NCBI GenBank assembly: GCA_040882645.1
Contig: JBBEAX010000055.1
Location: 3,589-67,588, forward strand
Origin: Acidimicrobiia bacterium
GTDB taxonomy: Bacteria > Actinomycetota > Acidimicrobiia > Spongiisociales > UBA11373
DNA length: 64,000 nucleotides
Reading direction: 5' to 3'
Within the stretch, counting starts at the first letter, position 1, and each line of letters starts with the position of its first letter. Below the pieces are notes generated by a model. That model was not told the origin of the DNA and did no database searches. It worked only from the letters and a program-made list of their open reading frames with translations. This document shows, piece by piece, positions 1 through 64,000 of the stretch. The translations under genes and the position numbers were made by a program.

Positions 1-84
1 ACGCGATACGCGATACGAAGGAAGCGGTGAACGAGTGCGATACGGGTTTGGCGATTCTTGCGGAAGGCGGAAGGCGGGGCGGCC
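1..84. repeat. Heptad-array element, truncated by the window edge: R-class array ACGCGAT x2.4 (1-17) and G-class-like array GGCGGAA x2 (56-84)
   Basis: Direct reading gives acgcgatacgcgatacg, then cttgcggaaggcggaaggcggggcggcc. The reverse complement CCGCCTTCCGCCTTCCGCAAGA matches the array at 13653-13692. It lies just past the 3' end of the 90-626 gene. Confidence 0.7.
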
Positions 85-89
85 TCTGG

Positions 90-626
90 CTATGGACTAT
101 CGACTCCCAAGAAGGGTTGATCCATTTCGTCGAAGGCTCCCTGAAGGGCTTCCAGGGCGTAGCGGTATGGGCCGGATGGCTGATAGCGCTCGCACGGTTC
201 GGCGACGCAGGGCTCCATGCTGAGCAGGTCGACCAGGGTTCCGTCGGCGGCGAAGAAGGCGATGTCGAGCGGCATCAGGGTGTCCTTCATCCAGAAGAAC
301 GAGGTGGTGTCCTCCTCCCACTTGAACAGCATCCCGTCGAGGTCGCCGAGGTCCGTGACCCCCATCAAGCCCTGCGCCCGTTCGTGCGGCTCGGAGGCCA
401 CGGCCACCTCCCACTCCTCCCCCGACACCTCGATCGTCTGGTGCTCGAAAACGTCGAGGGGGTGGGCGACCGCGGCCGTGGTCTCGGTGGTGGGCCCGAT
501 CACCGGCGGAACGGTGGTCGCCCTGGTAGCCGGATCCGGCTCGGTGAGGAGGACTCCCACCGCGATCACCAGCACGACCACCAGGCCGACACCGACTGCG
601 GGCAGGGCCCAGGGACGGGTGGTCAC
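90..626 (-). CDS. DUF192 domain protein with an N-terminal TM anchor
   Basis: Last 178 codons of the 90..1841 minus ORF. TM helix ALPAVGVGLVVVLVIAVGVLL is followed by a DUF192-like core (GLMGVTDLGDLDGMLF, MKDTLMPLDIAFF). GTG at 624-626 overlaps the panB stop as GTGA. The rest of the 583-aa ORF is Arg/Gly/Pro junk antisense or out of frame to panB. Confidence 0.75.
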   Translation of the reverse strand: MTTRPWALPAVGVGLVVVLVIAVGVLLTEPDPATRATTVPPVIGPTTETTAAVAHPLDVFEHQTIEVSGEEWEVAVASEPHERAQGLMGVTDLGDLDGMLFKWEEDTTSFFWMKDTLMPLDIAFFAADGTLVDLLSMEPCVAEPCERYQPSGPYRYALEALQGAFDEMDQPFLGVDSP

Positions 627-1474
627 CCGTCGCTCAACAGCGCTCGGGCAACCTCTTCGGGCATGTGATAGGACTCTTCGTCCGAGGGGAAGTCGCCCTT
701 CTGGACATCCTCGAAGAAGCGGGTGACGGCATCGATGGCTATCGCCCCCAGGTCGGCGTACTGGCGCACGAACTTGGGCACCCGTCCTTCGCCCAGCCCG
801 AGCAGGTCGTGGAAGACCAGTACCTGCCCGTCGACCTTCGGTCCGGCGCCGATCCCGATGGTCGGGGCGCCGACCTCCTTGGTGATCAACTCGGCGAGCA
901 CGTCGGGCACCCCCTCGAGGACTATCGAAAACACCCCGGCGGTGTCGAGCGCCCGGGCGTCGGCGATGAGCTCGCGTGCCGCCTCGATCTGCTTGCCCTG
1001 CACCCGATAGCCACCCATCGCATGCACCGATTGGGGGGTGAGGCCCAGGTGGCCCATCACCGGGATCTCCGCGTCGAGGACCGCCTCGATCATCGGCAGC
1101 CGCTTGCGGCCCCCTTCGAGCTTGACGGCTTCGGCCCCGCCTTGGGCGACCATGCGCCCGGCATTGCGGACCGTCTCCTCCACCGACACGTGATACGACA
1201 TCCACGGCATGTCGCCCACCACGAGGGCGGCCGGCTTGGTGCCCGCAACCGCCCGGGTGTGATGAACCATGTCGTCCATGGTCACGGTCAAGGTTGTCTC
1301 GCGGCCCAGCACCACGTTGGCGAGTGAGTCGCCCACCAGGATGATGTCGGCGCCGGCGGCGTCGGCGATGCGCGCCGAAGGGGCATCGTAAGCGGTGACC
1401 ATCCGCAGCTTGGGGCCGCCCTTGGCGGCGCGCACCTTGGGGGCAGTCTGCTTCTCGCGGGTCTCGTCGCGCAT
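623..1474 (-). CDS. panB: 3-methyl-2-oxobutanoate hydroxymethyltransferase
   Basis: 283-aa ORF with typical PanB motifs (MVTAYDAPSARIADAAGADIILVGDSLANVVLG, KLEGG, GHLGLTPQS, GIGAG). Confidence 0.95.
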   Translation of the reverse strand: MRDETREKQTAPKVRAAKGGPKLRMVTAYDAPSARIADAAGADIILVGDSLANVVLGRETTLTVTMDDMVHHTRAVAGTKPAALVVGDMPWMSYHVSVEETVRNAGRMVAQGGAEAVKLEGGRKRLPMIEAVLDAEIPVMGHLGLTPQSVHAMGGYRVQGKQIEAARELIADARALDTAGVFSIVLEGVPDVLAELITKEVGAPTIGIGAGPKVDGQVLVFHDLLGLGEGRVPKFVRQYADLGAIAIDAVTRFFEDVQKGDFPSDEESYHMPEEVARALLSDG

Positions 1475-1635
1475 TTCTCAGCCTTTCTCCCCACCGGGTT
1501 CCGGTTGGGGGAACATCGCGCGTCTTCGGTTGACTCCCGCCTTCGTGGATCGGCCGCCGAATGGTCGGCCGTACCTGCGGGTACCCGTCCATCATAGGAA
1601 ACCACGGGCAAAGGCCGGCACTACCGTCGCTCCCC

Positions 1636-2112
1636 ATGGCACACAAGGACATCTCGATGACCCCCGCGGAGGTGAGTGCCTTCCTCGAAGCCGGCCACAC
1701 CATCGTGGTCGCCTCACTGGGGCGGGGGGGCATGCCCCATCTGGCACCCATGTGGTACGTGATGGAAGACGGCAAGGTGGTTTTTCGCTCGTTCACCAAG
1801 TCGCAGAAGATCGTGAACCTCCAGCGGGACCCTCGAGTCACCCTCCTCCTCGAAACCGGTGAGAGGTACGCCGAGCTCCAGGGGGTGATGATCCAGGGAC
1901 GGGCCGTGCTGGTCGACGACCCTGCCTACACCCTGGGGATCTACGGGCGGCTCGCCGCCAAGTACGCCATGGTGAGCGACACCCCGGTAGTCCTCGAGGG
2001 TGAGGCCCTGGAGGCCGCGTTCGGGCGCTTTGCCCCCAAGAACACCGCGGTGACCGTCGAACCCCAGCGGATGGTGACCTGGGACCACACCAAGCTGGGC
2101 GGGGGGTATTAG
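1636..2112 (+). CDS. Pyridoxamine 5'-phosphate oxidase-like (PPOX class, probably F420-dependent) protein
   Basis: Split-barrel PPOX-like sequence (HTIVVASLGRGGMPHLAPMWYV, VNLQRDPRVTLLLE). The track ORF starts at 1561; I chose ATG 1636. ATG 1657, with AGGA about 8 nt upstream, is an alternative. Confidence 0.75.
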   Translation: MAHKDISMTPAEVSAFLEAGHTIVVASLGRGGMPHLAPMWYVMEDGKVVFRSFTKSQKIVNLQRDPRVTLLLETGERYAELQGVMIQGRAVLVDDPAYTLGIYGRLAAKYAMVSDTPVVLEGEALEAAFGRFAPKNTAVTVEPQRMVTWDHTKLGGGY

Positions 2113-2134
2113 GCGGCCGGCAAAGCCGGCCGCC
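2112..2134 (+). terminator. Perfect 10-bp GC hairpin (GGCGGCCGGC aaa GCCGGCCGCC) starting at the last base of the stop codon
   Basis: Read directly. There is no U-tract. Similar GGCCGGCC-type hairpins accompany heptad arrays at 9801-9835, 13740-13754, 18012-18030 and 46188-46195. Confidence 0.5.
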
Positions 2135-2256
2135 GCGATTCGCGATTCGCAATTCGCAATTCGAAGGAAGGGCCGGGTCGCTTCGCTCCCGGCCGATTGA
2201 ACGGGCTCTGGAGGTGCTCGGGCGGGGGTTCGCCCTTCGCCATTCGCCTTTCGCTC
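2135..2256. repeat. Heptad-array element: R-class array (GCGATTC x2, GCAATTC x2; 2135-2165), 7-bp hairpin with TCGCTTCGCT loop (2171-2194), TTCGCCN array x4 (2229-2256)
   Basis: Direct reading. The GAAGGAAG junction after the R array is shared with locus 1-25. TTCGCCTTTCGC is shared with 13723-13740. Confidence 0.75.
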
Positions 2257-2311
2257 GATGGTTCTGGCCACGAGACGCCCAGAACTCGCGAAAACTTCCC
2301 AGCCCCTCGAA

Positions 2312-2344
2312 TTGACAATCGTTATATCGAACCGATATAACGAT
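2312..2344 (+). promoter_or_regulatory. Candidate padR promoter/operator: TTGACA (2312-2317) abutting a perfect 12-bp inverted repeat ATCGTTATATCG-aac-CGATATAACGAT (2318-2344)
   Basis: An AT-rich palindrome in GC-rich DNA that ends 7 nt before the padR ATG (2352). TATAAC (2336-2341) lies 18 nt after TTGACA. No SD is visible, so the mRNA is probably leaderless or near-leaderless. Confidence 0.55.
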
Positions 2345-2351
2345 CTACACG

Positions 2352-2882
2352 ATGTTGGACATGGCGATTCTGGGGCTGCTCCGCGAAGGGCCGATGCACG
2401 GGTACGAGCTGCGACAGCGGCTGGTCGACCTGGGCTTTTGGCGCATCTCGTTCGGCTCGGTATATCCGGCGTTGCGCCGGTTGAGCAAGTCCGAGTGGGT
2501 CGAGATCACCCCGGGGGCGGGACGGCGGAAGGAATACCGCATCACCGCCGAAGGCAAGGAGCACTTCCAGCAGATTCTCGAAGACGAGGGTTCCGAGGTG
2601 GAGAACACCACCGCATTTCGGGTACGCCTCGCCTTCTTTCGGTACATGGAGCCGAATGCACGAATCGGCTTCCTCGAGCGGCGCAAGGCCGTACTGCGGG
2701 AGCGGATCGCCACGGCTCGAAACTCGTTGCGCAAGACAGCCGATCGGGTCGACCGGTACACCCACTCCCTGATGGAGCACGGGGTGCGCGCGGCCGAAGC
2801 CGACGTGGCCTGGCTCGACGAACTCATCGCGTCCGAACGAGACGCACCCGATGAGGCGACCGACGCCTCGATGGATTCCTGA
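2352..2882 (+). CDS. PadR family transcriptional regulator
   Basis: 176 aa with an N-terminal winged-helix PadR signature ([25 protein letters not shown]). It sits directly upstream of ino1, as in mycobacteria. Confidence 0.9.
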
Positions 2883-2899
2883 GGAATAGGGAGGACGAG

Positions 2900-4006
2900 A
2901 TGGGCAAAGTAAGGGTGGCGATTGCCGGAGTCGGCAACTGCGCCAACTCATTGATTCAGGGCGTTTCGTATTACGCGAACGCCGAGGCGGGCACCACGGT
3001 CCCCGGCCTGATGCATGTCGAGCTCGGCGGCTATCACATCCGCGATATCGAGTTCGTGGCCGCGTTCGACGTCGACGCGACCAAGGTGGGCCAGGAGCTC
3101 ACCAAGGCCATGTGGACCGGACCGAACGACACCTACCGCTTCTCCGACGTGGTCGAGACGGATGTGATCGTCCAGCGTGGCCCCACTCTCGACGGTCTCG
3201 GCAAGTACTACCGCCTGACGGTCGAAGAGTCGGTAAGCGAGCCTGTCGACGTCGCCGCCGCCCTGCGGGAATCGAAGGCAGATGTCCTCGTGGCCTATCT
3301 CCCCGTCGGATCCGAGCAGGCGCTTCGCCATTACGCCGAGGCAGCGCTCGAGGCCGGAGTCGGCTTTGTGAACTGCATCCCGGTGTTCATCGCCAGCGAC
3401 CCCGTGTGGGCGCGGCGCTTCTACGACGCCGGACTGCCGATCATCGGTGACGACATCAAGTCGCAGGTGGGGGCCACGATCGTCCACCGCACACTTGCCC
3501 GGCTCTTCGAGGACCGGGGCGTGGTCGTCGAACGGATGAGCCAGCTGAACGTCGGCGGCAACATGGACTTCAAGAACATGCTCGAGCGCGAGCGTCTCGA
3601 GTCCAAGAAGATCTCGAAGACCCAGGCCGTCACCTCCCAACTCGAGAACGGGCTCCACGCCGACGATGTCCACATCGGGCCCTCGGACTACGTGCCCTGG
3701 CTCACCGATCGCAAATGGGCGTACATCCGGATCGAGGGACGGGCGTTCGGTGACGTGCCGCTGACGGCCGAACTCAAGCTCGAGGTGTGGGACTCGCCCA
3801 ACTCGGCAGGCGTCGTGATCGATGCAGTCCGCTGCATCAAGCTGGCCCTCGACCGGGGTGTCGGCGGACCGCTGCTGGCGGCATCCTCGTACTTCATGAA
3901 GAGCCCCCCGGTTCAGTTCCGCGACGACGACGCCCACGACAACGTCGAACGGTTCGCCGCCGGCGAGGATCCGACCAAAGCGGAACTCACCGAGTATCTG
4001 GGATAG
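2900..4006 (+). CDS. ino1: myo-inositol-1-phosphate synthase
   Basis: 368 aa with [26 protein letters not shown] and [14 protein letters not shown], typical of actinobacterial Ino1. Confidence 0.95.
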
Positions 4007-4027
4007 GCCTCGCTGCGCTCGGCCCGG

Positions 4028-4095
4028 CTGCCCGCTACCCGCTTCCCGCTGCCGGCAAGATCGGATTCGGAGCGGGTAGCGGGTAGCGGGTAGCG
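4028..4095. repeat. G-class heptad hairpin: CCGCTAC-type array (4028-4053) and inverted GCGGGTA x3 (4071-4095)
   Basis: CCCGCTACCCGCTTCCCGCT against the reverse complement of the right arm CCCGCTACCCGCTACCCGCT gives 1 mismatch in 20. It lies between the convergent ino1 and nfo. Confidence 0.8.
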
Positions 4096-4117
4096 ATTCC
4101 TCCCGGGCCAGGGATCC

Positions 4118-4879
4118 CTAAGTTCTTGCTCGCAACCAAGCGATATCCGCGCCCTGTTCCGCCGCCCCGCCGGGCGTTTCGACGACGGTGGGAACCCCGG
4201 CTGCCCGGACCACCGAGACCAACAACCCTTCTGGGATCATCCCCTCTCCGAGATTGGCGTGGCGGTCGCGGCTCGAACCGTGCGGGTCGCGCGAATCGTT
4301 GCAGTGGATCAAGTCGAGCCGGCCGGTGAGTCCGCGCACCCGATCGGGCAAGCCGTCCAGTTCCGCCCCGGACGCCCAGGCGTGGCAGGTGTCGATCACC
4401 ACCCCAACATCGAAGGCGCCGATCGCCTCCCACAAGCGCCCGAACCCGTCGATCTCCCGCAGGACCGCATTGCCCCCGCCCGCGGTGTTCTCCAACAGCA
4501 CCGGAACCGTCAACTCGACCGAGTCGAGCGCCTTGCGCCACCGGTCGTACCCGACGGCGACATCCTCATCGTCGCCGACGTGGCCGCCGTGAACGATGAC
4601 CCCGGCGGCGGCAATGGCCCCCGCCGCCGCCAGGGTGTCGGCGAGGATCTTGCGGCTCGGGATCCGAATCCGGTTGTTGGGTGAGGCGACGTTGATGAGG
4701 TAGGGGGCGTGTACGTAGATCGGCAGGCTCGACGCGGCCAGTGCCGCCGCATCGGGGCGGCGAGGCGGCGCCTTCCACGACTGCGGGTTCGACAGGAAGA
4801 TCTGGACGAGGTCTGCATCACGAGCGGCGGCCTCGGACAGCGGCTCGGCGGTACCGACGTGGGCCCCGATCGGGATCAC
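4118..4879 (-). CDS. nfo: Deoxyribonuclease IV / AP endonuclease family 2
   Basis: TIM-barrel endonuclease IV motifs ([40 protein letters not shown]). GTG 4879 was chosen because the upstream 78 codons of the track ORF are Arg/Pro-rich and the GTG overlaps the upstream stop (GTGA). Confidence 0.85.
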
Positions 4880-5496
4880 TCGTCGGGCCCGGCGACTCGG
4901 GGGCGATCGGCCCGCTGGTCGAGGAGGGGAGCCACCATGTGGGCGGGTCGATCCCACTCCTCCGTATACAGGTGGATCCACGGCGGATCGGGTTCGGCAC
5001 CCGATGGATCCGAGGGCAGCAGGCCCATGTCTCGCAGGCGGATCGAGAGCACCGGCACCGGCGCTCCTTCGCTGTCGATCACGCCGGAGCGGACCTCGAC
5101 CACCTCCTCCCACGGAAACAGGCGCGCCCGCCGTCCGGGACCGTCGACCCGGACCGAAATCCCCTCATCGTCCGCCTTCAGCAAGATCGTCGGCCGGACG
5201 AGTTCCTTCAACCCCCAGATCATCGCCGCGGACCCGCCCACCAGGAGGGCCGACCCGACCACCAGGTCACGCCGCCGTTGGGCGCGGCCGTCCTGGGTCC
5301 ACGACTTGGTGACGACATCCACCGACTCGCCGTTCTCGTTGATGGTGGTGCCGACGACAGATTCGGTGAATTCGGGTTCGGGGAACCAGCGATAGGAAAC
5401 CATCATGTCGACCGCCAACAGGATCGCCGGCACCGCAAACGCCGCATACGCCAGCAAGCGAAGAGGTGAACGGGCGATCGAGACGCTGACGGGCAT
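4876..5496 (-). CDS. Hypothetical membrane protein (2 TM helices plus a cytoplasmic domain)
   Basis: Last 206 codons of the 4876..5898 ORF, starting at ATG 5496 ([10 protein letters not shown]). The upstream part of that ORF reads through heptad repeats (RFAMRDAQCAMRDAS) and is not credible coding sequence. Confidence 0.65.
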
Positions 5497-5530
5497 GGCT
5501 GGAGGGTAGATCAGCAAGCCCCACTTTCGG

Positions 5531-5681
5531 TACGCAATGAGCAATGCGCAATGAGCGACCTGCGGTCCGCGTCCGTGGAAGTTTGACGCGTCGCGCATCG
5601 CGCATTGCGCATCGCGCATTGCGAATCGCCCCCCGGCGCAGACCACTCTTGTCTTGCTACTTGACTCTTGACTCTTGCTAC
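5531..5681. repeat. Composite heptad element: R array (5531-5557), inverted R' array (5588-5629), K' array CTCTTGA-type (5646-5681)
   Basis: The R/R' arms pair with 3 mismatches in 25. The R'+K' part is the inverted counterpart of 9685-9782. The uppS stop TAG (5678-5680) lies inside the K' array. Confidence 0.8.
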
Positions 5682-6490
5682 TTTCCGAACCTGCGCTCTC
5701 GCCGGGTGTAGTCGCGTAGGGCGCGTAAGAAGTCGACCCGGCGGAAGCCGGGCCAGTGGACGTCGACGAACGAGTATTCGGCATACGCCGCCTGCCACAG
5801 GAGGAAGCCCGACAGGCGGGACTCCCCGCTCGTGCGGATGACCAGATCCGGGTCGGGCAGATCGGCGGCGTACAAGTGGGCGGCGATCGCCCCTGCATCG
5901 ATCGAATCGGCTAGTTGCTCGGCCTCCACCCCGTCGGCGGCCAGCTTCGCCACCAGCTCGCGGACCGCGTCCACGATCTCCTGGCGGCCGGTGTAGGCGA
6001 GCGCCAGGTTGAGCCGCCGTCGCCCGCGCGGCGAAGACGCCGACAACTGCCGCGCCGCCTGCTGGAGCCGGTCGGGCAGCAGGTGGATGCTGCCGATGAC
6101 ACCCACCTGCAGGTCCTCGCCTCCGATTGCCGGCAGCCGCTCGAACAGGTCGACCAGGACGTCGTAATACGGCTCTAGTTCGGCCGGAGGGCGTTCGAGG
6201 TTCTCCTGCGACAGCAGCCAGCAGGTCATCACCGGAACGTCGAGGTCACCGCACCACCCGAGGAACTCGGCGAGCTTGTCCATCCCCGCCCGGTACGACG
6301 AGGCGTAGTCGCGAAGGCCGGCGATCCGGGCGAAACGCCGGTGGCCGTCGAGGATCACCCCGACGTGTCGAGGGAGCTTCTCCCGGTCCAGCGATCGAAG
6401 GAGGCGCTCCTCGTAGAGCCGATACAGCGGCCGGGTCAGCACGGTCCTACGCGGCGACGGCCCGGAACGCCTGTCAGCAGGTTCCGTCAT
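5678..6490 (-). CDS. uppS: Isoprenyl transferase (cis-prenyl diphosphate synthase, UppS family)
   Basis: 270 aa from ATG 6490 with HVGVILDGHRRFA and IRTSGESRLSGFLLWQAAYAEY. Which UppS paralogue this is cannot be decided from sequence alone. Confidence 0.85.
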   Translation of the reverse strand: MTEPADRRSGPSPRRTVLTRPLYRLYEERLLRSLDREKLPRHVGVILDGHRRFARIAGLRDYASSYRAGMDKLAEFLGWCGDLDVPVMTCWLLSQENLERPPAELEPYYDVLVDLFERLPAIGGEDLQVGVIGSIHLLPDRLQQAARQLSASSPRGRRRLNLALAYTGRQEIVDAVRELVAKLAADGVEAEQLADSIDAGAIAAHLYAADLPDPDLVIRTSGESRLSGFLLWQAAYAEYSFVDVHWPGFRRVDFLRALRDYTRRERRFGK

Positions 6491-6509
6491 GATCCTGGGG
6501 CGAGTCGCT

Positions 6510-8102
6510 TCATGGAAGCCCACATACATCGATGCCGTCGAGGAACCCAGCCTTGAAGGACTCGAACCGCCTGAAAGCACTCGCGTAGCCCTCCGTGCCC
6601 GCGGGGGCCGAAGTCTGCAGGAAGCCGCTGATGCCCTCGTCGAGATCGCCCGCCGTGAGGATGATCCCGGTCGGGTTGTCCTCGAAGGTGATGGCCGCGG
6701 TCCACACCCCGGTGAGGCAGTCGCGCTGCAGGGTGGCGGGAACTCCCTCGGTCTCGAGGCCGGCCTTGTGCTGCACCGCCTCGTGCCACTGGGTGGCCAG
6801 CACCAACCCGAGGGCAAAGTCGCCGATCTCCGTGTAGAGGCCGGGGAACAGCTGTTCTTCGTCCCAGGCGACGAAGTCCTCCGGCGGGCAGTAGAACACG
6901 TTGCCCTCGTAGAACGCGGTGTCGGAGGTGAATCCACCGCACGATGGAAACTCACCCGACGAGGGGAAGTAGGGCACGGTGCGGTCGACCGGATCCCACG
7001 CCTCGCCGAAAACCTCCGGGTAGACGAGCGCCCAGAACGCCTCGAGCGAGCCGATCAGCTGCGAGGCGGCCTCGGCATAGGGAAGGTCGACGCTCCCATC
7101 CTCTCCGACAAAGGGGACATGGAAGAACGGGGGCGGGGTGGCCTCGAATGTGGCGCAGTGCTCGGTTCCCAGTGAGTAGCCATCGAAGAAAGCACTCAGG
7201 CGCGCGAACGAGTTGCCATGGGCGTTGGCGCCGGTAGGGGCGCTACCGAGGGAGTCGCCGATGAGCACGAAGCCCGCCATCCCTTCCTCGAGGTCGCCAG
7301 CGTCCAACTCGAGGATGTCGCTTTCAAGGCGATCGACTCGCCCGGTCCACGCCCCGGCGAGACAATCGGCCTGCAATTCGGACACGATCGTCGGAACCGC
7401 GTCATCCAATCCGAAGCGAGCCTGGATCGCATGACCCCACTCATGGGCGAGGACGAGGGCGACCGTGAAGTCGCCGTACTCCGCGTAGAGCGGCGCCATC
7501 AGGCCCTCCTGGTCCCACTGCACGCTGTCGTTGAGCTGGCAATAGAACGCGTTGACCTCGAACTGGTCGCGTGACAGGGGACCGCCACAGATCGGCACGT
7601 CGCCTTCGGAGACGAAATAGGGACCGAACGCCGTGACCGGCTCGTAATCCACCCCGAACACCTCCGGCAGCTCGGCACTCCAGAACTGCTCGAGGTCGGT
7701 GATGGTGAAATCGACGAGCGTCTCGATGTCGGTGATCGGTTGGAACCCGCCTGCGGTGGTAGTGGTGGTGTCGCCCGTACTGCGTTGGCAGATGTCCACG
7801 ATCTCGACCACGACGGGATGCGATTCGATGTCGCCCTCCGTCTCGAGGTCGAGGAAGTCCTGGAGCGACATCCGCTCCTGGAACTCGTCGATGGTGCAGC
7901 GGCAGAACGCCACAGTCCCATCGACCGAACACCCCTCGACATACGAATCCACGATCTGGGTCGGATACTCGAACGCGGCAGCGGTCGTCGAGGTGGTGCC
8001 GGCGCCCGTCGTCGTCGTGGTGGTGATGACCGACCCACCATCGTCGCCGCAGGCCGCCGCGACCAACCCCAGGGCGAGTATCAGTACCAGGCTCTTCTTC
8101 AC
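6510..8102 (-). CDS. Lipoprotein with two tandem YpfJ-like neutral zinc metallopeptidase domains
   Basis: GTG 8102 is preceded by GGAGG. The signal/lipobox is KKSLVLILALGLVAAAC, followed by a poly-Thr linker. Domain 1 carries HEWGH. Domain 2 is a clear internal duplicate (EVFG..PV..PYF..CGG..NAFYC..D) but reads ATQWHEAVQH at the same position. Confidence 0.8.
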   Translation of the reverse strand: MKKSLVLILALGLVAAACGDDGGSVITTTTTTGAGTTSTTAAAFEYPTQIVDSYVEGCSVDGTVAFCRCTIDEFQERMSLQDFLDLETEGDIESHPVVVEIVDICQRSTGDTTTTTAGGFQPITDIETLVDFTITDLEQFWSAELPEVFGVDYEPVTAFGPYFVSEGDVPICGGPLSRDQFEVNAFYCQLNDSVQWDQEGLMAPLYAEYGDFTVALVLAHEWGHAIQARFGLDDAVPTIVSELQADCLAGAWTGRVDRLESDILELDAGDLEEGMAGFVLIGDSLGSAPTGANAHGNSFARLSAFFDGYSLGTEHCATFEATPPPFFHVPFVGEDGSVDLPYAEAASQLIGSLEAFWALVYPEVFGEAWDPVDRTVPYFPSSGEFPSCGGFTSDTAFYEGNVFYCPPEDFVAWDEEQLFPGLYTEIGDFALGLVLATQWHEAVQHKAGLETEGVPATLQRDCLTGVWTAAITFEDNPTGIILTAGDLDEGISGFLQTSAPAGTEGYASAFRRFESFKAGFLDGIDVCGLP

Positions 8103-8452
8103 TTCCTCCACCCCTTCCACGGCCCCGGCCGGGGCGCGGTGTCCAGTGTCGTCTCGGCAGTCAACGGTTCGCCATGCAGGTCCCGAATTCGGCCCCACAT
8201 CCAGACGTCGAATGCCTCGGATGAGTCGGCCATGGCTCGTACGGCGGCGGCGGGATCACGACCCTCGGAGAAGATCACCGCAAGGTGGGTGTCGCCGTGA
8301 TCGACGACCGACACCACCTGGCGGGTGATGCCACGCCGCCGTTGCGACTGAGCCCATTCAATGCGGCGGGGTCCCATCAGCTCGGCATGGAAAGCATGCC
8401 ACTCGTCGAGCTTTCCCGCCGCGATGGGCCGGACGGTGATGGTCGCGGCCAC
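8099..8452 (-). CDS. Hypothetical small protein
   Basis: Start chosen at GTG 8452, 4 nt after GGAGGA; the track ORF begins at TTG 8503. The stop overlaps the lipoprotein GTG (GTGA). I recognise no family. Confidence 0.55.
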   Translation of the reverse strand: MAATITVRPIAAGKLDEWHAFHAELMGPRRIEWAQSQRRRGITRQVVSVVDHGDTHLAVIFSEGRDPAAAVRAMADSSEAFDVWMWGRIRDLHGEPLTAETTLDTAPRPGPWKGWRK

Positions 8453-8521
8453 TGATCCTCCAACTGGCTGTGACGCGGCACAGTAGCCAGTCCTCGGATT
8501 CAACTGGGAGCCACCACAGCC

Positions 8522-9631
8522 TCAGCCCACCACTCGCGCGTAGAGCGACCGAAGCCGCCCCGCCCACCGATCCGCGCCGAACTCCTCGTCATACCGCTCG
8601 CGACCGTGCTTGCCCATCGCGGCCCTCTCGTCGGGGTCGCCGGCGAGACTCGCCACCGCGGCGGCAAGAGCGGCCGCATCCCCCGGAGCCACCAGGATCC
8701 CGGCGCCCGGAGTCACGATCTCGGACACCCCACCCACATCTGAGGCGATGACGGGGCGAGACGCGGCGATGGCGTGGATGAGCGCGGTCGGCAGCGCGTC
8801 CGCCAGCGAGGGGTGTACCACCAGGTCGGCGGCCGCCAGGATCCGATCGACGTCCTCCCGAAAGCCGGCGAAGACCACCCGCCCCGGCGGAAGGTCGGCC
8901 GCCAGGGACCGCAATCGGCCTTCCAGCGGTCCGTCGCCCACCAGCAGAAAGACGACGCCGGCAGTGGAACGCGCCGCCTCGAGTAACACCTCGTGACCCT
9001 TCCCCGGGCGCATGACTGCGATCGTGGCGGCAACCACGGCATCGGGGGCGATCCCCAACTCGGCCCGCACCGCGGCGCGGGTACCTTCAAGCGGCTCACC
9101 GGGGTCGGGCACTCCGTTGCGGATCGTCACCACCCGACCGGGTTCCTCGGCGAACTCCTCCAGGTACCAACCCCGCATCGCGTCCGAAACGGCCACCGTG
9201 GCCGCCGCGGTCCGCCTCCGGGACGTCGCCGCGAGGTTCCGCTTGAAGAGGGCGATACCCGAGACATCTCGTTCGATCACATGGAGGGTGGAAACGTGGG
9301 GGATCCCGCTCTGCAAGGCCACCCTGCCCGCGATGAAATCGGCGTGCTTGAGGTGGGAGTGGAGCACGTCAGGCCGTTCGGTTTCGACCAACCGGCGCAG
9401 CCGGCGGGGACCGCGCGGATCCCACCAAGCACGGAGATCGAGCGAGGCCACTCGGGCTCCGGCGGCGCGCAGCAGCTCGGGATAGCAAAGGCCGGCGGTG
9501 GGGAGCATGCTCACCACCGCCAGGTCGATGCCGGCGCCGGCCGCCACCGAGGCCAGGTCGACGAGAACATGCTCGGCCCCACCGGGGCCGAGGTCGTGAA
9601 TCAGATGAAAGACGCGCAGCGGCGAAGTCAC
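8522..9631 (-). CDS. Glycosyltransferase family 4 (GT-B, group 1)
   Basis: 369 aa with N-terminal HDLGPGGAEHVLVDL and C-terminal GT1 motifs (VHPSLADALPTALIHAIAASRPVIASDVGGVSEIV). Confidence 0.9.
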   Translation of the reverse strand: MTSPLRVFHLIHDLGPGGAEHVLVDLASVAAGAGIDLAVVSMLPTAGLCYPELLRAAGARVASLDLRAWWDPRGPRRLRRLVETERPDVLHSHLKHADFIAGRVALQSGIPHVSTLHVIERDVSGIALFKRNLAATSRRRTAAATVAVSDAMRGWYLEEFAEEPGRVVTIRNGVPDPGEPLEGTRAAVRAELGIAPDAVVAATIAVMRPGKGHEVLLEAARSTAGVVFLLVGDGPLEGRLRSLAADLPPGRVVFAGFREDVDRILAAADLVVHPSLADALPTALIHAIAASRPVIASDVGGVSEIVTPGAGILVAPGDAAALAAAVASLAGDPDERAAMGKHGRERYDEEFGADRWAGRLRSLYARVVG

Positions 9632-9684
9632 GGAAAGAGCATCGGCCCGATCTGTCGTGGTCTAAAGAGCGACCCGGGGCGGAA

Positions 9685-9835
9685 GTAGCAAGAGTCAAGA
9701 GTCAAGAGTCAAGAGAGGTCTGCTGGCGATGTGGACGCGATTCGCAATTACGCGATTCGCAATACGCGATACGCGATACGACAGAACGGACCGCTCGCAG
9801 CGGGGCCTGCGGCCGCCTTGGGCGGCCTGCAGGGC
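9685..9835. repeat. Composite heptad element: K array GTCAAGA x3 (9685-9718), R array (9735-9782), GC hairpin (9801-9835)
   Basis: Bases 9685-9706 are the exact reverse complement of 5660-5681 (22/22). GGTCTGC and GCGATTCGCAAT are also shared with the inverted left copy. It lies in the divergent GT4/SDR intergenic region. Confidence 0.85.
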
Positions 9836-9884
9836 CGCCGTCCCACGGCGAGTAGCAGTGGGTATCACCTAGCCTCGCGCGGCT

Positions 9885-11324
9885 ATGCGAATCCTCGTCA
9901 CGGGTGCCACTGGTTACATCGGAGGTCGCCTCGTGCCGCGGCTGCTCGACGCCGGGCATCAGGTCCGTTGCCTCGCTCGCACCCCCGCCAAGCTCGCCCA
10001 GCACCCGTGGAGGCGCGAGGTGGAGGTCGTCGCCGGCGACGTGCTGCACGCCCCCTCCCTGAAGGAAGCGGCCACCGGCTGCGACATGGCGTTCTACCTG
10101 GTCCACTCGGTGGCCGCCGGCAAGGGCTTCGCCGACCTCGACCGCACCGGCGCCGACAACTTTCGCCTCGCCGCCGAGGATTCCGGGCTGCGGAGGATCG
10201 TGTTCCTCGGAGCGCAGGGGGCGGCCAACGGTGTCCATTCCCAAGTGGCTGCGGTTCGCCACGAGGTGGGTGCAATCCTCGCCTCGGGAGTGGTGCCGGT
10301 CACCGAGATCCGGGTGGGGCCGGTGATCGGGTCGGGATCGCGGTCGTTCGAGATGGTGCGGTCCCTCACCGAGGTCAGCCCGATCCTCCTCGCCCCGCGC
10401 TGGGTACGCAACGAGTGCCAGCCGGTCGGGGTGAGAGACGTCATCGAGGCCCTGTCCTCTGCCGCCACCGACGACTCGGCCCTCGGCCGCGTCGTAGAGC
10501 TCGGCGGGCCCGAAGTGCTCACCTTCTTGCAGATGATGAAGATCTACGCCGACGAGGCCGGCCTGCGGAAGCGGCGGGCGATACCGGTGCCGATGACCGC
10601 CGCCCGGCTGTCGTCGCTGTGGGCGGGGCTGGTGACCCCATTGCCGGCGCGGGTGGCGCGTCCTTTGATCGAGGACCTGCGATCGGGGCTCGTGCCCGAG
10701 TCGCCCGAGCCGCTGGTGGACGACCCCACCCCCTACCGTGTCGCCCTTCGCCGGGCCTTGTCGCGGCTCCCGGGCGGGGTGATCACCCGCTGGTCCGATG
10801 CCGAATCCCACCCGCCTGCGCCGGAACCGAACCGGTCCTGGCGGGGCGAGATCGTCTATATGGACCGCCAGGTGGTGCCCACCGACGCCGAAACCGCTCA
10901 CCTCTTCTGGGCCTTCAGCCGCATCGGCGGCAGTGTCGGCTACTACGGGCTCGATTGGGCGTGGCGGATACGCGGCCTTCTCGATCGGGCCGTTGGCGGT
11001 CCGGGACTGCGGCGCGGCCGACGGCATCCCAACGAGCTGCGGGTGGGCGAGGTCGTCGACTGCTGGCGGGTCGAAGAAGTGGAACCGGGGAGGCGCCTCC
11101 GCCTACGCGGCGAACTAAAGATCCCGGGTGAGGCTTGGCTCGAGTGGGAGACCCGTGACACCGAGTTCGGGGCCGACCTGATCCAGACCGCGTGGTTTCG
11201 CCCGCGGCGGTGGCGGGGCCGGCTCTACTGGTACGGAATGCTCGCCGCCCACCGCATCGTCTTCCCGCGAATGGCGCGGCGCATCGCCGCTGCCGCCGAA
11301 GAACGCGGGTACTCGACGCGGTGA
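9885..11324 (+). CDS. NAD(P)-binding SDR-family protein fused to a DUF2867-like domain
   Basis: N-terminus MRILVTGATGYIGGRLVPRLL (Rossmann fold). The C-terminal half (WRVEEVEPGRRLRLRGELKIPGEAWLEWE) looks like DUF2867. Confidence 0.8.
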   Translation: MRILVTGATGYIGGRLVPRLLDAGHQVRCLARTPAKLAQHPWRREVEVVAGDVLHAPSLKEAATGCDMAFYLVHSVAAGKGFADLDRTGADNFRLAAEDSGLRRIVFLGAQGAANGVHSQVAAVRHEVGAILASGVVPVTEIRVGPVIGSGSRSFEMVRSLTEVSPILLAPRWVRNECQPVGVRDVIEALSSAATDDSALGRVVELGGPEVLTFLQMMKIYADEAGLRKRRAIPVPMTAARLSSLWAGLVTPLPARVARPLIEDLRSGLVPESPEPLVDDPTPYRVALRRALSRLPGGVITRWSDAESHPPAPEPNRSWRGEIVYMDRQVVPTDAETAHLFWAFSRIGGSVGYYGLDWAWRIRGLLDRAVGGPGLRRGRRHPNELRVGEVVDCWRVEEVEPGRRLRLRGELKIPGEAWLEWETRDTEFGADLIQTAWFRPRRWRGRLYWYGMLAAHRIVFPRMARRIAAAAEERGYSTR

Positions 11325-12100
11325 ACCTGCCCGAGGCGTTGTTGATCACAGGGGTGGTCACGGCGATCGCCCTGGTGGTGGTGTGGCTGGCCAGCCTCGC
11401 CCTTCACAACGCCTCGATCGTCGACCCCTTCTGGGGCACCGGCTTCACGATCGTCGCGTGGACCGCCTTCATCGTGGCGGGGGACCGCGGGGCGCACGAC
11501 TTGCTCCTCGCCCTACTGGTGACGATCTGGGGAACCAGGTTGTCGGGCTACCTCCTCTGGAGGAGCATCGGCAAGGAGGAGGACTACCGCTACCAGGCCT
11601 TCCGCCGGCGATGGGGATCCCGGTTCGGGATCGTGAGCCTGTTCACGGTGTTCCTGCTCCAGGGGGTGCTGCTGTGGATCGTCTCGCTTCCGGTGCAGGT
11701 GGCGATGCTCGCTCCAGGGGAGATCGGCCTGCTCAGCGCGATCGGCATCGTCGTCTGGGGTATCGGGCTCTCATTCGAGGCGATCGGTGATTGGCAACTC
11801 GCCCGCTTCAAGGCGAATCCCGACAACCGGGGCCAGGTGATGGATCGGGGTATGTGGCGATACACCCGCCACCCCAACTACTTCGGCGACTTCTGTGTCT
11901 GGTGGGGGATCTTCATCGCCGCCCTGGATGCCTCGGGGACCGCGTGGACCGTCATCGGGCCGATGCTGATGTCATGGCTGCTGATCCGGGTGAGTGGCGT
12001 GGCGATGCTGGAGAAGACGATCGCCAAACGCCGCCCCGGCTACGCCGAGTACGCGGCGCGTACCAACGCGTTCTTCCCGGGCCCGGTGCGGCGCCGGTGA
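11321..12100 (+). CDS. DUF1295 / steroid 5-alpha-reductase-like membrane protein
   Basis: A GTG 11321 start overlaps the upstream stop (GTGA). Multi-TM, with [15 protein letters not shown]-type motif ([19 protein letters not shown]). Confidence 0.8.
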
Positions 12101-12114
12101 CGACGGACGCCTGG

Positions 12115-12234
12115 TCAGGTCTCGATCGAGCCTTCCACCGAGTCGCCGTGCTCGTCCCGCTTCTTCCGCTTCACGAACGCGACCACGATCGCGAAGAGCG
12201 CCGCCATGCCCAGCCACTTCTTCTTGGATGCCAT
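12115..12234 (-). CDS. Candidate 39-aa single-TM protein ([39 protein letters not shown])
   Basis: Below the ORF-track cutoff and translated by hand. Third-codon positions are almost all G/C, as in genuine genes here. The pattern is Lys-rich flank, hydrophobic helix, charged tail. No clear SD. Confidence 0.4.
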
Positions 12235-12308
12235 GGCAGAAGGGTACCTGCCGTGCCTGCGGTCAACCACCCGCCTCCCCGACGAGTCACCGCTCTAGCC
12301 TCTGCGAC

Positions 12309-12734
12309 ATGCTGACAGTGGGATGGCGTGAGATCGTCGGGCTGCCGGGACTCGGCATCGAGGCGATCGCCGCCAAGATCGACACGGGGGCGAGCTCGTC
12401 GTCGATCGACGTCAGCCGGATCGAGGAGTTCGTCGCACCCGACGGCACGCGGATGGTCCGGTTCCGGGTGCACTTGTCGCGGAAACAGACGGTCGAGGCA
12501 AAAGCTCCGATCGCCGACGAGCGCCGCATCCGCAACCCCGGTCGCGGAGGCAGGGAAGAGGAGCGCTATGTGATCCGCACCGATCTGGCGATTGGCGACG
12601 ACCAGTGGTCGATAGACGTGACCCTCGCCCGGCGCACCCGCATGCAGTATCGGATGCTCCTCGGCCGCGAGGCGATGAGCAACAGGGTGGTGGTCGATCC
12701 GGGCGCCTCCTATCTCCTCGGTGGCCCGGCATGA
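12309..12734 (+). CDS. Retropepsin-like 'ATP-dependent zinc protease' domain protein (RimB-like RimK partner)
   Basis: 141 aa from ATG 12309 with [22 protein letters not shown] and MLLGREAM. The stop overlaps the rimK ATG (ATGA). Confidence 0.75.
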
Positions 12735-13621
12735 GGATCGGCGTACTCAGCCGTCGGCCCGGGCTCTATTCGACGAGGCGCCTCGTCGAGGCCGCCGAGA
12801 CTCGGGGTCACGAGGTGGCGGTGGTCGATTACCTCCGCTGCTACATGGATATCACGTCGCGCCGCCCCCGCGTGCTCTTCGCCGGACGGGAACTCGAGTT
12901 CGACGCGGTGATCCCCCGGGTGGGGGCCAGCTATACGTTCTACGGCACCGCGGTCGTCCGCCAGTTCGAGATGATGCATGTGCTCACCGCCAACGAGTCG
13001 CAGGCGATTTCCCGGGCGCGCGACAAGCTCCGCTCGCTGCAATTGCTCTCCCGCGCCGGCATCGGGCTCCCGGTGACCTCGTTCGCCCATTCGATCAAGG
13101 ACATTTCCGGCCTCCTCGACGTGGTGGGCAAGCCCCCCTACGTGATCAAGCTGCTCGAGGGCACGCAGGGGGTGGGCGTCGTGCTCGCCCCCACCCTCAA
13201 GGCCGCCGAGTCCGTGATCGCCGCCTTCCGGCAGTTGGACGCCAACATCCTCGTGCAGCGCTTCGTGTCGGAAGCCAAGAACACCGATCTGCGCGCCTTC
13301 GTGGTCGGTGGCAAGGTGGTGGCGGCAATGGAGCGGGTCGCCGCCGAAGGAGAGTTTCGAGCCAACCTCCACCGCGGAGGCACGGCCCGGGCGGTCGAAC
13401 TCACCGAAGAAGAGCAAGAGACCGCCCTCACCGCCGCCGCCACCCTCGGCCTCGACCTCTCCGGCGTCGACATGCTCCGCAGCGACGAGGGCCCCCTGGT
13501 GATCGAGGTGAACTCTTCGCCAGGCCTCGAAGGCATCGAAGCCGCCAGCCGAGTAGACGTTGCCGGCGCAGTCATCGAGTATCTGGAGAAGCGTTTTCAT
13601 CCTCCTCTCGAAGAGGACTGA
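12731..13621 (+). CDS. rimK: Ribosomal protein S6--L-glutamate ligase (ATP-grasp)
   Basis: [46 protein letters not shown] and [13 protein letters not shown] are typical of RimK. Confidence 0.9.
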
Positions 13622-13652
13622 GGCGGCGAGGTACTCAGCATCCGTTAGTAGA

Positions 13653-13790
13653 GGCGGCCCCCCGCCCCCCGCCTCCCGCCTCCCGCAAGAGCCGCGCTGA
13701 CCCCTTCACTCGCGTAACCGCGGTTTCGCCTTTCGCAGCCCGGCCGCAGGCCGGACCTTCGCCCATCGCGTGCCGAGCGAAGCGAGGCAC
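13653..13790. repeat. G-class-like heptad array (CCCGCC[CT] x4-5 ending in GCAAGAG, 13653-13692), TTTCGCC x2 (13723-13740) and small hairpins (13740-13754, 13770-13790)
   Basis: Direct reading. The loop GAGCGAAGCGA is the reverse complement of the TCGCTTCGCTC motif seen at 2178-2187 and 17908-17920. Confidence 0.7.
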
Positions 13791-13799
13791 TTATCCACA
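13791..13799 (+). promoter_or_regulatory. Isolated perfect DnaA-box consensus TTATCCACA
   Basis: Exact 9/9 match, 92 nt upstream of the 13891 start and directly after a repeat hairpin. Function unknown. Confidence 0.35.
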
Positions 13800-13890
13800 G
13801 ATCTCGAAACCGGGTGTAACCCCCGTCACCATGCGCGCGCCCCTCGGGTCTAAGAGTCGTAAGGGGAAGCCCACGTATAGGAGGAACTCT

Positions 13891-14397
13891 GTGGACGTAG
13901 CACTCATCGTCATAGGTGCGATCTTGTTCATGTACGGCTGGTTCTGGGGTGGGGTCACAGAAGCCCGCACCACGGCATATGCCATCGGCGCCAGCGCATT
14001 CATGCTCGGCCTCTGGTTCGCCTTTAGCGGCGGCGCCGGTGGCGACGCGGTCGGCGGGGCGTTCCTGGGATTCGGAGCCATCTTCGGATTCATGGCCGCC
14101 GCCAACGCGTGGAACGAGTCGAGCCAGGACCGCACGTATGGCATGTTCGCCCTGTTGTTCGGGATCGTGGCCCTCTTCGGGTTCATGTACTTCTCGGACA
14201 ACGAGGCGCCCGGGCAGTACACGTTTGCCTCGCTCGTGCTGGGCATCGTGCTGTTGCTCCACTTCATCTCGGCCGGCCTGGTGGCGTCGAACCGCGGTTT
14301 CAAGTCGCTGGTCGGATGGGTGACGCTGTTCGCGGGCGTGGTGCTCGTGTACTTCGGCTTTGCTGAGGCGCTCGGCAACGGGTTGGAGCCCTTCTAA
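13891..14397 (+). CDS. Six-TM membrane protein, tentatively AmiS/UreI-like
   Basis: GTG 13891 lies 6 nt after AGGAGG. It is 168 aa, very hydrophobic and Gly/Phe-rich. The resemblance to the AmiS/UreI topology is weak and from memory only. Confidence 0.6.
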   Translation: MDVALIVIGAILFMYGWFWGGVTEARTTAYAIGASAFMLGLWFAFSGGAGGDAVGGAFLGFGAIFGFMAAANAWNESSQDRTYGMFALLFGIVALFGFMYFSDNEAPGQYTFASLVLGIVLLLHFISAGLVASNRGFKSLVGWVTLFAGVVLVYFGFAEALGNGLEPF

Positions 14398-14443
14398 GGC
14401 GCCCAGCCAAGACCAGGTTCCCGGCACTGCCGGGGACGGATCG

Positions 14444-14477
14444 AGAGAGCGGGAGACCTTCGGGTCTCCCGCTCTCT
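14444..14477 (+). terminator. Perfect 15-bp stem with a TTCG tetraloop (AGAGAGCGGGAGACC ttcg GGTCTCCCGCTCTCT)
   Basis: Read directly. It lies between the membrane-protein stop (14397) and the prkA SD (AGGAG, 14501-14505). No U-tract. Confidence 0.6.
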
Positions 14478-14509
14478 ACTCTTGGAGGCGAGTCGCAGGT
14501 AGGAGTCAA

Positions 14510-16372
14510 ATGGAACCCAAAGAACTCCTCGGCAGGATCAAGGCCGAGGTTGCAGCACCAGCAGAAGAGGTGACGTTCGCCCGGTACCTCGAGATGGTGC
14601 GGGACGACCCCCGACTCGCCCGACTATCGCACGCACTGATCGCCGACATGCTCGAGGCTTCCGGTGTGTCCACCGGGCCCGACGGCGAGGAGCGCTTCGA
14701 CCTTTTCGAGGGCGGGCTGTTCGGTCAGCAGTGGGTCATCCAGCAGGTGGTCGATTACTTCCGGGCGGCCGGATGCCGCCTCGATGTCCGCAAGCGGATC
14801 CTGCTTCTCGTCGGCCCTCCCGGGTCGGGCAAGTCGACCCTCATCAACACCATCAAGGAGGGTCTCGAGGCGTACACCAAAACCGACGACGGCCGGGTGT
14901 ACGCGGTCAAGGGCTCTCAGATGCACGAGGACCCGCTGCGGCTGATCCCCAATGAGCTCCGCGACGAGACCGGCGTCTACATCGAAGGGGACCTCAATCC
15001 CGAGGTGCGTTGGTTGGTGGAATACGTCTACCAGGGCGACATCACCAAGGTGCCGATCCAACGGATCCACTACAGCATCGCCCGCGGCACCGGCTTCGGC
15101 ACCTTTGTCGCCACCGACCCCCGCTCGGAGAACCTTGCCCGCCTCGTCGGTGAGGTGGAGCAGAGCCTCCTCGATCCCACCGACCCGGGATCGGTGCGGC
15201 GCGCTTACCGATTCGACGGCGAGCTGAACGCGGCCCACCGGGGGATGGCCGACCTGCTCGAAGTCTTCAAGATGGACGAACGCTTTCTGGCGGTGCTGCT
15301 GAGCCTCAGCCAGGAACAGATCATCAAGACGAGCGGTCCCGGGACCATGTACGCCGACGAGGCCTTGGTCGCCCAGAGCAACCTCGCCGAATATCAGGAG
15401 CTCGTCGACAACCCGCGGGCGGCCGCGATGCTCGACCGCCTCGTGGTGGTGAAGGTTCCGTTCGTGCTGTCGGTGCGCGACGAGATCCGCATCTACGAAA
15501 AGATGCTCTCGGGCGCCGACCTCGGCCGGCGCGACGTCTCGCCGCTCGCCCTCCACACCGCCGCCACCTTCGCAGTGCTGACCAGGCTGGAGCACCCGGG
15601 CGGAGGCATGCAGGGCCTGATCCGCAAGCTCCGGCTCTACGACGGCCGCTACGGGCCTCACGGCGGCTCGGAGGACGCCCGCAAGCTGCGGGACAAGGCG
15701 CCAAACGAGGGCATGACCGGACTGAGCCCCCGCTACGTGATCAATCGCCTGTCGCAGGTGGCCGGCAACACCAAGGGTTGCCTCGATGGCATCGCGGTGC
15801 TCGAAGCGCTCTGGGAGGGTCTCCCCCAGCGGGCCGGGTTCACCGAAGACGAACGCGAGCGTTGGAGCTCACTGCTCTCCGCCACTCAGGCCGAGTACGA
15901 CGAGATGGTGCAGTTGGAGATTCGCAAGGGGTCGGTGCTCGGGTTCAAGGACTCGGCCGAGAAGATGGCGAAGACGGTTCGGGAGGAGGTGGCAGCGTGG
16001 AAGTCCCAGGGCGACGCGGCCAACACCCCCACGCTGCGACGGTTGGAGCGGCTCATCGACGTCCCCCAGTACGGACGAGATCGATTCCGCAATGCGCTCT
16101 CGGCAGCGCTGGAGTTGAAGGGGCAGCGGGGTCGCCCGCTCCACACCCGCCATCCCTTGTTGGAGGATGCGATCCAGCGGGCACTGCTGCCGTCGTGGAG
16201 CGACGTAGCCAAGAAGCTCGACGACCAGGGCGACGGCATCGTCCAGGGCATCCAGGCTTCCGGCTGGCGCAAGGCCTGTGCCGAGCAACTGGTCGAGTAC
16301 GCCCACAAGTTCATCGGATCGAAGCGCGACCGGCGGGACGAGGGCGAGAAGAAGCCGACCTGGTACTCCTGA
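14510..16372 (+). CDS. prkA: PrkA family AAA+ serine protein kinase
   Basis: ATG 14510 follows AGGAG. Long collinear similarity to B. subtilis PrkA / E. coli YeaG (RLDVRKRILLLVGPPGSGKSTL, YAVKGSQMHEDPLRLIP, AYRFDGELNAAHRGMADLLEVFKMDERFL). Confidence 0.9.
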   Translation: MEPKELLGRIKAEVAAPAEEVTFARYLEMVRDDPRLARLSHALIADMLEASGVSTGPDGEERFDLFEGGLFGQQWVIQQVVDYFRAAGCRLDVRKRILLLVGPPGSGKSTLINTIKEGLEAYTKTDDGRVYAVKGSQMHEDPLRLIPNELRDETGVYIEGDLNPEVRWLVEYVYQGDITKVPIQRIHYSIARGTGFGTFVATDPRSENLARLVGEVEQSLLDPTDPGSVRRAYRFDGELNAAHRGMADLLEVFKMDERFLAVLLSLSQEQIIKTSGPGTMYADEALVAQSNLAEYQELVDNPRAAAMLDRLVVVKVPFVLSVRDEIRIYEKMLSGADLGRRDVSPLALHTAATFAVLTRLEHPGGGMQGLIRKLRLYDGRYGPHGGSEDARKLRDKAPNEGMTGLSPRYVINRLSQVAGNTKGCLDGIAVLEALWEGLPQRAGFTEDERERWSSLLSATQAEYDEMVQLEIRKGSVLGFKDSAEKMAKTVREEVAAWKSQGDAANTPTLRRLERLIDVPQYGRDRFRNALSAALELKGQRGRPLHTRHPLLEDAIQRALLPSWSDVAKKLDDQGDGIVQGIQASGWRKACAEQLVEYAHKFIGSKRDRRDEGEKKPTWYS

Positions 16373-16433
16373 ATCAAGAATCAAGAATCAAGAAGCGGGA
16401 CTGGCGTCATCTTGAATCTTGACTCTTGTATCC
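16371..16433. repeat. K-class heptad hairpin: (GAATCAA)x3 - 12-nt loop - TCTTGAA TCTTGAC TCTTG
   Basis: Arms 16375-16395 and 16408-16428 pair at 18 of 21 positions. It lies between the convergent prkA and cca, and both stop codons fall inside the element. Confidence 0.85.
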
Positions 16434-17815
16434 CTCTCCCTTATCCACTCGTCTAGAAGCCGCAGCGCTTCCTCTTCGTCGTAGGGGCCTTCGTCTAGGC
16501 GGTGTTCCAGGAGCATGTTCATCGCTTCGCCGACGAGCGGGCCGGGTTTCAGGCCGAGGTGCTGCATCACCCGGTTTCCGTCGATCGGAGGGCGAATGCG
16601 GTCGATCTCTTCACGACTGCGCAATTCGGCGATGCGGTCCTCCAGCTCGGAGATGGCGCGCTGGATCTGCCGCTCGCGCTTCTCGTTGCGGGTGGTGACG
16701 TCGCACCGGACCAGGGTGTTGAGCTGGTCGAGTTGATCGCCGGCATCACGGACATACCGGCGGACCGCCCGATCGGTCCACCCCAACTTGAAGGTGTGGG
16801 GGCGCATGTGGAGGTAGACCAGGCGGGAAACGGCGTCGATGTCGTCCTTGGGGTAGCGCAGTTCGCGCATGCGTGCCTTGGTCATTCGGGCACCCACGAC
16901 CTCGTGGTGGTGGAAGCTGACGCCGCCCTCGCCCACCTCGCGGGTTTCGGGTTTTCCGATGTCGTGGAACAGCGCTGCCAGGCGGACGATCCTGTCGTCG
17001 GCGGGGCACTTCTCGACCACCGCGATCGTGTGGGCGAGCACATCCTTGTGTTGGTGGAAGGGATCCTGTTCGACGGCGAGGGCGGGGATCTCAGGGATGA
17101 AGTGGTTGGCGAGCCCGGAGTCCACCACCCCCCAAAGCCCGGCGGCCACGAACTCTCCAGTGATCAGCCGATCGAACTCGCCGTGGATCCGCTCGGCGCT
17201 CACGATCTCGATGCGCCCCGCCATGGCGGCGGCCGCCGCCAGCGTGGCCTCCTCCACCGTGAACCCCAGAGTCGCGACGAAGCGGAAGAGGCGGAGCATT
17301 CGCAACGGATCGTCGGCGAACGAGATCTCGGGTTCGATCGGAGTGCGGAGCACCCCGGCGCCGAGGTCGATCAGACCGCCGTGCGGATCGATCATCTCAG
17401 GCTCTGGCACGAGCCGCAGCGCGATCGCGTTGATGGAGAAGTCCCGGCGAGACAGGTCGGTGGCCAGATCGTCGGAGAACTCCACCACCGGCTTGCGGCT
17501 CTCCTCGCGATAGACCTCACTACGGAAGGTGGTGATCTCCACGCTGATGCCATCGAGGTGAGCCCCGACCGTGCCGAACTCCTTCCCGACGACCACCACT
17601 GCCTTCGCCCAGCCTCGGAGGAGCCCCTCGATCTCGTCAGGGGACGCATCGGTGGTGAAGTCGTACTCCTCGACGGCCGCCACTCGATCGAGCAAGGCGT
17701 CGCGGACGCTTCCCCCCACCAGGTAGAGCTCGTGCCCCGCCGCCCGGAACCGCTCGGCAACCCGAACGGGAACCCCCTCGGCGCGCAACAGCGGTTGAAG
17801 ACGGGCGGGGATCAT
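16388..17815 (-). CDS. cca: CCA tRNA nucleotidyltransferase / poly(A) polymerase family with an HD domain
   Basis: 475 aa with LYLVGGSVRDALLDR, DFTTDA and HD motif AALFHDIGKP. The last ~14 codons (TRVKIQDDASPAS) are encoded by the K-class repeat. Confidence 0.9.
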   Translation of the reverse strand: MIPARLQPLLRAEGVPVRVAERFRAAGHELYLVGGSVRDALLDRVAAVEEYDFTTDASPDEIEGLLRGWAKAVVVVGKEFGTVGAHLDGISVEITTFRSEVYREESRKPVVEFSDDLATDLSRRDFSINAIALRLVPEPEMIDPHGGLIDLGAGVLRTPIEPEISFADDPLRMLRLFRFVATLGFTVEEATLAAAAAMAGRIEIVSAERIHGEFDRLITGEFVAAGLWGVVDSGLANHFIPEIPALAVEQDPFHQHKDVLAHTIAVVEKCPADDRIVRLAALFHDIGKPETREVGEGGVSFHHHEVVGARMTKARMRELRYPKDDIDAVSRLVYLHMRPHTFKLGWTDRAVRRYVRDAGDQLDQLNTLVRCDVTTRNEKRERQIQRAISELEDRIAELRSREEIDRIRPPIDGNRVMQHLGLKPGPLVGEAMNMLLEHRLDEGPYDEEEALRLLDEWIRERDTRVKIQDDASPAS

Positions 17816-17834
17816 GGGCCAACTCTAAGGCAGG

Positions 17835-18030
17835 CCGCTGCCCGCTACCCGCTACCCGCTGCCAGCAAGAGCCTTTGACTCGCTTGGCCGCCGCACGGCC
17901 CCTCCGGCTCGCTTCGCTCGCCACCTCCCCCTACTGGGGAGGAAACGCGTGAGACAAACTTCTTGCGGGAGGCGGGTAGCGGGTAGCCGGTAGCGTCTCT
18001 TGCAGGCAGCGGGCCGGCCGGAGGCCGGCC
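17835..18030. repeat. Composite element: G array CCGCTAC x3 + GCAAGAG (17835-17873), 60-nt GC-rich element with CCTCCCC-ctact-GGGGAGG hairpin (17887-17948), inverted G' arrays (17961-18013), GGCCGGCC-gga-GGCCGGCC hairpin (18012-18030)
   Basis: Direct reading. It lies between the cca start and the pilT stop. The inner 60 nt recurs inverted at 53870-53937. Confidence 0.8.
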
Positions 18031-19124
18031 TACTTCGTCCCTATCAGCCCCAGCTGCTGCGCGCGCAGCTTGAGGTCCGCCGGGTTGGTGGCGTTGCGCA
18101 TTGCTTCGTCGAAGGCGATGGTGCCGCTGCCTGCCAGTCGCAGGATGGCCTGGTCAAAGGTCTCCATGCCGTAGTACGACCCCTCGGCGATGACGTCGGG
18201 GATCTCATGGGTCATCGTCGCGTCGGCGATCCGTTCGGCGACCCGGTCGGTGTTGACGAGGACCTCCACCGCCGGCACCCGACCCTTGCCGTTCATCGCG
18301 GGGATGAGCCGCTGGCTGAGAATCGCCTTCAGCGAGCCGGAGAGCAGCACTCTGATCTGGCGCTGATGCTCGGTGGGGAAGAAGTCGATGATGCGGTTGA
18401 TGGTCTCGGTCGCATCGAGGGTGTGGAGCGAGGACAACACCAAGTGACCGGTCTCGGCAGCTTTGAGGGCGGCATCGACGGTCTCCACGTCGCGCATCTC
18501 GCCGATGAGGATGACGTCGGGGTCCTGGCGGAGTACTCGACGCATCGCCTCGCCGAAGCTACCGGTGTCCACTCCCACTTCGCGCTGGCTCACCATCGCC
18601 ACCTTGTCGCGGTGGACGAACTCCACCGGGTCCTCCACCGTGATGATGTTGACCCGGCGGTTCGAGTTGATCCAGTCGACCAGCGCAGCCAGGGTCGTCG
18701 ACTTCCCCGACCCGGTCGGCCCGGTTACGAGGATCAGTCCCCGCCGCTCGGCGGCGAGCCGGGTGAGCACCGGAGGAAGCCCCAGTGAGGCAAAGTCGCC
18801 CGTGGGTGGAAGCAGGGCGCGCAGGGCGATGGTGATGTTGCCCCGCTGCTGAAAGGCGTTCACCCGGAATCGGGATCCGTCGGAGACGCCATAGGCGAAG
18901 TCGGCCTCACGATGCTCCTTGAACTCGACCCGCAGCCGGTCCGGGATCAGGGCTTCGAGGTAGGCGTCGACATCGGCCACCGTGAGGTTCGGCTGCGGAA
19001 GGGGGCGCAGATCGCCGTCCACCCGGATCGTCGGGGGGATCCCCGGCTTCAGGTGGAGGTCAGATGCTCCGGCCGTGCGCGTATCGGCGAGAAGCTCATC
19101 GATCGAGGGCAGGTTCGAGGTCAG
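18030..19124 (-). CDS. pilT: Type IV pilus retraction ATPase PilT-like, with the start inferred at CTG
   Basis: Walker A GPTGSGKSTT, plus LIGEMRD and TGHLVLSSLHT. The track ORF starts at GTG 19022, but the conserved PilT N-terminus (SIDELLADTRTAGASDLHLKPGIPPTIRVDGDL) continues in frame upstream to a TAG at 19137-19139. No ATG, GTG or TTG lies in between. CTG occurs at 19122-19124 (AGGAAGAG upstream) and at 19110-19112. Confidence 0.85.
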   Translation of the reverse strand: MTSNLPSIDELLADTRTAGASDLHLKPGIPPTIRVDGDLRPLPQPNLTVADVDAYLEALIPDRLRVEFKEHREADFAYGVSDGSRFRVNAFQQRGNITIALRALLPPTGDFASLGLPPVLTRLAAERRGLILVTGPTGSGKSTTLAALVDWINSNRRVNIITVEDPVEFVHRDKVAMVSQREVGVDTGSFGEAMRRVLRQDPDVILIGEMRDVETVDAALKAAETGHLVLSSLHTLDATETINRIIDFFPTEHQRQIRVLLSGSLKAILSQRLIPAMNGKGRVPAVEVLVNTDRVAERIADATMTHEIPDVIAEGSYYGMETFDQAILRLAGSGTIAFDEAMRNATNPADLKLRAQQLGLIGTK

Positions 19125-19166
19125 GTCCGGCTCTTCCTATCGGCTCAGGTCGTATCGGCACCGCCC

Positions 19167-20189
19167 TCAGCCGCCTTGAACACCCTTCCAATGCGGCGCC
19201 ATCGCCTCGGCAACCATCTGCACCGACTGGTGGGCTCGCCGGGGTGAAACGGCCGACGGCGGCGACGCGGACTCGCCGGCCGCGCCCCGCAGGGTGGCGG
19301 CAACCGAGGCTTCGATCGCCGCCAGGTTGTAGCCCCCTTCGAGGAAGTAGATGGTCGGGATCCCCAGGGACGCCAGGCCCGCAGCCATCCGCTGGTAGTC
19401 GGCGGCCTCGAGCATCACCCCGGCGAGCGGATCGGCGCGATGCGCGTCGTATCCGGCGCTCACCAGAACGCGAGCGGGAGCAAACTCGGCGAGGACAGGG
19501 ACCACCACCCGATCGAACGCCTCCGCATACGCGTCGCCCGCGGTCCCGGGAGGAAACGGAAAGTTGATCGTCCGCTCCGCCCCGGGGCCGCTGCCCGTCT
19601 CCTCGAGCCATCCGGTTCCCGGGTAGAAAGGAAACTCGTGAAGCGACACGTAGAGCACCTGGCCGTCGGTGTAGAACATGTCCTGGGTGCCGTTGCCGTG
19701 GTGGACATCCCAGTCGATGATCGCCACCCGATCGCCGCGGCCCCGGATGCGATCGGCAGCAACCGCCACATTGTTGAACAGACAGAATCCCATCGCCCGT
19801 GCCCCCAGGGCGTGATGACCGGGGGGGCGCACCACGTTGAAGGCGACGGTGGACTCGCCGTCGTCGATCGCCTGCAGCGAGGCGAGGCCGGCACCCACTG
19901 CCCGCAGCGCCGCGGTCCAGGAGGCGGGCACGGCCGAGGTGTCCGGATCGAGCGCCCCCCCGCCGGCCGCACAGAAGTCTTGGATCGTCTCGACGTACGC
20001 CCGGTCGTGCACCCCGAACAAGTCGGTGATCTCGGCTTCGGGGGCTAGTCGCTCATCCACCTCCCCTCCCCACGATCGGGCGCCCCGTAGAGCGGCGGTC
20101 ACCCGTTCGGGACGCTCGGGATGGCCGGCACCCGTGTCGTGGTCGAGAAACGCCTGGTGGTGAAAAAGCAGCGGTCGCATCGCCACCAC
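19167..20189 (-). CDS. Histone deacetylase family protein (AcuC/AphA-like)
   Basis: RPPGHHA, DWDVHHGNGTQ and SAGYDAH motifs. Confidence 0.9.
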   Translation of the reverse strand: MVAMRPLLFHHQAFLDHDTGAGHPERPERVTAALRGARSWGGEVDERLAPEAEITDLFGVHDRAYVETIQDFCAAGGGALDPDTSAVPASWTAALRAVGAGLASLQAIDDGESTVAFNVVRPPGHHALGARAMGFCLFNNVAVAADRIRGRGDRVAIIDWDVHHGNGTQDMFYTDGQVLYVSLHEFPFYPGTGWLEETGSGPGAERTINFPFPPGTAGDAYAEAFDRVVVPVLAEFAPARVLVSAGYDAHRADPLAGVMLEAADYQRMAAGLASLGIPTIYFLEGGYNLAAIEASVAATLRGAAGESASPPSAVSPRRAHQSVQMVAEAMAPHWKGVQGG

Positions 20190-20247
20190 TCTGCCACGGG
20201 CCGCCGCAGGGATTCAGCGCGACCGGCCCGCACCTACCATCGCCGTC

Positions 20248-20970
20248 GTGACAACACGAGTACGGGTCGAGGGCAGTTGGCCCGAGCCGATCACGCTGAG
20301 GAGGGGTTGGGCACGGGCCGAGTCGCGGCCGTGGAACGATGTCGTCCCGATGGCTCACCTCCGTTTGATGCGCGGCGGAGGAACCCAGTTCCTCAGTGAC
20401 TGTGTCGACGCCCTCCGCGAGGTCGGAGCATCGGCCGTGCTGTCACCCCCGCTCCCCCGGTCCGCGCAGCAGACATGGTGCGACGCCGAGTTCGTGCATC
20501 ACGCCGACCTCGCGCTTCTCCGCACCACCCTGGATCGAATACCCCCGCCGGCTCATCTCGTACTCGTCGGAGGAGAATCCGACATCGAGGAGGCGCTCCG
20601 CATCGACGCCGCCGCCTTCGACGACTTCTGGCGGTTCGACCACCGAGCCATGTGCGAGGCGATGGCGGCCACCCCTCGCGCCGTCCTTCACGTCGTCCGC
20701 AACGCCGCCGGCGGACTCGCCGGCTTCGCCGTCAGCGGAGCCGGCACATCGATCGCCTACCTGCAACGCCTGGCGGTCGATCCGGGGAGCCAGGGCCGCG
20801 GGATCGGGCGGTCCCTGGTCCGGTCATCGGCACGATGGGCGAAGCGGATGGGGTCGCGGGTGCTCATGCTCAACACCCAGATCGACAACGACGGAGCGAT
20901 CGCCCTCTACGAGTCGGAGGGATTCGTCGCGCTCAAGGAACCCCTGGCGGTGCTGAAGAACGCGGGGTGA
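20248..20970 (+). CDS. GNAT family N-acetyltransferase
   Basis: C-terminal acetyl-CoA motif LAVDPGSQGRGIGRSLV...LNTQIDNDGAIALYESEGF. Divergent from the deacetylase gene across 58 nt. Confidence 0.8.
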   Translation: MTTRVRVEGSWPEPITLRRGWARAESRPWNDVVPMAHLRLMRGGGTQFLSDCVDALREVGASAVLSPPLPRSAQQTWCDAEFVHHADLALLRTTLDRIPPPAHLVLVGGESDIEEALRIDAAAFDDFWRFDHRAMCEAMAATPRAVLHVVRNAAGGLAGFAVSGAGTSIAYLQRLAVDPGSQGRGIGRSLVRSSARWAKRMGSRVLMLNTQIDNDGAIALYESEGFVALKEPLAVLKNAG

Positions 20971-20981
20971 ACAGAGAGGCA

Positions 20982-21045
20982 GGAATCAAGAATCAAGAAT
21001 CAAGACCGTGGCAGGTTCGAGTCTTGAATCTTGGCTCTTGATTCC
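20982..21045. repeat. K-class heptad hairpin: GGAATCAAGAATCAAGAATCAAGAC - 14-nt loop - GTCTTGAATCTTGGCTCTTGATTCC
   Basis: A 25-position stem with 22 Watson-Crick pairs, 1 G-U and 2 mismatches (paired by hand). It lies between the convergent GNAT and DegV genes. Confidence 0.9.
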
Positions 21046-21081
21046 CTCCCACAAGACAGGGACCCTGCATCCGCCCCTGGG

Positions 21082-21915
21082 CTACTTCAATCGGTAGGCA
21101 ATTCCGATCACTCCGGGGCCCGCGTGGGTTCCTACCACGGGGCCGAGGCGGGCGAGCATGACTTGTCCGGGGTAGCGAGCGGCCACCTCGTCCCGGAACG
21201 ACTGGAGGTCATCGGGATCGGAGTGGATCACTGCGAGTGCCTCGACCCGGTCGACGATTCCGTCGAGATGCTCGAGGATCGCCGCCACCGCCTTCCTCCG
21301 GGTGCGCACCCGCCCGGCCGGCGAGACCACTCCGTCGGCGAACGCGATGAGCGGCTTCAGGTCGAGCAGATTGCCGAAGAAGGCCGCCGCCCCCCCGATC
21401 CGGCCACCGCGCTTGAGGTACTCGAGCGTATCGAGCGTCGCCAGCAGATTGGATTTGGTCGCGGCCTCCACTGCGATCCGTTCGGTCTCGGCGATGGTGG
21501 CCCCGGCCTCCGCCGCCTGGGCTGCCTCGACCACCACCAGACCCAGGGCGACCGAGACGAGCCGGCTGTCAATCACCCTGACCGGGATCCCCCCGCCGTA
21601 GCTGTCGACGGCGAGCACCGCCGCCTGGTAGGTGGCGCTGAGATCCGATGAGATACAGATCACCACCACCCCGTCGGCGCCCTCGTTGGACAGCCGGGTG
21701 AATGCCTCCTGGAAGCGCCCCACCGAGGGGGCGGCGGTCTCCGGGGTGACGTCGCTGGTGGTGAGCTTCGCCCAGAAGTCGTCCTTGGAGAGTTCCTCCC
21801 GATCGACAAAGTCCTCGTCGCCGAAGCGAATCGTCAGCGGCACCACCGTGAGCCGGTGTTTCCCGACCACGTCATCCGGGAGGTCACAAGAGGAGTCGGT
21901 GATGATGCGGATCAT
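21082..21915 (-). CDS. DegV family fatty-acid-binding protein
   Basis: MIRIITDSSCDLP start at ATG 21915. The 41 upstream codons of the track ORF read through an R-class repeat (VLRIANCEL) and are rejected. Confidence 0.9.
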   Translation of the reverse strand: MIRIITDSSCDLPDDVVGKHRLTVVPLTIRFGDEDFVDREELSKDDFWAKLTTSDVTPETAAPSVGRFQEAFTRLSNEGADGVVVICISSDLSATYQAAVLAVDSYGGGIPVRVIDSRLVSVALGLVVVEAAQAAEAGATIAETERIAVEAATKSNLLATLDTLEYLKRGGRIGGAAAFFGNLLDLKPLIAFADGVVSPAGRVRTRRKAVAAILEHLDGIVDRVEALAVIHSDPDDLQSFRDEVAARYPGQVMLARLGPVVGTHAGPGVIGIAYRLK

Positions 21916-21962
21916 TTCAACCTGCAGTCTCGCGCGCGTTTCGTGTGCTCGCGCTGTGAGGG

Positions 21963-22050
21963 GCAATTCGCAATTCGCAATACGCAATACGACGAACCCG
22001 GGCTCCAGCATTCGGCACGCTCGCTGCGCATTACTCATTGCGCATTGCGC
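21963..22050. repeat. R-class heptad hairpin: GCAATTC x2, GCAATAC x2 (21963-21994) and inverted CATTGCG-type array (22026-22050)
   Basis: Direct reading. The junction ATACGACGAA and loop CCGGGCTCC are shared with 40977-41078. It lies in the divergent degV / ECF-sigma region. Confidence 0.8.
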
Positions 22051-22094
22051 CGAGCGCGCGCACGGCCTCGGACCCTCATTAGCGTCTACGCGTA

Positions 22095-22676
22095 ATGACG
22101 GACCGCGCCGAGCTCGACGCCATCCTCATCGGGCGCTACCTTCAGGGGGAGGTGGCCGCTTTCGACGAGTTGATGCGCGCCCACGAGGACCGAGTCTTCG
22201 CGGTGTGTCTGCGAATGCTGCGTGATCGGGAAGCGGCGCTGGATGCCACCCAGGAGACGTTCATCGCGGTCTTCCGCAAGGCCGATCGGTTCGCCGGCCG
22301 CTCCGCGTTCAGTACCTGGCTGTACCGGGTGGCGGTGAACACGTGTTACGACCAGGCCCGCCGCAGGCGGCGCCACGCGGCGGTACCCCTCCCCGAGTCG
22401 AACGATCCCATCGATGTGTCCGCTGACGATGGGTTCACGTCGGCCGAGTTGAGGTCCGAGATCGAAACCGCGCTGGCCGCCCTACCCGACGAGTTCAGGG
22501 CGGCCGTCGTCCTCGCCGACGTCGAGGGCCTATCCCTCCAGGCGGTCGCTGACATCCTCGAGGTCCCGGTGGGCACGGTGAAGTCACGGGTGTTCCGGGG
22601 CCGCCGCCTGCTCGCCGAATCTCTCGGGAACCTGAGAGGCCCTTCCGACACTCCTATCCGAGAAGCCAATGCCTGA
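22095..22676 (+). CDS. ECF (group IV) sigma-70 factor
   Basis: Region 2 (FDELMRAHEDRVFAVCLRML, ATQETFIAVF) and region 4 (LSLQAVADILEVPVGTVKSRVFRGR). Its position upstream of trxB-trxA-cwlM resembles mycobacterial sigM. Confidence 0.9.
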   Translation: MTDRAELDAILIGRYLQGEVAAFDELMRAHEDRVFAVCLRMLRDREAALDATQETFIAVFRKADRFAGRSAFSTWLYRVAVNTCYDQARRRRRHAAVPLPESNDPIDVSADDGFTSAELRSEIETALAALPDEFRAAVVLADVEGLSLQAVADILEVPVGTVKSRVFRGRRLLAESLGNLRGPSDTPIREANA

Positions 22677-23457
22677 ATTCGACCACGACCTCATCGCCGC
22701 CCTCGCCGAAGGCCGCCTCGACCCGAGTGAGGCCGCCGCGGCCGAGCGCGTGATCGCCGCCGATGGCGAAGCCACCGCGGCGCTCACCCAGCACCGCCGG
22801 GCGCTCGCGGCCATGCGGGCTGCTTCCCCGGCCACCCTCACCGACGGCGAGCGGAATCGCGTGCAGATGGCAGTGGCCGAGGCCATCGGGCTCGACCGCG
22901 CCCCGGCGCCGCCCGCTTCGGGACGGCGGGCACCATGGGGCGCCATTGGAGTGGCGGCCGTGACTTTGGCCGCCCTGGTGGCGGTCGTCCCCATCGCCGG
23001 ACTGCTGACCAGCGACCAACCCGACTCCTCCGCGGTATCGCTGGGGATCGCCGAGGTCGACAGGTCGAGCGCCCGTACCGCCGAGGACGCCGGCGCCGAG
23101 CCGATGGCCGGCGTCGACTCCACCGTCCAGGCCACCGACGGTATGTCCACGACGCCGGCGAACGGAGACTTCGAAGGAGCTCCGGCCGCCCCCGATGCCG
23201 ACGTCGAGGAGGCGCTCACCTCACTGGCCGACGACCCGGCCGGCGGCAAGGAGAGGGCCACCGCTCCCACCGCCGAGACTGCCTGCGCCGCCGAGGCGTC
23301 CGACCAGATCGACGCGTCCCCCGACGCTCTCGAGTTCATCGAGATGACGATCGGAGACCGCCAGGTGCTGGTGTTCTTCACCATCGTCGACGGGGCGCTC
23401 GACGGCGCCGCGGCGTACTCGCCTGCCGATTGCGAGCTTCTCGGCACCCTCCCCTGA
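22669..23457 (+). CDS. Putative anti-sigma factor (single TM, no zinc-binding Cys motif)
   Basis: Overlaps the sigma gene by 8 nt. An N-terminal helical domain is followed by TM WGAIGVAAVTLAALVAVVPIAGLL and an acidic extracytoplasmic tail. Confidence 0.65.
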   Translation: MPEFDHDLIAALAEGRLDPSEAAAAERVIAADGEATAALTQHRRALAAMRAASPATLTDGERNRVQMAVAEAIGLDRAPAPPASGRRAPWGAIGVAAVTLAALVAVVPIAGLLTSDQPDSSAVSLGIAEVDRSSARTAEDAGAEPMAGVDSTVQATDGMSTTPANGDFEGAPAAPDADVEEALTSLADDPAGGKERATAPTAETACAAEASDQIDASPDALEFIEMTIGDRQVLVFFTIVDGALDGAAAYSPADCELLGTLP

Positions 23458-23491
23458 GGGTCGATCTCCGACGCATCGTCCGGCGTCGCCG

Positions 23492-23887
23492 ATGGCGCCA
23501 TCGACCGGTCCAGGCTCTAACCTCGGGTGTATGGCCGACCAGGACCAGCCCCGCGACGACTACCCGGTGAGGATCGCCGATTTCCTGGAGGCGGTGGCCA
23601 CCAAGATCAGATCGATGACGGTCGACAAGGTGGCCCGCGTCATCACTTATGTGACCCTGGGGCTGGTGGCGTTGACCCTCGTCGCCACCGCCTTTCTCTT
23701 CTTCCTGGTGGGGCTGTTCCGGATCACCGGCGAGTTGACTCGCAAGGCCTGTGACTGCACCCAGTACATGGAGATCACCTACGCGGTGATCGGTGGAGTA
23801 TTCCTGGCCCTCGGAGCGTTGTTGTGGTCTAAGCGGGTGCGCGAAGGCTCGCCCGCTGAGCGCATCCGACGCAAGGACGATCAGTGA
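23492..23887 (+). CDS. Hypothetical membrane protein (2-3 TM)
   Basis: ORF-track call; ATG 23531 (MADQDQP) is an equally plausible start. The stop overlaps the trxB GTG (GTGA). Confidence 0.55.
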   Translation: MAPSTGPGSNLGCMADQDQPRDDYPVRIADFLEAVATKIRSMTVDKVARVITYVTLGLVALTLVATAFLFFLVGLFRITGELTRKACDCTQYMEITYAVIGGVFLALGALLWSKRVREGSPAERIRRKDDQ

Positions 23888-24858
23888 CCGAGAAGCTCAC
23901 CATCATCGGCTCCGGCCCTGCCGGGCTGACCGCGGCAATCTACGCCGCCCGGGCCAACCTCGAGCCGCTGATGATCGAGGGCATGGCCGCCGGCGGCCAG
24001 TTGATGCTCACCACCGACGTCGAGAACTACCCCGGCTTTCCCGACGGGATCATGGGACCCGAACTGATGGAGCTGTTCAAGAAGCAGGCCACGAGGTTCG
24101 GCACGAGGATCGTCACTTCCGACGTTTCGAAGGTGGATCTGTCACAGCGGCCCTTCAAGATCTGGGTCGGTAATGACGAGTACCAATCCGAATCGATCAT
24201 CGTGTCCACCGGCGCGTCGGCGCGCTGGTTGGGCGTCCCCGGCGAAGACAAACTCCGCGGCTACGGCGTTTCGGCATGCGCCACCTGCGACGGGTTCTTC
24301 TTCCGCGATCGCCCGATCATCGTGGTCGGCGGCGGCGACTCGGCCATGGAGGAGGCGTTGTTTCTCACCAAGTTCGCCTCCCGGGTCACCATCGTCCACC
24401 GTCGCGACGAGTTCCGGGCGTCGAAGATCATGGCCTCCAGGGTTCTGGAGCACGACAAGATCGACGTCCGTTGGAACACCATTGTCGATGAGATCCTCGG
24501 TGACGGGTCGGTCACCGGGGTGCGGCTCACCGACCTCGAATCCGGCGCCGCCGAAGAGTTCGCCACCGAAGGCGTGTTCGTCGCCATCGGCCACGATCCG
24601 AACACCGGTCTCTTCAAGGGTCAGCTCGAACTCGACGAGAAGGGCTACCTGAAGGTGTTCGGCAACACTTCTACTTCGGTGGCCGGAGTGTTCGGCGCGG
24701 GCGACGTGGTCGACCACACCTACCGCCAGGCGGTGACCGCCGCCGGCATGGGCTGCGAAGCCGCCATCGACGTCGAACGCTGGCTCGACGCCCAGGGTGG
24801 CGATTCCTATCCCCCCGCAGGGTCACGAACCTCGACCGAGATGGTCGCCGATCAATAG
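23884..24858 (+). CDS. trxB: Thioredoxin-disulfide reductase
   Basis: IIGSGPAGLTAAIYAAR, redox-active CATCDG and GGGDSAMEEA. Confidence 0.95.
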   Translation: MTEKLTIIGSGPAGLTAAIYAARANLEPLMIEGMAAGGQLMLTTDVENYPGFPDGIMGPELMELFKKQATRFGTRIVTSDVSKVDLSQRPFKIWVGNDEYQSESIIVSTGASARWLGVPGEDKLRGYGVSACATCDGFFFRDRPIIVVGGGDSAMEEALFLTKFASRVTIVHRRDEFRASKIMASRVLEHDKIDVRWNTIVDEILGDGSVTGVRLTDLESGAAEEFATEGVFVAIGHDPNTGLFKGQLELDEKGYLKVFGNTSTSVAGVFGAGDVVDHTYRQAVTAAGMGCEAAIDVERWLDAQGGDSYPPAGSRTSTEMVADQ

Positions 24859-24883
24859 GAGGTGAAGGCCTCAGGGCCCGCCA

Positions 24884-25210
24884 ATGGCTGACAATGTGAT
24901 AACCGCAACCGACCAGGGGTTCGCCGAGCTCATCGCCGGCGACACCCCGGTGCTCGTCGACTTCTGGGCCGAGTGGTGCTCGCCCTGCCGGATGATCGCC
25001 CCGGTCGTCGAAAAGATCGCCACCAACCACGCCGGCAAGATCACCGTGGCGAAGCTCAACGTCGATGAGAACCCCAACACCGCCATGCGGTACGAGGTGA
25101 TGAGCATTCCCACTCTCATCGTGTATCAGGGCGGCAACGAGAAGAAGCGCATCGTGGGGGCGCGGCCCGAGCAGGCGATCCTCTCGGAGATCGACGAGTT
25201 CATCGCCTAG
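24884..25210 (+). CDS. trxA: Thioredoxin
   Basis: 108 aa with a WCSPCR active site (WAEWCSPCRMIAP). Confidence 0.95.
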   Translation: MADNVITATDQGFAELIAGDTPVLVDFWAEWCSPCRMIAPVVEKIATNHAGKITVAKLNVDENPNTAMRYEVMSIPTLIVYQGGNEKKRIVGARPEQAILSEIDEFIA

Positions 25211-25270
25211 CTCGATACCACCCGGCCCGGCCGCGAGTGAAGCGTTCACTTTCTGTCAGGATTGGCTGAC

Positions 25271-26227
25271 ATGGCCCTGTATCAGATAGGCGACACCGGG
25301 GACGCCGTGCGCGACATTCAGGACCGCCTGGCAGCGGTCGGCTTCGCCATCGACGGCGATCGCTCGGGTGAATTCGGTGAAGGCACCGAGGCGGCGGTCC
25401 GGTCGTTCCAGGAATCGAGGCGCCTCGCTGCCGACGGGATGGTCGGCCGCGAGACCTGGCGCATTCTCGTCGACGCCAGCTACACCCTCGGTGACCGGCT
25501 CCTCTACTACCGGATGCCGATGCTGCACGGCGACGACGTGGCGGAACTGCAAAGCAGACTCAATGCTCTGGGTTTCGAGGCCGGTGCAATGGACGGGATC
25601 TTCGGCCCGGTCACGCTGCGGGCCGTCATCGAATTCCAGCAGAACCGCATCATGGCTGAGGACGGGATCATTGGCCCGGCGGTGGTCGCCGAGTTGACGC
25701 TGATGTCGCGCGAGACCGGGAAGATGGGACGGCACGAACTGAAGGAGCGGGTCTGGCTGTCCAACCTGCCCCACTCTCTCGCCGGCCAGCGGGTGTTCGT
25801 GGACCCCTACTGCCGGGACGATCGCGAGGCCATCGAGGCCTGGGCGGCCGCCCACGGGGCGATCACCACGCTGAGCGAGGCGGGCGCCCATCCGGTGCTC
25901 AGCCGTTCGGCCGATACCCGGCCCGCAGAGCGGCTCCGCGCCGAGCACGCCAACGAGGTGGGGGCGTTCATCGTCATCGGTTTCGCCTTGCCCTCCACCG
26001 ACGTCCCCGGGGTCTACTTCTACTCGTCGGCTCGAGGCCAAAGCGAGGCAGGAGAAAGGATCGCAGCAGCGGTCGCCGCCGGGCTGGGGGTCGAAGCGGT
26101 GGGCCGGGTCACCCCGCTGCTGCGCGACACCCGCGCCCCGGCGATCGTCGTGGCCCTACCCCGCCTGGACGCGGCGGTCGGCGCCTCAGCCGCTCGCAGC
26201 GTCGAGTCCTGGTTCGACAACCATTAA
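25271..26227 (+). CDS. cwlM: CwlM-like protein: two peptidoglycan-binding domains plus an N-acetylmuramoyl-L-alanine amidase-like domain
   Basis: Two PG_binding_1-like repeats (GDTGDAVRDIQDRLAAVGF; GDDVAELQSRLNALGF) then an amidase_3-like C-terminus. trxB-trxA-cwlM synteny as in mycobacteria. The track ORF starts at TTG 25262. Confidence 0.8.
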   Translation: MALYQIGDTGDAVRDIQDRLAAVGFAIDGDRSGEFGEGTEAAVRSFQESRRLAADGMVGRETWRILVDASYTLGDRLLYYRMPMLHGDDVAELQSRLNALGFEAGAMDGIFGPVTLRAVIEFQQNRIMAEDGIIGPAVVAELTLMSRETGKMGRHELKERVWLSNLPHSLAGQRVFVDPYCRDDREAIEAWAAAHGAITTLSEAGAHPVLSRSADTRPAERLRAEHANEVGAFIVIGFALPSTDVPGVYFYSSARGQSEAGERIAAAVAAGLGVEAVGRVTPLLRDTRAPAIVVALPRLDAAVGASAARSVESWFDNH

Positions 26228-26264
26228 TCAGCGCCCGGTGGCGGGATGTCAGGGGCCGGACCCC

Positions 26265-27122
26265 TCACTGGTTCAGTTCGCGATAGATCCTCTCCAGATC
26301 ATCCACGGATCCGAACCTTATGGTCAGCCGTCCCCCACCCCGCCGTCCGTACTGGATGGTGACGGGCGAGCCGAGACGCTCCGTCAGTCGCTCCTCGAGA
26401 GCGATGATCTCGGCGGGGCGCTCGCGTCGGGCGGGACCACCCGAATCGACATCCCCTCCGCCGTGCTTGCGGACCGCATCTTCGACCTGACGAACCGACC
26501 AACCTTCGTCGGCGGCTCGATTGGCCGTTCGCACCGCAAAGGCGGTGTCGCTGGTTCCGAGTAGCGCCCGTGCCGCACCGGCCGAGAGCCTCGCGTCGGC
26601 CAGCAGACCCTGAATCGCCCCGGGGAGGTTCAGCAATCGCACGGTGTTGGTGATCGCCGACCTGCTCTTGCCCACTCGCTCGGCAACCTGCTCGTGTGTC
26701 ATGTCAAAATCTTCCATAAGAGTTCGGTAGGCGGCGGCCTCCTCCAGCGAACCAAGATCCTCACGCTGCACGTTCTCGATCAGCGCTTCGGCCAGGCGTC
26801 CCGAGTCGTCGGACACCCTGATGACCGCGGGGATGGTGTCCAGGCCGGCCAGCTTGGCGGCTCGAAGCCGCCTCTCCCCCGCCACCAGCACGTGCCTGCC
26901 GTCGTCGTCTGCCGGCCCGATCACGATCGGCTGCAGGACCCCCACCTCTCTGATCGAGGCCGCCAGGGCCTCGAGGGCCTCCTCGTCGAAGCGCTCCCTC
27001 GGCTGGCGGGGATTGGGGGTGATCGCGCCGATCTGCACCCAGGCGAACCCCTCGGTCGGAACGGTCGTCGACAGGAGGGCCTCGAGCCCCCTCCCCAATC
27101 CGGACTTACGTGGTGCGGCCAT
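26265..27122 (-). CDS. parB: Chromosome partitioning protein ParB
   Basis: GLGRGLEALL, the ParB box (QPIVI...LVAGERRLRAAKLAGL) and an HTH (MTHEQVAERVGKSRSAITN). Confidence 0.95.
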   Translation of the reverse strand: MAAPRKSGLGRGLEALLSTTVPTEGFAWVQIGAITPNPRQPRERFDEEALEALAASIREVGVLQPIVIGPADDDGRHVLVAGERRLRAAKLAGLDTIPAVIRVSDDSGRLAEALIENVQREDLGSLEEAAAYRTLMEDFDMTHEQVAERVGKSRSAITNTVRLLNLPGAIQGLLADARLSAGAARALLGTSDTAFAVRTANRAADEGWSVRQVEDAVRKHGGGDVDSGGPARRERPAEIIALEERLTERLGSPVTIQYGRRGGGRLTIRFGSVDDLERIYRELNQ

Positions 27123-27936
27123 GTCTCCTCCTGAACTCCTCGGCGAGCGAGCGGTAGGCGATGGCCCCGCGGCTCATCGGATCGAACGACTCGATGGGTT
27201 CCCCGAACGACGGCGCTTCGGCCAATCGCACCGTACGGGGAATCACCGTGCGGTAGGCCCGATCGCCGAAGTGCTCCCGGACCTGCTGCGAAACGTCGGA
27301 GGCGAGGGTGGTGCGGCGATCGAACATGGTTATCACCGCTCCTTCTATCTCAAGTCCAGGGTTAAGGTTTGCCTGGATCGCATTGATCGACTTGAGTAGT
27401 TGGCTCAATCCTTCGAGCGCGTAGTACTCGGCCTGGATCGGAATGATCACCTCATCCGCTGCGGTGAGCGCATTTACGGTTATTAGCCCGAGGCTCGGGG
27501 GACAATCGATGAACACGAGGTCGAACGCCCGCTCGAGCTTCTCGATGGCGATCGCCATCTGGCGCTCCCGGGAGAACCGGGCCACCAGCTCGATCTCTGC
27601 CGCCGCCAGATCGATCGAGGACGGGGCGACGAACAGCCGGTCCATCGCGGTGGGCAAGATCACTTCGTCGAGGCCGGCCTCGCCCAGAATCACGTCGTAA
27701 ACCGACTTCACCACCGTGCGTCGATCCACGCCGAGGCCACTGGTGGCGTTGCTCTGGGGATCGCAATCGATGACCAGCACCTGCTCCCCCATCGTGGCAA
27801 GGGCGGCAGCCAGGTTGATCGCGGTGGTCGACTTGCCGACCCCGCCCTTCTGATTGGCGAAAGCGACGACGGTTGCGCGGGAACGAGCGGGGTCAGGCAC
27901 CGAGGCGCATGATAAGGATCCAGGCGGGTCCGTCAA
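27106..27936 (-). CDS. parA: Chromosome partitioning ATPase ParA/Soj
   Basis: Deviant Walker A NQKGGVGKSTT, plus VIDCDPQ. Confidence 0.95.
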   Translation of the reverse strand: MTDPPGSLSCASVPDPARSRATVVAFANQKGGVGKSTTAINLAAALATMGEQVLVIDCDPQSNATSGLGVDRRTVVKSVYDVILGEAGLDEVILPTAMDRLFVAPSSIDLAAAEIELVARFSRERQMAIAIEKLERAFDLVFIDCPPSLGLITVNALTAADEVIIPIQAEYYALEGLSQLLKSINAIQANLNPGLEIEGAVITMFDRRTTLASDVSQQVREHFGDRAYRTVIPRTVRLAEAPSFGEPIESFDPMSRGAIAYRSLAEEFRRRHGRTT

Positions 27937-28537
27937 GGATTTCCGGTGGCGTGCCCACCACCTCCGCTTGCAGGCCCAAAGCGGTGGCGACCCCCACCAG
28001 GTCCCGGGTGCGATCCGGCGGCTCCTCCCGTCGACTCAACCCGAGGACTGCGGTACCCGGAATCCCCAGCAGGCGCCCGGCCAGGCCAACGGCCTCCGGC
28101 GCCTTGACCGAGCCCCGAAACACCAGCCCGGACCATTCGTCGGCCACCTCGAAGACGTCTCCCTGGGCGACTCGAACGTTCTCCAAGCCAAGGATCCTCA
28201 CCGCCCTGGTCAGCAGCCGGATACGGCGCCCCCCGCGATCGAGCACGGTGACCTCCGTGTCCGGCCACAGGATCGCCAGCGGGATCCCGGGGAGACCGAC
28301 CCCGGTGCCCACGTCGAGGATCTCGGTTGGTGCGGCCGGCCATGCGGCGGAGAAGGCGACGGAGTCGGCGATGTGTCTCCCCCAGATCCGGTCTGCCTCC
28401 CGCGGTCCCAACCCGCCCGCCGGAATCGCCTCGTGAATCAGCCACTCCGCATACGCCTCGAGCGTTTTGCCCTGGCGTTCGGACAGCTGGTGGCCGGCCC
28501 AAACGGCCGCCTGGCGAGCTAGATCGGGGGAGTCCAT
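27893..28537 (-). CDS. rsmG: 16S rRNA (guanine527-N7)-methyltransferase
   Basis: GidB-like sequence (RHIADSV, ILDVGTGVGLPGIPLAI). Canonical position next to parA. Confidence 0.9.
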   Translation of the reverse strand: MDSPDLARQAAVWAGHQLSERQGKTLEAYAEWLIHEAIPAGGLGPREADRIWGRHIADSVAFSAAWPAAPTEILDVGTGVGLPGIPLAILWPDTEVTVLDRGGRRIRLLTRAVRILGLENVRVAQGDVFEVADEWSGLVFRGSVKAPEAVGLAGRLLGIPGTAVLGLSRREEPPDRTRDLVGVATALGLQAEVVGTPPEILDGPAWILIMRLGA

Positions 28538-28555
28538 GGTGAAGAAGGTACCACT

Positions 28556-28584
28556 TTCGCTACCCGCTACCCGCTACCCGCTAC
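28556..28584. repeat. G-class heptad array (CGCTACC x4), left flank of the parS pair
   Basis: tcgctacccgctacccgctacccgctacc read directly, 19 nt upstream of the rsmG start codon. Confidence 0.8.
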
Positions 28585-28605
28585 CAAGGGATGGGAGCTG
28601 ATATT

Positions 28606-28621
28606 GGTTTCACATGAAACG
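28606..28621. other. parS-like site GGTTTCACATGAAACG (13/16 to TGTTTCACGTGAAACA)
   Basis: Compared by eye with the canonical ParB site. Mismatches fall at both end positions and at the central G>A. Confidence 0.6.
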
Positions 28622-28640
28622 ACTGCACGCGGGTGAGAAC

Positions 28641-28656
28641 CGTTCCACGTGAAACA
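28641..28656. other. parS site CGTTCCACGTGAAACA (15/16 to TGTTNCACGTGAAACA)
   Basis: Near-perfect match, 35 bp centre-to-centre from the first site, in the rsmG-jag intergenic region about 1.5 kb from parB. Confidence 0.85.
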
Positions 28657-28727
28657 TTGAAGGGGGCCGAACATGGGACACCACAAAGAATCATGGGATA
28701 TCACAGACCGGTCCCGCGTCATTTGCC

Positions 28728-28797
28728 GGGGGTAGCGAAGGGCGATCGCAGCAGGCAGCGATTGTCAGCGGGTAGCGACTGTCAGCGATTTCGCTAC
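28728..28797. repeat. Inverted G'-class region (GGGGTAGCG, GCGGGTAGCG) with an internal direct repeat GCGA[TC]TGTCAGCG x2, right flank of the parS pair
   Basis: Direct reading. It contains the GCAGGCAGCG motif shared with 18003-18012. The jag stop TAG (28794-28796) lies inside it. Confidence 0.7.
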
Positions 28798-29663
28798 TCC
28801 GCCGCCACGATCACGGACCGGTGGGGCTCTTCGCCTTCGGAGTAGGAGCGGACGCCGTCGATCTCGCCGACGGTGTCGTGGACCACCTTGCGGTCGGCGG
28901 AATTCATCGGCTCGAGCATGACTTCGCCGCCTTCGGCGATCACCTTGTCGGCGAGTCGGCGAGCGTAGATGCGGAGCGCCTCGCGACGGCGCTCGGTGTA
29001 ACCGGCGATGTCGAGTCGGATGCGGGCGCCCTCCTGGGTCTTCCGCTGGACGATGGTCCGGCAGAGCTCGAGGACCGATTGCAGAATGACCCCTTTGGTG
29101 CCAACGAGCGCCTCGGTCTGTTCGCCGGCGACGTCGGCGTAGATGATCTCCTCCTCGACCCGCACCGAGACCTTGCCTTCGAGTCCGTAGGCCTCGAGCA
29201 ATCCCTTGAGGAACCGCTCGATCTCGGCTGCCTGCTCGTCGACGCCGATCACGTCGCGATCGTCTGGGCGTGCCCTCATCTCCTCACGCTCCTTCGAACG
29301 ATCATCTCGCTTCGGAGGCCTCGGCTTCGGGCTGCTGGCCGATTTGGATCCACGGTCTCCTCCCCTTCCTCCGCTCGATGAGCGCTGGTCCGACTCGCGA
29401 GGCTTGGTCCCCGCTCCACCCCGCGGGTGCCGCGTGTCGCCACCCGAACCGCGGCTCCGTCGCCCGTTGCTCGGCTTCGGCGGCTTACGCTTAATGCGAA
29501 CCACGGCGCCTTCGCCGCCGATTCCGAGGAATCCCCGGGTCGGTTGCTGCAGGACCTCGATCTCTGCCTCATCCTGAGACTTGAGACCCAACTCCTCGAG
29601 GCCCGCCTCGATGGCGGTCTCCACCGACGGTCCCCTGACGTCCACGTACTCCCTGGAAGACAC
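28794..29663 (-). CDS. jag: Jag/KhpB RNA-binding protein (Jag-N, KH, R3H)
   Basis: N-terminal Jag_N (VETAIEAGLEELGL), a basic low-complexity linker and C-terminal KH/R3H (GYTERRREALRIYARRLADKV, MNSADRKVVHD). Confidence 0.9.
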   Translation of the reverse strand: MSSREYVDVRGPSVETAIEAGLEELGLKSQDEAEIEVLQQPTRGFLGIGGEGAVVRIKRKPPKPSNGRRSRGSGGDTRHPRGGAGTKPRESDQRSSSGGRGGDRGSKSASSPKPRPPKRDDRSKEREEMRARPDDRDVIGVDEQAAEIERFLKGLLEAYGLEGKVSVRVEEEIIYADVAGEQTEALVGTKGVILQSVLELCRTIVQRKTQEGARIRLDIAGYTERRREALRIYARRLADKVIAEGGEVMLEPMNSADRKVVHDTVGEIDGVRSYSEGEEPHRSVIVAAE

Positions 29664-30557
29664 CTACTTCCTCCTCCGCTTCTTTCCCCGCTTCTTCTTC
29701 GAGACGTTGGAGCTCCGTTGACCGCCACTCGGAAGAGGCCGGGTGGCGGTGGGGGAGTCGTCGCTCGGTCGGGGTTGCTTCCCTTCCTTCAAAGATGCCG
29801 TCTTCGGGGATGCGGCCTTGGTCGGGCTGGATCCCTTCTTGTCGCCTCCGTCCATCCCGAGGATGAGGGCCTGCTGCCCGATCCTGAAGATCTGGCTGGC
29901 AGCGAAGTAGACCACCAGGCCCGCCGGGAGGGTGTAGGAGATGAACCCAAAGAATAATGGAAAAATCTTCATGATCGCTTGACCGGGGGGCTGCTGGCCG
30001 CCTTGGGCACTGCTGCGGGCCATGGTCTGCCGCTGCTGCCAGTAGGCGGTGAAGACCACTATCAGGATCGTGAGGAAGTACGGAATCGCATCGATGATGC
30101 CGATGTCGAGGGCGTTGCTGGGGGAGACGCTCAGGTCCATCCACAGGAAGTCGACCCGACCCTCTGCCACCGCCCGTGCCAGCTCGCTGCCTTCGGTTAC
30201 CCATTTTCCCGGATTTCGCAGCACGCTGAACAGGGCGAACCAGATCGGCATCTGGAGCAGAAGGGGGAGACACCCGGCGGCGGGATTGACGCCCCTCTCC
30301 TTGTAGAGCGCCATCGTCGCCGCCTGTTGGGCCTGCCGATCGTGCTTCAGTTCCTTCTGGATCCGCTTGATTTCGGGCTGGATCTCCTGCATCGCCTTCA
30401 TCGAGCGGGTCTGCTTGAGGGTGAGCGGGAACAGCAGAATCCCGATGACGACGGTCAGCAGGATGATGGCGATCCCGAAGTTGGCGATGAGGCTGTAGAA
30501 GAAGGTCAGCGTTGCGCCGATGATCTCCTGAATGCCGTTCCAGATCCCCGACATCAA
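29664..30557 (-). CDS. yidC: Membrane protein insertase YidC (short, Gram-positive type)
   Basis: [49 protein letters not shown], and a basic C-terminal tail. Confidence 0.95.
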
Positions 30558-30823
30558 TGAACCCCTATCTCATCGCGGTGCGGAACCGGATCGACTCCGC
30601 CTTCTCTCCACGGATGGCATCGCCCGATCCGCTTCACGGCCATCCAACTGCCGCGCATCGCGCCCCACTCGTCGATGGCTTCGAACGCGTATCCCGAGCA
30701 TGTGGGCTGGTACCGGCAGCGCCGTCCGACCAGGGGAGAGAGCGCCTTCCGATAGAGGATGATCGGTCGCTGCAGCCACCAGCCGGGCTGGTAAGGCTTC
30801 AGCGTTCCCTTCACATCTTCCAC
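30554..30823 (-). CDS. yidD: Membrane protein insertion efficiency factor YidD
   Basis: [15 protein letters not shown] and GRCHPW motifs. Overlaps the yidC start by 4 nt. Confidence 0.9.
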
Positions 30824-30826
30824 CGC

Positions 30827-31129
30827 TCACTCCTGTTCCATCGTCGCCCTTTGGGCCCAGGCCACCAGCGCCTCGAACGGCGCTCGGACTGCTGCCGCAG
30901 AGGCGATCACCACATACTCGCGGCCCTCCCGCAGCGGGACGAGGCGTAGCGCCTGGCGCAACCGCCTCTTGGCCCGATTCCTTCGGACCGCGTTACCCAC
31001 CGCCCGGCCGGCGACTACCGCCACCCTGGGAGTGCCCGGCTCGCCCGGCGCGGCGAAGACGGTGATGCCGCCGACGCGCCGACGCGTCCCGACCCGCCGC
31101 ACTCTCCCGACGTCGGAACTCTTTCGCAG
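30827..31129 (-). CDS. rnpA: Ribonuclease P protein component, with the start probably non-canonical
   Basis: RNR motif (AVGNAVRRNRAKRRLR). The track ORF starts at GTG 31102, but the conserved N-terminal LRKSSDVGRV segment lies upstream in frame. The frame is open back to 31258 with no ATG, GTG or TTG. Candidates are CTG 31127-31129, ATC 31151-31153 and ATA 31163-31165. Confidence 0.8.
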   Translation of the reverse strand: MRKSSDVGRVRRVGTRRRVGGITVFAAPGEPGTPRVAVVAGRAVGNAVRRNRAKRRLRQALRLVPLREGREYVVIASAAAVRAPFEALVAWAQRATMEQE

Positions 31130-31161
31130 CGGGGCGTAGGGCGCCGCGGCGATGCTGCGAC

Positions 31162-31296
31162 CTATGCGGAAAGCCGGCGTCGGCCCTTGAGGCGCCGGCG
31201 CTTGAGGATTGCGCGGCCAGCCCGCGTCCGCATACGCAGCCGGAAGCCATGCCGCTTCTTACGGCGGCGAACATTCGGCTGATAGGTGCGCTTCAT
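31162..31296 (-). CDS. rpmH: 50S ribosomal protein L34
   Basis: Hand translation gives [44 protein letters not shown]. Not in the ORF track because it is under 60 aa. Confidence 0.95.
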
Positions 31297-31750
31297 GAGG
31301 GAGTCCCAAGAGAAGGAAGAGGATGCTTTCGGGTGAGGTTACGAAGAGTTGGTCGACTTTGTCAAAGGTGAGGCGCGCCCGCAGAAGCCGTTCGCGAGAA
31401 ATGCCAATGAGTCGCGAAAGATCACTTACCGGCCTGATCGTCCACACCTTCGTCTCCAACACTACGAACTCGCGAAATCCATCTCTGATTGTCGTTGATC
31501 CATAAGGGGTTTCGCTGGCCGCCAGCCCGGTCGCCAGTGGATAAGCCGCGTTTTGTCATTCTTGTGGGGCGCGATGGCCGTTTCATATACTCGCCGTTCA
31601 CCGGTCCCCCCAACCGGTCGACTTCCCAGGTCATCGACCCAGCGGCGCGCTGGGTGGGGCAAGAGTAAGAGCGGGAAATCCGCCCTTCTCCACAGGTGTG
31701 GATACCCCTGTGGAGAAAGATTCGATACATGAGAGCACTCGAGGGAGGAC
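31297..31750. other. oriC candidate, left part / dnaA promoter region with DnaA boxes
   Basis: Boxes with 8/9 matches: TCGTCCACA 31438-31446 (+), TTATCCACT 31536-31544 (-), TTCTCCACA 31686-31694 (+), GTATCCACA 31697-31705 (-), TTCTCCACA 31709-31717 (-). The last three form an 11-bp inverted repeat (TTCTCCACAGG...CCTGTGGAGAA) 34 nt before the dnaA GTG. The region is relatively AT-rich. Confidence 0.6.
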
Positions 31751-33112
31751 GTGGAAGCCCATCCGGCCGCTGAGAGTTGGGACCAGTTTCGCCAATCGCT
31801 CCGATCAAGAGTCACTCCAGTCACCTGGAGGACCTGGTTGGAGGGCCTGTCTCCCCAAACCTTCGACGCAGGTGTCGTCCGCATCCTCGCCCCCAGCGAG
31901 TTCCATCTCCGCTGGGTGAACGAGAAGTATCGGCCGATCATCGAGGAGTCGGCCGCCGCCGTGTACGGCGACGGGGTCGTCGTCGAGATGGCGGCGAGAG
32001 AGATGCCGCTGTTCGACAGCCCCACCGTCGACGATGAGCTGGGGCCCGACACGCTCACCGAGACTCCCATTCCGGTGGAGGGTGAGGACGATCCGCTCGT
32101 CCCCAAGTACTCGTTCGAGAACTTCGTGGTAGGCCCGTCCAACCGCTTCGCCCACGCCGCCGCCCTCGCCATCGCCGAGCAGCCCGGAGGGCACTACAAC
32201 CCGTTGTTCATCTACGGCGGAGCCGGCTTGGGAAAGACCCACCTGCTCCAGGCGATCGCCCAGCACTGCGCCGACCTGAATCCCCGCCTCGAGGTCTGTT
32301 ACCTGACCTCGGAGGAGTTCTTCAACGGGTTCATCGATGGCATTCGGCGCAAGCGGATGGACGAGTTCAAGGCCCGCTACCGCAGCGTCGACATGCTGCT
32401 GCTCGACGACGTTCAGTTCCTGGAGGGCAAGGAGCAGATCCTCGAGGAGTTCTTCCACACCTTCAACTCCCTGTACGAGGCAGGCAAGCAGTTGGTGTTC
32501 TCGTCGGACCGGCCACCCAAGAGCCTTTCGAGCCTCGAAGACCGCATTCGGAGCCGTTTCGAGTGGGGCCTCACCACCGACATCCAGCCCCCCGACGTCG
32601 AGACCAGGCTGGCGATCCTTCGCAAGAACGCGGCGTTTGCGCCGGTGGTGGTGCCCGAGGCGGTGCTCGATTTCATGGCCAACCGGGTGGTCGACAACAT
32701 CCGCGAACTCGAAGGGGCCTTGACCCGAGTGACTGCATATGCCGCGTTGACCCATCAGCCGATCGACCTCGAGATGGCCGAGGACGTACTGCAGGATCTC
32801 GGGCCGGCGCACAATGCCATGCCGATCAGCCCCGGCAGGATCCTGGCGGCCTCCTCCGAATCGTTCGGGGTATCGATCGGCGACCTCGAGAGCCCGAGCC
32901 GCAAGCAGCCGCTGGCGCGGGCCCGCCAGGTCGCCATGTACATCTGCCGCGAACTCACCGACCTGTCTCTTCCCAAGATCGGCAGCCTGTTCGGGGGCCG
33001 GGACCACACCACCGTGCTCCACGGGGTGAACAATGTGGCTCGGCTCATGAAGGAAGATCAGCAGCTCTTCGATCGTGTCACAGCCCTGTTGCAAAGTCTG
33101 AGGAAATCGTGA
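31751..33112 (+). CDS. dnaA: Chromosomal replication initiator DnaA
   Basis: AAA+ Walker [24 protein letters not shown], and the domain IV HTH (DHTTVLHG). Confidence 0.95.
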
Positions 33113-33303
33113 GCATTCATCCACAGTCTCCCCAGGGCACCCGGCAGGGTGTTTACAACCTCCGCCAGTCGTCCCCTGGGGTGGGGACGACGAATCGGCG
33201 CCTGACCTGGCCCGATGGCGGCTTCTCCACAATCCACACCCCCTACTACTGCTACTACTTGTTCTTTCAATAAATACAGTCGAAGAAGAGAGAGGAACAC
33301 CCT
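33113..33303. other. oriC candidate, right part (dnaA-dnaN intergenic): DnaA boxes plus an AT-rich putative unwinding element
   Basis: TCATCCACA 33117-33125, TTCTCCACA 33223-33231, CAATCCACA 33230-33238. Tandem 9-mers CTACTACTG/CTACTACTT 33243-33260. AT-rich run cttgttctttcaataaatacagtcgaagaag at about 33258-33290. This is the usual oriC location in Actinobacteria. Confidence 0.6.
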
Positions 33304-34383
33304 GTGCGTATCAGAGCGGAACGAGACGACTTGGTCGACGTCCTCGGCCGCGCCGCCCGCGCCGTCGTAGTTCGTTCGCCGCGACCAATCCTCCAAGGCG
33401 TGCTCGTGGACGTTCGCGGCAAGACGATGCGGATCACCGGTACCGACGAGAACATCACGGTCAGGACCCAGCTCGACGTTGAGGTCCTCGAGGAGGGGAC
33501 CACCGTCGTACCTGCCCGGCTGGCCACCGAGGCGGTTCGTAAAATGCCGTCGGGGGCAGTCGTAGTCCACGCCGAAGGCGGCGAGGTCGAGATCACCGGG
33601 AACGGGCCCCGGTTCCGGTTCCGCGAGTCCCCGGTCGACGACTTCCCGCGGATTTCCGAGCCAGATCTCTCCGACTCGGTGAAGGTCGCCGGCGACGAGT
33701 TCATCGATGCGGTGAATCAGGTCGGGGTCGCCGCCTCCAACGACGACGCCCGTCCGATCCTCACCGGGGTGTACTTCGAGAGCGAGGAGGGGCGGCTGCG
33801 TCTGGTGGCGACGGACTCCTATCGGCTGGCGGTGCGCGACCTCCCCTCGGTCGACGCCCAGCTGTCGGGGCTCGTGCCGGTGCGCGCACTGAAGGAACTG
33901 GGTCGCAGCATCGGCGCTTCCGAACTTCAGGTCGCCATCGGGGACCGCGAGGCGGCGTTCTCGTCCGATCGGGGCACGCTCACCGCCCGGTTGATCGAGG
34001 GAACGTTCCCGAACTACCGGCAGCTCCTCCCCCCTTCGTATCCGAACCGGCTCAGCTTGTCCCGCGACGGGCTGCTCGAGGCGATCGACCGGGCGTCGCT
34101 GGTGGCCGAAGACCACATTCCCATCCGGCTCACGCTCCAGAAGGGCGGGGTGGAGCTGAGCGTCACCCGACAAGACGTCGGCGGCGAGACCGAGCATGTC
34201 GATGGTGAGTACTCGGGTGAGGAGATGACGATCGCCTTCAACAGCCGGTACCTCAACGACGGTGTCAACGCGGTTCAGGGCGACGAGGTGGTACTCGACG
34301 TGATGGATCCCCTCAAGCCCGGCCTGTTGCGCGGCGGCGGGCACGACGACTTCGTCTATCTCCTCATGCCCGTCCGGCTTTGA
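33304..34383 (+). CDS. dnaN: DNA polymerase III beta sliding clamp
   Basis: 359 aa following dnaA, with typical clamp sequence (ILQGVLVDV, ATDSYRLAV, LMPVRL end). Confidence 0.95.
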   Translation: MRIRAERDDLVDVLGRAARAVVVRSPRPILQGVLVDVRGKTMRITGTDENITVRTQLDVEVLEEGTTVVPARLATEAVRKMPSGAVVVHAEGGEVEITGNGPRFRFRESPVDDFPRISEPDLSDSVKVAGDEFIDAVNQVGVAASNDDARPILTGVYFESEEGRLRLVATDSYRLAVRDLPSVDAQLSGLVPVRALKELGRSIGASELQVAIGDREAAFSSDRGTLTARLIEGTFPNYRQLLPPSYPNRLSLSRDGLLEAIDRASLVAEDHIPIRLTLQKGGVELSVTRQDVGGETEHVDGEYSGEEMTIAFNSRYLNDGVNAVQGDEVVLDVMDPLKPGLLRGGGHDDFVYLLMPVRL

Positions 34384-34396
34384 ACGAGTCGATCGC

Positions 34397-35500
34397 GTGC
34401 AACTGGTCTGGCTCGAACTTCGGGACTTCCGCTCGTACGAGTCTCTGGCGTTCCGTCCCGAACCAGGGGTGAACGTTCTCGTCGGCCCGAACGGCGCCGG
34501 CAAGTCGTCGATACTCGAAGCCATCGGTTACCTCGCCACACTGTCCTCGTTCCGGCGTGCTCCCGAAGCGTCGTTGGTGCGGGAGGACGCCGACTCAGCG
34601 ATCGCCAGAGGCGAGTTCTTCTCCGGTGGGGGAGGCACCGTCATCGAAGTCGAGACGCCGCGGACGGGTCGCCGCCGAGTGCTCCTCAACGGCAAGCGCG
34701 CCCAGGGCCGCGCGGATGTGGCCGCGGCTGTCACGGTGGTGGCATTCCTCCCTGACGATCTCGACCTGGTCAAGCGCGGTCCGGCCTACCGGCGCGAGTA
34801 CATCGACGACGTCGCCGCGCAGGCGTGGCCGGCAGCCGGTGCCGAACAGGCCGACTACGAGCGGGCTCTGCGCCAACGCAATGCCCTTCTCCGTAAAGAG
34901 GGGCGACGCGCCGACGGGCCCACGCTCAATGTATGGGACGAGCGGGTGAGCCTGCTGGGGGCACGGATCCTCGAACGGCGCCTGGCCGCGGCGGCCCTGC
35001 TCGAACCGGCCGTAGCCGGGCTGTACCTCGAGTTGGGGGAGGGCGGGGAGCGATTCAGTTGGAGTTATCTCTCCAGCGGGTTGGGCACTCTGGTCGCCCC
35101 TTCGGCAGGGGACACCCTGGTGGAACCGCTGCGGGCTGCGATGGCCGCTGCCCGCAATGATGATCTGGACCGGCGCACCACCACCGTGGGCCCTCATCGG
35201 GACGACCTGGTGATGCTCCTCGATGGCCGCGACGCCCGCACTCGGGCGTCTCAGGGAGAGCAGCGCTCGATCGCTCTCGGCCTTCGACTGGCTGCGTTCC
35301 GGGTGCTGTCGGATCGCCGCGGATCGCCGCCAGTGCTGCTGCTCGACGACGTCTTCTCCGAACTCGACGCGGCGCGCGGTGAACGCCTGGTGGGGCACCT
35401 TCCCCACGCCCAGGTCTTCGTGACCTCGGCGCGATCGGAGGAAGTGCCCATGGTGGGCGCGCGGTGGCGCGTCGACGACGGCGAGGTGAAAGCGGCATGA
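34397..35500 (+). CDS. recF: DNA replication and repair protein RecF
   Basis: Walker A GPNGAGKSSILEA, signature SQGEQRSIALGLRLA, LLLDDVFSELD. Confidence 0.95.
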   Translation: MQLVWLELRDFRSYESLAFRPEPGVNVLVGPNGAGKSSILEAIGYLATLSSFRRAPEASLVREDADSAIARGEFFSGGGGTVIEVETPRTGRRRVLLNGKRAQGRADVAAAVTVVAFLPDDLDLVKRGPAYRREYIDDVAAQAWPAAGAEQADYERALRQRNALLRKEGRRADGPTLNVWDERVSLLGARILERRLAAAALLEPAVAGLYLELGEGGERFSWSYLSSGLGTLVAPSAGDTLVEPLRAAMAAARNDDLDRRTTTVGPHRDDLVMLLDGRDARTRASQGEQRSIALGLRLAAFRVLSDRRGSPPVLLLDDVFSELDAARGERLVGHLPHAQVFVTSARSEEVPMVGARWRVDDGEVKAA

Positions 35501-35817
35501 CCGACGACGACCGGGGGCTGCGCCCGGTGGGCCGCGGGGTCGAGAAGATGCTCCGCGACCTGGGAATGCCGGAGATGTTCGACGTCGCCACCATGGTCGA
35601 GAACTGGGCGGAGGTGGCCGGGGAGCCCTTTGGGTCGATGGCGGTGCCCGACTCCTTTGGCGCCGGTGTGCTGACATTGAGCGTCGCCGACGGGGTGGCC
35701 GCATCGCTCCTCAAGTACCGGGTCGGAGACCTCATCGGACGGCTCGCCGGCCGTTTCGGGGAGGGGGTCGTGACCTCGGTGCGGATCAAGGTTGGGGGCC
35801 ACAAAAAGGGCCTCTGA
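35497..35817 (+). CDS. dciA: DUF721 / DciA-like protein
   Basis: ATG 35497 overlaps the recF stop (ATGA). The recF-DUF721-gyrB position and the sequence (W..VAGEPFGSMAVPDSFGAGVLTLSVADGVAASLLKY) fit the Rv0004-like family. Confidence 0.75.
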   Translation: MTDDDRGLRPVGRGVEKMLRDLGMPEMFDVATMVENWAEVAGEPFGSMAVPDSFGAGVLTLSVADGVAASLLKYRVGDLIGRLAGRFGEGVVTSVRIKVGGHKKGL

Positions 35818-35838
35818 CCTGGCCTTTTCCAATTCTGA

Positions 35839-37899
<2,061 letters not shown>

Positions 37900-37908
37900 G
37901 AGAGCCAG

Positions 37909-40344
37909 ATGACGGACGACCGGGACGCCCGGGTAGAACTGATCGACATCGAGCAGGAGGTGAAGGCCTCCTTCCTCGAGTACGCCATGTCGGTCATCGT
38001 CTCCAGGGCGCTGCCCGACGTACGCGATGGTCTCAAGCCGGTTCACCGGCGGATCCTCTTCTCGATGTACGACTCGGGGAGCCGGCCCAACCAGCCGTTC
38101 CGCAAGAGCGCCCGGGTGGTCGGCGACGTCATGGGCTGGTTCCATCCCCACTCCGGTGAGGCCATCTACGACGCGATGGTTCGCCTCGGCCAGGACTACG
38201 CCACCCGCTACCCACTCATCCAGCCGCAGGGCAACTTCGGCACCGTCGATGATCCGCCGGCGGCGATGCGGTACACCGAGGCACGGCTCGAGGCGCTGGC
38301 GATGCACATGCTCGACGGTATCGACGAGGACACCGTCCACTTCGAGGACAACTACTCCGGGGAGCGTCAGGAGCCGACGGTGCTTCCGGCCCGTTTCCCC
38401 AATCTGCTCGCCAACGGGTCCACCGGCATCGCGGTCGGCATGGCGACGAACATTCCCCCGCACAACCTCAGCGAGATCATCGACGCGACCATTCACATGA
38501 TCGACAACCCCGACGCCACCGCCGAAGACCTGCTCGAGTTCGTCAAGGGCCCCGACTTTCCCACCGGGGCGTACATCGTCGGCACCAAGGGGGCGCGCGA
38601 CGCGCTGCTCACCGGGCGCGGCTCGGTGAAGATGCGGGCCGTCACCGAGGTCGAGGAGGTTCGGAAGGGGCGCACTGCGATCATCGTCTCCGAGATCCCG
38701 TACCAGGTGTCGCGCGACCGGATCATGGAGAAGATCGCCGACATCGTGCGCGACAAGAAGGTCACCGGCATCGCCGACCTGCGCGACGAGAGCGATCGCA
38801 ACGGCACCCGCCTCGTGATCGAGTTGAAGCGCGAGGCCACCCCGCAGGTGGTTCTCAACCAGCTCTACAAGAACACCCAGCTCCAGGAGAGCTTCGGGGT
38901 GAACATGGTCGCTCTGGTCGACGGCGTTCCCCGCACCCTCAACGTCGCCGAGATGATCGGGTATTACATCGATCACCAGATGGATGTGATCGAACGGCGG
39001 ACCCGGTTCCGCCTCGGCCGGGCAGAGGCCCGCGCCCACATCGTCGAGGGGCTCCTCATCGCCCTCGACAACATCGATGCCGTGGTGGCGGTGATTCGGG
39101 GGTCGAAGGACACCGACACCGCCCGCACCGCCCTGATGAAGAAGTTCAAGTTGAGCGAGATCCAGGCGACGCATATTCTCGACATGCCCCTGCGTCGGCT
39201 CACCGCGCTGGAGACCACCAAGCTGCGCGAGGAGCACGCCGAGCTGCTCAAACTCATCAAGTACCTCAACGGCCTGCTGAAGAGCCCTACGAAGCGTCGG
39301 GCGCTCATCGCCGCCGAGTTGAAGGAGATCCGGGAGAAGTTCGGCGACAACCGACGAAGCATCTTCATCCCCGACGATGGCGACATGACGCTCGAAGACC
39401 TGATCGCCGACGAGGAGATCGTGGTCACTGTCACCGCCAACGGTTACGTCAAGGCGGTCAATGCGTCCGCCTACAAGAAGCAGGGGAGGGGCGGTCGCGG
39501 GGTCAAGGCCGAGAATCTGCGTGAAGACGATGTCATCCACCACCTCGTCCACACCACCGCCCACGCCTATCTGTTGTTCTTCACCAACCGCGGCAAGGTG
39601 TACCGGATCAAGGCCCATGAGCTCCCGCGCAAGGACCGCACCGCCAAAGGGGTACTTGCACAGTCGGTGCTCCCCCTCGGCCCCGATGAGGTGATCGAGG
39701 CCGTGGTCGATACCCGTGACTACGAGACGGCCCGATACCTGGTGATCGCCACACGGGATGGGCAGATCAAGAAGACCAAGTTCTCCGACTACGACAGCCG
39801 CAACAGCAGCCTCATCGCGATTCGGCTCGCCGGCGATGACGAGGTGGTGGCAGTGCGCACCACCACCGGCAAGAACGACATTCTGCTGTTCACTTCCGAC
39901 GGGCAGGGGATCCGGTTCAAGGAGGGCGACATCCGGGCCATGGGCCGCGACACGATGGGGGTCAGGGGCGTCCGGCTGCGCGAGGGCGATCACGTGGTGT
40001 CGGCGGCGAGCGACCAGGAGGGCGACGAGGTGGTGCTGCTGACCACCGCCGGCTACGGCAAGCGGGTGAAAACCGCCGAGTTTCCCCGTCAGAAGCGAGG
40101 TGGCCTGGGGGTGAAGGCCATCAAGCTCACCAAGGCCCGGGGGACCCTGGTGGCAGCCCGCACCATTGCCCCGGGGGCCGAGATCTTCGTCACCTCGTCG
40201 ACGGGAGTCGTGATTCGCACCGGCACCGACAAGATCAGCCGGCAGAAGAGAGACTCCACCGGCGTCAAGGTGATGACCGTCTCCGGCGGCGGCACGGTCA
40301 CCGCCTTTGCCCAGGTCCCCCCCGAGGAGCTCGTCGACGAATGA
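37909..40344 (+). CDS. gyrA: DNA gyrase subunit A
   Basis: 811 aa with the active-site region [10 protein letters not shown] and C-terminal beta-pinwheel repeats. Confidence 0.95.
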
Positions 40345-40418
40345 GTTGCGGGCATGGTGATCCGCCGCAAAACGGCGGACCCCCGGTAACGTAAACAGGC
40401 CTTTCCGAGGAGTTCCCA

Positions 40419-40973
40419 ATGGCCGTCCAGCGAGTGCGACGGGTCATTCGAAAGATCGACCCGTGGACCGTTCTCAAGGTCACGATCGTCTTCAACGCCA
40501 TCATGGCGCTCGTCTTCGTGCTCGGGACGGTGATCTTCTGGTCGATCTTCGTGAATGCGGGCATCCCCGAGAGAATCAACGACCTGGCCTTGCTGATCGG
40601 GATCGAGAACGGCATCAACCTCGAGGGAGCGGTCTATTTCCGGGTCGTCCTGCTGCTGTCGATCATCGGCACGATCATGATGACGGGCTTCTTCACCCTC
40701 GGCGCGGTGGTCTACAACCTGATTTCTGACCTCGTCGGCGGCGTCGAGGTGATCGTCCTCGAGGAAACCCTGGGGGCGCGGGCGGTTCCCCGGGCCACGC
40801 ATTCGGGCGTCACTCGTCCTCCGGCGCGTCGGGGCATCCTCCCCACCGTGCGCTCGGCGCTCTCACCCAAGAGCGACGAGGAGAGAGCCCGCGCCGCCGC
40901 CAAGCAGGCGGCGAAGGACGAGCCGGCTCCGGTACGAGCCCCCGAAGTCCCCCAGGTAGAGAAGACGGGGTAG
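40419..40973 (+). CDS. DUF3566 domain membrane protein
   Basis: Conserved actinobacterial gene after gyrA (IRKIDPWTVLKVTIVFNAIMALVFVLG, AVVYNLISDLVGGVEV) with a disordered basic/acidic tail. Confidence 0.8.
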   Translation: MAVQRVRRVIRKIDPWTVLKVTIVFNAIMALVFVLGTVIFWSIFVNAGIPERINDLALLIGIENGINLEGAVYFRVVLLLSIIGTIMMTGFFTLGAVVYNLISDLVGGVEVIVLEETLGARAVPRATHSGVTRPPARRGILPTVRSALSPKSDEERARAAAKQAAKDEPAPVRAPEVPQVEKTG

Positions 40974-40976
40974 GGG

Positions 40977-41096
40977 CCGCGATACGCGATACGCGATTCG
41001 CGATACGACAGAAACGCCTGGATCAGCCGAGACGCGCCGGGCTCCGTCGAATTGCGAATTGCGAATTGCGAATCGCGGCTCGGGCGTCAGCCCGAG
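40977..41096. repeat. R-class heptad hairpin: CGCGATA/CGCGATT x4 (40977-41009) and inverted GAATTGC x3 (41047-41078), then a 7-bp hairpin (41079-41096)
   Basis: The arms align over 33-34 nt with 7 non-Watson-Crick positions. Several are G opposite T, so G-U pairs are possible in plus-strand RNA. It lies between convergent genes. The stop of the 41087 gene sits in the small hairpin loop. Confidence 0.8.
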
Positions 41097-41836
41097 TAGG
41101 CCGCCACTTCCAGTCCCACCCGCAACGCCGCGGCCAGGTACTGCTCGGGGTGATCTCCGGGGCGGTGAACCCCCGGGCCCACAGCGCCCTCCGCCACCAT
41201 GAGCGCGCCGGCGGCGAGGGCGATCCCATCGAGGTGGAGGCCCAGGTCGGCGACCCCGACGACCCGCGAGACGTGCTCGCCGTCGGCGTCACCGATCACG
41301 GTGGCGGATGCACCGGCCCACTCACCCTCGATCGGAACCCTGATGCGGATGCCGCCGTCGTCGCGCCCTGCCCCTTCACCCCAGCGGGCTCCGACCGGCT
41401 CAGGGAACGCCACCGGCTCGCCCCGTCGCAGCGGTTTGCCGGGCACCGTCCAGGCGGTGACGGTCCCGGTTACTTGGTCGGTACGGGCGATTTCATGGGC
41501 TGTCAGCGACTCGGCGATCCCCGAGAGGTTGGCCCCCACGAGGAGCGTCATCCCACTTTCGGTGAAGCGCCGGGTCACCTCCCGGTCGATCCGGTCGGCG
41601 GTGACGACGCAGGAGATGCCGTCATCGGCGGCGATACCGGCAAGACCGGAGGCGGCGACCGCGTCGTCGGTGGCTAGAGGGTTGTACCCGGTGAGCTCGC
41701 GGATCTTGATGGTCCGGCGTTCGGAGATTGGACCTTGATATCCGTACATCCCCAGGGCGACCAGGTCGCGCTCGGCGAGCAATATGAGCGCGGCGCGTCG
41801 TCCCGCCTCGCCGACCGCATGGATGGCGATCCTCAC
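41087..41836 (-). CDS. Hypothetical protein (possible Rossmann-like N-terminus)
   Basis: 249-aa ORF with coding-like composition and N-terminus MRIAIHAVGEAGRRAALILL. I recognise no family. Confidence 0.65.
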   Translation of the reverse strand: MRIAIHAVGEAGRRAALILLAERDLVALGMYGYQGPISERRTIKIRELTGYNPLATDDAVAASGLAGIAADDGISCVVTADRIDREVTRRFTESGMTLLVGANLSGIAESLTAHEIARTDQVTGTVTAWTVPGKPLRRGEPVAFPEPVGARWGEGAGRDDGGIRIRVPIEGEWAGASATVIGDADGEHVSRVVGVADLGLHLDGIALAAGALMVAEGAVGPGVHRPGDHPEQYLAAALRVGLEVAAYSG

Positions 41837-41849
41837 GTGTCGAACGGCT

Positions 41850-41969
41850 TCAAGCCGGTGTCCATTTGCCGGAGTCGGCTGGCGGCTCGATGGGCCGGCG
41901 CCGGAAAAGCGCCAGCGCCGCCGCGGCCAGGGCGGTGACGATCACCACCTGGAAGGTTCGTCGGAACAT
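41850..41969 (-). CDS. Candidate 39-aa single-TM protein (MFRRTFQVVIVTALAAAALALFRRRPIEPPADSGKWTPA)
   Basis: ATG 41969, with its stop 13 nt before the next gene's GTG. On the minus strand TACACT ends 6 nt before the ATG, which fits a leaderless-transcript -10 arrangement. It is the tail of the 41850..42515 track ORF. Confidence 0.4.
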   Translation of the reverse strand: MFRRTFQVVIVTALAAAALALFRRRPIEPPADSGKWTPA

Positions 41970-42059
41970 GGGCCGAGTGTAAGGGAGCCGCGCTGCAGCG
42001 TCGGAAGCGGAGTCGCCGGTTGGAAGGTGGCGGAGTTTCGTCATGTGGGAGACTGCCCC

Positions 42060-43133
42060 ATGGCACGCCTTGCAGCACCAGGCGAGAAGGTGTCCTTCGA
42101 GGAACTCCAACTCGGGACTCGAAACCACGGGATGCCTCTCGAGGCCCTGCGCTACGACGTCACCCCGGTCGGCATGCACTACCTGCTCGTGCACTTCGAC
42201 GTTCCGGCGATCGATCCCGGCGACTGGCGGCTCGAGGTGGGGGGCTCGGTAGGGAAGGAACTCGAACTGAGTCTCGACGACATCCGTTCGCTGCCCCGGC
42301 AGACGATGCCGGTGACCATGGAGTGTGCTGGCAACGGCCGCGCCCGCCTGGAACCCCGGCCTCGAAGCCAGCCCTGGTTGTTGGAAGCGGTCGGCACGTC
42401 CGAGTGGACCGGTACCTCGCTGGCCGGGGTCCTCGCGCAAGCTGGGGTTTCCCCGGACGCGGAGGAGTTGGTTTTCACCGGGGCCGATCGGGGGGTCGAG
42501 GGTGGCGTCGAGCACGACTATCAGCGCTCACTGCCCAAGGATGAGGCGCAGCGGGAAGAGGTCATGTTGGTGTACGAGATGAACGGTCGGCCCCTGGAGC
42601 CGCAGCATGGCTTCCCGCTCCGGCTCCTCGTGCCTGGTTGGTATGGGATGGCGAGCGTCAAGTGGCTGACCCGCGTCGAGGCGGTGACCGCGCCCTTCGC
42701 CGGCTACCAGCAGGCGGTTGCCTACCGGTACCAGGAGTCCGAGGAAGACCATGGTGTTCCGGTCACCCGGATCCGAGTCCGGGCCCTGATGATTCCACCG
42801 GGCATCCCCGACTTCTTCACCCGTCGACGGCAGTTGGCTTCAGGGCCGACGACACTCTCGGGGCGGGCTTGGTCCGGAGGGGCTCCGGTCACCAAGGTCG
42901 AGGTGGCGGCCGACGGTGACTGGGGGGAAGCGCGGCTCGGACCGTCGGTCGGCCCGTTCGCGTGGCGGGACTGGTCCTTCGATTGGGAGGCGTCGGCGGG
43001 CGATCATGTGTTGGCGTGCCGAGCCACCGACGCCGAGGGGAACACTCAACCACTCGAGCAGCCCTGGAACCTCCAGGGGATGGGCAACAACCTGGTGCAG
43101 GAAGTGGCGGTGACCGTTCGCGGCTCGCGCTGA
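42060..43133 (+). CDS. Sulfite-oxidase-family molybdopterin oxidoreductase
   Basis: ATG 42060 (MARLAAPGE). Moco-binding region TMECAGNGR and FPLRLLVPGWYGMASVKWL, with a C-terminal Ig-like dimerisation domain. Confidence 0.85.
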   Translation: MARLAAPGEKVSFEELQLGTRNHGMPLEALRYDVTPVGMHYLLVHFDVPAIDPGDWRLEVGGSVGKELELSLDDIRSLPRQTMPVTMECAGNGRARLEPRPRSQPWLLEAVGTSEWTGTSLAGVLAQAGVSPDAEELVFTGADRGVEGGVEHDYQRSLPKDEAQREEVMLVYEMNGRPLEPQHGFPLRLLVPGWYGMASVKWLTRVEAVTAPFAGYQQAVAYRYQESEEDHGVPVTRIRVRALMIPPGIPDFFTRRRQLASGPTTLSGRAWSGGAPVTKVEVAADGDWGEARLGPSVGPFAWRDWSFDWEASAGDHVLACRATDAEGNTQPLEQPWNLQGMGNNLVQEVAVTVRGSR

Positions 43134-43212
43134 CCCGGCTCTGACGGCATCCCGGCTCGCGTGACGGTCGCCGCTCGCCGCGCTGCGACCGAGCGCGTCG
43201 ATTCGTCCGGAT

Positions 43213-43240
43213 GCGGTTGCTCATTGCTCATTGCGGTTGC
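43213..43240. repeat. R'-class-like heptad array: GCGGTTGC-TCATTGC TCATTGC-GGTTGC
   Basis: Direct reading. TCATTGCG units match those at 22031-22046 and the reverse complement of 5531-5557. Confidence 0.55.
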
Positions 43241-43279
43241 CCCGACCCCGGTCCCGGCCCTACCCTCACCCCACCACGC

Positions 43280-43460
43280 GAGTGGTGACCTGACGGACAG
43301 CGAAGTCCGGTTTGAATCCGGCACTGTCCCGCAACCGTGATGCCCCTTTTGGGGACGAGTCGGGACGCCTGACGTCAGGTCGGATTTGGACGCCTTCGGA
43401 GGAAGGGTGGCCAGCCGTCGGGCTTCCACACCTCCTCCTCGAGACTCGAGGAGGTTTTTT
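43280..43460 (+). promoter_or_regulatory. Cobalamin (B12) riboswitch with a terminator / SD-sequestering expression platform
   Basis: The core GAAGUCCGGUUUGAAUCCGGCACUGUCCCGCAACCGUGA (43302-43340) matches the conserved cobalamin aptamer core from memory. The B12-box-like GAGUCGGGACGCCUGACG is at 43358-43375. P1 candidate is ACCUGACG (43288-43295) with CGUCAGGU (43373-43380). Terminator CCTCCTCG-agact-CGAGGAGG plus T6 is at 43434-43460. Its 3' arm contains the GGAGG SD for ATG 43462. Confidence 0.8.
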
Positions 43461-43461
43461 C

Positions 43462-44373
43462 ATGAAGCGGCTCTCTTGCCTGCTCCTACTGATCGCCCTG
43501 GTGGGCGGGGCGTGCGGTGACGACGCCCCGGCGGGCGATGGTGCCACTACCACTGTGGCCACCGGGTTCCCCGTGGAGGTGCGCGGGGCCACGATCCCCG
43601 TCCGCCCGGAACGGGTCGTCTCGGGATCGGCGACCCACACCGAGATCCTGTTCGCCCTCGGCGCCGGCGACCGGGTGGTGGCGGTGGATGCGTTCTCGGA
43701 CTTTCCTGCCGAGACGGCATCGATCCCCCAATTCGATGCCTTCAATGCCAGTGTCGAAGGGATCGCCGGGCTCGACCCCGACCTGGTGATCCTGTCCTTC
43801 GATCCGGGCGATGTGGTCGACGGGCTCGCCGCCCTGGGCATCCCGGTCGTCCTGTTCGCCCCGCCCGGTCCGGTAGATCTCGACGGCGTGTATGCGGAGT
43901 GGCGCGATGTCGGAGCCGCCGTCGGCCTGACCACCGAGGCCGAAGTTCTCATCGGAGAGGTGCGGGACGAGATCGCGGCGATCGTGGCCGAGGTCCCGAT
44001 CTATGTACGGCCCTTCTCCTACTACCACGAGCTCGACAACACCTACTACTCGATCGGATCCGACACCTTCATTGGTTCGATCTACGGGATGCTGACGATG
44101 GTGAGCATCGCCGACGCTGCCGGTGGCGGGTTTCCGCAGCTGTCGGCCGAGTTCATTCTCGATGCGGATCCCGACTTCATCTTCCTGGCGGACGTCGACT
44201 GTTGCGGTGAATCGATAGAGACCGTGGCCGCCCGGCCGGGCTGGTCTGAGCTCTCCGCGGTGCAGAGCGGCCGGGTGGTCGAATTGGACGAGGGGGTGGC
44301 TTCCCGATGGGGGCCCCGGGTGGTCGAGCTGGTGCGGGTGATCGCTCGCGAGGTCCACGGAGTCGGCGCCTGA
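43462..44373 (+). CDS. ABC transporter substrate-binding lipoprotein (BtuF/FecB-type, cobalamin or corrinoid likely)
   Basis: ATG 43462 follows the SD. Lipobox LLLIALVGGAC followed by GDD. It has a periplasmic binding protein class 8 look, and the upstream riboswitch suggests a B12-related substrate. Confidence 0.85.
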   Translation: MKRLSCLLLLIALVGGACGDDAPAGDGATTTVATGFPVEVRGATIPVRPERVVSGSATHTEILFALGAGDRVVAVDAFSDFPAETASIPQFDAFNASVEGIAGLDPDLVILSFDPGDVVDGLAALGIPVVLFAPPGPVDLDGVYAEWRDVGAAVGLTTEAEVLIGEVRDEIAAIVAEVPIYVRPFSYYHELDNTYYSIGSDTFIGSIYGMLTMVSIADAAGGGFPQLSAEFILDADPDFIFLADVDCCGESIETVAARPGWSELSAVQSGRVVELDEGVASRWGPRVVELVRVIAREVHGVGA

Positions 44374-45404
44374 CCGCCGCCGATCCGTCGCGGCGGGTAC
44401 CGCCACTGGTGGTTGCCGGTGCCTTCACCCTCCTGGTGGGGGCGCTGGCCGCCGGGGTGTTGATCGGTCCGGCGTCGCTGGCCCCCAAGCGGGTGATCCT
44501 CGAGATCCTCGGCCGGATGCCGCTGATCGACCTGGAGAGCGGGTTGGATGCGCGCGGCGCGGCCATCGTGTGGGAACTGCGGCTGCCGCGGGCACTGCTC
44601 GGCGCCCTGGTGGGAGCGACGCTATCGGTGGCCGGCGGCGCCTATCAGGGCGTGTTTCGCAATCCGCTGGCGGATCCCTATCTCCTCGGGGTGGCCGCCG
44701 GCGCCGGTCTCGGCGCCACGCTGGTGATCGTCACCGCCGGCGCCGGAGCGGCGATCGTGCCCATCGCCGCCTTTGCCGGGGCCATCGCAGCGGTCGTCGC
44801 CGCCTACGGCTTGGGGGCGGCGGCCGGAGGGCGAAGGAGCGGGGCAACCCTGATCCTGGCCGGCGTCGCGGTCGCAGCGTTCCTCACCGCGGCGCAGACC
44901 TTCGTCCAGCAGCGCAACGCCGACTCGATCCGCGAGGTCTACTCCTGGATCCTCGGCCGGCTCGGCACGGCCGGCTGGTCCGAGGTGGTGATGATGACGC
45001 CGTACGCCGTGATCTCGATCGTCGTGATCCTCTTCCATCGGCGGCTCCTCGACGTGCTGGCCGTGGGCGAGGAGGAGGCGCGCGCCCTCGGGGTGCGGCC
45101 CGAGCGCGTCCGGGCCGCCGTCGTCGTTGCCGCCACTTTGGGAACCGCCGGCGCGGTCGCCGTCAGCGGCTTGATCGGCTTCGTGGGGATCGTCGTGCCG
45201 CACACGGTCAGGCTGTTGGTGGGTGCCTCCTACCGGCTGATCCTGCCGCTGTCGGTCGCCGGCGGGGCAGCGTTCATGGTCCTCGCCGACCTTGTCGCCC
45301 GATCGGCGCTCGGGCCGGCCGAGATCCCCATCGGGGTCGTCACCGCATTCATCGGGGGACCGTTCTTCCTCATCGTGCTTCGCACGTCGAGGCGGTCGCC
45401 ATGA
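44370..45404 (+). CDS. FecCD/BtuC-type ABC permease (start uncertain)
   Basis: Multi-TM FecCD family (RNPLADPYLLGVAAGAGLG, PIGVVTAFIGGPFFL). Start options are CTG 44370 (GGAG 7 nt upstream, CTGA overlap with the upstream stop), GTG 44409, and ATG 44307 (67-nt overlap, as in the track ORF). Confidence 0.8.
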   Translation: MTAADPSRRVPPLVVAGAFTLLVGALAAGVLIGPASLAPKRVILEILGRMPLIDLESGLDARGAAIVWELRLPRALLGALVGATLSVAGGAYQGVFRNPLADPYLLGVAAGAGLGATLVIVTAGAGAAIVPIAAFAGAIAAVVAAYGLGAAAGGRRSGATLILAGVAVAAFLTAAQTFVQQRNADSIREVYSWILGRLGTAGWSEVVMMTPYAVISIVVILFHRRLLDVLAVGEEEARALGVRPERVRAAVVVAATLGTAGAVAVSGLIGFVGIVVPHTVRLLVGASYRLILPLSVAGGAAFMVLADLVARSALGPAEIPIGVVTAFIGGPFFLIVLRTSRRSP

Positions 45405-46171
45405 GCCGGGTGACTGCCACCGGCGTTTCGGTGGCGTACGGGGGCCGCACCGCGGTCGACGGCGTCGACCTCTCGGTGGCGGCGGGTGAGTGGGTCGCGT
45501 TGATCGGGCCCAACGGTGCCGGTAAGACCTCGCTGCTGCGCGCCATCGCCGGGACCATCCCCCACACCGGTGAGGTGATGATCGATGGCGTGGCGGCGGC
45601 TTCGCTGCCCCGGCGAAGGGCTGCCCGGTTGGTGGCGATGGTTCCCCAGCAGCCGGTGCTGCCTGACGGGATGACGGTGCTCGATTACGTGCTCCTCGGC
45701 CGGACTCCCCATCTGGGTTACCTGGCCGCCGAGAGCTCCACCGATGTCGCCATCGCCCGTGAGTCGATGGCGCGTCTCGACGCCGCCGACCTGGGCGGCC
45801 GCCGGCTGGGAGAGCTCTCGGGTGGGGAGCACCAGCGGGTGGTGCTGGCACGGGCGCTGGCACAGCAGTCCGCGGTGCTGCTTCTCGACGAGCCCACCGC
45901 CGCCCTCGATGTCGGCCACGGTCAGCAGGTGCTCGACCTGGTCGACGAACTGCGCCGGGAGCGAGGGATGAGCGTGATCGCCGCGGTGCACGACCTGACC
46001 CTCGCCGCCCAGTATGCCGATCGCCTCGCCCTCATGGACGGGGGCCGCATCGTCTCCGAAGGGAGCCCGCGGGCGGTGCTCACCGAAGACGCAATCGCCC
46101 GCTTCTCAGGCGCCCGAGTGTCGATCCTCACCGGCCCCGGCGGCGAAGTGGTAGTGGTGCCGAGGAGGTAG
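45401..46171 (+). CDS. ABC transporter ATP-binding protein (FepC/BtuD-type)
   Basis: ATG 45401 overlaps the permease stop (ATGA). Walker A GPNGAGKTSLL, signature LSGGEHQRV, Walker B LLLDEP. Confidence 0.9.
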   Translation: MSRVTATGVSVAYGGRTAVDGVDLSVAAGEWVALIGPNGAGKTSLLRAIAGTIPHTGEVMIDGVAAASLPRRRAARLVAMVPQQPVLPDGMTVLDYVLLGRTPHLGYLAAESSTDVAIARESMARLDAADLGGRRLGELSGGEHQRVVLARALAQQSAVLLLDEPTAALDVGHGQQVLDLVDELRRERGMSVIAAVHDLTLAAQYADRLALMDGGRIVSEGSPRAVLTEDAIARFSGARVSILTGPGGEVVVVPRR

Positions 46172-46260
46172 CAGGTGGCAGGTTGCAGGCCGGCCATAGA
46201 CGAGCGGCGACCAGGGACGGGGTTCTTCGAATTGCGTATCGCGAATTGCGTATCGCGAAC
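46171..46260. repeat. Heptad arrays: GCAGGTG GCAGGTT GCAGGCC (46171-46191), GGCCGGCC palindrome, and an R'-class 14-mer CGAATTGCGTATCG x2 perfect tandem (46228-46255)
   Basis: Direct reading. It lies between the convergent ATPase and VIT genes and starts at the last base of the ATPase TAG. Confidence 0.8.
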
Positions 46261-46262
46261 TA

Positions 46263-46985
46263 CTACGCGAACGCGTTGTACGCCGAGCCCACCGCGTATG
46301 CGAGGCCGGCTCCGACCGCGGCGATCGCCACGTTCTCCAGTCCGCTCCAGATCGGGTTCTTGCGGGTGGTGATGGTCTTGGCTGCCCCCACCGCAAACAG
46401 GGCGATGCCGGCACCGATCCCGGCGAACAGCAGTCCGTGCCCGGTGGATTCGACGAACACGAAGGGCAACACCGTCGGCAGCGAGCCGGCGACGAAGAGC
46501 AGTCCTGAATAGACCGCGGCGCGGTAGGGGCTCCGCCGTTCCTCTTCGACCACCCCGAACTCCAGCGCCATCATCGCCTTGATCAGCGCCTCGTCATCGG
46601 CGTCGAGGGCAGCGACGACGTCCTCCACCTGGGTGGGGGGGAGGCCCATGTCGCCGAACATCTCGCGGATCTCGTCCAATTCCTTCGCCCGGTGATGAAG
46701 GATGTGCTCGCGCTCTAGTTCCATCTCCGAGTCGAAGACCTCCTCCTGCGACTTGGTGGCGATGTACTCGCCCGCCGCCATCGAGATGGCGCCGGCGAGG
46801 CCGCCGGTGAGACCGGCGAGAAGCACCTCCCGGGTGGCGAGCCCGCCTCCGACGACCCCGACGACCAGGAGGAAGATCGACACCAGGCCATCGTTCACCC
46901 CGAGCACGATGTCTCGCATGTACTGCCTGGTGGCGCCGACGTGAGGGCGGTACGGCGGAATCTCGGCAGTGTCGACGGTGTCCAT
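46263..46985 (-). CDS. VIT1/CCC1 family iron/manganese transporter
   Basis: RDIVLGVNDGLVS, AGEYIATKSQEE and a C-terminal TM bundle. Confidence 0.9.
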   Translation of the reverse strand: MDTVDTAEIPPYRPHVGATRQYMRDIVLGVNDGLVSIFLLVVGVVGGGLATREVLLAGLTGGLAGAISMAAGEYIATKSQEEVFDSEMELEREHILHHRAKELDEIREMFGDMGLPPTQVEDVVAALDADDEALIKAMMALEFGVVEEERRSPYRAAVYSGLLFVAGSLPTVLPFVFVESTGHGLLFAGIGAGIALFAVGAAKTITTRKNPIWSGLENVAIAAVGAGLAYAVGSAYNAFA

Positions 46986-47022
46986 CCGGTCGATTGTACG
47001 ACCCGCCAGCTGCCGGCTCCGA

Positions 47023-47148
47023 TCAGCCGTTGGTGAGGAGTCGGGAGGCGAAGCCCATCAGCAGGGCGATCCAGAACACCGCCGCCGTCGCCAGTACGAA
47101 GCCGACGATGATCTTGATGCGCCGTTTGTAGGTGGCTGGGCCAGACAT
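47023..47148 (-). CDS. Candidate 41-aa single-TM protein (MSGPATYKRRIKIIVGFVLATAAVFWIALLMGFASRLLTNG)
   Basis: Hand translation. The ATG (47146-47148) directly abuts the TGA of the upstream membrane-protein gene (TGAATG on the minus strand). Third-codon positions are GC-rich. Confidence 0.45.
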   Translation of the reverse strand: MSGPATYKRRIKIIVGFVLATAAVFWIALLMGFASRLLTNG

Positions 47149-47694
47149 TCAGAACCCCGGGAAGGCGACGTTGGTAAAGAACCAGAACGAGCTGGTCCAG
47201 AACATGATCGTCAAGGCTCCGAACACGACGCCTCCCGCCACCGGGAGCGCCCACCCGGGCAACCCCTTCGAGCGAACGATCAGGACCTTGGCGGCGAACG
47301 CGCCGTAGAAGATGCAGCCCACCGTCGAGTGGATCAGGACCCGGGTGCTGAAGTCCTGGAAACCGAGGCTCCACAGGCAGTGGTAGGCGACGGGCAGCGT
47401 GAACAGGAAGGAGAGGGTGCCGCTGAGCCGGTGGACCGAGCCGAGCCAGGGGGCGGTGGGTCCCGACCCCAGCTTCCCGTACATCCGCAGGGCGGTCCCC
47501 AACTGGAACAGCGCGGCGGTGAATGCTGCGGTCGCCAGCCACACCTTCGCCCGGAGCGGCGCGGTGAAGAACAAGCTGACCAGGGAGCGTCCTGTCGGAT
47601 CGTGGATGTTGCCGTAGACCCCCAGCGCGACGGCGACGGCGCTCCCAACCAGCAGGGCGAGAATCAATCGCCCGCGGCGTGTCGCCGTCACCAT
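47149..47694 (-). CDS. Hypothetical 5-TM membrane protein with conserved-looking His residues
   Basis: 181-aa hydrophobic ORF. I cannot confidently name the family. Confidence 0.7.
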   Translation of the reverse strand: MVTATRRGRLILALLVGSAVAVALGVYGNIHDPTGRSLVSLFFTAPLRAKVWLATAAFTAALFQLGTALRMYGKLGSGPTAPWLGSVHRLSGTLSFLFTLPVAYHCLWSLGFQDFSTRVLIHSTVGCIFYGAFAAKVLIVRSKGLPGWALPVAGGVVFGALTIMFWTSSFWFFTNVAFPGF

Positions 47695-47787
47695 CGTTCG
47701 CCCCCTCCTCGTGAGAAAAAGGGACGCTACCTCGCCGCTACCTTGCCGTGCCGAGCGATCGGACCCTGGTTAGGGTGCCTCCGGTTC

Positions 47788-48690
47788 ATGCGTCGGCTCC
47801 TTGCGATCCTGATCGCCCTGGCGGTACTCGTGCCCACTGCCGCATCTGCGGGAGAGGGGCCCGGTTCGTGGCCGGCCGAAGGCGGCCCACCGATCGTGCC
47901 CAATCCGCTCGCCGAGTTGAACCGTCTCGTCGAGGACTACATCGACGAACTGCAGGAGGAGCCCGACTTCGGCAGTCCAGGCTGGCTGACCCGCCGGATG
48001 GGGCTCATCGCCGGCGGCGACCTCTTCATCGGGTCGATCCGTGCCTCCGCGATCCTGTTCGTCGACAGCACGGTTCCCGAGCCATTGCGCTCGGTGATCA
48101 ACTCGCTGCCGGGGGACACCCCGATCTTCGAGGTGCTGCAAGCGGTCGACGCCGCGAGGGCCGATCCGGTGAGCGCCTGGCTGGGGCAGGAGATCGGAAT
48201 CGAACTCGTGGCGCTCCGCGGGTCGCTCGAGCGTCTTCGCGAGCTGCTCGATGGAGCGGGCCCCGAGCGGGTGTGCCCGGTGCTGGGGCCGGTGGAGTTC
48301 ACGAACGATTGGGGTGACCAGCGACCCGGAGTACGCACCCACAAGGGCACCGACCTCCATGCACCCGTCCGTACCCCGGTGCGTGCCATCGAGGATGGGG
48401 TGGTGGTCCAGGCGAACTGGCACAACGCCGGCGGGCGGCAGATCTACATCCGCGCCGACTCGACCGGCGACGTCTACTACTACGCCCATCTCGACGACTG
48501 GGAGGAGTGGATCTGGACGGGTACCCGGGTCGCGGCGGGCGACGTGATCGGGCTGCTCGGGTCATCAGGGAACGCCGACTCGGCGCATCTCCATTTCGGC
48601 TGGATACCGGGTTCCGGCTGGATCGACCTCGAGAATCTGCAGAACCCGTACCCACTGCTGCTCGAGATCTGTCCTGACCCGGCCGGGTAG
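47788..48690 (+). CDS. Secreted M23 family metallopeptidase
   Basis: ATG 47788 with signal peptide MRRLLAILIALAVLVPTAASA. M23 motifs HKGTDL and SSGNADSAHLHFG. Confidence 0.85.
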   Translation: MRRLLAILIALAVLVPTAASAGEGPGSWPAEGGPPIVPNPLAELNRLVEDYIDELQEEPDFGSPGWLTRRMGLIAGGDLFIGSIRASAILFVDSTVPEPLRSVINSLPGDTPIFEVLQAVDAARADPVSAWLGQEIGIELVALRGSLERLRELLDGAGPERVCPVLGPVEFTNDWGDQRPGVRTHKGTDLHAPVRTPVRAIEDGVVVQANWHNAGGRQIYIRADSTGDVYYYAHLDDWEEWIWTGTRVAAGDVIGLLGSSGNADSAHLHFGWIPGSGWIDLENLQNPYPLLLEICPDPAG

Positions 48691-48695
48691 GGAGG

Positions 48696-49175
48696 GTGGA
48701 GCGGAATCCCCGTCTGCGCCAAGACCTGCCATCCTCCGGTGGTATGACAAGGGCTCCGGCGAGTGGGCTGCTCAGCGGACCGAATCTCCCCTACTCCCTC
48801 ACGACACTCGTCGCACTCGTGGTGCTGGTGGCGTTCGTCCTCATGGCCGATCCGTTCGGTAGCGGGGTCGTCTCAACGGGCTTCGTCCCCGGCGATCCGG
48901 TGGCGGGCGAGACCACCTTCGCCAACCGCTGCAGCGTCTGCCACGGTCCCGGCGGCGAAGGCATCATCGGGCTCGGCAAACCCCTCACCACTTCGGAGTT
49001 CGCCGCGGGGCTCACCGACGAGGAGCTGCTGGCGTTCCTGATCGAAGGGCGCGCCTCGGACGACCCGGAGAACACCACCGGGATCGTCATGCCGGGCCGG
49101 GCCGGCGTTCCGCCGCTGAGCGACGAGGAGTTGGTCGACGTGGTCGCCTATCTCCGGACCCTGAGCGCCGGTTAG
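48696..49175 (+). CDS. Membrane-anchored class I c-type cytochrome
   Basis: Haem motif CSVCH with a distal Met region (GIVMPGRAG) and an N-terminal TM anchor. ATG 48744 is an alternative start. Confidence 0.8.
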   Translation: MERNPRLRQDLPSSGGMTRAPASGLLSGPNLPYSLTTLVALVVLVAFVLMADPFGSGVVSTGFVPGDPVAGETTFANRCSVCHGPGGEGIIGLGKPLTTSEFAAGLTDEELLAFLIEGRASDDPENTTGIVMPGRAGVPPLSDEELVDVVAYLRTLSAG

Positions 49176-49217
49176 TGCGGGTCGCGGTGCCAAGGTCGCA
49201 TCACCCCGAGCCGGCGG

Positions 49218-50003
49218 TCAGTTCTTCGCCAGGGCCTTGATCAGCGGATCGTTGAGGGGGCCATCACCGACGCCTCCGATCGGGGTGAGGGCGATCACCC
49301 CGTTCGCGGCCGCTCCCACATCGGTGCCTTCGATCGTGGGATCGTGGATCAACCCGCCGTAGGCATGGACGTAGACGCCCGGGCGATCCTCGGCGAAGAG
49401 GCGGTCGTACCCGGATGGGGCGACCCTGGTGAGGACCCGCGCCGTCTTTTCGGTCGCATCGTCCGGTAGCCCCACATTGAGCACATCGCCGGGGCGAATG
49501 ACCGGCAGCGCCTCGGCGACCATGGCCGCGGCCACCGCCGCCAGCCGCTCCCACATTGGCAGGGCGTCGGGTTCGAGCACATCGTTCTTCCACTGTTGCC
49601 ACGGAACCGTGTGCGACCCGGCGGAGAAGGCGATGGCGGGTACCCCGGCGATCCCTGCCTCGAGGGCGGCGCCGACGGTGCCGCTCGACTGGAGGTAGGC
49701 CGCTCCGTGGTTGTACCCGATGTTGATCCCGGAGACGACGATGTCGGGCCGTTCGAAGAGGACGTGGACCCCGAGTTGGACGCAATCGGCCGGAAACCCA
49801 CTGCAAGCGAGCACCGGCACGCCCCCCACATCAGCCTCGATCACCGTGACGGGCTCGAAGCGGGTGATGGCCTTCGCCACCCAGGATCGTTCCCGGTCCG
49901 GCACCACCACGGAAATTTCCCCGACTTTCTCGAGCGCCCGGGCGAATGCGGCAAGGCCGGGGGCGGCGGTGCCGTCGTCGTTGGTGAGAAGGATTCGCGC
50001 CAT
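49218..50003 (-). CDS. surE: 5'/3'-nucleotidase SurE
   Basis: MARILLTNDDG start, plus GINIGYNHG and SGTVGAALEA. Confidence 0.9.
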   Translation of the reverse strand: MARILLTNDDGTAAPGLAAFARALEKVGEISVVVPDRERSWVAKAITRFEPVTVIEADVGGVPVLACSGFPADCVQLGVHVLFERPDIVVSGINIGYNHGAAYLQSSGTVGAALEAGIAGVPAIAFSAGSHTVPWQQWKNDVLEPDALPMWERLAAVAAAMVAEALPVIRPGDVLNVGLPDDATEKTARVLTRVAPSGYDRLFAEDRPGVYVHAYGGLIHDPTIEGTDVGAAANGVIALTPIGGVGDGPLNDPLIKALAKN

Positions 50004-50077
50004 CCGACCACGCTACCGGGAACCGGCGGGGCCACCGTTACCGTCACATTGGGCGACACCCACGAAAAGGATCGCAG

Positions 50078-52270
50078 ATGCGCAGGTACCTCGCCCTCGC
50101 GGCGGTAATGGTGATGGCGATGACGGCGTGTACCCGGGCGGAGTCGACCAGCCCGATCCGATCGCTGGGAGCCTCTTTCGATCCCCGGTCGATCACCTTC
50201 AGCGCGGTCCTTACCCCGTTCGATGCGTGCGACGCCGTGCTGGTCCACTTCAAGGCCGAGGCTCTCGAGCGCGTCGGCCCCTACGGGCTCGATGGCGGCC
50301 CTCGCTGGTACTTCTTCGAGGGAGGCGCCAGGGCACAGGAGGACACTGCCGGCCCTCCCGGTGACGGCGCGGTGACCACCATGCCCGCCTCCCTTGCCGG
50401 CAGAGGCGAGGATGGCGGTTTTTCGGGGACCAATGTCCAGGTGTCCGGGGTTGACGAGCCCGACATCATCAAGACCGACGGCGAGCGAATCCTGTCGATC
50501 GTCGACGGAAAGCTCCGCTACGTCGATGTGACCGGTGACGAACCGGTCCTGCTGGGAGAACTCCAACTCGAGACGGGCTGGAATCACCGGTTCTTCGTGG
50601 ACGGTGACCGTGCTTTCGTCTTCTCGCAGGGCGACCTCTATGCGATCCCGATGTTTGCCGCCGACGCCGCCCGCATCGCCCCGCCCTATGGCGCGACCGT
50701 GAGCGTGGTTCAGGAGATAGACCTGTCCGACCCCGACGACATGCAGGTCGTCCGTACCCTGCGAGTCGATGGTTCCTACCTGAGCGCTCGCTCGATCGAC
50801 GGCGTGGTGCGAATGGTGGTGTCGTCCTATCCGTCGGATCTCCCCTTCGTGTATCCATCCAATGAGTCGGCCGAGGACATCGCTCTCGCCGCCAACCGTC
50901 AGATCATTGAAACGTCGACCCTGGAGACCTGGGTCCCCTCGTACACCTTGTACGACGCCGATGGCGACGAGATCGACTCGGGGCTGGTGGTGGCGTGTGA
51001 TCGGATGCATCGCCCCGCCGAGTTCGCCGGGTTCGACACCTTGTCCGTGACGACGCTCGATCTCAGCGGCTCGCTCGGCGCCGGCAACGGCACCGGTGTG
51101 ATCGCTCGCGGCGAGACGGTTTACGCGTCTCACACGAGCCTCTACGTGGCCACCAATGTGTGGATCCCGGAGGACGTCTCCGACACCACCGATTTCCAGG
51201 AGTTCTCGGAGCGGTACGAGACGGCGGTGCACAAATTCGACATCGCCGGCAACGGACCGGCCACCTATCGCGCCAGCGGATCGATCGACGGACACTTGCT
51301 CAATCAGTTCTCACTGGACGAGTTCGACGGTCACCTGCGGGTCGCGGTCACCGAGGGCGCTCCCTGGTCGTTCGAGGAGGACTCGGAGTCCAAGATTGTC
51401 GTCCTCACCGAGCGCGACGGGCTTCTCGTCGAAATCGGATCAGTCGGAGACATGGGCAAGGGGGAAAGGATCTACTCGGTCCGCTTCCTCGGGGAGACGG
51501 CGTATGTGGTGACGTTCCGCCAGGTCGACCCGCTCTATGTGGTCGATCTCAGGAACCCGGAGAACCCGGTTGTCAGCGGCGAGCTCAAGATCCCCGGCTA
51601 CTCCTCATACCTCCACCCTCTGGGCAACGGGATGCTGCTCGGGGTGGGCCAGGAGGCCGATAGCCAGGGCCGTACGACGGGAGCGAAGGCCACCCTGTTC
51701 GATGTCTCCGATCCGTCCGATCCTCGAGAGATCTCATCGTGGACCATCGCCGACGCGTACAGCGACGTCGAGTGGGAGCACCTGGCCTTCCTCTACTGGG
51801 CGCCGGCGGACATTGTGGTCCTGCCGATTCAGTCCTGGATGACGCAGTTCATGGGGGCGGTGGTCCTCAAGACCGACGATGGGCTGCGTGAGTATGGACG
51901 TATCACCCATCAGCGCGAAGACCGCCCGGGCGATGGATCGGACTGTGAGGTTCTCGACTCCGTCAAGGAAGCCGGACTCGTTATTCAGCTCTGCGACGAG
52001 GGCGACGATGGCGGGTACGGCGGGTACTACTGCGAGTCCGTGCCGGCGGATGAGGCCGCCGCACTCGCTCGGGACTGGGGCGTCGAAGTCTCCGACGACG
52101 AACTCGACGCCGCCGACCGGGTCGAGGTTTGCTGGCCGAACTACGAGCTCGGCGATCAGCAGATCATGCGGTCCCTGGTGATCGGAGACATATTGTGGAC
52201 ACTGTCCTGGCACGGCCTCCAGGCCAACGCCCTCGACGGCCTCGAGGTGCTCCACAAGGTGGGGTTCTAA
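50078..52270 (+). CDS. Secreted lipoprotein with a C-terminal beta-propeller domain (COG4880-like)
   Basis: Lipobox VMAMTAC. GVDEPDIIKTDGERI, YSVRFLGETAYVVTFRQVDPLYVVDL and SSYLHPLG are typical of the Beta_propel family as I recall it. Confidence 0.8.
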   Translation: MRRYLALAAVMVMAMTACTRAESTSPIRSLGASFDPRSITFSAVLTPFDACDAVLVHFKAEALERVGPYGLDGGPRWYFFEGGARAQEDTAGPPGDGAVTTMPASLAGRGEDGGFSGTNVQVSGVDEPDIIKTDGERILSIVDGKLRYVDVTGDEPVLLGELQLETGWNHRFFVDGDRAFVFSQGDLYAIPMFAADAARIAPPYGATVSVVQEIDLSDPDDMQVVRTLRVDGSYLSARSIDGVVRMVVSSYPSDLPFVYPSNESAEDIALAANRQIIETSTLETWVPSYTLYDADGDEIDSGLVVACDRMHRPAEFAGFDTLSVTTLDLSGSLGAGNGTGVIARGETVYASHTSLYVATNVWIPEDVSDTTDFQEFSERYETAVHKFDIAGNGPATYRASGSIDGHLLNQFSLDEFDGHLRVAVTEGAPWSFEEDSESKIVVLTERDGLLVEIGSVGDMGKGERIYSVRFLGETAYVVTFRQVDPLYVVDLRNPENPVVSGELKIPGYSSYLHPLGNGMLLGVGQEADSQGRTTGAKATLFDVSDPSDPREISSWTIADAYSDVEWEHLAFLYWAPADIVVLPIQSWMTQFMGAVVLKTDDGLREYGRITHQREDRPGDGSDCEVLDSVKEAGLVIQLCDEGDDGGYGGYYCESVPADEAAALARDWGVEVSDDELDAADRVEVCWPNYELGDQQIMRSLVIGDILWTLSWHGLQANALDGLEVLHKVGF

Positions 52271-52354
52271 AGAGACCCAAGAATCAAGAGTCAAGAATCG
52301 AGACCAGCCGGTGTCGCCGATGGTCATCTTGGTTCTTGGCTCTTGATTCTCTTT
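52271..52354. repeat. K-class heptad hairpin: CAAGAAT CAAGAGT CAAGAAT (52271-52305) and inverted CTTGGTT CTTGGCT CTTGATT (52322-52354)
   Basis: Direct reading. The outer AAAGAGA/TCTCTTT ends also pair. It lies between the beta-propeller gene stop and the MFS start. Confidence 0.8.
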
Positions 52355-52386
52355 GAGCGCAGCGAGACCCCTTACCATCGATACCC

Positions 52387-53529
52387 GTGTTCGCTCCCAT
52401 TCGTTCCATGCTGTCGGTGCGCCGGGGGGCGCCGGCGGCGCTCATCGTGGGGGCGGCGTCGGTGTCGTTCCTCTTCGGCGCAACGCCATTCTTGATTCCC
52501 GAGGTGGCCGATCGGCTCGGCGTGAGCCTGGGGGTCGCCGGGCTCATCTCCTCTGCCCAGGTGCTGGGGTTCGCCGGATCGGTGTTCGTTGCCGGTAGGC
52601 GGCTCTCTCCGTCCCGTGGCGTGTTGGTGTGGGCGGCGGTGGCTGCGGCGGCGTTCGATGTGGCCAGCGGGTTCGTGCCGTCGTTCGGGCTGCTCCTGGT
52701 CTTGCGACTCGGTGCCGGGGTCGCAGCCGGCCTGCTCACCTGGTTGGCGTGGGCGGATGCGATGCGGTCGTCTCACTCGATGCGCGACATCGCGGCGATC
52801 GGCCCATTGACGGTGTTGTTCGGTGCACCGCTGCTCGGGTGGGTGGGGTCGGTGGGCGGCGACCGTGCCCTCTACCTGGTGTTGGCCGCCTCGATGATCC
52901 CCCCCATGTTGATTCCGGTCGAGTTCGTGGCCCAGCCGATGAGGGGGCGGCACTCGATGAGCCCGTCGCGCACGAACCTCGTGCTGCTGGGTGCGCTCGG
53001 GTGTCTGACGATGGCGGGTTCCGCCCTCTTCGTCTTCCTTGGCGCATTCGCCGACATCGAGATCGGCCTGACGGCGGTCGCGCTGTCCCTGGGGTTCAGC
53101 GTCAATGCGTTGGCCGGACTGATCGCCGCCGGCCGGCGTCGACGGCCCCGATACGCCTGGCCGTGGCTGGTGGTGACGGCTGTTTCAGCGACTTCCATCG
53201 TCCTGTTCCCTGGCGCGGTCGTGTTCTACGCGGGGATGTTCGGGTGGGGTTTCGCCTTCTGGATGGCGGTGCCCCGGGTGCTGGGGCGGGTGGCTGAGTG
53301 GTCTCTGGTCCCGGACGAGCGGGTGGGCGACGCCCAGTCGATCATGGCGCTGGGTCGCGCCGCCGGCCCGGCGATCGGGGGGACTCTGGTCGGCTCAGGC
53401 GATTTCGGTGGCCTGGTGGTGTTCGCTGGCGCCGGGCTGCTGAGTAGCGCGATCCTGACGGGATCGGTGGAGGTCTACCGGCGAGACCGGGCAGGTCCGT
53501 CAGCCGGTCACAACGTGCCGCATCGCTGA
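52387..53529 (+). CDS. MFS transporter
   Basis: 380 aa with about 12 predicted TM helices and a GTG start. Confidence 0.8.
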   Translation: MFAPIRSMLSVRRGAPAALIVGAASVSFLFGATPFLIPEVADRLGVSLGVAGLISSAQVLGFAGSVFVAGRRLSPSRGVLVWAAVAAAAFDVASGFVPSFGLLLVLRLGAGVAAGLLTWLAWADAMRSSHSMRDIAAIGPLTVLFGAPLLGWVGSVGGDRALYLVLAASMIPPMLIPVEFVAQPMRGRHSMSPSRTNLVLLGALGCLTMAGSALFVFLGAFADIEIGLTAVALSLGFSVNALAGLIAAGRRRRPRYAWPWLVVTAVSATSIVLFPGAVVFYAGMFGWGFAFWMAVPRVLGRVAEWSLVPDERVGDAQSIMALGRAAGPAIGGTLVGSGDFGGLVVFAGAGLLSSAILTGSVEVYRRDRAGPSAGHNVPHR

Positions 53530-53533
53530 CCCG

Positions 53534-53857
53534 TCAGGGAGCAGGATCGACTGTCTGGGGCGGCCTGTTGGCACGGGTGGGTGCACGTTTGCGGCCAGCG
53601 GCCGCCACCGCCTTGGAGGCGACGCTCTTGATGCCGTCCGCCGCCTTGCCGGCCACGGGGAACTCTCTGCGGAGCACCGCCAGCCCGGCCAGTATCACCA
53701 CGGTGCCGGGTCCCGGCAGCGGGAGAAGGGCAACCCCGAGCAGCACGGTGGCACCCCCGGACACCGCCACGGTGGCGCGTCGCAGCTGCCGCTTGGGAAC
53801 AGCTTGGGCTTCCGGGCTGAGGTCACTCTCGTGCACGCTCATATGACCACGCGTCAC
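53534..53857 (-). CDS. PGPGW-domain small membrane protein
   Basis: LLPLPGPGTVVILAGLAVL motif. ATG 53842 is an alternative start. Confidence 0.65.
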   Translation of the reverse strand: MTRGHMSVHESDLSPEAQAVPKRQLRRATVAVSGGATVLLGVALLPLPGPGTVVILAGLAVLRREFPVAGKAADGIKSVASKAVAAAGRKRAPTRANRPPQTVDPAP

Positions 53858-53869
53858 CCGCGAATGTTC

Positions 53870-53937
53870 CCGTCTCCTCCCCCGCAGGGGGAGGTGGCGA
53901 CGCCCGAAGGGCGGTCACGGAGGGGCCGTGCGGCGGT
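53870..53937. repeat. ~60-nt GC-rich dispersed element with a CCTCCCCC-gca-GGGGGAGG hairpin, inverted copy of 17887-17948
   Basis: The reverse complement aligns with 17887-17948: CCGCCGCACGGCCCCTCCG ... TTCG ... GCCACCTCCCCCT.C.GGGGAGGA.ACG. It is followed by an 8-bp hairpin (GGAAGCGG cta CCGCTTCC, 53950-53968) whose loop is the stop codon of the next gene. Confidence 0.75.
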
Positions 53938-53958
53938 CTAACCCGTCGCGGGAAGCGG

Positions 53959-55809
53959 CTACCGCTTCCGCGCCACCACCACCAGGCTGTCCAGCCTGAC
54001 CCAGTTGGCCTGGCGGAGGGGGCTGCGGATCATTTGCAGCGTCTCCAACCCCGCCTCGGCCACCATCTTGCGCAGATCCTTCTTGCGGAAGTGCCAGATG
54101 TGCTTGTGCGGCTTGAGGGTCCACCAACGCCGGCGCAGCAGGCGGGCGGGCAGGGAGTCGAAGTTGGGGCACGAGAAGGCGATCACGCCGCCCGGCGAGG
54201 TCAGCCCGGCTGCAGCCACGAGGAAGGCACCCGGGTCGGGCACGTGTTCGATCACGTCCCAGAACGCCACGGCGTCCCAGTCCTCGGTGGGCGGGAGCGA
54301 CACCACCTCCCCGACATGGATGGGGACTCCCAAACGCTTGCTGGCCGTTTCGGCGGCCACCGCCGAGTACTCGAGGCCGCCGAGGTCGAATCCCCGCTCG
54401 CGGGCGGCTTCGAGGAACATCCCGTATGCGCACCCGACCTCGAACATGCGCCGGTCGGGTCGCTGCTCGAGGTGATGCTCGATCAGTTCTAGACGCCCCG
54501 CCGACCACCGGCGCTGCATCGCCTCGGCGCCAGTGTTGCGATATACGCCGTCGTCGAAGTACTTGGCGTTGCCGTAGAGCGCCGTCCTCCCCGCCTCATT
54601 GAGACGGGGGCTCATGAAGGCCTGGCCGCACCTGGGGCAATCGACGAGGGCGAAGGGATCGAGGTCCCACCGCAGCTTGCCGGGGATACGGCAGCGGAAA
54701 CACAGGGCCGCCTCGAGGTGCTCCGGCGGTACGTCGTCGAGGCCCCAACGAGCCGCTCCCGTCACCCGATTGGTGCGACGGTGCCAACCGATGGCCACCA
54801 ACCCTCCGACGATGGTCGGGAGGAGGTACGTGAAGAACCGGAACAGCAGTACCGCGGCCGCGACCCGTTCAACCCCCGGCTCGGCCATACCAGTCGCGAT
54901 CAGCCCCACCAACCCGAGCTCGGCGACCCCGAGGCCGCCGGGGGTGATCGGGATCGCAGAAAGGAGGCGGATGATCGCGAAGGCGGCGAGTACCTCGGGC
55001 CATGGCACCACTCGGGAGGCAACCCCGGCGGCGCGCAGGCACGCCAGCAGGACGAAGAAGAGCGATAGATGAGCGGCGAGGGTGGACAGCAGCATCTGCC
55101 GCCATCGGGTGCCCAGCGCCGTCCCCACCGCGGTGAAGAAGTCTGTTACCGGCGACCGGTCGCCGGTCATCTCCGCGCGTCCGAACAAGCGCCGGATCCA
55201 CCCGACGAAGCGCTCGACCGGCCCGAGGAGGGCGTGGCGAAGGCTCGAACGGGCCACCGCCACGGCGACCAGGATCACCACGAGCAGGGCGACGGCGCCG
55301 ATGAGAGTCGCGTCGAGAAGATCGGGCATCGCCAGGCCGCTCAACATCGCCCCGACCAACGCGACCGCGGGCAGCAGCAGTTTGACGAGGTTGTTCCAGA
55401 CGCCGGTGAGGGCGACCGCGGCCCCGATCTGGCTTCCGGGGTGACCCCACCGCCCGAGCATCACGTAGGTGATCCCTACTCCGACCGCACCGCCTCCGGG
55501 GATCGTGTTCGCGGCAGAGGTGGACGCGAGTCGGGCCACAAGCGCGTGGCGAAAGGTGAGGTTGGGGATCACTGCCATGGTCATCAGGGGGTTGACCAGT
55601 TGGTGGCCGATCGCCAGGACGGTGAGGAGGGCAAGCGTGGCGATCGGAATGGCGCGGATGTCGCCCCAGACGTTGCCGTAGTCGGCAAGGCGGGGAAAGA
55701 TCGCGACGAACGCGACGGCCACGAGCGCCGCTGCCACGAGGCCGAGAATGAGGCGTCGACGACGAGTGGCGCGGACGGCCGTCGCCGTCGAGATGGATGA
55801 GTCGGACAC
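53959..55809 (-). CDS. Fusion protein: flippase-like (lysyl-PG synthase TM region / UPF0104) domain + zinc ribbon + class I SAM-dependent methyltransferase
   Basis: The N-terminal ~330 aa are multi-TM and resemble the LPG_synthase_TM family. They are followed by CFRC...CPRC and a methyltransferase core (FEVGCAYGMFLEAA, FWDVIEHVPDP, GGVIAFSCPN). Confidence 0.8.
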   Translation of the reverse strand: MSDSSISTATAVRATRRRRLILGLVAAALVAVAFVAIFPRLADYGNVWGDIRAIPIATLALLTVLAIGHQLVNPLMTMAVIPNLTFRHALVARLASTSAANTIPGGGAVGVGITYVMLGRWGHPGSQIGAAVALTGVWNNLVKLLLPAVALVGAMLSGLAMPDLLDATLIGAVALLVVILVAVAVARSSLRHALLGPVERFVGWIRRLFGRAEMTGDRSPVTDFFTAVGTALGTRWRQMLLSTLAAHLSLFFVLLACLRAAGVASRVVPWPEVLAAFAIIRLLSAIPITPGGLGVAELGLVGLIATGMAEPGVERVAAAVLLFRFFTYLLPTIVGGLVAIGWHRRTNRVTGAARWGLDDVPPEHLEAALCFRCRIPGKLRWDLDPFALVDCPRCGQAFMSPRLNEAGRTALYGNAKYFDDGVYRNTGAEAMQRRWSAGRLELIEHHLEQRPDRRMFEVGCAYGMFLEAARERGFDLGGLEYSAVAAETASKRLGVPIHVGEVVSLPPTEDWDAVAFWDVIEHVPDPGAFLVAAAGLTSPGGVIAFSCPNFDSLPARLLRRRWWTLKPHKHIWHFRKKDLRKMVAEAGLETLQMIRSPLRQANWVRLDSLVVVARKR

Positions 55810-55854
55810 CGGCGCCAGGTTACCCGCGGCCGGTAGTGGCCGGTTTGGCCAGGC

Positions 55855-57057
55855 CTATCCGTGGTGGTCGACCGGCTCCCCCTCGGCCATGCGGGCCGCC
55901 AGCCATGTTGTCAGCGGCACAGCCGCCACGAGTCCGATGCTGCCGACGAGGGTCCGCACCACTTCGACCGCGACGATCTCGGTGTTGAGCGATGTGCCGA
56001 GAGACTGCCCGGCGAGCACGAAGAACAACAGCAGTGGCATCGACGCTCCTACATAGGCGAGCAAGAGGGTGTTCACCGTGCTCGCCACGTGGTCGCGGCC
56101 CACCCTCATCCCCGAGCGGAAAAGGCGGCTGCGCGTCATCTCCGGGTTGGCCGCCCGAATCTCCCACACCGCCGAGGCCTGGGTCACGGTGACGTCGTCG
56201 ATGGCGCCGAGGCTCCCCAGCACCACCCCGGCGAGCAGCAATCCCTGAACGTTGATGGTGCCGACGAAGGTGAGGATGAACGAGACATCGGAGGCGAATC
56301 CGGTGAAGCGAGCCGCCTCCAGGGTGCCCCAAGCCAAGAGCGCGGTGAGGGCGAGCGCGGCAAGGGTTCCCAGCAGGGCAACGGTGGTCATCCGGTTGAA
56401 ACCGTGAGCCGTGTAGAGGGCGACGTATGCGATTGCCGAGGCGCCGACGACCGCCACCATCACCGGCTCGCGACCGTCGATGATGGCTGGAACGATGAAG
56501 GTCAAGATCACCAGCACGCTTGCTCCCAGGCCGGCCAGCGCCGCTGCCCCGCGGGCCCTGCCCATGACCACCACTGCGATGATGAACAGCGCGGTGATCC
56601 ACAGCAGCACCGGGCGGCGCTGGCGGTCGAAGTACGAGTAGCGGAACTCGGGTGCGGCGCCTTCCTGATAGGCGAGCACCACGTCGTCTCCTGGAGCGAA
56701 TGTCGGCGTCGTCGCCGACACTGCGAACTCGAGCACAACTGTGCTTCCCGTATCCGGGCCCTCTGTCATGTCGAACGCCACGGACACGCAGGGGACATCG
56801 GCGGTGTTTGCGCACGGTTGCTGTTCGGCCGTGACGACGGTGGCGTCGTAGACCAGGCGGGGGATCCCCACCTCGGACAGGTCCGGACGCTCCCCACCCG
56901 TTGGGCGGAGCAGCACGATTCCGATGAGGGTGAACAACGCAATCGCCGCGGCGATCATCGTTGGCAGCGCGCGCAGGATCCCGACGCGCTCCGGCTCGAG
57001 AAACCGTTCCAACTCTCGGCGGCGGTCTGGTGGGAGGTTCTCGATGCCGGCGGGCAT
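55855..57057 (-). CDS. YibE/F family membrane protein
   Basis: Start chosen at ATG 57057 (MPAGIENLPP), which is in frame. Upstream alternatives at 57135 and 57171 run into the divergent gene. Motifs GAIDDVTVTQASAV and NTLLLAYVGASMP. Confidence 0.8.
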   Translation of the reverse strand: MPAGIENLPPDRRRELERFLEPERVGILRALPTMIAAAIALFTLIGIVLLRPTGGERPDLSEVGIPRLVYDATVVTAEQQPCANTADVPCVSVAFDMTEGPDTGSTVVLEFAVSATTPTFAPGDDVVLAYQEGAAPEFRYSYFDRQRRPVLLWITALFIIAVVVMGRARGAAALAGLGASVLVILTFIVPAIIDGREPVMVAVVGASAIAYVALYTAHGFNRMTTVALLGTLAALALTALLAWGTLEAARFTGFASDVSFILTFVGTINVQGLLLAGVVLGSLGAIDDVTVTQASAVWEIRAANPEMTRSRLFRSGMRVGRDHVASTVNTLLLAYVGASMPLLLFFVLAGQSLGTSLNTEIVAVEVVRTLVGSIGLVAAVPLTTWLAARMAEGEPVDHHG

Positions 57058-57169
57058 CGCAGGAGCGTAGACCCCGTGGGGGATGGGGAGCGCCTGCGCG
57101 GTGGCTCTGCACCCGGTACCGTCCCGCGTTGCCATACGGTACCTTGAGCCGTCGACCACAATCTCGTTC

Positions 57170-57922
57170 ATGAAGCAGCGACTCGGGCTCACCGCCGCCG
57201 CCTTGCTGGCGGCATCGCTATTCGCCTGCGGCGACGATGCGACGACGACGACGACCACGACCACGACCCTCGTCGCCACTACCACCCGCGCGGTGACGAC
57301 GACCACGGCCGCTCCGACGACCTCTCTGCCGCCGACCTTCTACTCGGCGGAGGCCGTCGCCTACTTCGAGGAGGTGGCGTTCGGGGAAGAGTTCGGTGAC
57401 GGCACCCGCGAGATCAGGAAGTGGACTCACGATGTGCGGATCGTCGTTCACGGCGAACCCTCCGACGAGGATCTCGTGACCCTGTACGACGTGGTCGCCG
57501 ACCTCAACACGATCATCGGGACGATTGTGATCGACATCGTCGCCGCCGATGGCAACTTCGACATCCACTTCGCCCCAGAGCCGGAGTTCGCCGCGATCGA
57601 ACCCAATTACGTGCCCGTGAACATGGGATTCTTCTGGGTGTGGTGGGACGGTGGAGGGAACATCACCGACGCTCGCGTTCTGGTTTCGACCACGGGCCTC
57701 ACTCAGGCGGAAAGGAACCACATCATCCGCGAGGAAGTCACCCAGTCACTGGGGCTGATGCGCGATTCCTTCGCGTTCGAGGACAGCATCTTCTATCAGG
57801 GGTGGACCGAGACCCAGGAGTATTCGGAGCTCGACGAGCTGCTGATCGAGATGCTCTACCTGCCGGTCGTCGAGCCACAGATGACGGTCGAGGCGGCCCG
57901 GGCGGTCATTCCGGGTGGTTGA
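57170..57922 (+). CDS. Lipoprotein, DUF2927-like
   Basis: ATG 57170. Lipobox AASLFAC followed by GDD and a long poly-Thr linker. The family call is from memory and tentative. Confidence 0.7.
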   Translation: MKQRLGLTAAALLAASLFACGDDATTTTTTTTTLVATTTRAVTTTTAAPTTSLPPTFYSAEAVAYFEEVAFGEEFGDGTREIRKWTHDVRIVVHGEPSDEDLVTLYDVVADLNTIIGTIVIDIVAADGNFDIHFAPEPEFAAIEPNYVPVNMGFFWVWWDGGGNITDARVLVSTTGLTQAERNHIIREEVTQSLGLMRDSFAFEDSIFYQGWTETQEYSELDELLIEMLYLPVVEPQMTVEAARAVIPGG

Positions 57923-58034
57923 TGTGGTGGCTCAACGGTGCCTTCGATCGAGCCGCCGCGCCGGTGACACCGGCACGGATCGTTTCAGGGTGGATCCTCT
58001 TCGTTCGACGGCGTCGACCAAATAGGCTGGTCTC

Positions 58035-58484
58035 ATGCATTCCGACGTGACCGTTGCGGTCGAGGTGCCGCTGGTCGGCGACGCCCGGTTGAAGAACTGG
58101 GCCAAGGTGGTCACCAACGTCGATCCCGACCAGAACGGCGGGTGGGCGTACGACGGTGAGTTCATCGCCGCGGGCGGAGTCCAGGATGTCACCGCCCCGT
58201 CGGTGCTCCTGGTCTACGGCGAACGCGGTTCACGCGGAGACCCCCGTCCCGAGGCCCACCTCTATCTCGTCAACACGGACGCCACCCTCACCCTGCACTC
58301 GACCGCGACGGGGCGGGCATGGGCGCGGACCCTGCGTGACTCGGTGGTCGAGCTGCTCGAGCGCGACTCCCCGTTTCCGGCCCAGCGTCCCTGGGACGAA
58401 AACCTGATCGGATACTCGGACGACGCCCTGCGGGCGGAGCTGGCCCGACGGGAGGGACCGAGTCGATCAGACGGCGCTACATGA
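58035..58484 (+). CDS. Hypothetical protein
   Basis: 149-aa ORF with no recognised motifs. Its 3' end overlaps the convergent neighbour by 8 nt. Confidence 0.55.
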   Translation: MHSDVTVAVEVPLVGDARLKNWAKVVTNVDPDQNGGWAYDGEFIAAGGVQDVTAPSVLLVYGERGSRGDPRPEAHLYLVNTDATLTLHSTATGRAWARTLRDSVVELLERDSPFPAQRPWDENLIGYSDDALRAELARREGPSRSDGAT

Positions 58485-58956
58485 GCACCGTTGCCAACCC
58501 GATCCGGGGATTCAACGGCTGCTCGTGGTTGATCACGGTCGTACTGAGGTGCCAGGCGCGGCGAGACTCCTCGGCAACCTCCGTGCTTCGGCACATCCGG
58601 GCCGACAACTCTCCCCGTCGGGTCACCTCGGCCACGTAGTCCGGATCCTCCGGGTCGGTCCCGGTCAATTTGTAGATGGTCACGTGGAGATTGGAATGGT
58701 GGTCGTCCAGCGGAGTCGGTCCGATGATGTTCTCAGCCATCAGTACTCGGATGGGGTCAAACACGAAGTCGTGCCAGGAGTCCGGTTCGAGGTCGGTGTC
58801 GAATTCGGCATACAGGATGTGCCGGAAAGCCCCGCCAAACAGACGGTTCGCCTCACCCGACATGGGTAGCGCCGCCTTCTTGAATCGCTCCGACGGTCCG
58901 ACTAACTCCCACAATTCGTTGCCTGAGGTGTCGTTCATTGGCGCTCCTTTGCTCAT
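58477..58956 (-). CDS. Hypothetical protein
   Basis: 159-aa ORF with no recognised motifs. Divergent from the STAND gene. Confidence 0.55.
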   Translation of the reverse strand: MSKGAPMNDTSGNELWELVGPSERFKKAALPMSGEANRLFGGAFRHILYAEFDTDLEPDSWHDFVFDPIRVLMAENIIGPTPLDDHHSNLHVTIYKLTGTDPEDPDYVAEVTRRGELSARMCRSTEVAEESRRAWHLSTTVINHEQPLNPRIGLATVLM

Positions 58957-59118
58957 CGGTGATCCGTCGGTCGAGGGTCTCCATGCGCCGTACGCTCGGT
59001 GCGCCGTGGTCGCCGGTCGAGCACGCCAGCGGCGCCTGCTCGAGGCACCCCGCCCGGAAACCTACTCGTCGACGTTGGTCGGACTGGGATGGCGGGGGCT
59101 GATCGGTAGATTTCTCTC

Positions 59119-62022
59119 GTGACCGACTCATCTGGCGAAGGCGATCTCATGGATGATTCCGGGGGCGGGCGATCCGGTTCAGGGATGGCGCGGCCGCCGG
59201 TTGGAACCGTCACGTTCCTGTTCACGGATCTCGAAGGGTCGACCCGTCTGTGGGAGTCGGATCCCTCTGGTGCCGGCGCGGCGATCGCGCGGCATGAGAG
59301 GCTCCTGCGTCGGTTGGTTGGTGAGAGGTCGGGTGTGGTCGTGAAAGGAACGGGGGATGGCGTTCTCGCCGTCTTCTCGTCGGCAAATGACGCCCTTGCC
59401 GCCGCAGTGGCCATCCAGATCGAGGTGGAGCGTGACGCCACGGTGAGGTCGCGTATAGCCCTGCACACCGGCGAAGCCGAGTCCCGCGACGGTGATTATT
59501 ACGGAGTGGCGCTGAACCGCTGCCAGCGAGTCATGTCGATCGGGCATGGGGGCCAAATCCTCGTGACGTTGGCGACCGAGGAGGTGCTGACCCATCCCCT
59601 GCCTGATGGCGTGGTTTTGGTCGAGTTGGGTCGTCACCGACTCAGGGATGTTGCCGAGCCGATGTTGTTGTTCCAGGTGACCCATCCCCAACTGATGTCG
59701 GAATTCCCCCCGCTCCGGACGTCCAAGACCTTCGCGCACAACCTGCCGGCGCCACTCACCGATTTCGTAGGGCGGGAGCGTGAACTCATCGACGGGGCAC
59801 GGGCAGTACGGGGCTCCCGATTGACCACCTTCACCGGAATTGGCGGCGGCGGTAAGAGCCGCCTCGGCCTGCAAGTGGCGACCAGCCTCGTCGACGAGTT
59901 CCCCGGCGGGGTCTGGTTGATAGAACTGGCGTCGGTTGCCGACCCCTCCCTCGTGCCCAGATCGATTGCGCAGGTGCTTGGGATCCCGGAGGAGCCAGGC
60001 CGGGACCTACTTGGCGCGGTTGGGCTCCGATTAGGGCAGGCACCGGCGCTGCTGCTCCTCGACAACTGCGAACACCTCGTGGAGGCGGCCGCCACCGCGG
60101 TCGATCATCTCCTCCGCGTTGCCTCCGGGCTCCGGGTGCTGGCCACCAGCCGCGAGCGACTGGGGGTGCCAGGGGAGACGGTCTACGTCGTCCCGCCGAT
60201 GTCGGTACCGGACGGGGATGACGCCAGTTCCGCCGCCGGAGCGTTCGAACACGATGCGGTTCGGCTGTTCGTGAAGCGCGCCGCTCTGGCCGACCCGGGG
60301 TTCGTCCTCACGGACCAGAACAGTGCCCTCGTGAGCCGGGTCTGCCGCCTGGTCGACGGGATCCCGCTCGCGATCGAACTCGCCGCCGGGAGAGTCGGAA
60401 GCCTGAGCGTCTCCGAGGTGGCGGCCCGACTGGAGAGTCATTTCGGTCTCCTGGCGGGCGGTAGCCGGACCGTCGACCATCGCCATCAGACGATGCTGGC
60501 AGCGCTGGATTGGAGCTACCAACTGTTGTCGCCGGCCGAGCGAGAGGTTCTGGCCCAACTCGCCGCCTTTCGCGGAAGCTTCGAGTTGGCGCAGGTCGAG
60601 GCGATCTGCCACGTCGAGGATCCGGCCGGGGTTCTAGGGGCCGTAGTGGGCCTGGTCGACAAGTCGCTACTCATTCACGACCCGGCCTCCGGCCGCTACC
60701 GACTGCTCGAGCCCGTGCGACGGTATGCGGAGGACAAATTGGAGGAGTCGGGTCAGACTCAGGCCGTGGCCCTGAACCACGCGCTCTTCTTCGCCGACCT
60801 CGTCGAGAGGGCGGCCGATACTGCCGGAGTCGACCAGGCAGTGCACCTGAACGGTCTCGAGCAAGAGCACGACAATCTCAGGGCGGCCCTCAGGTGGTCG
60901 CTCGATGCGGCCGACGGTGATCTCGCCCTTCGCATCGGCAGCGCGGCATGGGACTTCTGGAAGCTCCGCGGCCACTTGTCCGAAGGGCTCGCCTGGCTGG
61001 AGCGGGGCCTGGAAGCCTCGCGTGGTGCGCCCCCTGCGGTGAGGGCTCGGGCGCTGCGAGGTGCCGGCGACCTCGCAGCCGGGCAGGGAGACGCCACCCG
61101 TGCCCGTCGCTACCTCGAGCAATCGCTCCAACTGGCGGAGGAGCTGGGCGATGACACCGGAGCCGCCGAGAGCCTGACCCGGCTGGCTGGTCTTCCTCAC
61201 CGGGAGGGAGACCTCGTCGGCGCCACTCGCTTGTTCGAAGAGGCTCTAGCGCGAGCCCGTGTCGGGGGTGATCCGTCACGGGTTGGGCACATTCTGGCAA
61301 GCCTGGCGCTTCTATCTGAAGATCAGGGTTTCTCCGACCGTGCCGAGCGATATGCAGCCGAGGCGCTGTCGACGAGGCGACAGACGGACGACGTCTACGT
61401 CGTCACCGACGCCCTGCTGGCGCTGGGAGAGATCCGTATCAACCGGGGGGACTGGCAGGCCGCCCGAGAGTCGTTGGAGACTGCGCTGCAGGAGGCGCGC
61501 CGTGCTGGGTTCACGGATGTGATCGGGTGGGCGACCGCATACCTGGGCAAGATGGCTCTGGGGGAAGGGCAGATCCAAGAAGGGGAGCGGCTGCTTTCGG
61601 AGGGCCTGGCGATGTTCCAGCGTCTCGGAATGCCGGTCGCAGCCGCCTGGGCGATGCGGCATCTCGGCCGAGCGGCACTCGAGTTGGGGGACGACTCCCG
61701 CGCCGATGCCCTGCTGCGGGGGGCACTGCAGATCTCGCTGGCCCAGGTTCGGCCGGACGTACCGCTGGTACTCCAGGCGATCGCGGAACTGGAAGTCCGT
61801 CGGGGGCGGTGGGAGCAGGGAGCGGTGCTGTCGGCTGCAGCGGAGGCAACGCGAAACCGGATGGGCCTCAAGCTTCCGGCGCGCGAGCAAGCTGCGGCAT
61901 TGGCCGCCCTCGACGAAGCGAGTGCCCAACTTGGCGGGGAGAAGTTTCAACGCCTCTCTGCGGAGGGTGCCGCCATGACGATCGAGCAGGCGGGAGCACG
62001 GGCCGCAGAGCCTGACGTGTGA
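59119..62022 (+). CDS. Class III nucleotidyl cyclase domain - NB-ARC/STAND ATPase - TPR repeat protein
   Basis: Cyclase core VTFLFTDLEGST, GTGDGVLAVF, ALHTGEAE and GVALNRCQR. P-loop GIGGGGKSRL, then LLLDNCEH. The C-terminal ~400 aa are TPR-like. No LuxR or other HTH is seen at the C-terminus. Confidence 0.9.
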   Translation: MTDSSGEGDLMDDSGGGRSGSGMARPPVGTVTFLFTDLEGSTRLWESDPSGAGAAIARHERLLRRLVGERSGVVVKGTGDGVLAVFSSANDALAAAVAIQIEVERDATVRSRIALHTGEAESRDGDYYGVALNRCQRVMSIGHGGQILVTLATEEVLTHPLPDGVVLVELGRHRLRDVAEPMLLFQVTHPQLMSEFPPLRTSKTFAHNLPAPLTDFVGRERELIDGARAVRGSRLTTFTGIGGGGKSRLGLQVATSLVDEFPGGVWLIELASVADPSLVPRSIAQVLGIPEEPGRDLLGAVGLRLGQAPALLLLDNCEHLVEAAATAVDHLLRVASGLRVLATSRERLGVPGETVYVVPPMSVPDGDDASSAAGAFEHDAVRLFVKRAALADPGFVLTDQNSALVSRVCRLVDGIPLAIELAAGRVGSLSVSEVAARLESHFGLLAGGSRTVDHRHQTMLAALDWSYQLLSPAEREVLAQLAAFRGSFELAQVEAICHVEDPAGVLGAVVGLVDKSLLIHDPASGRYRLLEPVRRYAEDKLEESGQTQAVALNHALFFADLVERAADTAGVDQAVHLNGLEQEHDNLRAALRWSLDAADGDLALRIGSAAWDFWKLRGHLSEGLAWLERGLEASRGAPPAVRARALRGAGDLAAGQGDATRARRYLEQSLQLAEELGDDTGAAESLTRLAGLPHREGDLVGATRLFEEALARARVGGDPSRVGHILASLALLSEDQGFSDRAERYAAEALSTRRQTDDVYVVTDALLALGEIRINRGDWQAARESLETALQEARRAGFTDVIGWATAYLGKMALGEGQIQEGERLLSEGLAMFQRLGMPVAAAWAMRHLGRAALELGDDSRADALLRGALQISLAQVRPDVPLVLQAIAELEVRRGRWEQGAVLSAAAEATRNRMGLKLPAREQAAALAALDEASAQLGGEKFQRLSAEGAAMTIEQAGARAAEPDV

Positions 62023-62056
62023 CCTGACGCCGACCCTCGGGTCTACGCTCCCGCCA

Positions 62057-63322
62057 ATGTCTTTACCTCCGGCCACTTCGTCGACGCCGGTGGGACATCA
62101 GGGGGCGCCGTTGGCGGTACGGCGACGGCTCACCGGGGTGCTGTTTGCCGGGGTGGGCATCGGACGGACGGGGTACATCGCCGCCGTCACCGTGACGACC
62201 CTGGTTGCGAAGGATCTGCTCGGGTCGGCGACTCTCGCCGGCCTCCCCGGGGCGGTGGCCGTTCTGGGTTCGGCGCTGGGCGGGTCGCGTTTGTCTGCGC
62301 TGATGGATCGCCGGGGTCGCCGACAAGGAATGATCACCGGCTACTCACTGGTGGTGCTCGGCGCCGGAGTTGCCGCGGTGGCCACCGCCATCGGCTCCTT
62401 CCCGATGCTCGTGGTCGCGCTCGCCGTCTTTGGCTTCGGATCGAGCGCCGACAATCTTGCCCGGTACGCCGCCGCCGACCTCAACCCGCCGCATCGCCAG
62501 GGTTCGGCGATCGCGTTCGTGGTGTGGGCGGGCACCATCGGCTCGGTGCTCGGGCCGTCCCTACTCGCGCCGAGTGAAGCCTTTAGCCGGCTGATTCACA
62601 TCGAGGAGCTGGCGGGTGGGTTCCTCCTCGCCGCGGTGGCCGGGGGTCTCGCACTGCTGGTCGTCGGGACCATGTTGCGGCCCGATCCGCTGGAGTTCGC
62701 CGACCGGGGCGAGCCAAATGCGCCTTCACGGGCGGTGGGGGGCGCTTCTCCCGCGGTGCGCATCGCGGTGGCCTCGCTTGCCGTCGGCCAGGTCGTGATG
62801 GTGCTGATCATGGCGATGACGCCGATCCACGTGCGTGACCACGGCCACAGCCTTTCCACCGTGGGCTTGATCATCTCTGCCCACACCCTCGGGATGTTCG
62901 CAATGTCGCCTTTGACCGGGGCAATGGCGGACCGGCTCGGTCGGCTCCCCGTGATTCTCACCGGGCATGGAATCCTCGCGCTCGCCGCCGTCATGGGTGC
63001 AGTCGCCGATGAGCACGCCACCGGGGTTCTGACCGCGGCTCTGTTCCTGCTGGGCTTGGGATGGAACTTCTCCTTCGTCGCCGGAAGTGCTCTGCTCACC
63101 GAAGGCGCCGCACCGGCCCGGCGGGTCCGGCTGCAGGGCGTGGGTGATGCGGTCCTGTGGACGTCGGGGGCGCTTGCCAGCCTGTCGTCCGGCCTGCTGC
63201 TGGCGGCCAGCAGCTACGCGGTGCTGTGCCTGGTGGGAGCGGCGCTCACCGTCGTGCCTGTGTTGGTGATCGCCCACCAGCGGCTCACGTCGGGGCGCGC
63301 GGTCACCGACCCGGCCGGTTGA
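62057..63322 (+). CDS. MFS transporter
   Basis: 421 aa with about 12 TM helices. Confidence 0.8.
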   Translation: MSLPPATSSTPVGHQGAPLAVRRRLTGVLFAGVGIGRTGYIAAVTVTTLVAKDLLGSATLAGLPGAVAVLGSALGGSRLSALMDRRGRRQGMITGYSLVVLGAGVAAVATAIGSFPMLVVALAVFGFGSSADNLARYAAADLNPPHRQGSAIAFVVWAGTIGSVLGPSLLAPSEAFSRLIHIEELAGGFLLAAVAGGLALLVVGTMLRPDPLEFADRGEPNAPSRAVGGASPAVRIAVASLAVGQVVMVLIMAMTPIHVRDHGHSLSTVGLIISAHTLGMFAMSPLTGAMADRLGRLPVILTGHGILALAAVMGAVADEHATGVLTAALFLLGLGWNFSFVAGSALLTEGAAPARRVRLQGVGDAVLWTSGALASLSSGLLLAASSYAVLCLVGAALTVVPVLVIAHQRLTSGRAVTDPAG

Positions 63323-63323
63323 G

Positions 63324-63962
63324 TTAGGTCGCGGCGGGCTCGGGGCGGCGTTCGAACCACCTTCGCCAGGCCACGCTTCCGACCAGTATCCCGACTGTCA
63401 GCGGTACGGCCGGTTCGATTGTCGCCCAGCGGAACCACCGGAACCAGATCCACAGGTCCAGCAGCCATCCGTTTGGCTGGGCTATCGGAATGGACTGCAC
63501 AAGGAACACCGCAACCATGACACCGATCAGGGTGATGGTCATGGTGGGGAGTCGCTCCCCGACGATGATCACCCCGCCGACGGCGGTTCCGAGGGCGAAC
63601 AGCCCGAGTGCTGCCCACCTGAGCGCGCCGGTCTCGCCGAAGCTGCCGTGTGAGATCAGGTCGACGGTGAGTCGGCCAAACAGGGTCAGGAACCCCAGTG
63701 CCAACGCCAGACCCGCGGCGACGCCGAACAGCTGGCGGCGGCGATCAGGCACGGGTTGTCCGGAGACCCGTTTCGAGGGTCGCCAGGGTCCCCACAGGGC
63801 AACGGCAACAAGCACGCCCACCAAGACCACGGTGGCTGCCCCGAAGCCGGATGCGATGCGGGAGGCGAGAGACGCCGGGAGAATCCCCCCACTCCTGGGA
63901 CCTATCGGGGGGACGATCGTGTAGGCGATGGCAAGCAGGACCGCCGGCACGATCACCAGCAT
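63324..63962 (-). CDS. Hypothetical multi-TM membrane protein
   Basis: ATG 63962 lies 7 nt after GGAGGAG; the track ORF begins at 63998 near the window edge. Its stop is 1 nt from the convergent MFS stop. Confidence 0.6.
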   Translation of the reverse strand: MLVIVPAVLLAIAYTIVPPIGPRSGGILPASLASRIASGFGAATVVLVGVLVAVALWGPWRPSKRVSGQPVPDRRRQLFGVAAGLALALGFLTLFGRLTVDLISHGSFGETGALRWAALGLFALGTAVGGVIIVGERLPTMTITLIGVMVAVFLVQSIPIAQPNGWLLDLWIWFRWFRWATIEPAVPLTVGILVGSVAWRRWFERRPEPAAT

Positions 63963-64000
63963 CGGGTGTCTCCTCCGGAACGCGATTGCGGAGCCCACCA

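Follow-up and report, generated by a model that had tools for sequence, protein, structure and literature searches.

Predicted parS sites and a probably independent heptad-repeat bracket in the jag-rsmG spacer of an Acidimicrobiia genome

We consider the 256-bp spacer between jag and rsmG within a window of 64 kb (the whole stretch of DNA that was analysed). The spacer holds two parS sites and, on either side of them, repeats that can pair with each other. The original prediction placed the sites in the loop of a potential long-range hairpin or cruciform, with a possible effect on ParB loading or spreading. We find it probable that an ordinary parS pair and an independent, generic repeat bracket simply share one spacer, and that the parS sites are "in the loop" because they are in mid-spacer. 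On this reading the bracket is no accessory of parS and is dispensable for it. The elements of the prediction (the left array, both parS sites and the right-hand repeats) are all present where it placed them (Table 1), except that 20 nt, and not the 21 nt given, separate the array from the nearer parS.

The parS pair, its genes and the predicted promoter

The 64 kb represent the oriC region of an Acidimicrobiia MAG, in which the run rpmH/dnaA-dnaN-recF-gyrB-gyrA adjoins yidC-jag-rsmG-parA-parB. The spacer lies close to the origin and has its cognate genes beside it: the start of dnaA (31751) is 3.1 kb off, and parA and parB are found 0.6-2.3 kb downstream. The ParB_N domain of the encoded ParB carries a GERRLRA CTP-binding motif, within the translated stretch VLVAGERRLRAAKLAG. 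The true start of parA probably lies at about 27900, where it overlaps with the end of rsmG; in the assembly L001 the parA gene call has 264 aa and an 8 nt overlap with rsmG. Across the relatives, the N-terminus of RsmG (M/V-DSP) and its start codon are kept. A small ORF at 28633-28845(+) was set aside, as it overlaps jag on the opposite strand and is missing from the GC3-based gene map, a crude call that also underlies the "intergenic" statistics given below. An ARAGORN scan found no tRNA, and an Rfam gathering scan of the window found no match inside the jag-rsmG spacer; the sole Rfam match in the window is an AdoCbl riboswitch (43274-43419).

Table 1. Features of the jag-rsmG spacer and of the genes around it (window coordinates).
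Feature	Position	Strand	Description
parB	26265..27122	-	Pfam ParB_N, HTH_ParB, ParB_C (5e-29, 2e-32, 5e-16)
parA, Soj-type ATPase	27106..27936	-	Pfam AAA_31, CbiA, MipZ
rsmG (gidB)	27893..28537	-	Pfam GidB 3e-24; first gene of the rsmG-parA-parB run
-10-like hexamer TACCTT (predicted)	28545..28550	-	7 nt upstream of the rsmG ATG; without Shine-Dalgarno
rsmG-proximal arm	28558..28585	-	(CGCTACC)4, i.e. (GGTAGCG)4 in rsmG sense; TRF: period 7, 4.0 copies, 100% matches
parS-2, degenerate	28606..28621	.	GGTTTCACATGAAACG, 3 mismatches to TGTTNCACGTGAAACA
parS-1	28641..28656	.	CGTTCCACGTGAAACA, 1 mismatch to TGTTNCACGTGAAACA
Direct repeat	28672..28705	+	CATGGGACACCACA / CATGGGATATCACA, 20 nt apart; lineage-specific
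jag-proximal arm, decayed	28730..28797	+	GGGTAGCG x2, period-17 duplication, local hairpin
jag (khpB-like)	28794..29663	-	Pfam Jag_N 2.5e-14, R3H 4e-16; gene upstream of the spacer

The two parS sites agree with the prediction (15/16 and 13/16 to the consensus, 35 bp apart) in their mismatches and in their start-to-start distance of 35 bp. In parS-2, 13 of the 14 positions of the 14-bp core agree, and one of the three mismatches is the central G9 to A. With at most 2 mismatches to TGTTNCACGTGAAACA, which is the Bacillus/Streptomyces consensus, parS-1 is the one site in the 64 kb, and an intact half-core occurs in parS-1 and parS-2 alone. A further 3-mismatch match at 59669 has a broken core, which agrees with the earlier statement that the window contains no other full parS. 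Counting each strand, there are 5 matches with up to 3 mismatches (3 sites), compared with 0.43 expected per window, and this number is attained in 0 of 100 shuffles. We regard both sites as credible and predict, from their sequences, that the pair is an ordinary ParB loading site. The main loading site is likely parS-1; with its central mismatch, parS-2 may not bind ParB and is doubtful by itself. Its orthologue in L042 (a 96% relative), TGTTTCACGTGAAACT, has 1 mismatch.

The placement is an ancient and conserved one. Of the 27 related Acidimicrobiia spacers that were read, 25 have a parS with up to 3 mismatches directly in front of rsmG; L010 and L027 have split variants. In loci of Rhizobiales, Pseudomonadota and Fibrobacterota, parS occupies this position too. 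It is confined to the jag-rsmG spacer in the 64 kb of the window, in 12 kb of L042 and in 21 kb of L040. The direct repeat next to parS-1 is absent in L004 and L042. We considered its two copies as DnaA boxes and rejected them, with a match of about 6/9 to a TTGTCCACA-type box.

Just downstream of the parS sites comes a conserved TANNNT box; in 13 of 15 distinct relatives, 6-8 nt separate its end from the rsmG start codon. Of the crude gene calls in the window, 50 in number, 12 show this signature as well, compared with about 1 by chance. We infer that TACCTT is the promoter of a leaderless rsmG mRNA, with a predicted start of transcription on the first base of the ATG (28537). Actinobacterial promoters have no strong -35 element and actinobacterial terminators have no U-tails; given such signals, a scan of 28300-29000 with sigma-70 and intrinsic-terminator consensus sequences, which gave 0 matches, is uninformative.

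In the mechanism that we propose, parS-1 (strong) and parS-2 (weakened) would serve as the origin-proximal ParB loading sites of this Acidimicrobiia chromosome. The product of parB, a gene 1.4 kb downstream, is predicted to bind these sites specifically, to close as a CTP-dependent clamp and to spread, so that the origin would be organised for segregation driven by ParA. As the predicted leaderless promoter of rsmG-parA-parB lies 55-105 bp downstream of the sites, feedback of ParB on its own operon is probable as well.

This arrangement resembles the parS of the Mycobacterium jag-gidB-parA-parB locus (PMC2346475), which is likewise a 16-bp palindrome near the origin, in the jag-rsmG spacer and beside the rsmG-parAB promoter. 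In M. bovis BCG a parS site of the jag-gidB spacer overlaps a gidB promoter and has been proposed to be autoregulatory (PMC2346475). What differs from the known gidB parS is the second site with its central C:G to T:A change, the predicted leaderless promoter and, in the lineage of the window, arrays that push the sites 28-100 bp away from the -10 box. More generally, the locus looks like a chromosomal ParABS system, with 1-3 sites and a canonical ParB (N-terminal CTPase motif, HTH and C-terminal dimerisation domain) encoded downstream.

The repeat bracket and its spread through the lineage

We turn to the repeats. The rsmG-proximal arm spans about -48 to -21 relative to the rsmG start codon, and homologous GGTAGC[GT] arrays are in the same place in L016, L021 and L022. 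On the jag side, the units and the duplicated 13-mer of the original prediction are there, but a tandem heptad array is not: this arm is made up of one GGGTAGCG unit at 28730-28737 and another at 28770-28777, each standing alone, of a period-17 duplication (x2.3, 28749-28787) that contains the 13-mers GCGATTGTCAGCG (28758-28770) and GCGACTGTCAGCG (28775-28787), and of a CGCTAC (28792-28797) in overlap with the stop codon of jag. This stop codon is also spanned by a local hairpin, GTAGCGA (28772-78) with TCGCTAC (28791-97); the MFE fold contains both this hairpin and the long-range stem.

The complementarity of the arms was judged by Watson-Crick Smith-Waterman scores against dinucleotide shuffles; RNAduplex on the flanks was set aside, as it gave very loose structures with long interior loops. 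The score of 25 is above chance (14.0+-2.3 for the shuffles, 1/200). Perfect inverted matches to the left array reach 12 nt (28557-68 / 28767-78) and 10 nt (28556-65 / 28730-39) at best; if mismatches are allowed, the longest match extends over 29 nt at 72%, with the arms 148 nt apart. Among the brackets of the window this is one of the weaker (z=4.9, compared with 3.4-9.4 for seven others tested). When folded as a single strand, the 28 bases of the array pair with the jag-proximal repeats with a mean probability of 0.79 as RNA and 0.72 as ssDNA, on either strand. The part of the prediction that places parS in the loop of a potential hairpin stands in this single-stranded form, as a thermodynamically plausible pairing that is not peculiar to parS. 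The minus-sense RNA of 28530-28805 folds to -112.9 kcal/mol with 23 MFE pairs enclosing both parS (z=-4.8, 0/200 shuffles equally stable), a z-score that is partly trivial, as the two palindromic parS pair with each other; the ssDNA fold of the spacer has z=-2.4.

We also looked at the array as a G-quadruplex of the GGGNATC type, which takes four runs of at least 3 G. The minus strand reads GG-TAGC-GGG-TAGC-GGG-TAGC-GGG, three GGG runs and one GG, and so holds no canonical four-tract motif; the array of L022 has nine GGG runs. A two-tetrad structure from (GGTAGCG)4 is conceivable.

Many spacers of this Acidimicrobiia lineage have such arrays. In the window, period-7 arrays number 21, compared with 0-2 for periods 5, 6 and 8-11, and 17 of the 20 listed are fully intergenic on the crude gene map, the remainder lying at the ends of mis-called ORFs. 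They fall into three unit classes (ACCCGCT; CGCGAT[TA]/CGCAATT; CAAGA[GA]T/GAATCAA) and are usually inverted pairs set against the gene ends of a spacer. Inverted brackets without any parS are found at 4027-4095 (z=9.1), 16371-16428 (6.6), 17835-17994 (9.4), 20983-21042 (4.8), 40978-41073 (7.0) and 52278-52345 (6.6). In the annotated relative L040, arrays occur in 5 of the 7 spacers of at least 100 nt.

The arrays also change quickly in unit sequence and copy number between relatives. The parS spacer is bracketed by differing units in seven lineages (the window, L016, L018, L020, L042, L043 and L044). The number of units in the rsmG-proximal array ranges from 3 to 9 among the relatives, and the units read GGTAGCG, GGTAGCT, GGGCGAC, CATTGCC, ATCTGAT, GACCATC, TATGGAC or GGAGCC. 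The parS-free T2SSE-cca spacer behaves in the same way: CCGCTAC/GCGGGTA in the window has become GTCTCCA/TGGAGAC in L040 (96% Cca identity), still inverted. This is the one orthologous parS-free spacer that was followed across relatives, and it is strongly bracketed in the window and in L040 only. The jag-rsmG spacer with 4 array copies is also found in L001 (an NCBI MAG) and L002 (Logan), two independent assemblies, and is therefore not an assembly artefact; the copy number is 4 in all three near-identical assemblies, with no short-term length variation.

The comparison with relatives also bears on whether parS needs the bracket. By the shuffle test, parS is kept without a significant bracket in L004, L005, L017/L019, L021 and L022, where L004 (85% RsmG identity) has a degenerate GACGGT/GACGGGC/GATGGGC remnant and is counted as "no significant bracket" only. 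Short spacers show no arrays by eye around the parS pair of L029 or the single parS of L006, L007, L009, L023, L025, L026 and L028. The test on spacer halves fails where both arms share one half (L051, L052), and those spacers were read by eye. With parS, single or paired, kept in this way, and with parS-free spacers bracketed, an effect of the bracket on ParB loading or spreading is unsupported. Relatives that keep the sites without the arrays are part of what the original prediction itself had named as evidence against it. The suggestion of a repeat insertion next to parS came closest to the truth, but what we see are lineage-wide arrays of fast turnover rather than a one-off insertion. The (GGTAGCG)4 array and the decayed repeats complementary to it would represent, in this one spacer, a family of intergenic 7-nt arrays that is spread through the genome.

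Other readings of the bracket

While we prefer two independent features, the bracket may have a role of its own in RNA. In that case jag and rsmG would be co-transcribed (at least by read-through), the arms would pair, and the spacer would form one large stem-loop that acts as a stabiliser or terminator of the jag 3' end, as an RNase III processing site, or in translational coupling, by placing the jag stop beside the rsmG start, which lacks an SD. This would be the general role of all the brackets, with parS a passenger in the loop, and is compatible with the reading that we prefer; we hold it possible, if on the improbable side. The stable minus-sense fold and the high pairing probability of the arms argue for it, as does the complementarity of the arms, which persists through changes of sequence in the seven parS spacers and in parS-free ones. 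Brackets are also mostly where at least one gene ends, with the arms about 5-40 nt from the stop codons. Transcripts that join jag, gidB and parAB have been detected in mycobacteria (PMC2346475), and 7-bp STRR hairpins of cyanobacteria, in the co-transcribed hupS-hupL, have been proposed to stabilise the transcript or to couple translation (PMC2670836). However, a separate strong hairpin lies between the left arm and the first parS in L004, L005, L016, L018, L022, L043 and L044; if it is a terminator, transcripts would seldom reach the right arm. This arm is also upstream of the predicted rsmG -10 box, and hence outside a leaderless rsmG mRNA, and significant arm complementarity is missing in five lineages.

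Alternatively, the rsmG-proximal array could tune the promoter, as a spacer of variable length that moves parS, and any ParB bound there, off the -10 box. The array would cover the -35/upstream region, and its copy number would tune the par operon or relieve occlusion by ParB. The distances give this some appeal: in distant relatives without arrays, parS is right beside the -10 box, at a distance of 4-5 nt (L026, L028) or 1 nt (L029), and in relatives that have arrays, with their 3 to 9 units, the array is between the last parS and the -10 box, with a gap of 28-100 nt. The order of G-rich array, TANNNT and start codon recurs at cca (17816-17860) and at 52327-52386, and the autoregulation proposed in M. 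bovis BCG points the same way. Nevertheless we think such tuning rather unlikely, because the array units have no consistent likeness to a -35 element, the same array families also occur in promoterless spacers of convergent genes (16371-16428, 20983-21042, 40978-41073), the copy number is constant in the near-identical assemblies, and the transcription start itself is a prediction.

A broader proposal is that the brackets are co-evolving arms which pair in the single strand, either in a read-through transcript or in ssDNA exposed by replication, and make each spacer a giant stem-loop. We consider this unlikely. If it were true, the jag-rsmG stem-loop would couple jag termination or read-through, together with ParB-bound parS, to rsmG-parA-parB expression, and complementarity kept through at least 7 unit changes would be compensatory evolution and a new kind of intergenic structural element. 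The arms are unalignable between the lineages. Seven lineages with seven units around parS do resemble covariation, and the pattern could be read as selection on the parS spacer in particular, which would count against the reading that we prefer; the parS-free controls behave in the same way.

It is also quite unlikely, in our view, that the bracket represents the terminal inverted repeats of a MITE-like or REP-like element, or two insertions, around parS. The sequence GGTAGCGGGTAGCG occurs 17 times with up to 2 mismatches (0.48 expected), at 4 intergenic loci and once at 38199 inside the gyrA ORF, and the L042 arm GGCTGGAGCCGTAGC recurs in the cca-prkA spacer of the same genome. The inverted similarity continues outside the arrays, in unique sequence (44 nt in L044, 45 nt at cca), a junction motif CCGC..GCAAGA recurs beside C-rich arms, and both arms have been replaced together between the relatives whose Cca proteins are 96% identical. 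But parS and the -10 box in the interior are ancestral and belong to no repeated element, the loop sequences are unrelated between loci, and arm length and copy number vary continuously, as slippage would give.

For a cruciform to extrude, its arms must be long and near-perfect and its spacer very short, as all of the spacer must melt. That an extruded cruciform or hairpin in chromosomal DNA loops out parS and alters ParB loading, clamp sliding or SMC loading is therefore highly improbable, in spite of the arm complementarity, the ssDNA pairing on either strand and the recurrence of brackets around parS in seven lineages, since the perfect arms have 8-12 bp with 148-198 bp between them, the substrate of ParB is duplex parS and not a single strand that is looped out, parS-free spacers have the same brackets, and many relatives keep parS without them.

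Relation to known repeats and meaning

The short tandemly repeated repetitive (STRR) sequences of cyanobacteria, reportedly first described by Mazel et al. in 1990, are close in kind to the bracket that we describe as independent of parS. Like the arrays here they have 7-nt tandem units, are intergenic, form several families per genome and build inverted, hairpin-capable arrays (PMC2670836). In contrast, our arrays are in the Actinomycetota (Acidimicrobiia), in a high-GC genome and with other units; their arms hug both gene ends and can enclose a functional spacer of 14-200 nt (promoters, parS), and the turnover of units with retained arm complementarity is documented for the lineage of the window. 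Our literature search returned no relevant report on heptamer arrays in Acidimicrobiia, and STRR came up only in incidental mentions.

Other heptamer repeats are the G-rich GGGNATC simple sequence repeats (SSRs) of Xanthomonas and Nostoc (PMC4692102), the TAACTGA repeats of Beggiatoaceae (PMC4679880) and, as far as they are cited in the latter paper, the long simple sequence repeats of Mrazek et al. 2007. The arrays here share with them the period-7 excess, a strong intergenic bias with positions up to about 50 bp from where a gene starts or stops, a most common length of around four units and the lack of a link to phase-variable surface genes. They differ in that 2 of the 3 unit classes are not G-rich and that inverted pairing, which is not the focus of those reports, is dominant. 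With REP/BIME elements and MITEs they share dispersed, intergenic inverted families, often at gene 3' ends or between convergent genes, and a hairpin potential, but the arms are tandem heptads of variable copy number and there is no conserved element body.

For this uncultured Acidimicrobiia lineage, the analysis places the predicted ParB loading sites and the likely promoter of the par operon, and as regards segregation the locus appears ordinary. The inverted 7-nt brackets extend the STRR-hairpin phenomenon of cyanobacteria to the Actinomycetota. They also offer a natural system for asking whether such hairpins would be selected (for RNA stability, termination or translational coupling) or maintained by hairpin-templated repair. 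For those who search for motifs there is a caution, that in genomes of this sort any intergenic site looks "nested in a hairpin".

parS sites and a predicted promoter upstream of rsmG

We begin by considering the replication-origin region of this uncultured Acidimicrobiia bacterium (window GC about 66%; near-identical contig JBBDTU010000128, MAG GCA_040904265.1), whose features are collected in the table. A scan of the 64 kb gives five parS-like matches (each strand counted, from three sites) against 0.43 expected, with no further credible parS outside the jag-rsmG spacer. The original prediction had said as much, and all of the elements that it listed in this spacer (the parS pair, left array, right-hand units and 13-mers) are present. 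The spacer with its four array copies is identical in two independent assemblies. parS-2 is a weakened copy; the orthologous site in the close relative L042 reads TGTTTCACGTGAAACT.

Orthologous spacers were gathered by RsmG searches of genomes and of metagenomes and by an exact look-up of ribosomal protein L34, the MAGs being labeled Acidimicrobiia or Actinomycetota. One to three parS (at most 3 mismatches) lie directly upstream of rsmG in 25 of the 27 related Acidimicrobiia spacers read, and nothing comparable was found elsewhere in the relatives' loci. The two exceptions, L010 and L027, have a split variant, TGTTTCAC followed after 8-10 nt by CACGTG[GA]AAC; L008 has split repeats too, yet retains sites within 3 mismatches. 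The split sites form direct repeats (two copies each at L008 4890-4960 and L010 4885-4955, one at 25-55 of the short fragment L027) laid out as TTGTTTCAC, CGTC(A/G)G.., then (C)CACGTG(A/G)AAC, with the half-sites 8-10 nt apart, and this subclade has a gene other than jag ahead of rsmG. Distant loci caught by the search (Rhizobiales, Pseudomonadota, Fibrobacterota) also have a perfect parS a short way upstream of rsmG. The window's parS sites are ordinary ones of ancestral origin, and belong to a thoroughly known kind. Their placement is already known as well, because a parS in the jag-gidB spacer of M. bovis BCG overlaps the -10 box of a gidB promoter, where ParB autoregulation has been proposed (PMC2346475).

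The rsmG start codon is set by a conserved N-terminus (M/V-D-S-P) and has no Shine-Dalgarno (SD) sequence upstream. A TANNNT hexamer (TACCTT, TAGCTT, TATCTT, TACACT, TACCAT, TAGACT and others) is found in 13 of 15 distinct relatives with its end 6-8 nt ahead of this codon, a placement with a chance of about 1-2% per gene. Leaderless actinobacterial mRNAs have as their standard signature a TANNNT close before the start and no SD. Such a box, ending 5-9 nt before the start and without SD, is found at 12 of the 50 crude gene calls of the window (about 1 by chance), and these are mutually exclusive with the 13 genes having SD, a pattern suggesting that many mRNAs of this genome are leaderless. We infer that rsmG transcription starts at the A of the ATG, numbered +1. 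Where distant relatives lack arrays, parS is next to the -10 box, 4-5 nt away in L026 and L028 and 1 nt in L029. ParB is expected, with high confidence, to load at the parS sites; their location immediately ahead of the predicted rsmG-parAB promoter makes ParB autoregulation likely, at moderate confidence.

Features of the window and of the loci of relatives (L numbers); z, arm complementarity against dinucleotide shuffles
Feature	Coordinates	Strand	From +1	z	Remarks
parB	26265-27122	-			ParB_N, HTH_ParB, ParB_C domains; GERRLRA motif
parA	27106-27936	-
rsmG/gidB	27893-28537	-
jag-rsmG spacer	28538-28793				256 bp; holds parS pair and flanking repeats
-10 box	28545-28550		-13 to -8
Left array	28558-28585		-48 to -21		(CGCTACC)4; (GGTAGCG)4 in rsmG sense
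parS-2	28606-28621		-84 to -69		GGTTTCACATGAAACG; 3 mismatches to consensus, one the central G
parS-1	28641-28656		-119 to -104		CGTTCCACGTGAAACA; 1 mismatch to consensus
Right-hand single units	28730-37, 28770-77				GGGTAGCG
Duplicated 13-mers	28758-70, 28775-87				GCGA[TC]TGTCAGCG
CGCTAC					across jag stop codon
jag	28794-29663	-			Jag_N, R3H
yidC	29664-30557	-
dnaA	31751-33112	+			then dnaN, recF, gyrB, gyrA, same strand
TANNNT gene starts (examples)	17815(-), 20248(+), 28537(-), 46985(-), 50003(-), 52387(+), 55809(-), 58035(+), 59119(+), 62057(+)
Bracket	4027-4095			9.1	after a gene stop
Bracket	16371-16428			6.6	convergent prkA/cca
Bracket	17835-17994			9.4	tandem T2SSE->cca, 111-nt loop
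Bracket	20983-21042			4.8	convergent
Bracket	21963-22050			3.4	divergent
Bracket	40978-41073			7.0	convergent
Bracket	52278-52345			6.6	tandem
Bracket, jag-rsmG (parS spacer)				4.9	tandem; CGCTACC / GGTAGCG
parS spacer, L042				10.2	GGCTCC / GGAGCC; Cca 96% identical to window's
parS spacer, L044				19.7	GATGGTC / GACCATC; inverted similarity over 44 nt
parS spacer, L043				8.8	GTCCATA / TATGGAC
parS spacer, L018				7.6	GGGCAAT / ATTGCCC
parS spacer, L016				11.7	CAGCTAC / GTAGCTG; second parS alone enclosed
parS spacer, L020				3.4	AGATCTC / ATCTGAT
Junction motif, window	60-80 (rc), 4044-4062, 17856-17872
Junction motif, relatives	L016 1150-1165; L021 1060-1075; L022 2770-2785; L040 18050-18080

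Predicted pairing between the repeats that flank parS

The parS pair had been proposed to sit in the loop of a long-range hairpin or cruciform made by inverted heptad arrays. The left tandem heptads are there, but the right side has no tandem heptad array and consists of decayed single units and a period-17 duplication. The complementarity between the two sides is real but modest, with perfect matches up to 12 nt and 10 nt, a longest imperfect match of 29 nt at 72% that leaves 148 nt between its arms, and a Smith-Waterman score of 25 versus 14.0+-2.3 in shuffles. The minus-sense RNA of 28530-28805 is predicted to fold at -112.9 kcal/mol (z=-4.8), both parS being enclosed by 23 pairs of the minimum free energy structure, a stability that is partly trivial as the two parS palindromes pair with each other. 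Pairing of the 28 array bases with the repeats near jag has a mean probability of 0.79 as RNA and 0.72 as single-stranded DNA; by these folding models the two arms can pair when single-stranded. The proposed geometry and potential for pairing stand, but a cruciform in duplex DNA is not expected when 150-200 bp must melt for perfect arms of only 8-12 bp, and ParB needs duplex parS.

Between parS-1 and the jag-proximal repeats lies a direct repeat, CATGGGACACCACA / CATGGGATATCACA (28672-28705, 20 nt apart), specific to the window's strain cluster, absent from L004 and L042, and a poor match to a DnaA box. The cyanobacterial HIP1 octamer GCGATCGC at 28742-28749, inside the jag-proximal repeats, probably occurs by chance, given the high GC of the genome.

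Brackets in spacers with and without parS

Tandem arrays of period 7 number 21 in the window, versus 0-2 for periods 5, 6 and 8-11. Nearly all lie between genes, and their units belong to three classes (ACCCGCT; CGCGAT[TA]/CGCAATT; CAAGA[GA]T/GAATCAA). Relatives with at least 70% RsmG identity have period-7 arrays too; more distant ones have none. The usual layout is a bracket, an inverted pair with one array against each gene end of the spacer. Among the eight window brackets scored, that of jag-rsmG has the widest separation and is one of the weaker. In L040, an annotated relative of 21 kb, arrays occupy 5 of the 7 spacers of at least 100 nt, so a 256-bp spacer would be expected to contain one. 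Three L040 spacers are bracketed likewise (6785-6929, 9870-10000, 17960-18205; z=3.4-10 together with the window brackets), and the DegV|GNAT spacer has 3 versus 9+ units between genomes with Cca 96% identical. The window's 5534-5683 carries arrays of all three unit classes side by side; within 4100-5900, a span of about 1.8 kb, GC3 criteria identify no gene with confidence, and the only ORFs there overlap on the minus strand and have a weak coding signal. Another stretch without a called gene (1.2 kb, upstream of the gene at 44307) holds an AdoCbl (cobalamin) riboswitch at 43274-43419 (+; 56.5 bits, E=1e-7).

In the parS spacers of relatives the units differ while the inversion is retained, which looks like covariation. 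Therefore, the parS-free T2SSE|cca spacer was compared as a control. It pairs CCGCTAC/GCGGGTA in the window and GTCTCCA/TGGAGAC in L040 (z=10.0), a change of unit on both arms between genomes with Cca 96% identical, has one C-rich and one G-rich array of weak complementarity in L051 and L052, one array and a single inverted unit in L053, and no arrays in L054, spanning the same spectrum as the parS spacer. There, significant arm complementarity is absent in L004, L005, L017/L019, L021 and L022, though arrays or remnants are present, and no arrays were seen on reading the short parS spacers of more distant relatives. Because the parS-free control behaves alike and the arms are families dispersed within a genome, the bracket is, as judged by sequence comparison, a property of spacers in this Acidimicrobiia lineage and not of parS. 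The suggested effect of the arrays on ParB loading or spreading is not supported, as parS-free spacers show like brackets and relatives keep parS without a significant one; no evidence that the arrays serve parS was found in the window or the relatives compared.

Two relatives have much longer arrays in this spacer: (CAGCTAC)x8 between the two parS in L016 (1222-1280), their spacing stretched to 127 bp, and (GGGCGAC/GGGTAGC)x9 in L022 (2920-2985), which on the rsmG sense strand makes a strong G-quadruplex motif.

Origin and upkeep of the inverted pairs

The flanking arrays are STRR-like simple-sequence repeats that would arise and change by slippage, their inverted pairing being kept or re-made by a process common to all spacers. 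This process could be hairpin-templated repair or gene conversion between the arms. Alternatively, RNA hairpins at 3' ends or between genes could be under selection. An RNA role requires a single transcript that covers both arms. Against this, a strong local hairpin separates the left arm from the first parS in relatives, and the predicted leaderless start lies downstream of the right arm, so that read-through would be needed. At many loci of several genomes a junction motif, CCGC(C/T)..(C/G)GCAAGA(G/A), directly adjoins C-rich arrays on their inner side, a hint that the arms may be the termini of a composite repeat and not just products of slippage.

Similar to the bracket, which here occurs in Actinomycetota, are the STRR hairpins found between co-transcribed genes of cyanobacteria (PMC2670836) and the intergenic heptamer repeats described in Xanthomonas and Nostoc (PMC4692102) and in Beggiatoaceae (PMC4679880); MITE/REP elements are only loosely similar. 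The bracket is not a canonical G-quadruplex motif and matches no Rfam family, and our literature search found no description of such arrays in Acidimicrobiia. The lineage-wide bracket phenomenon is the main source of interest here, and deserves a genome-scale analysis of its own.
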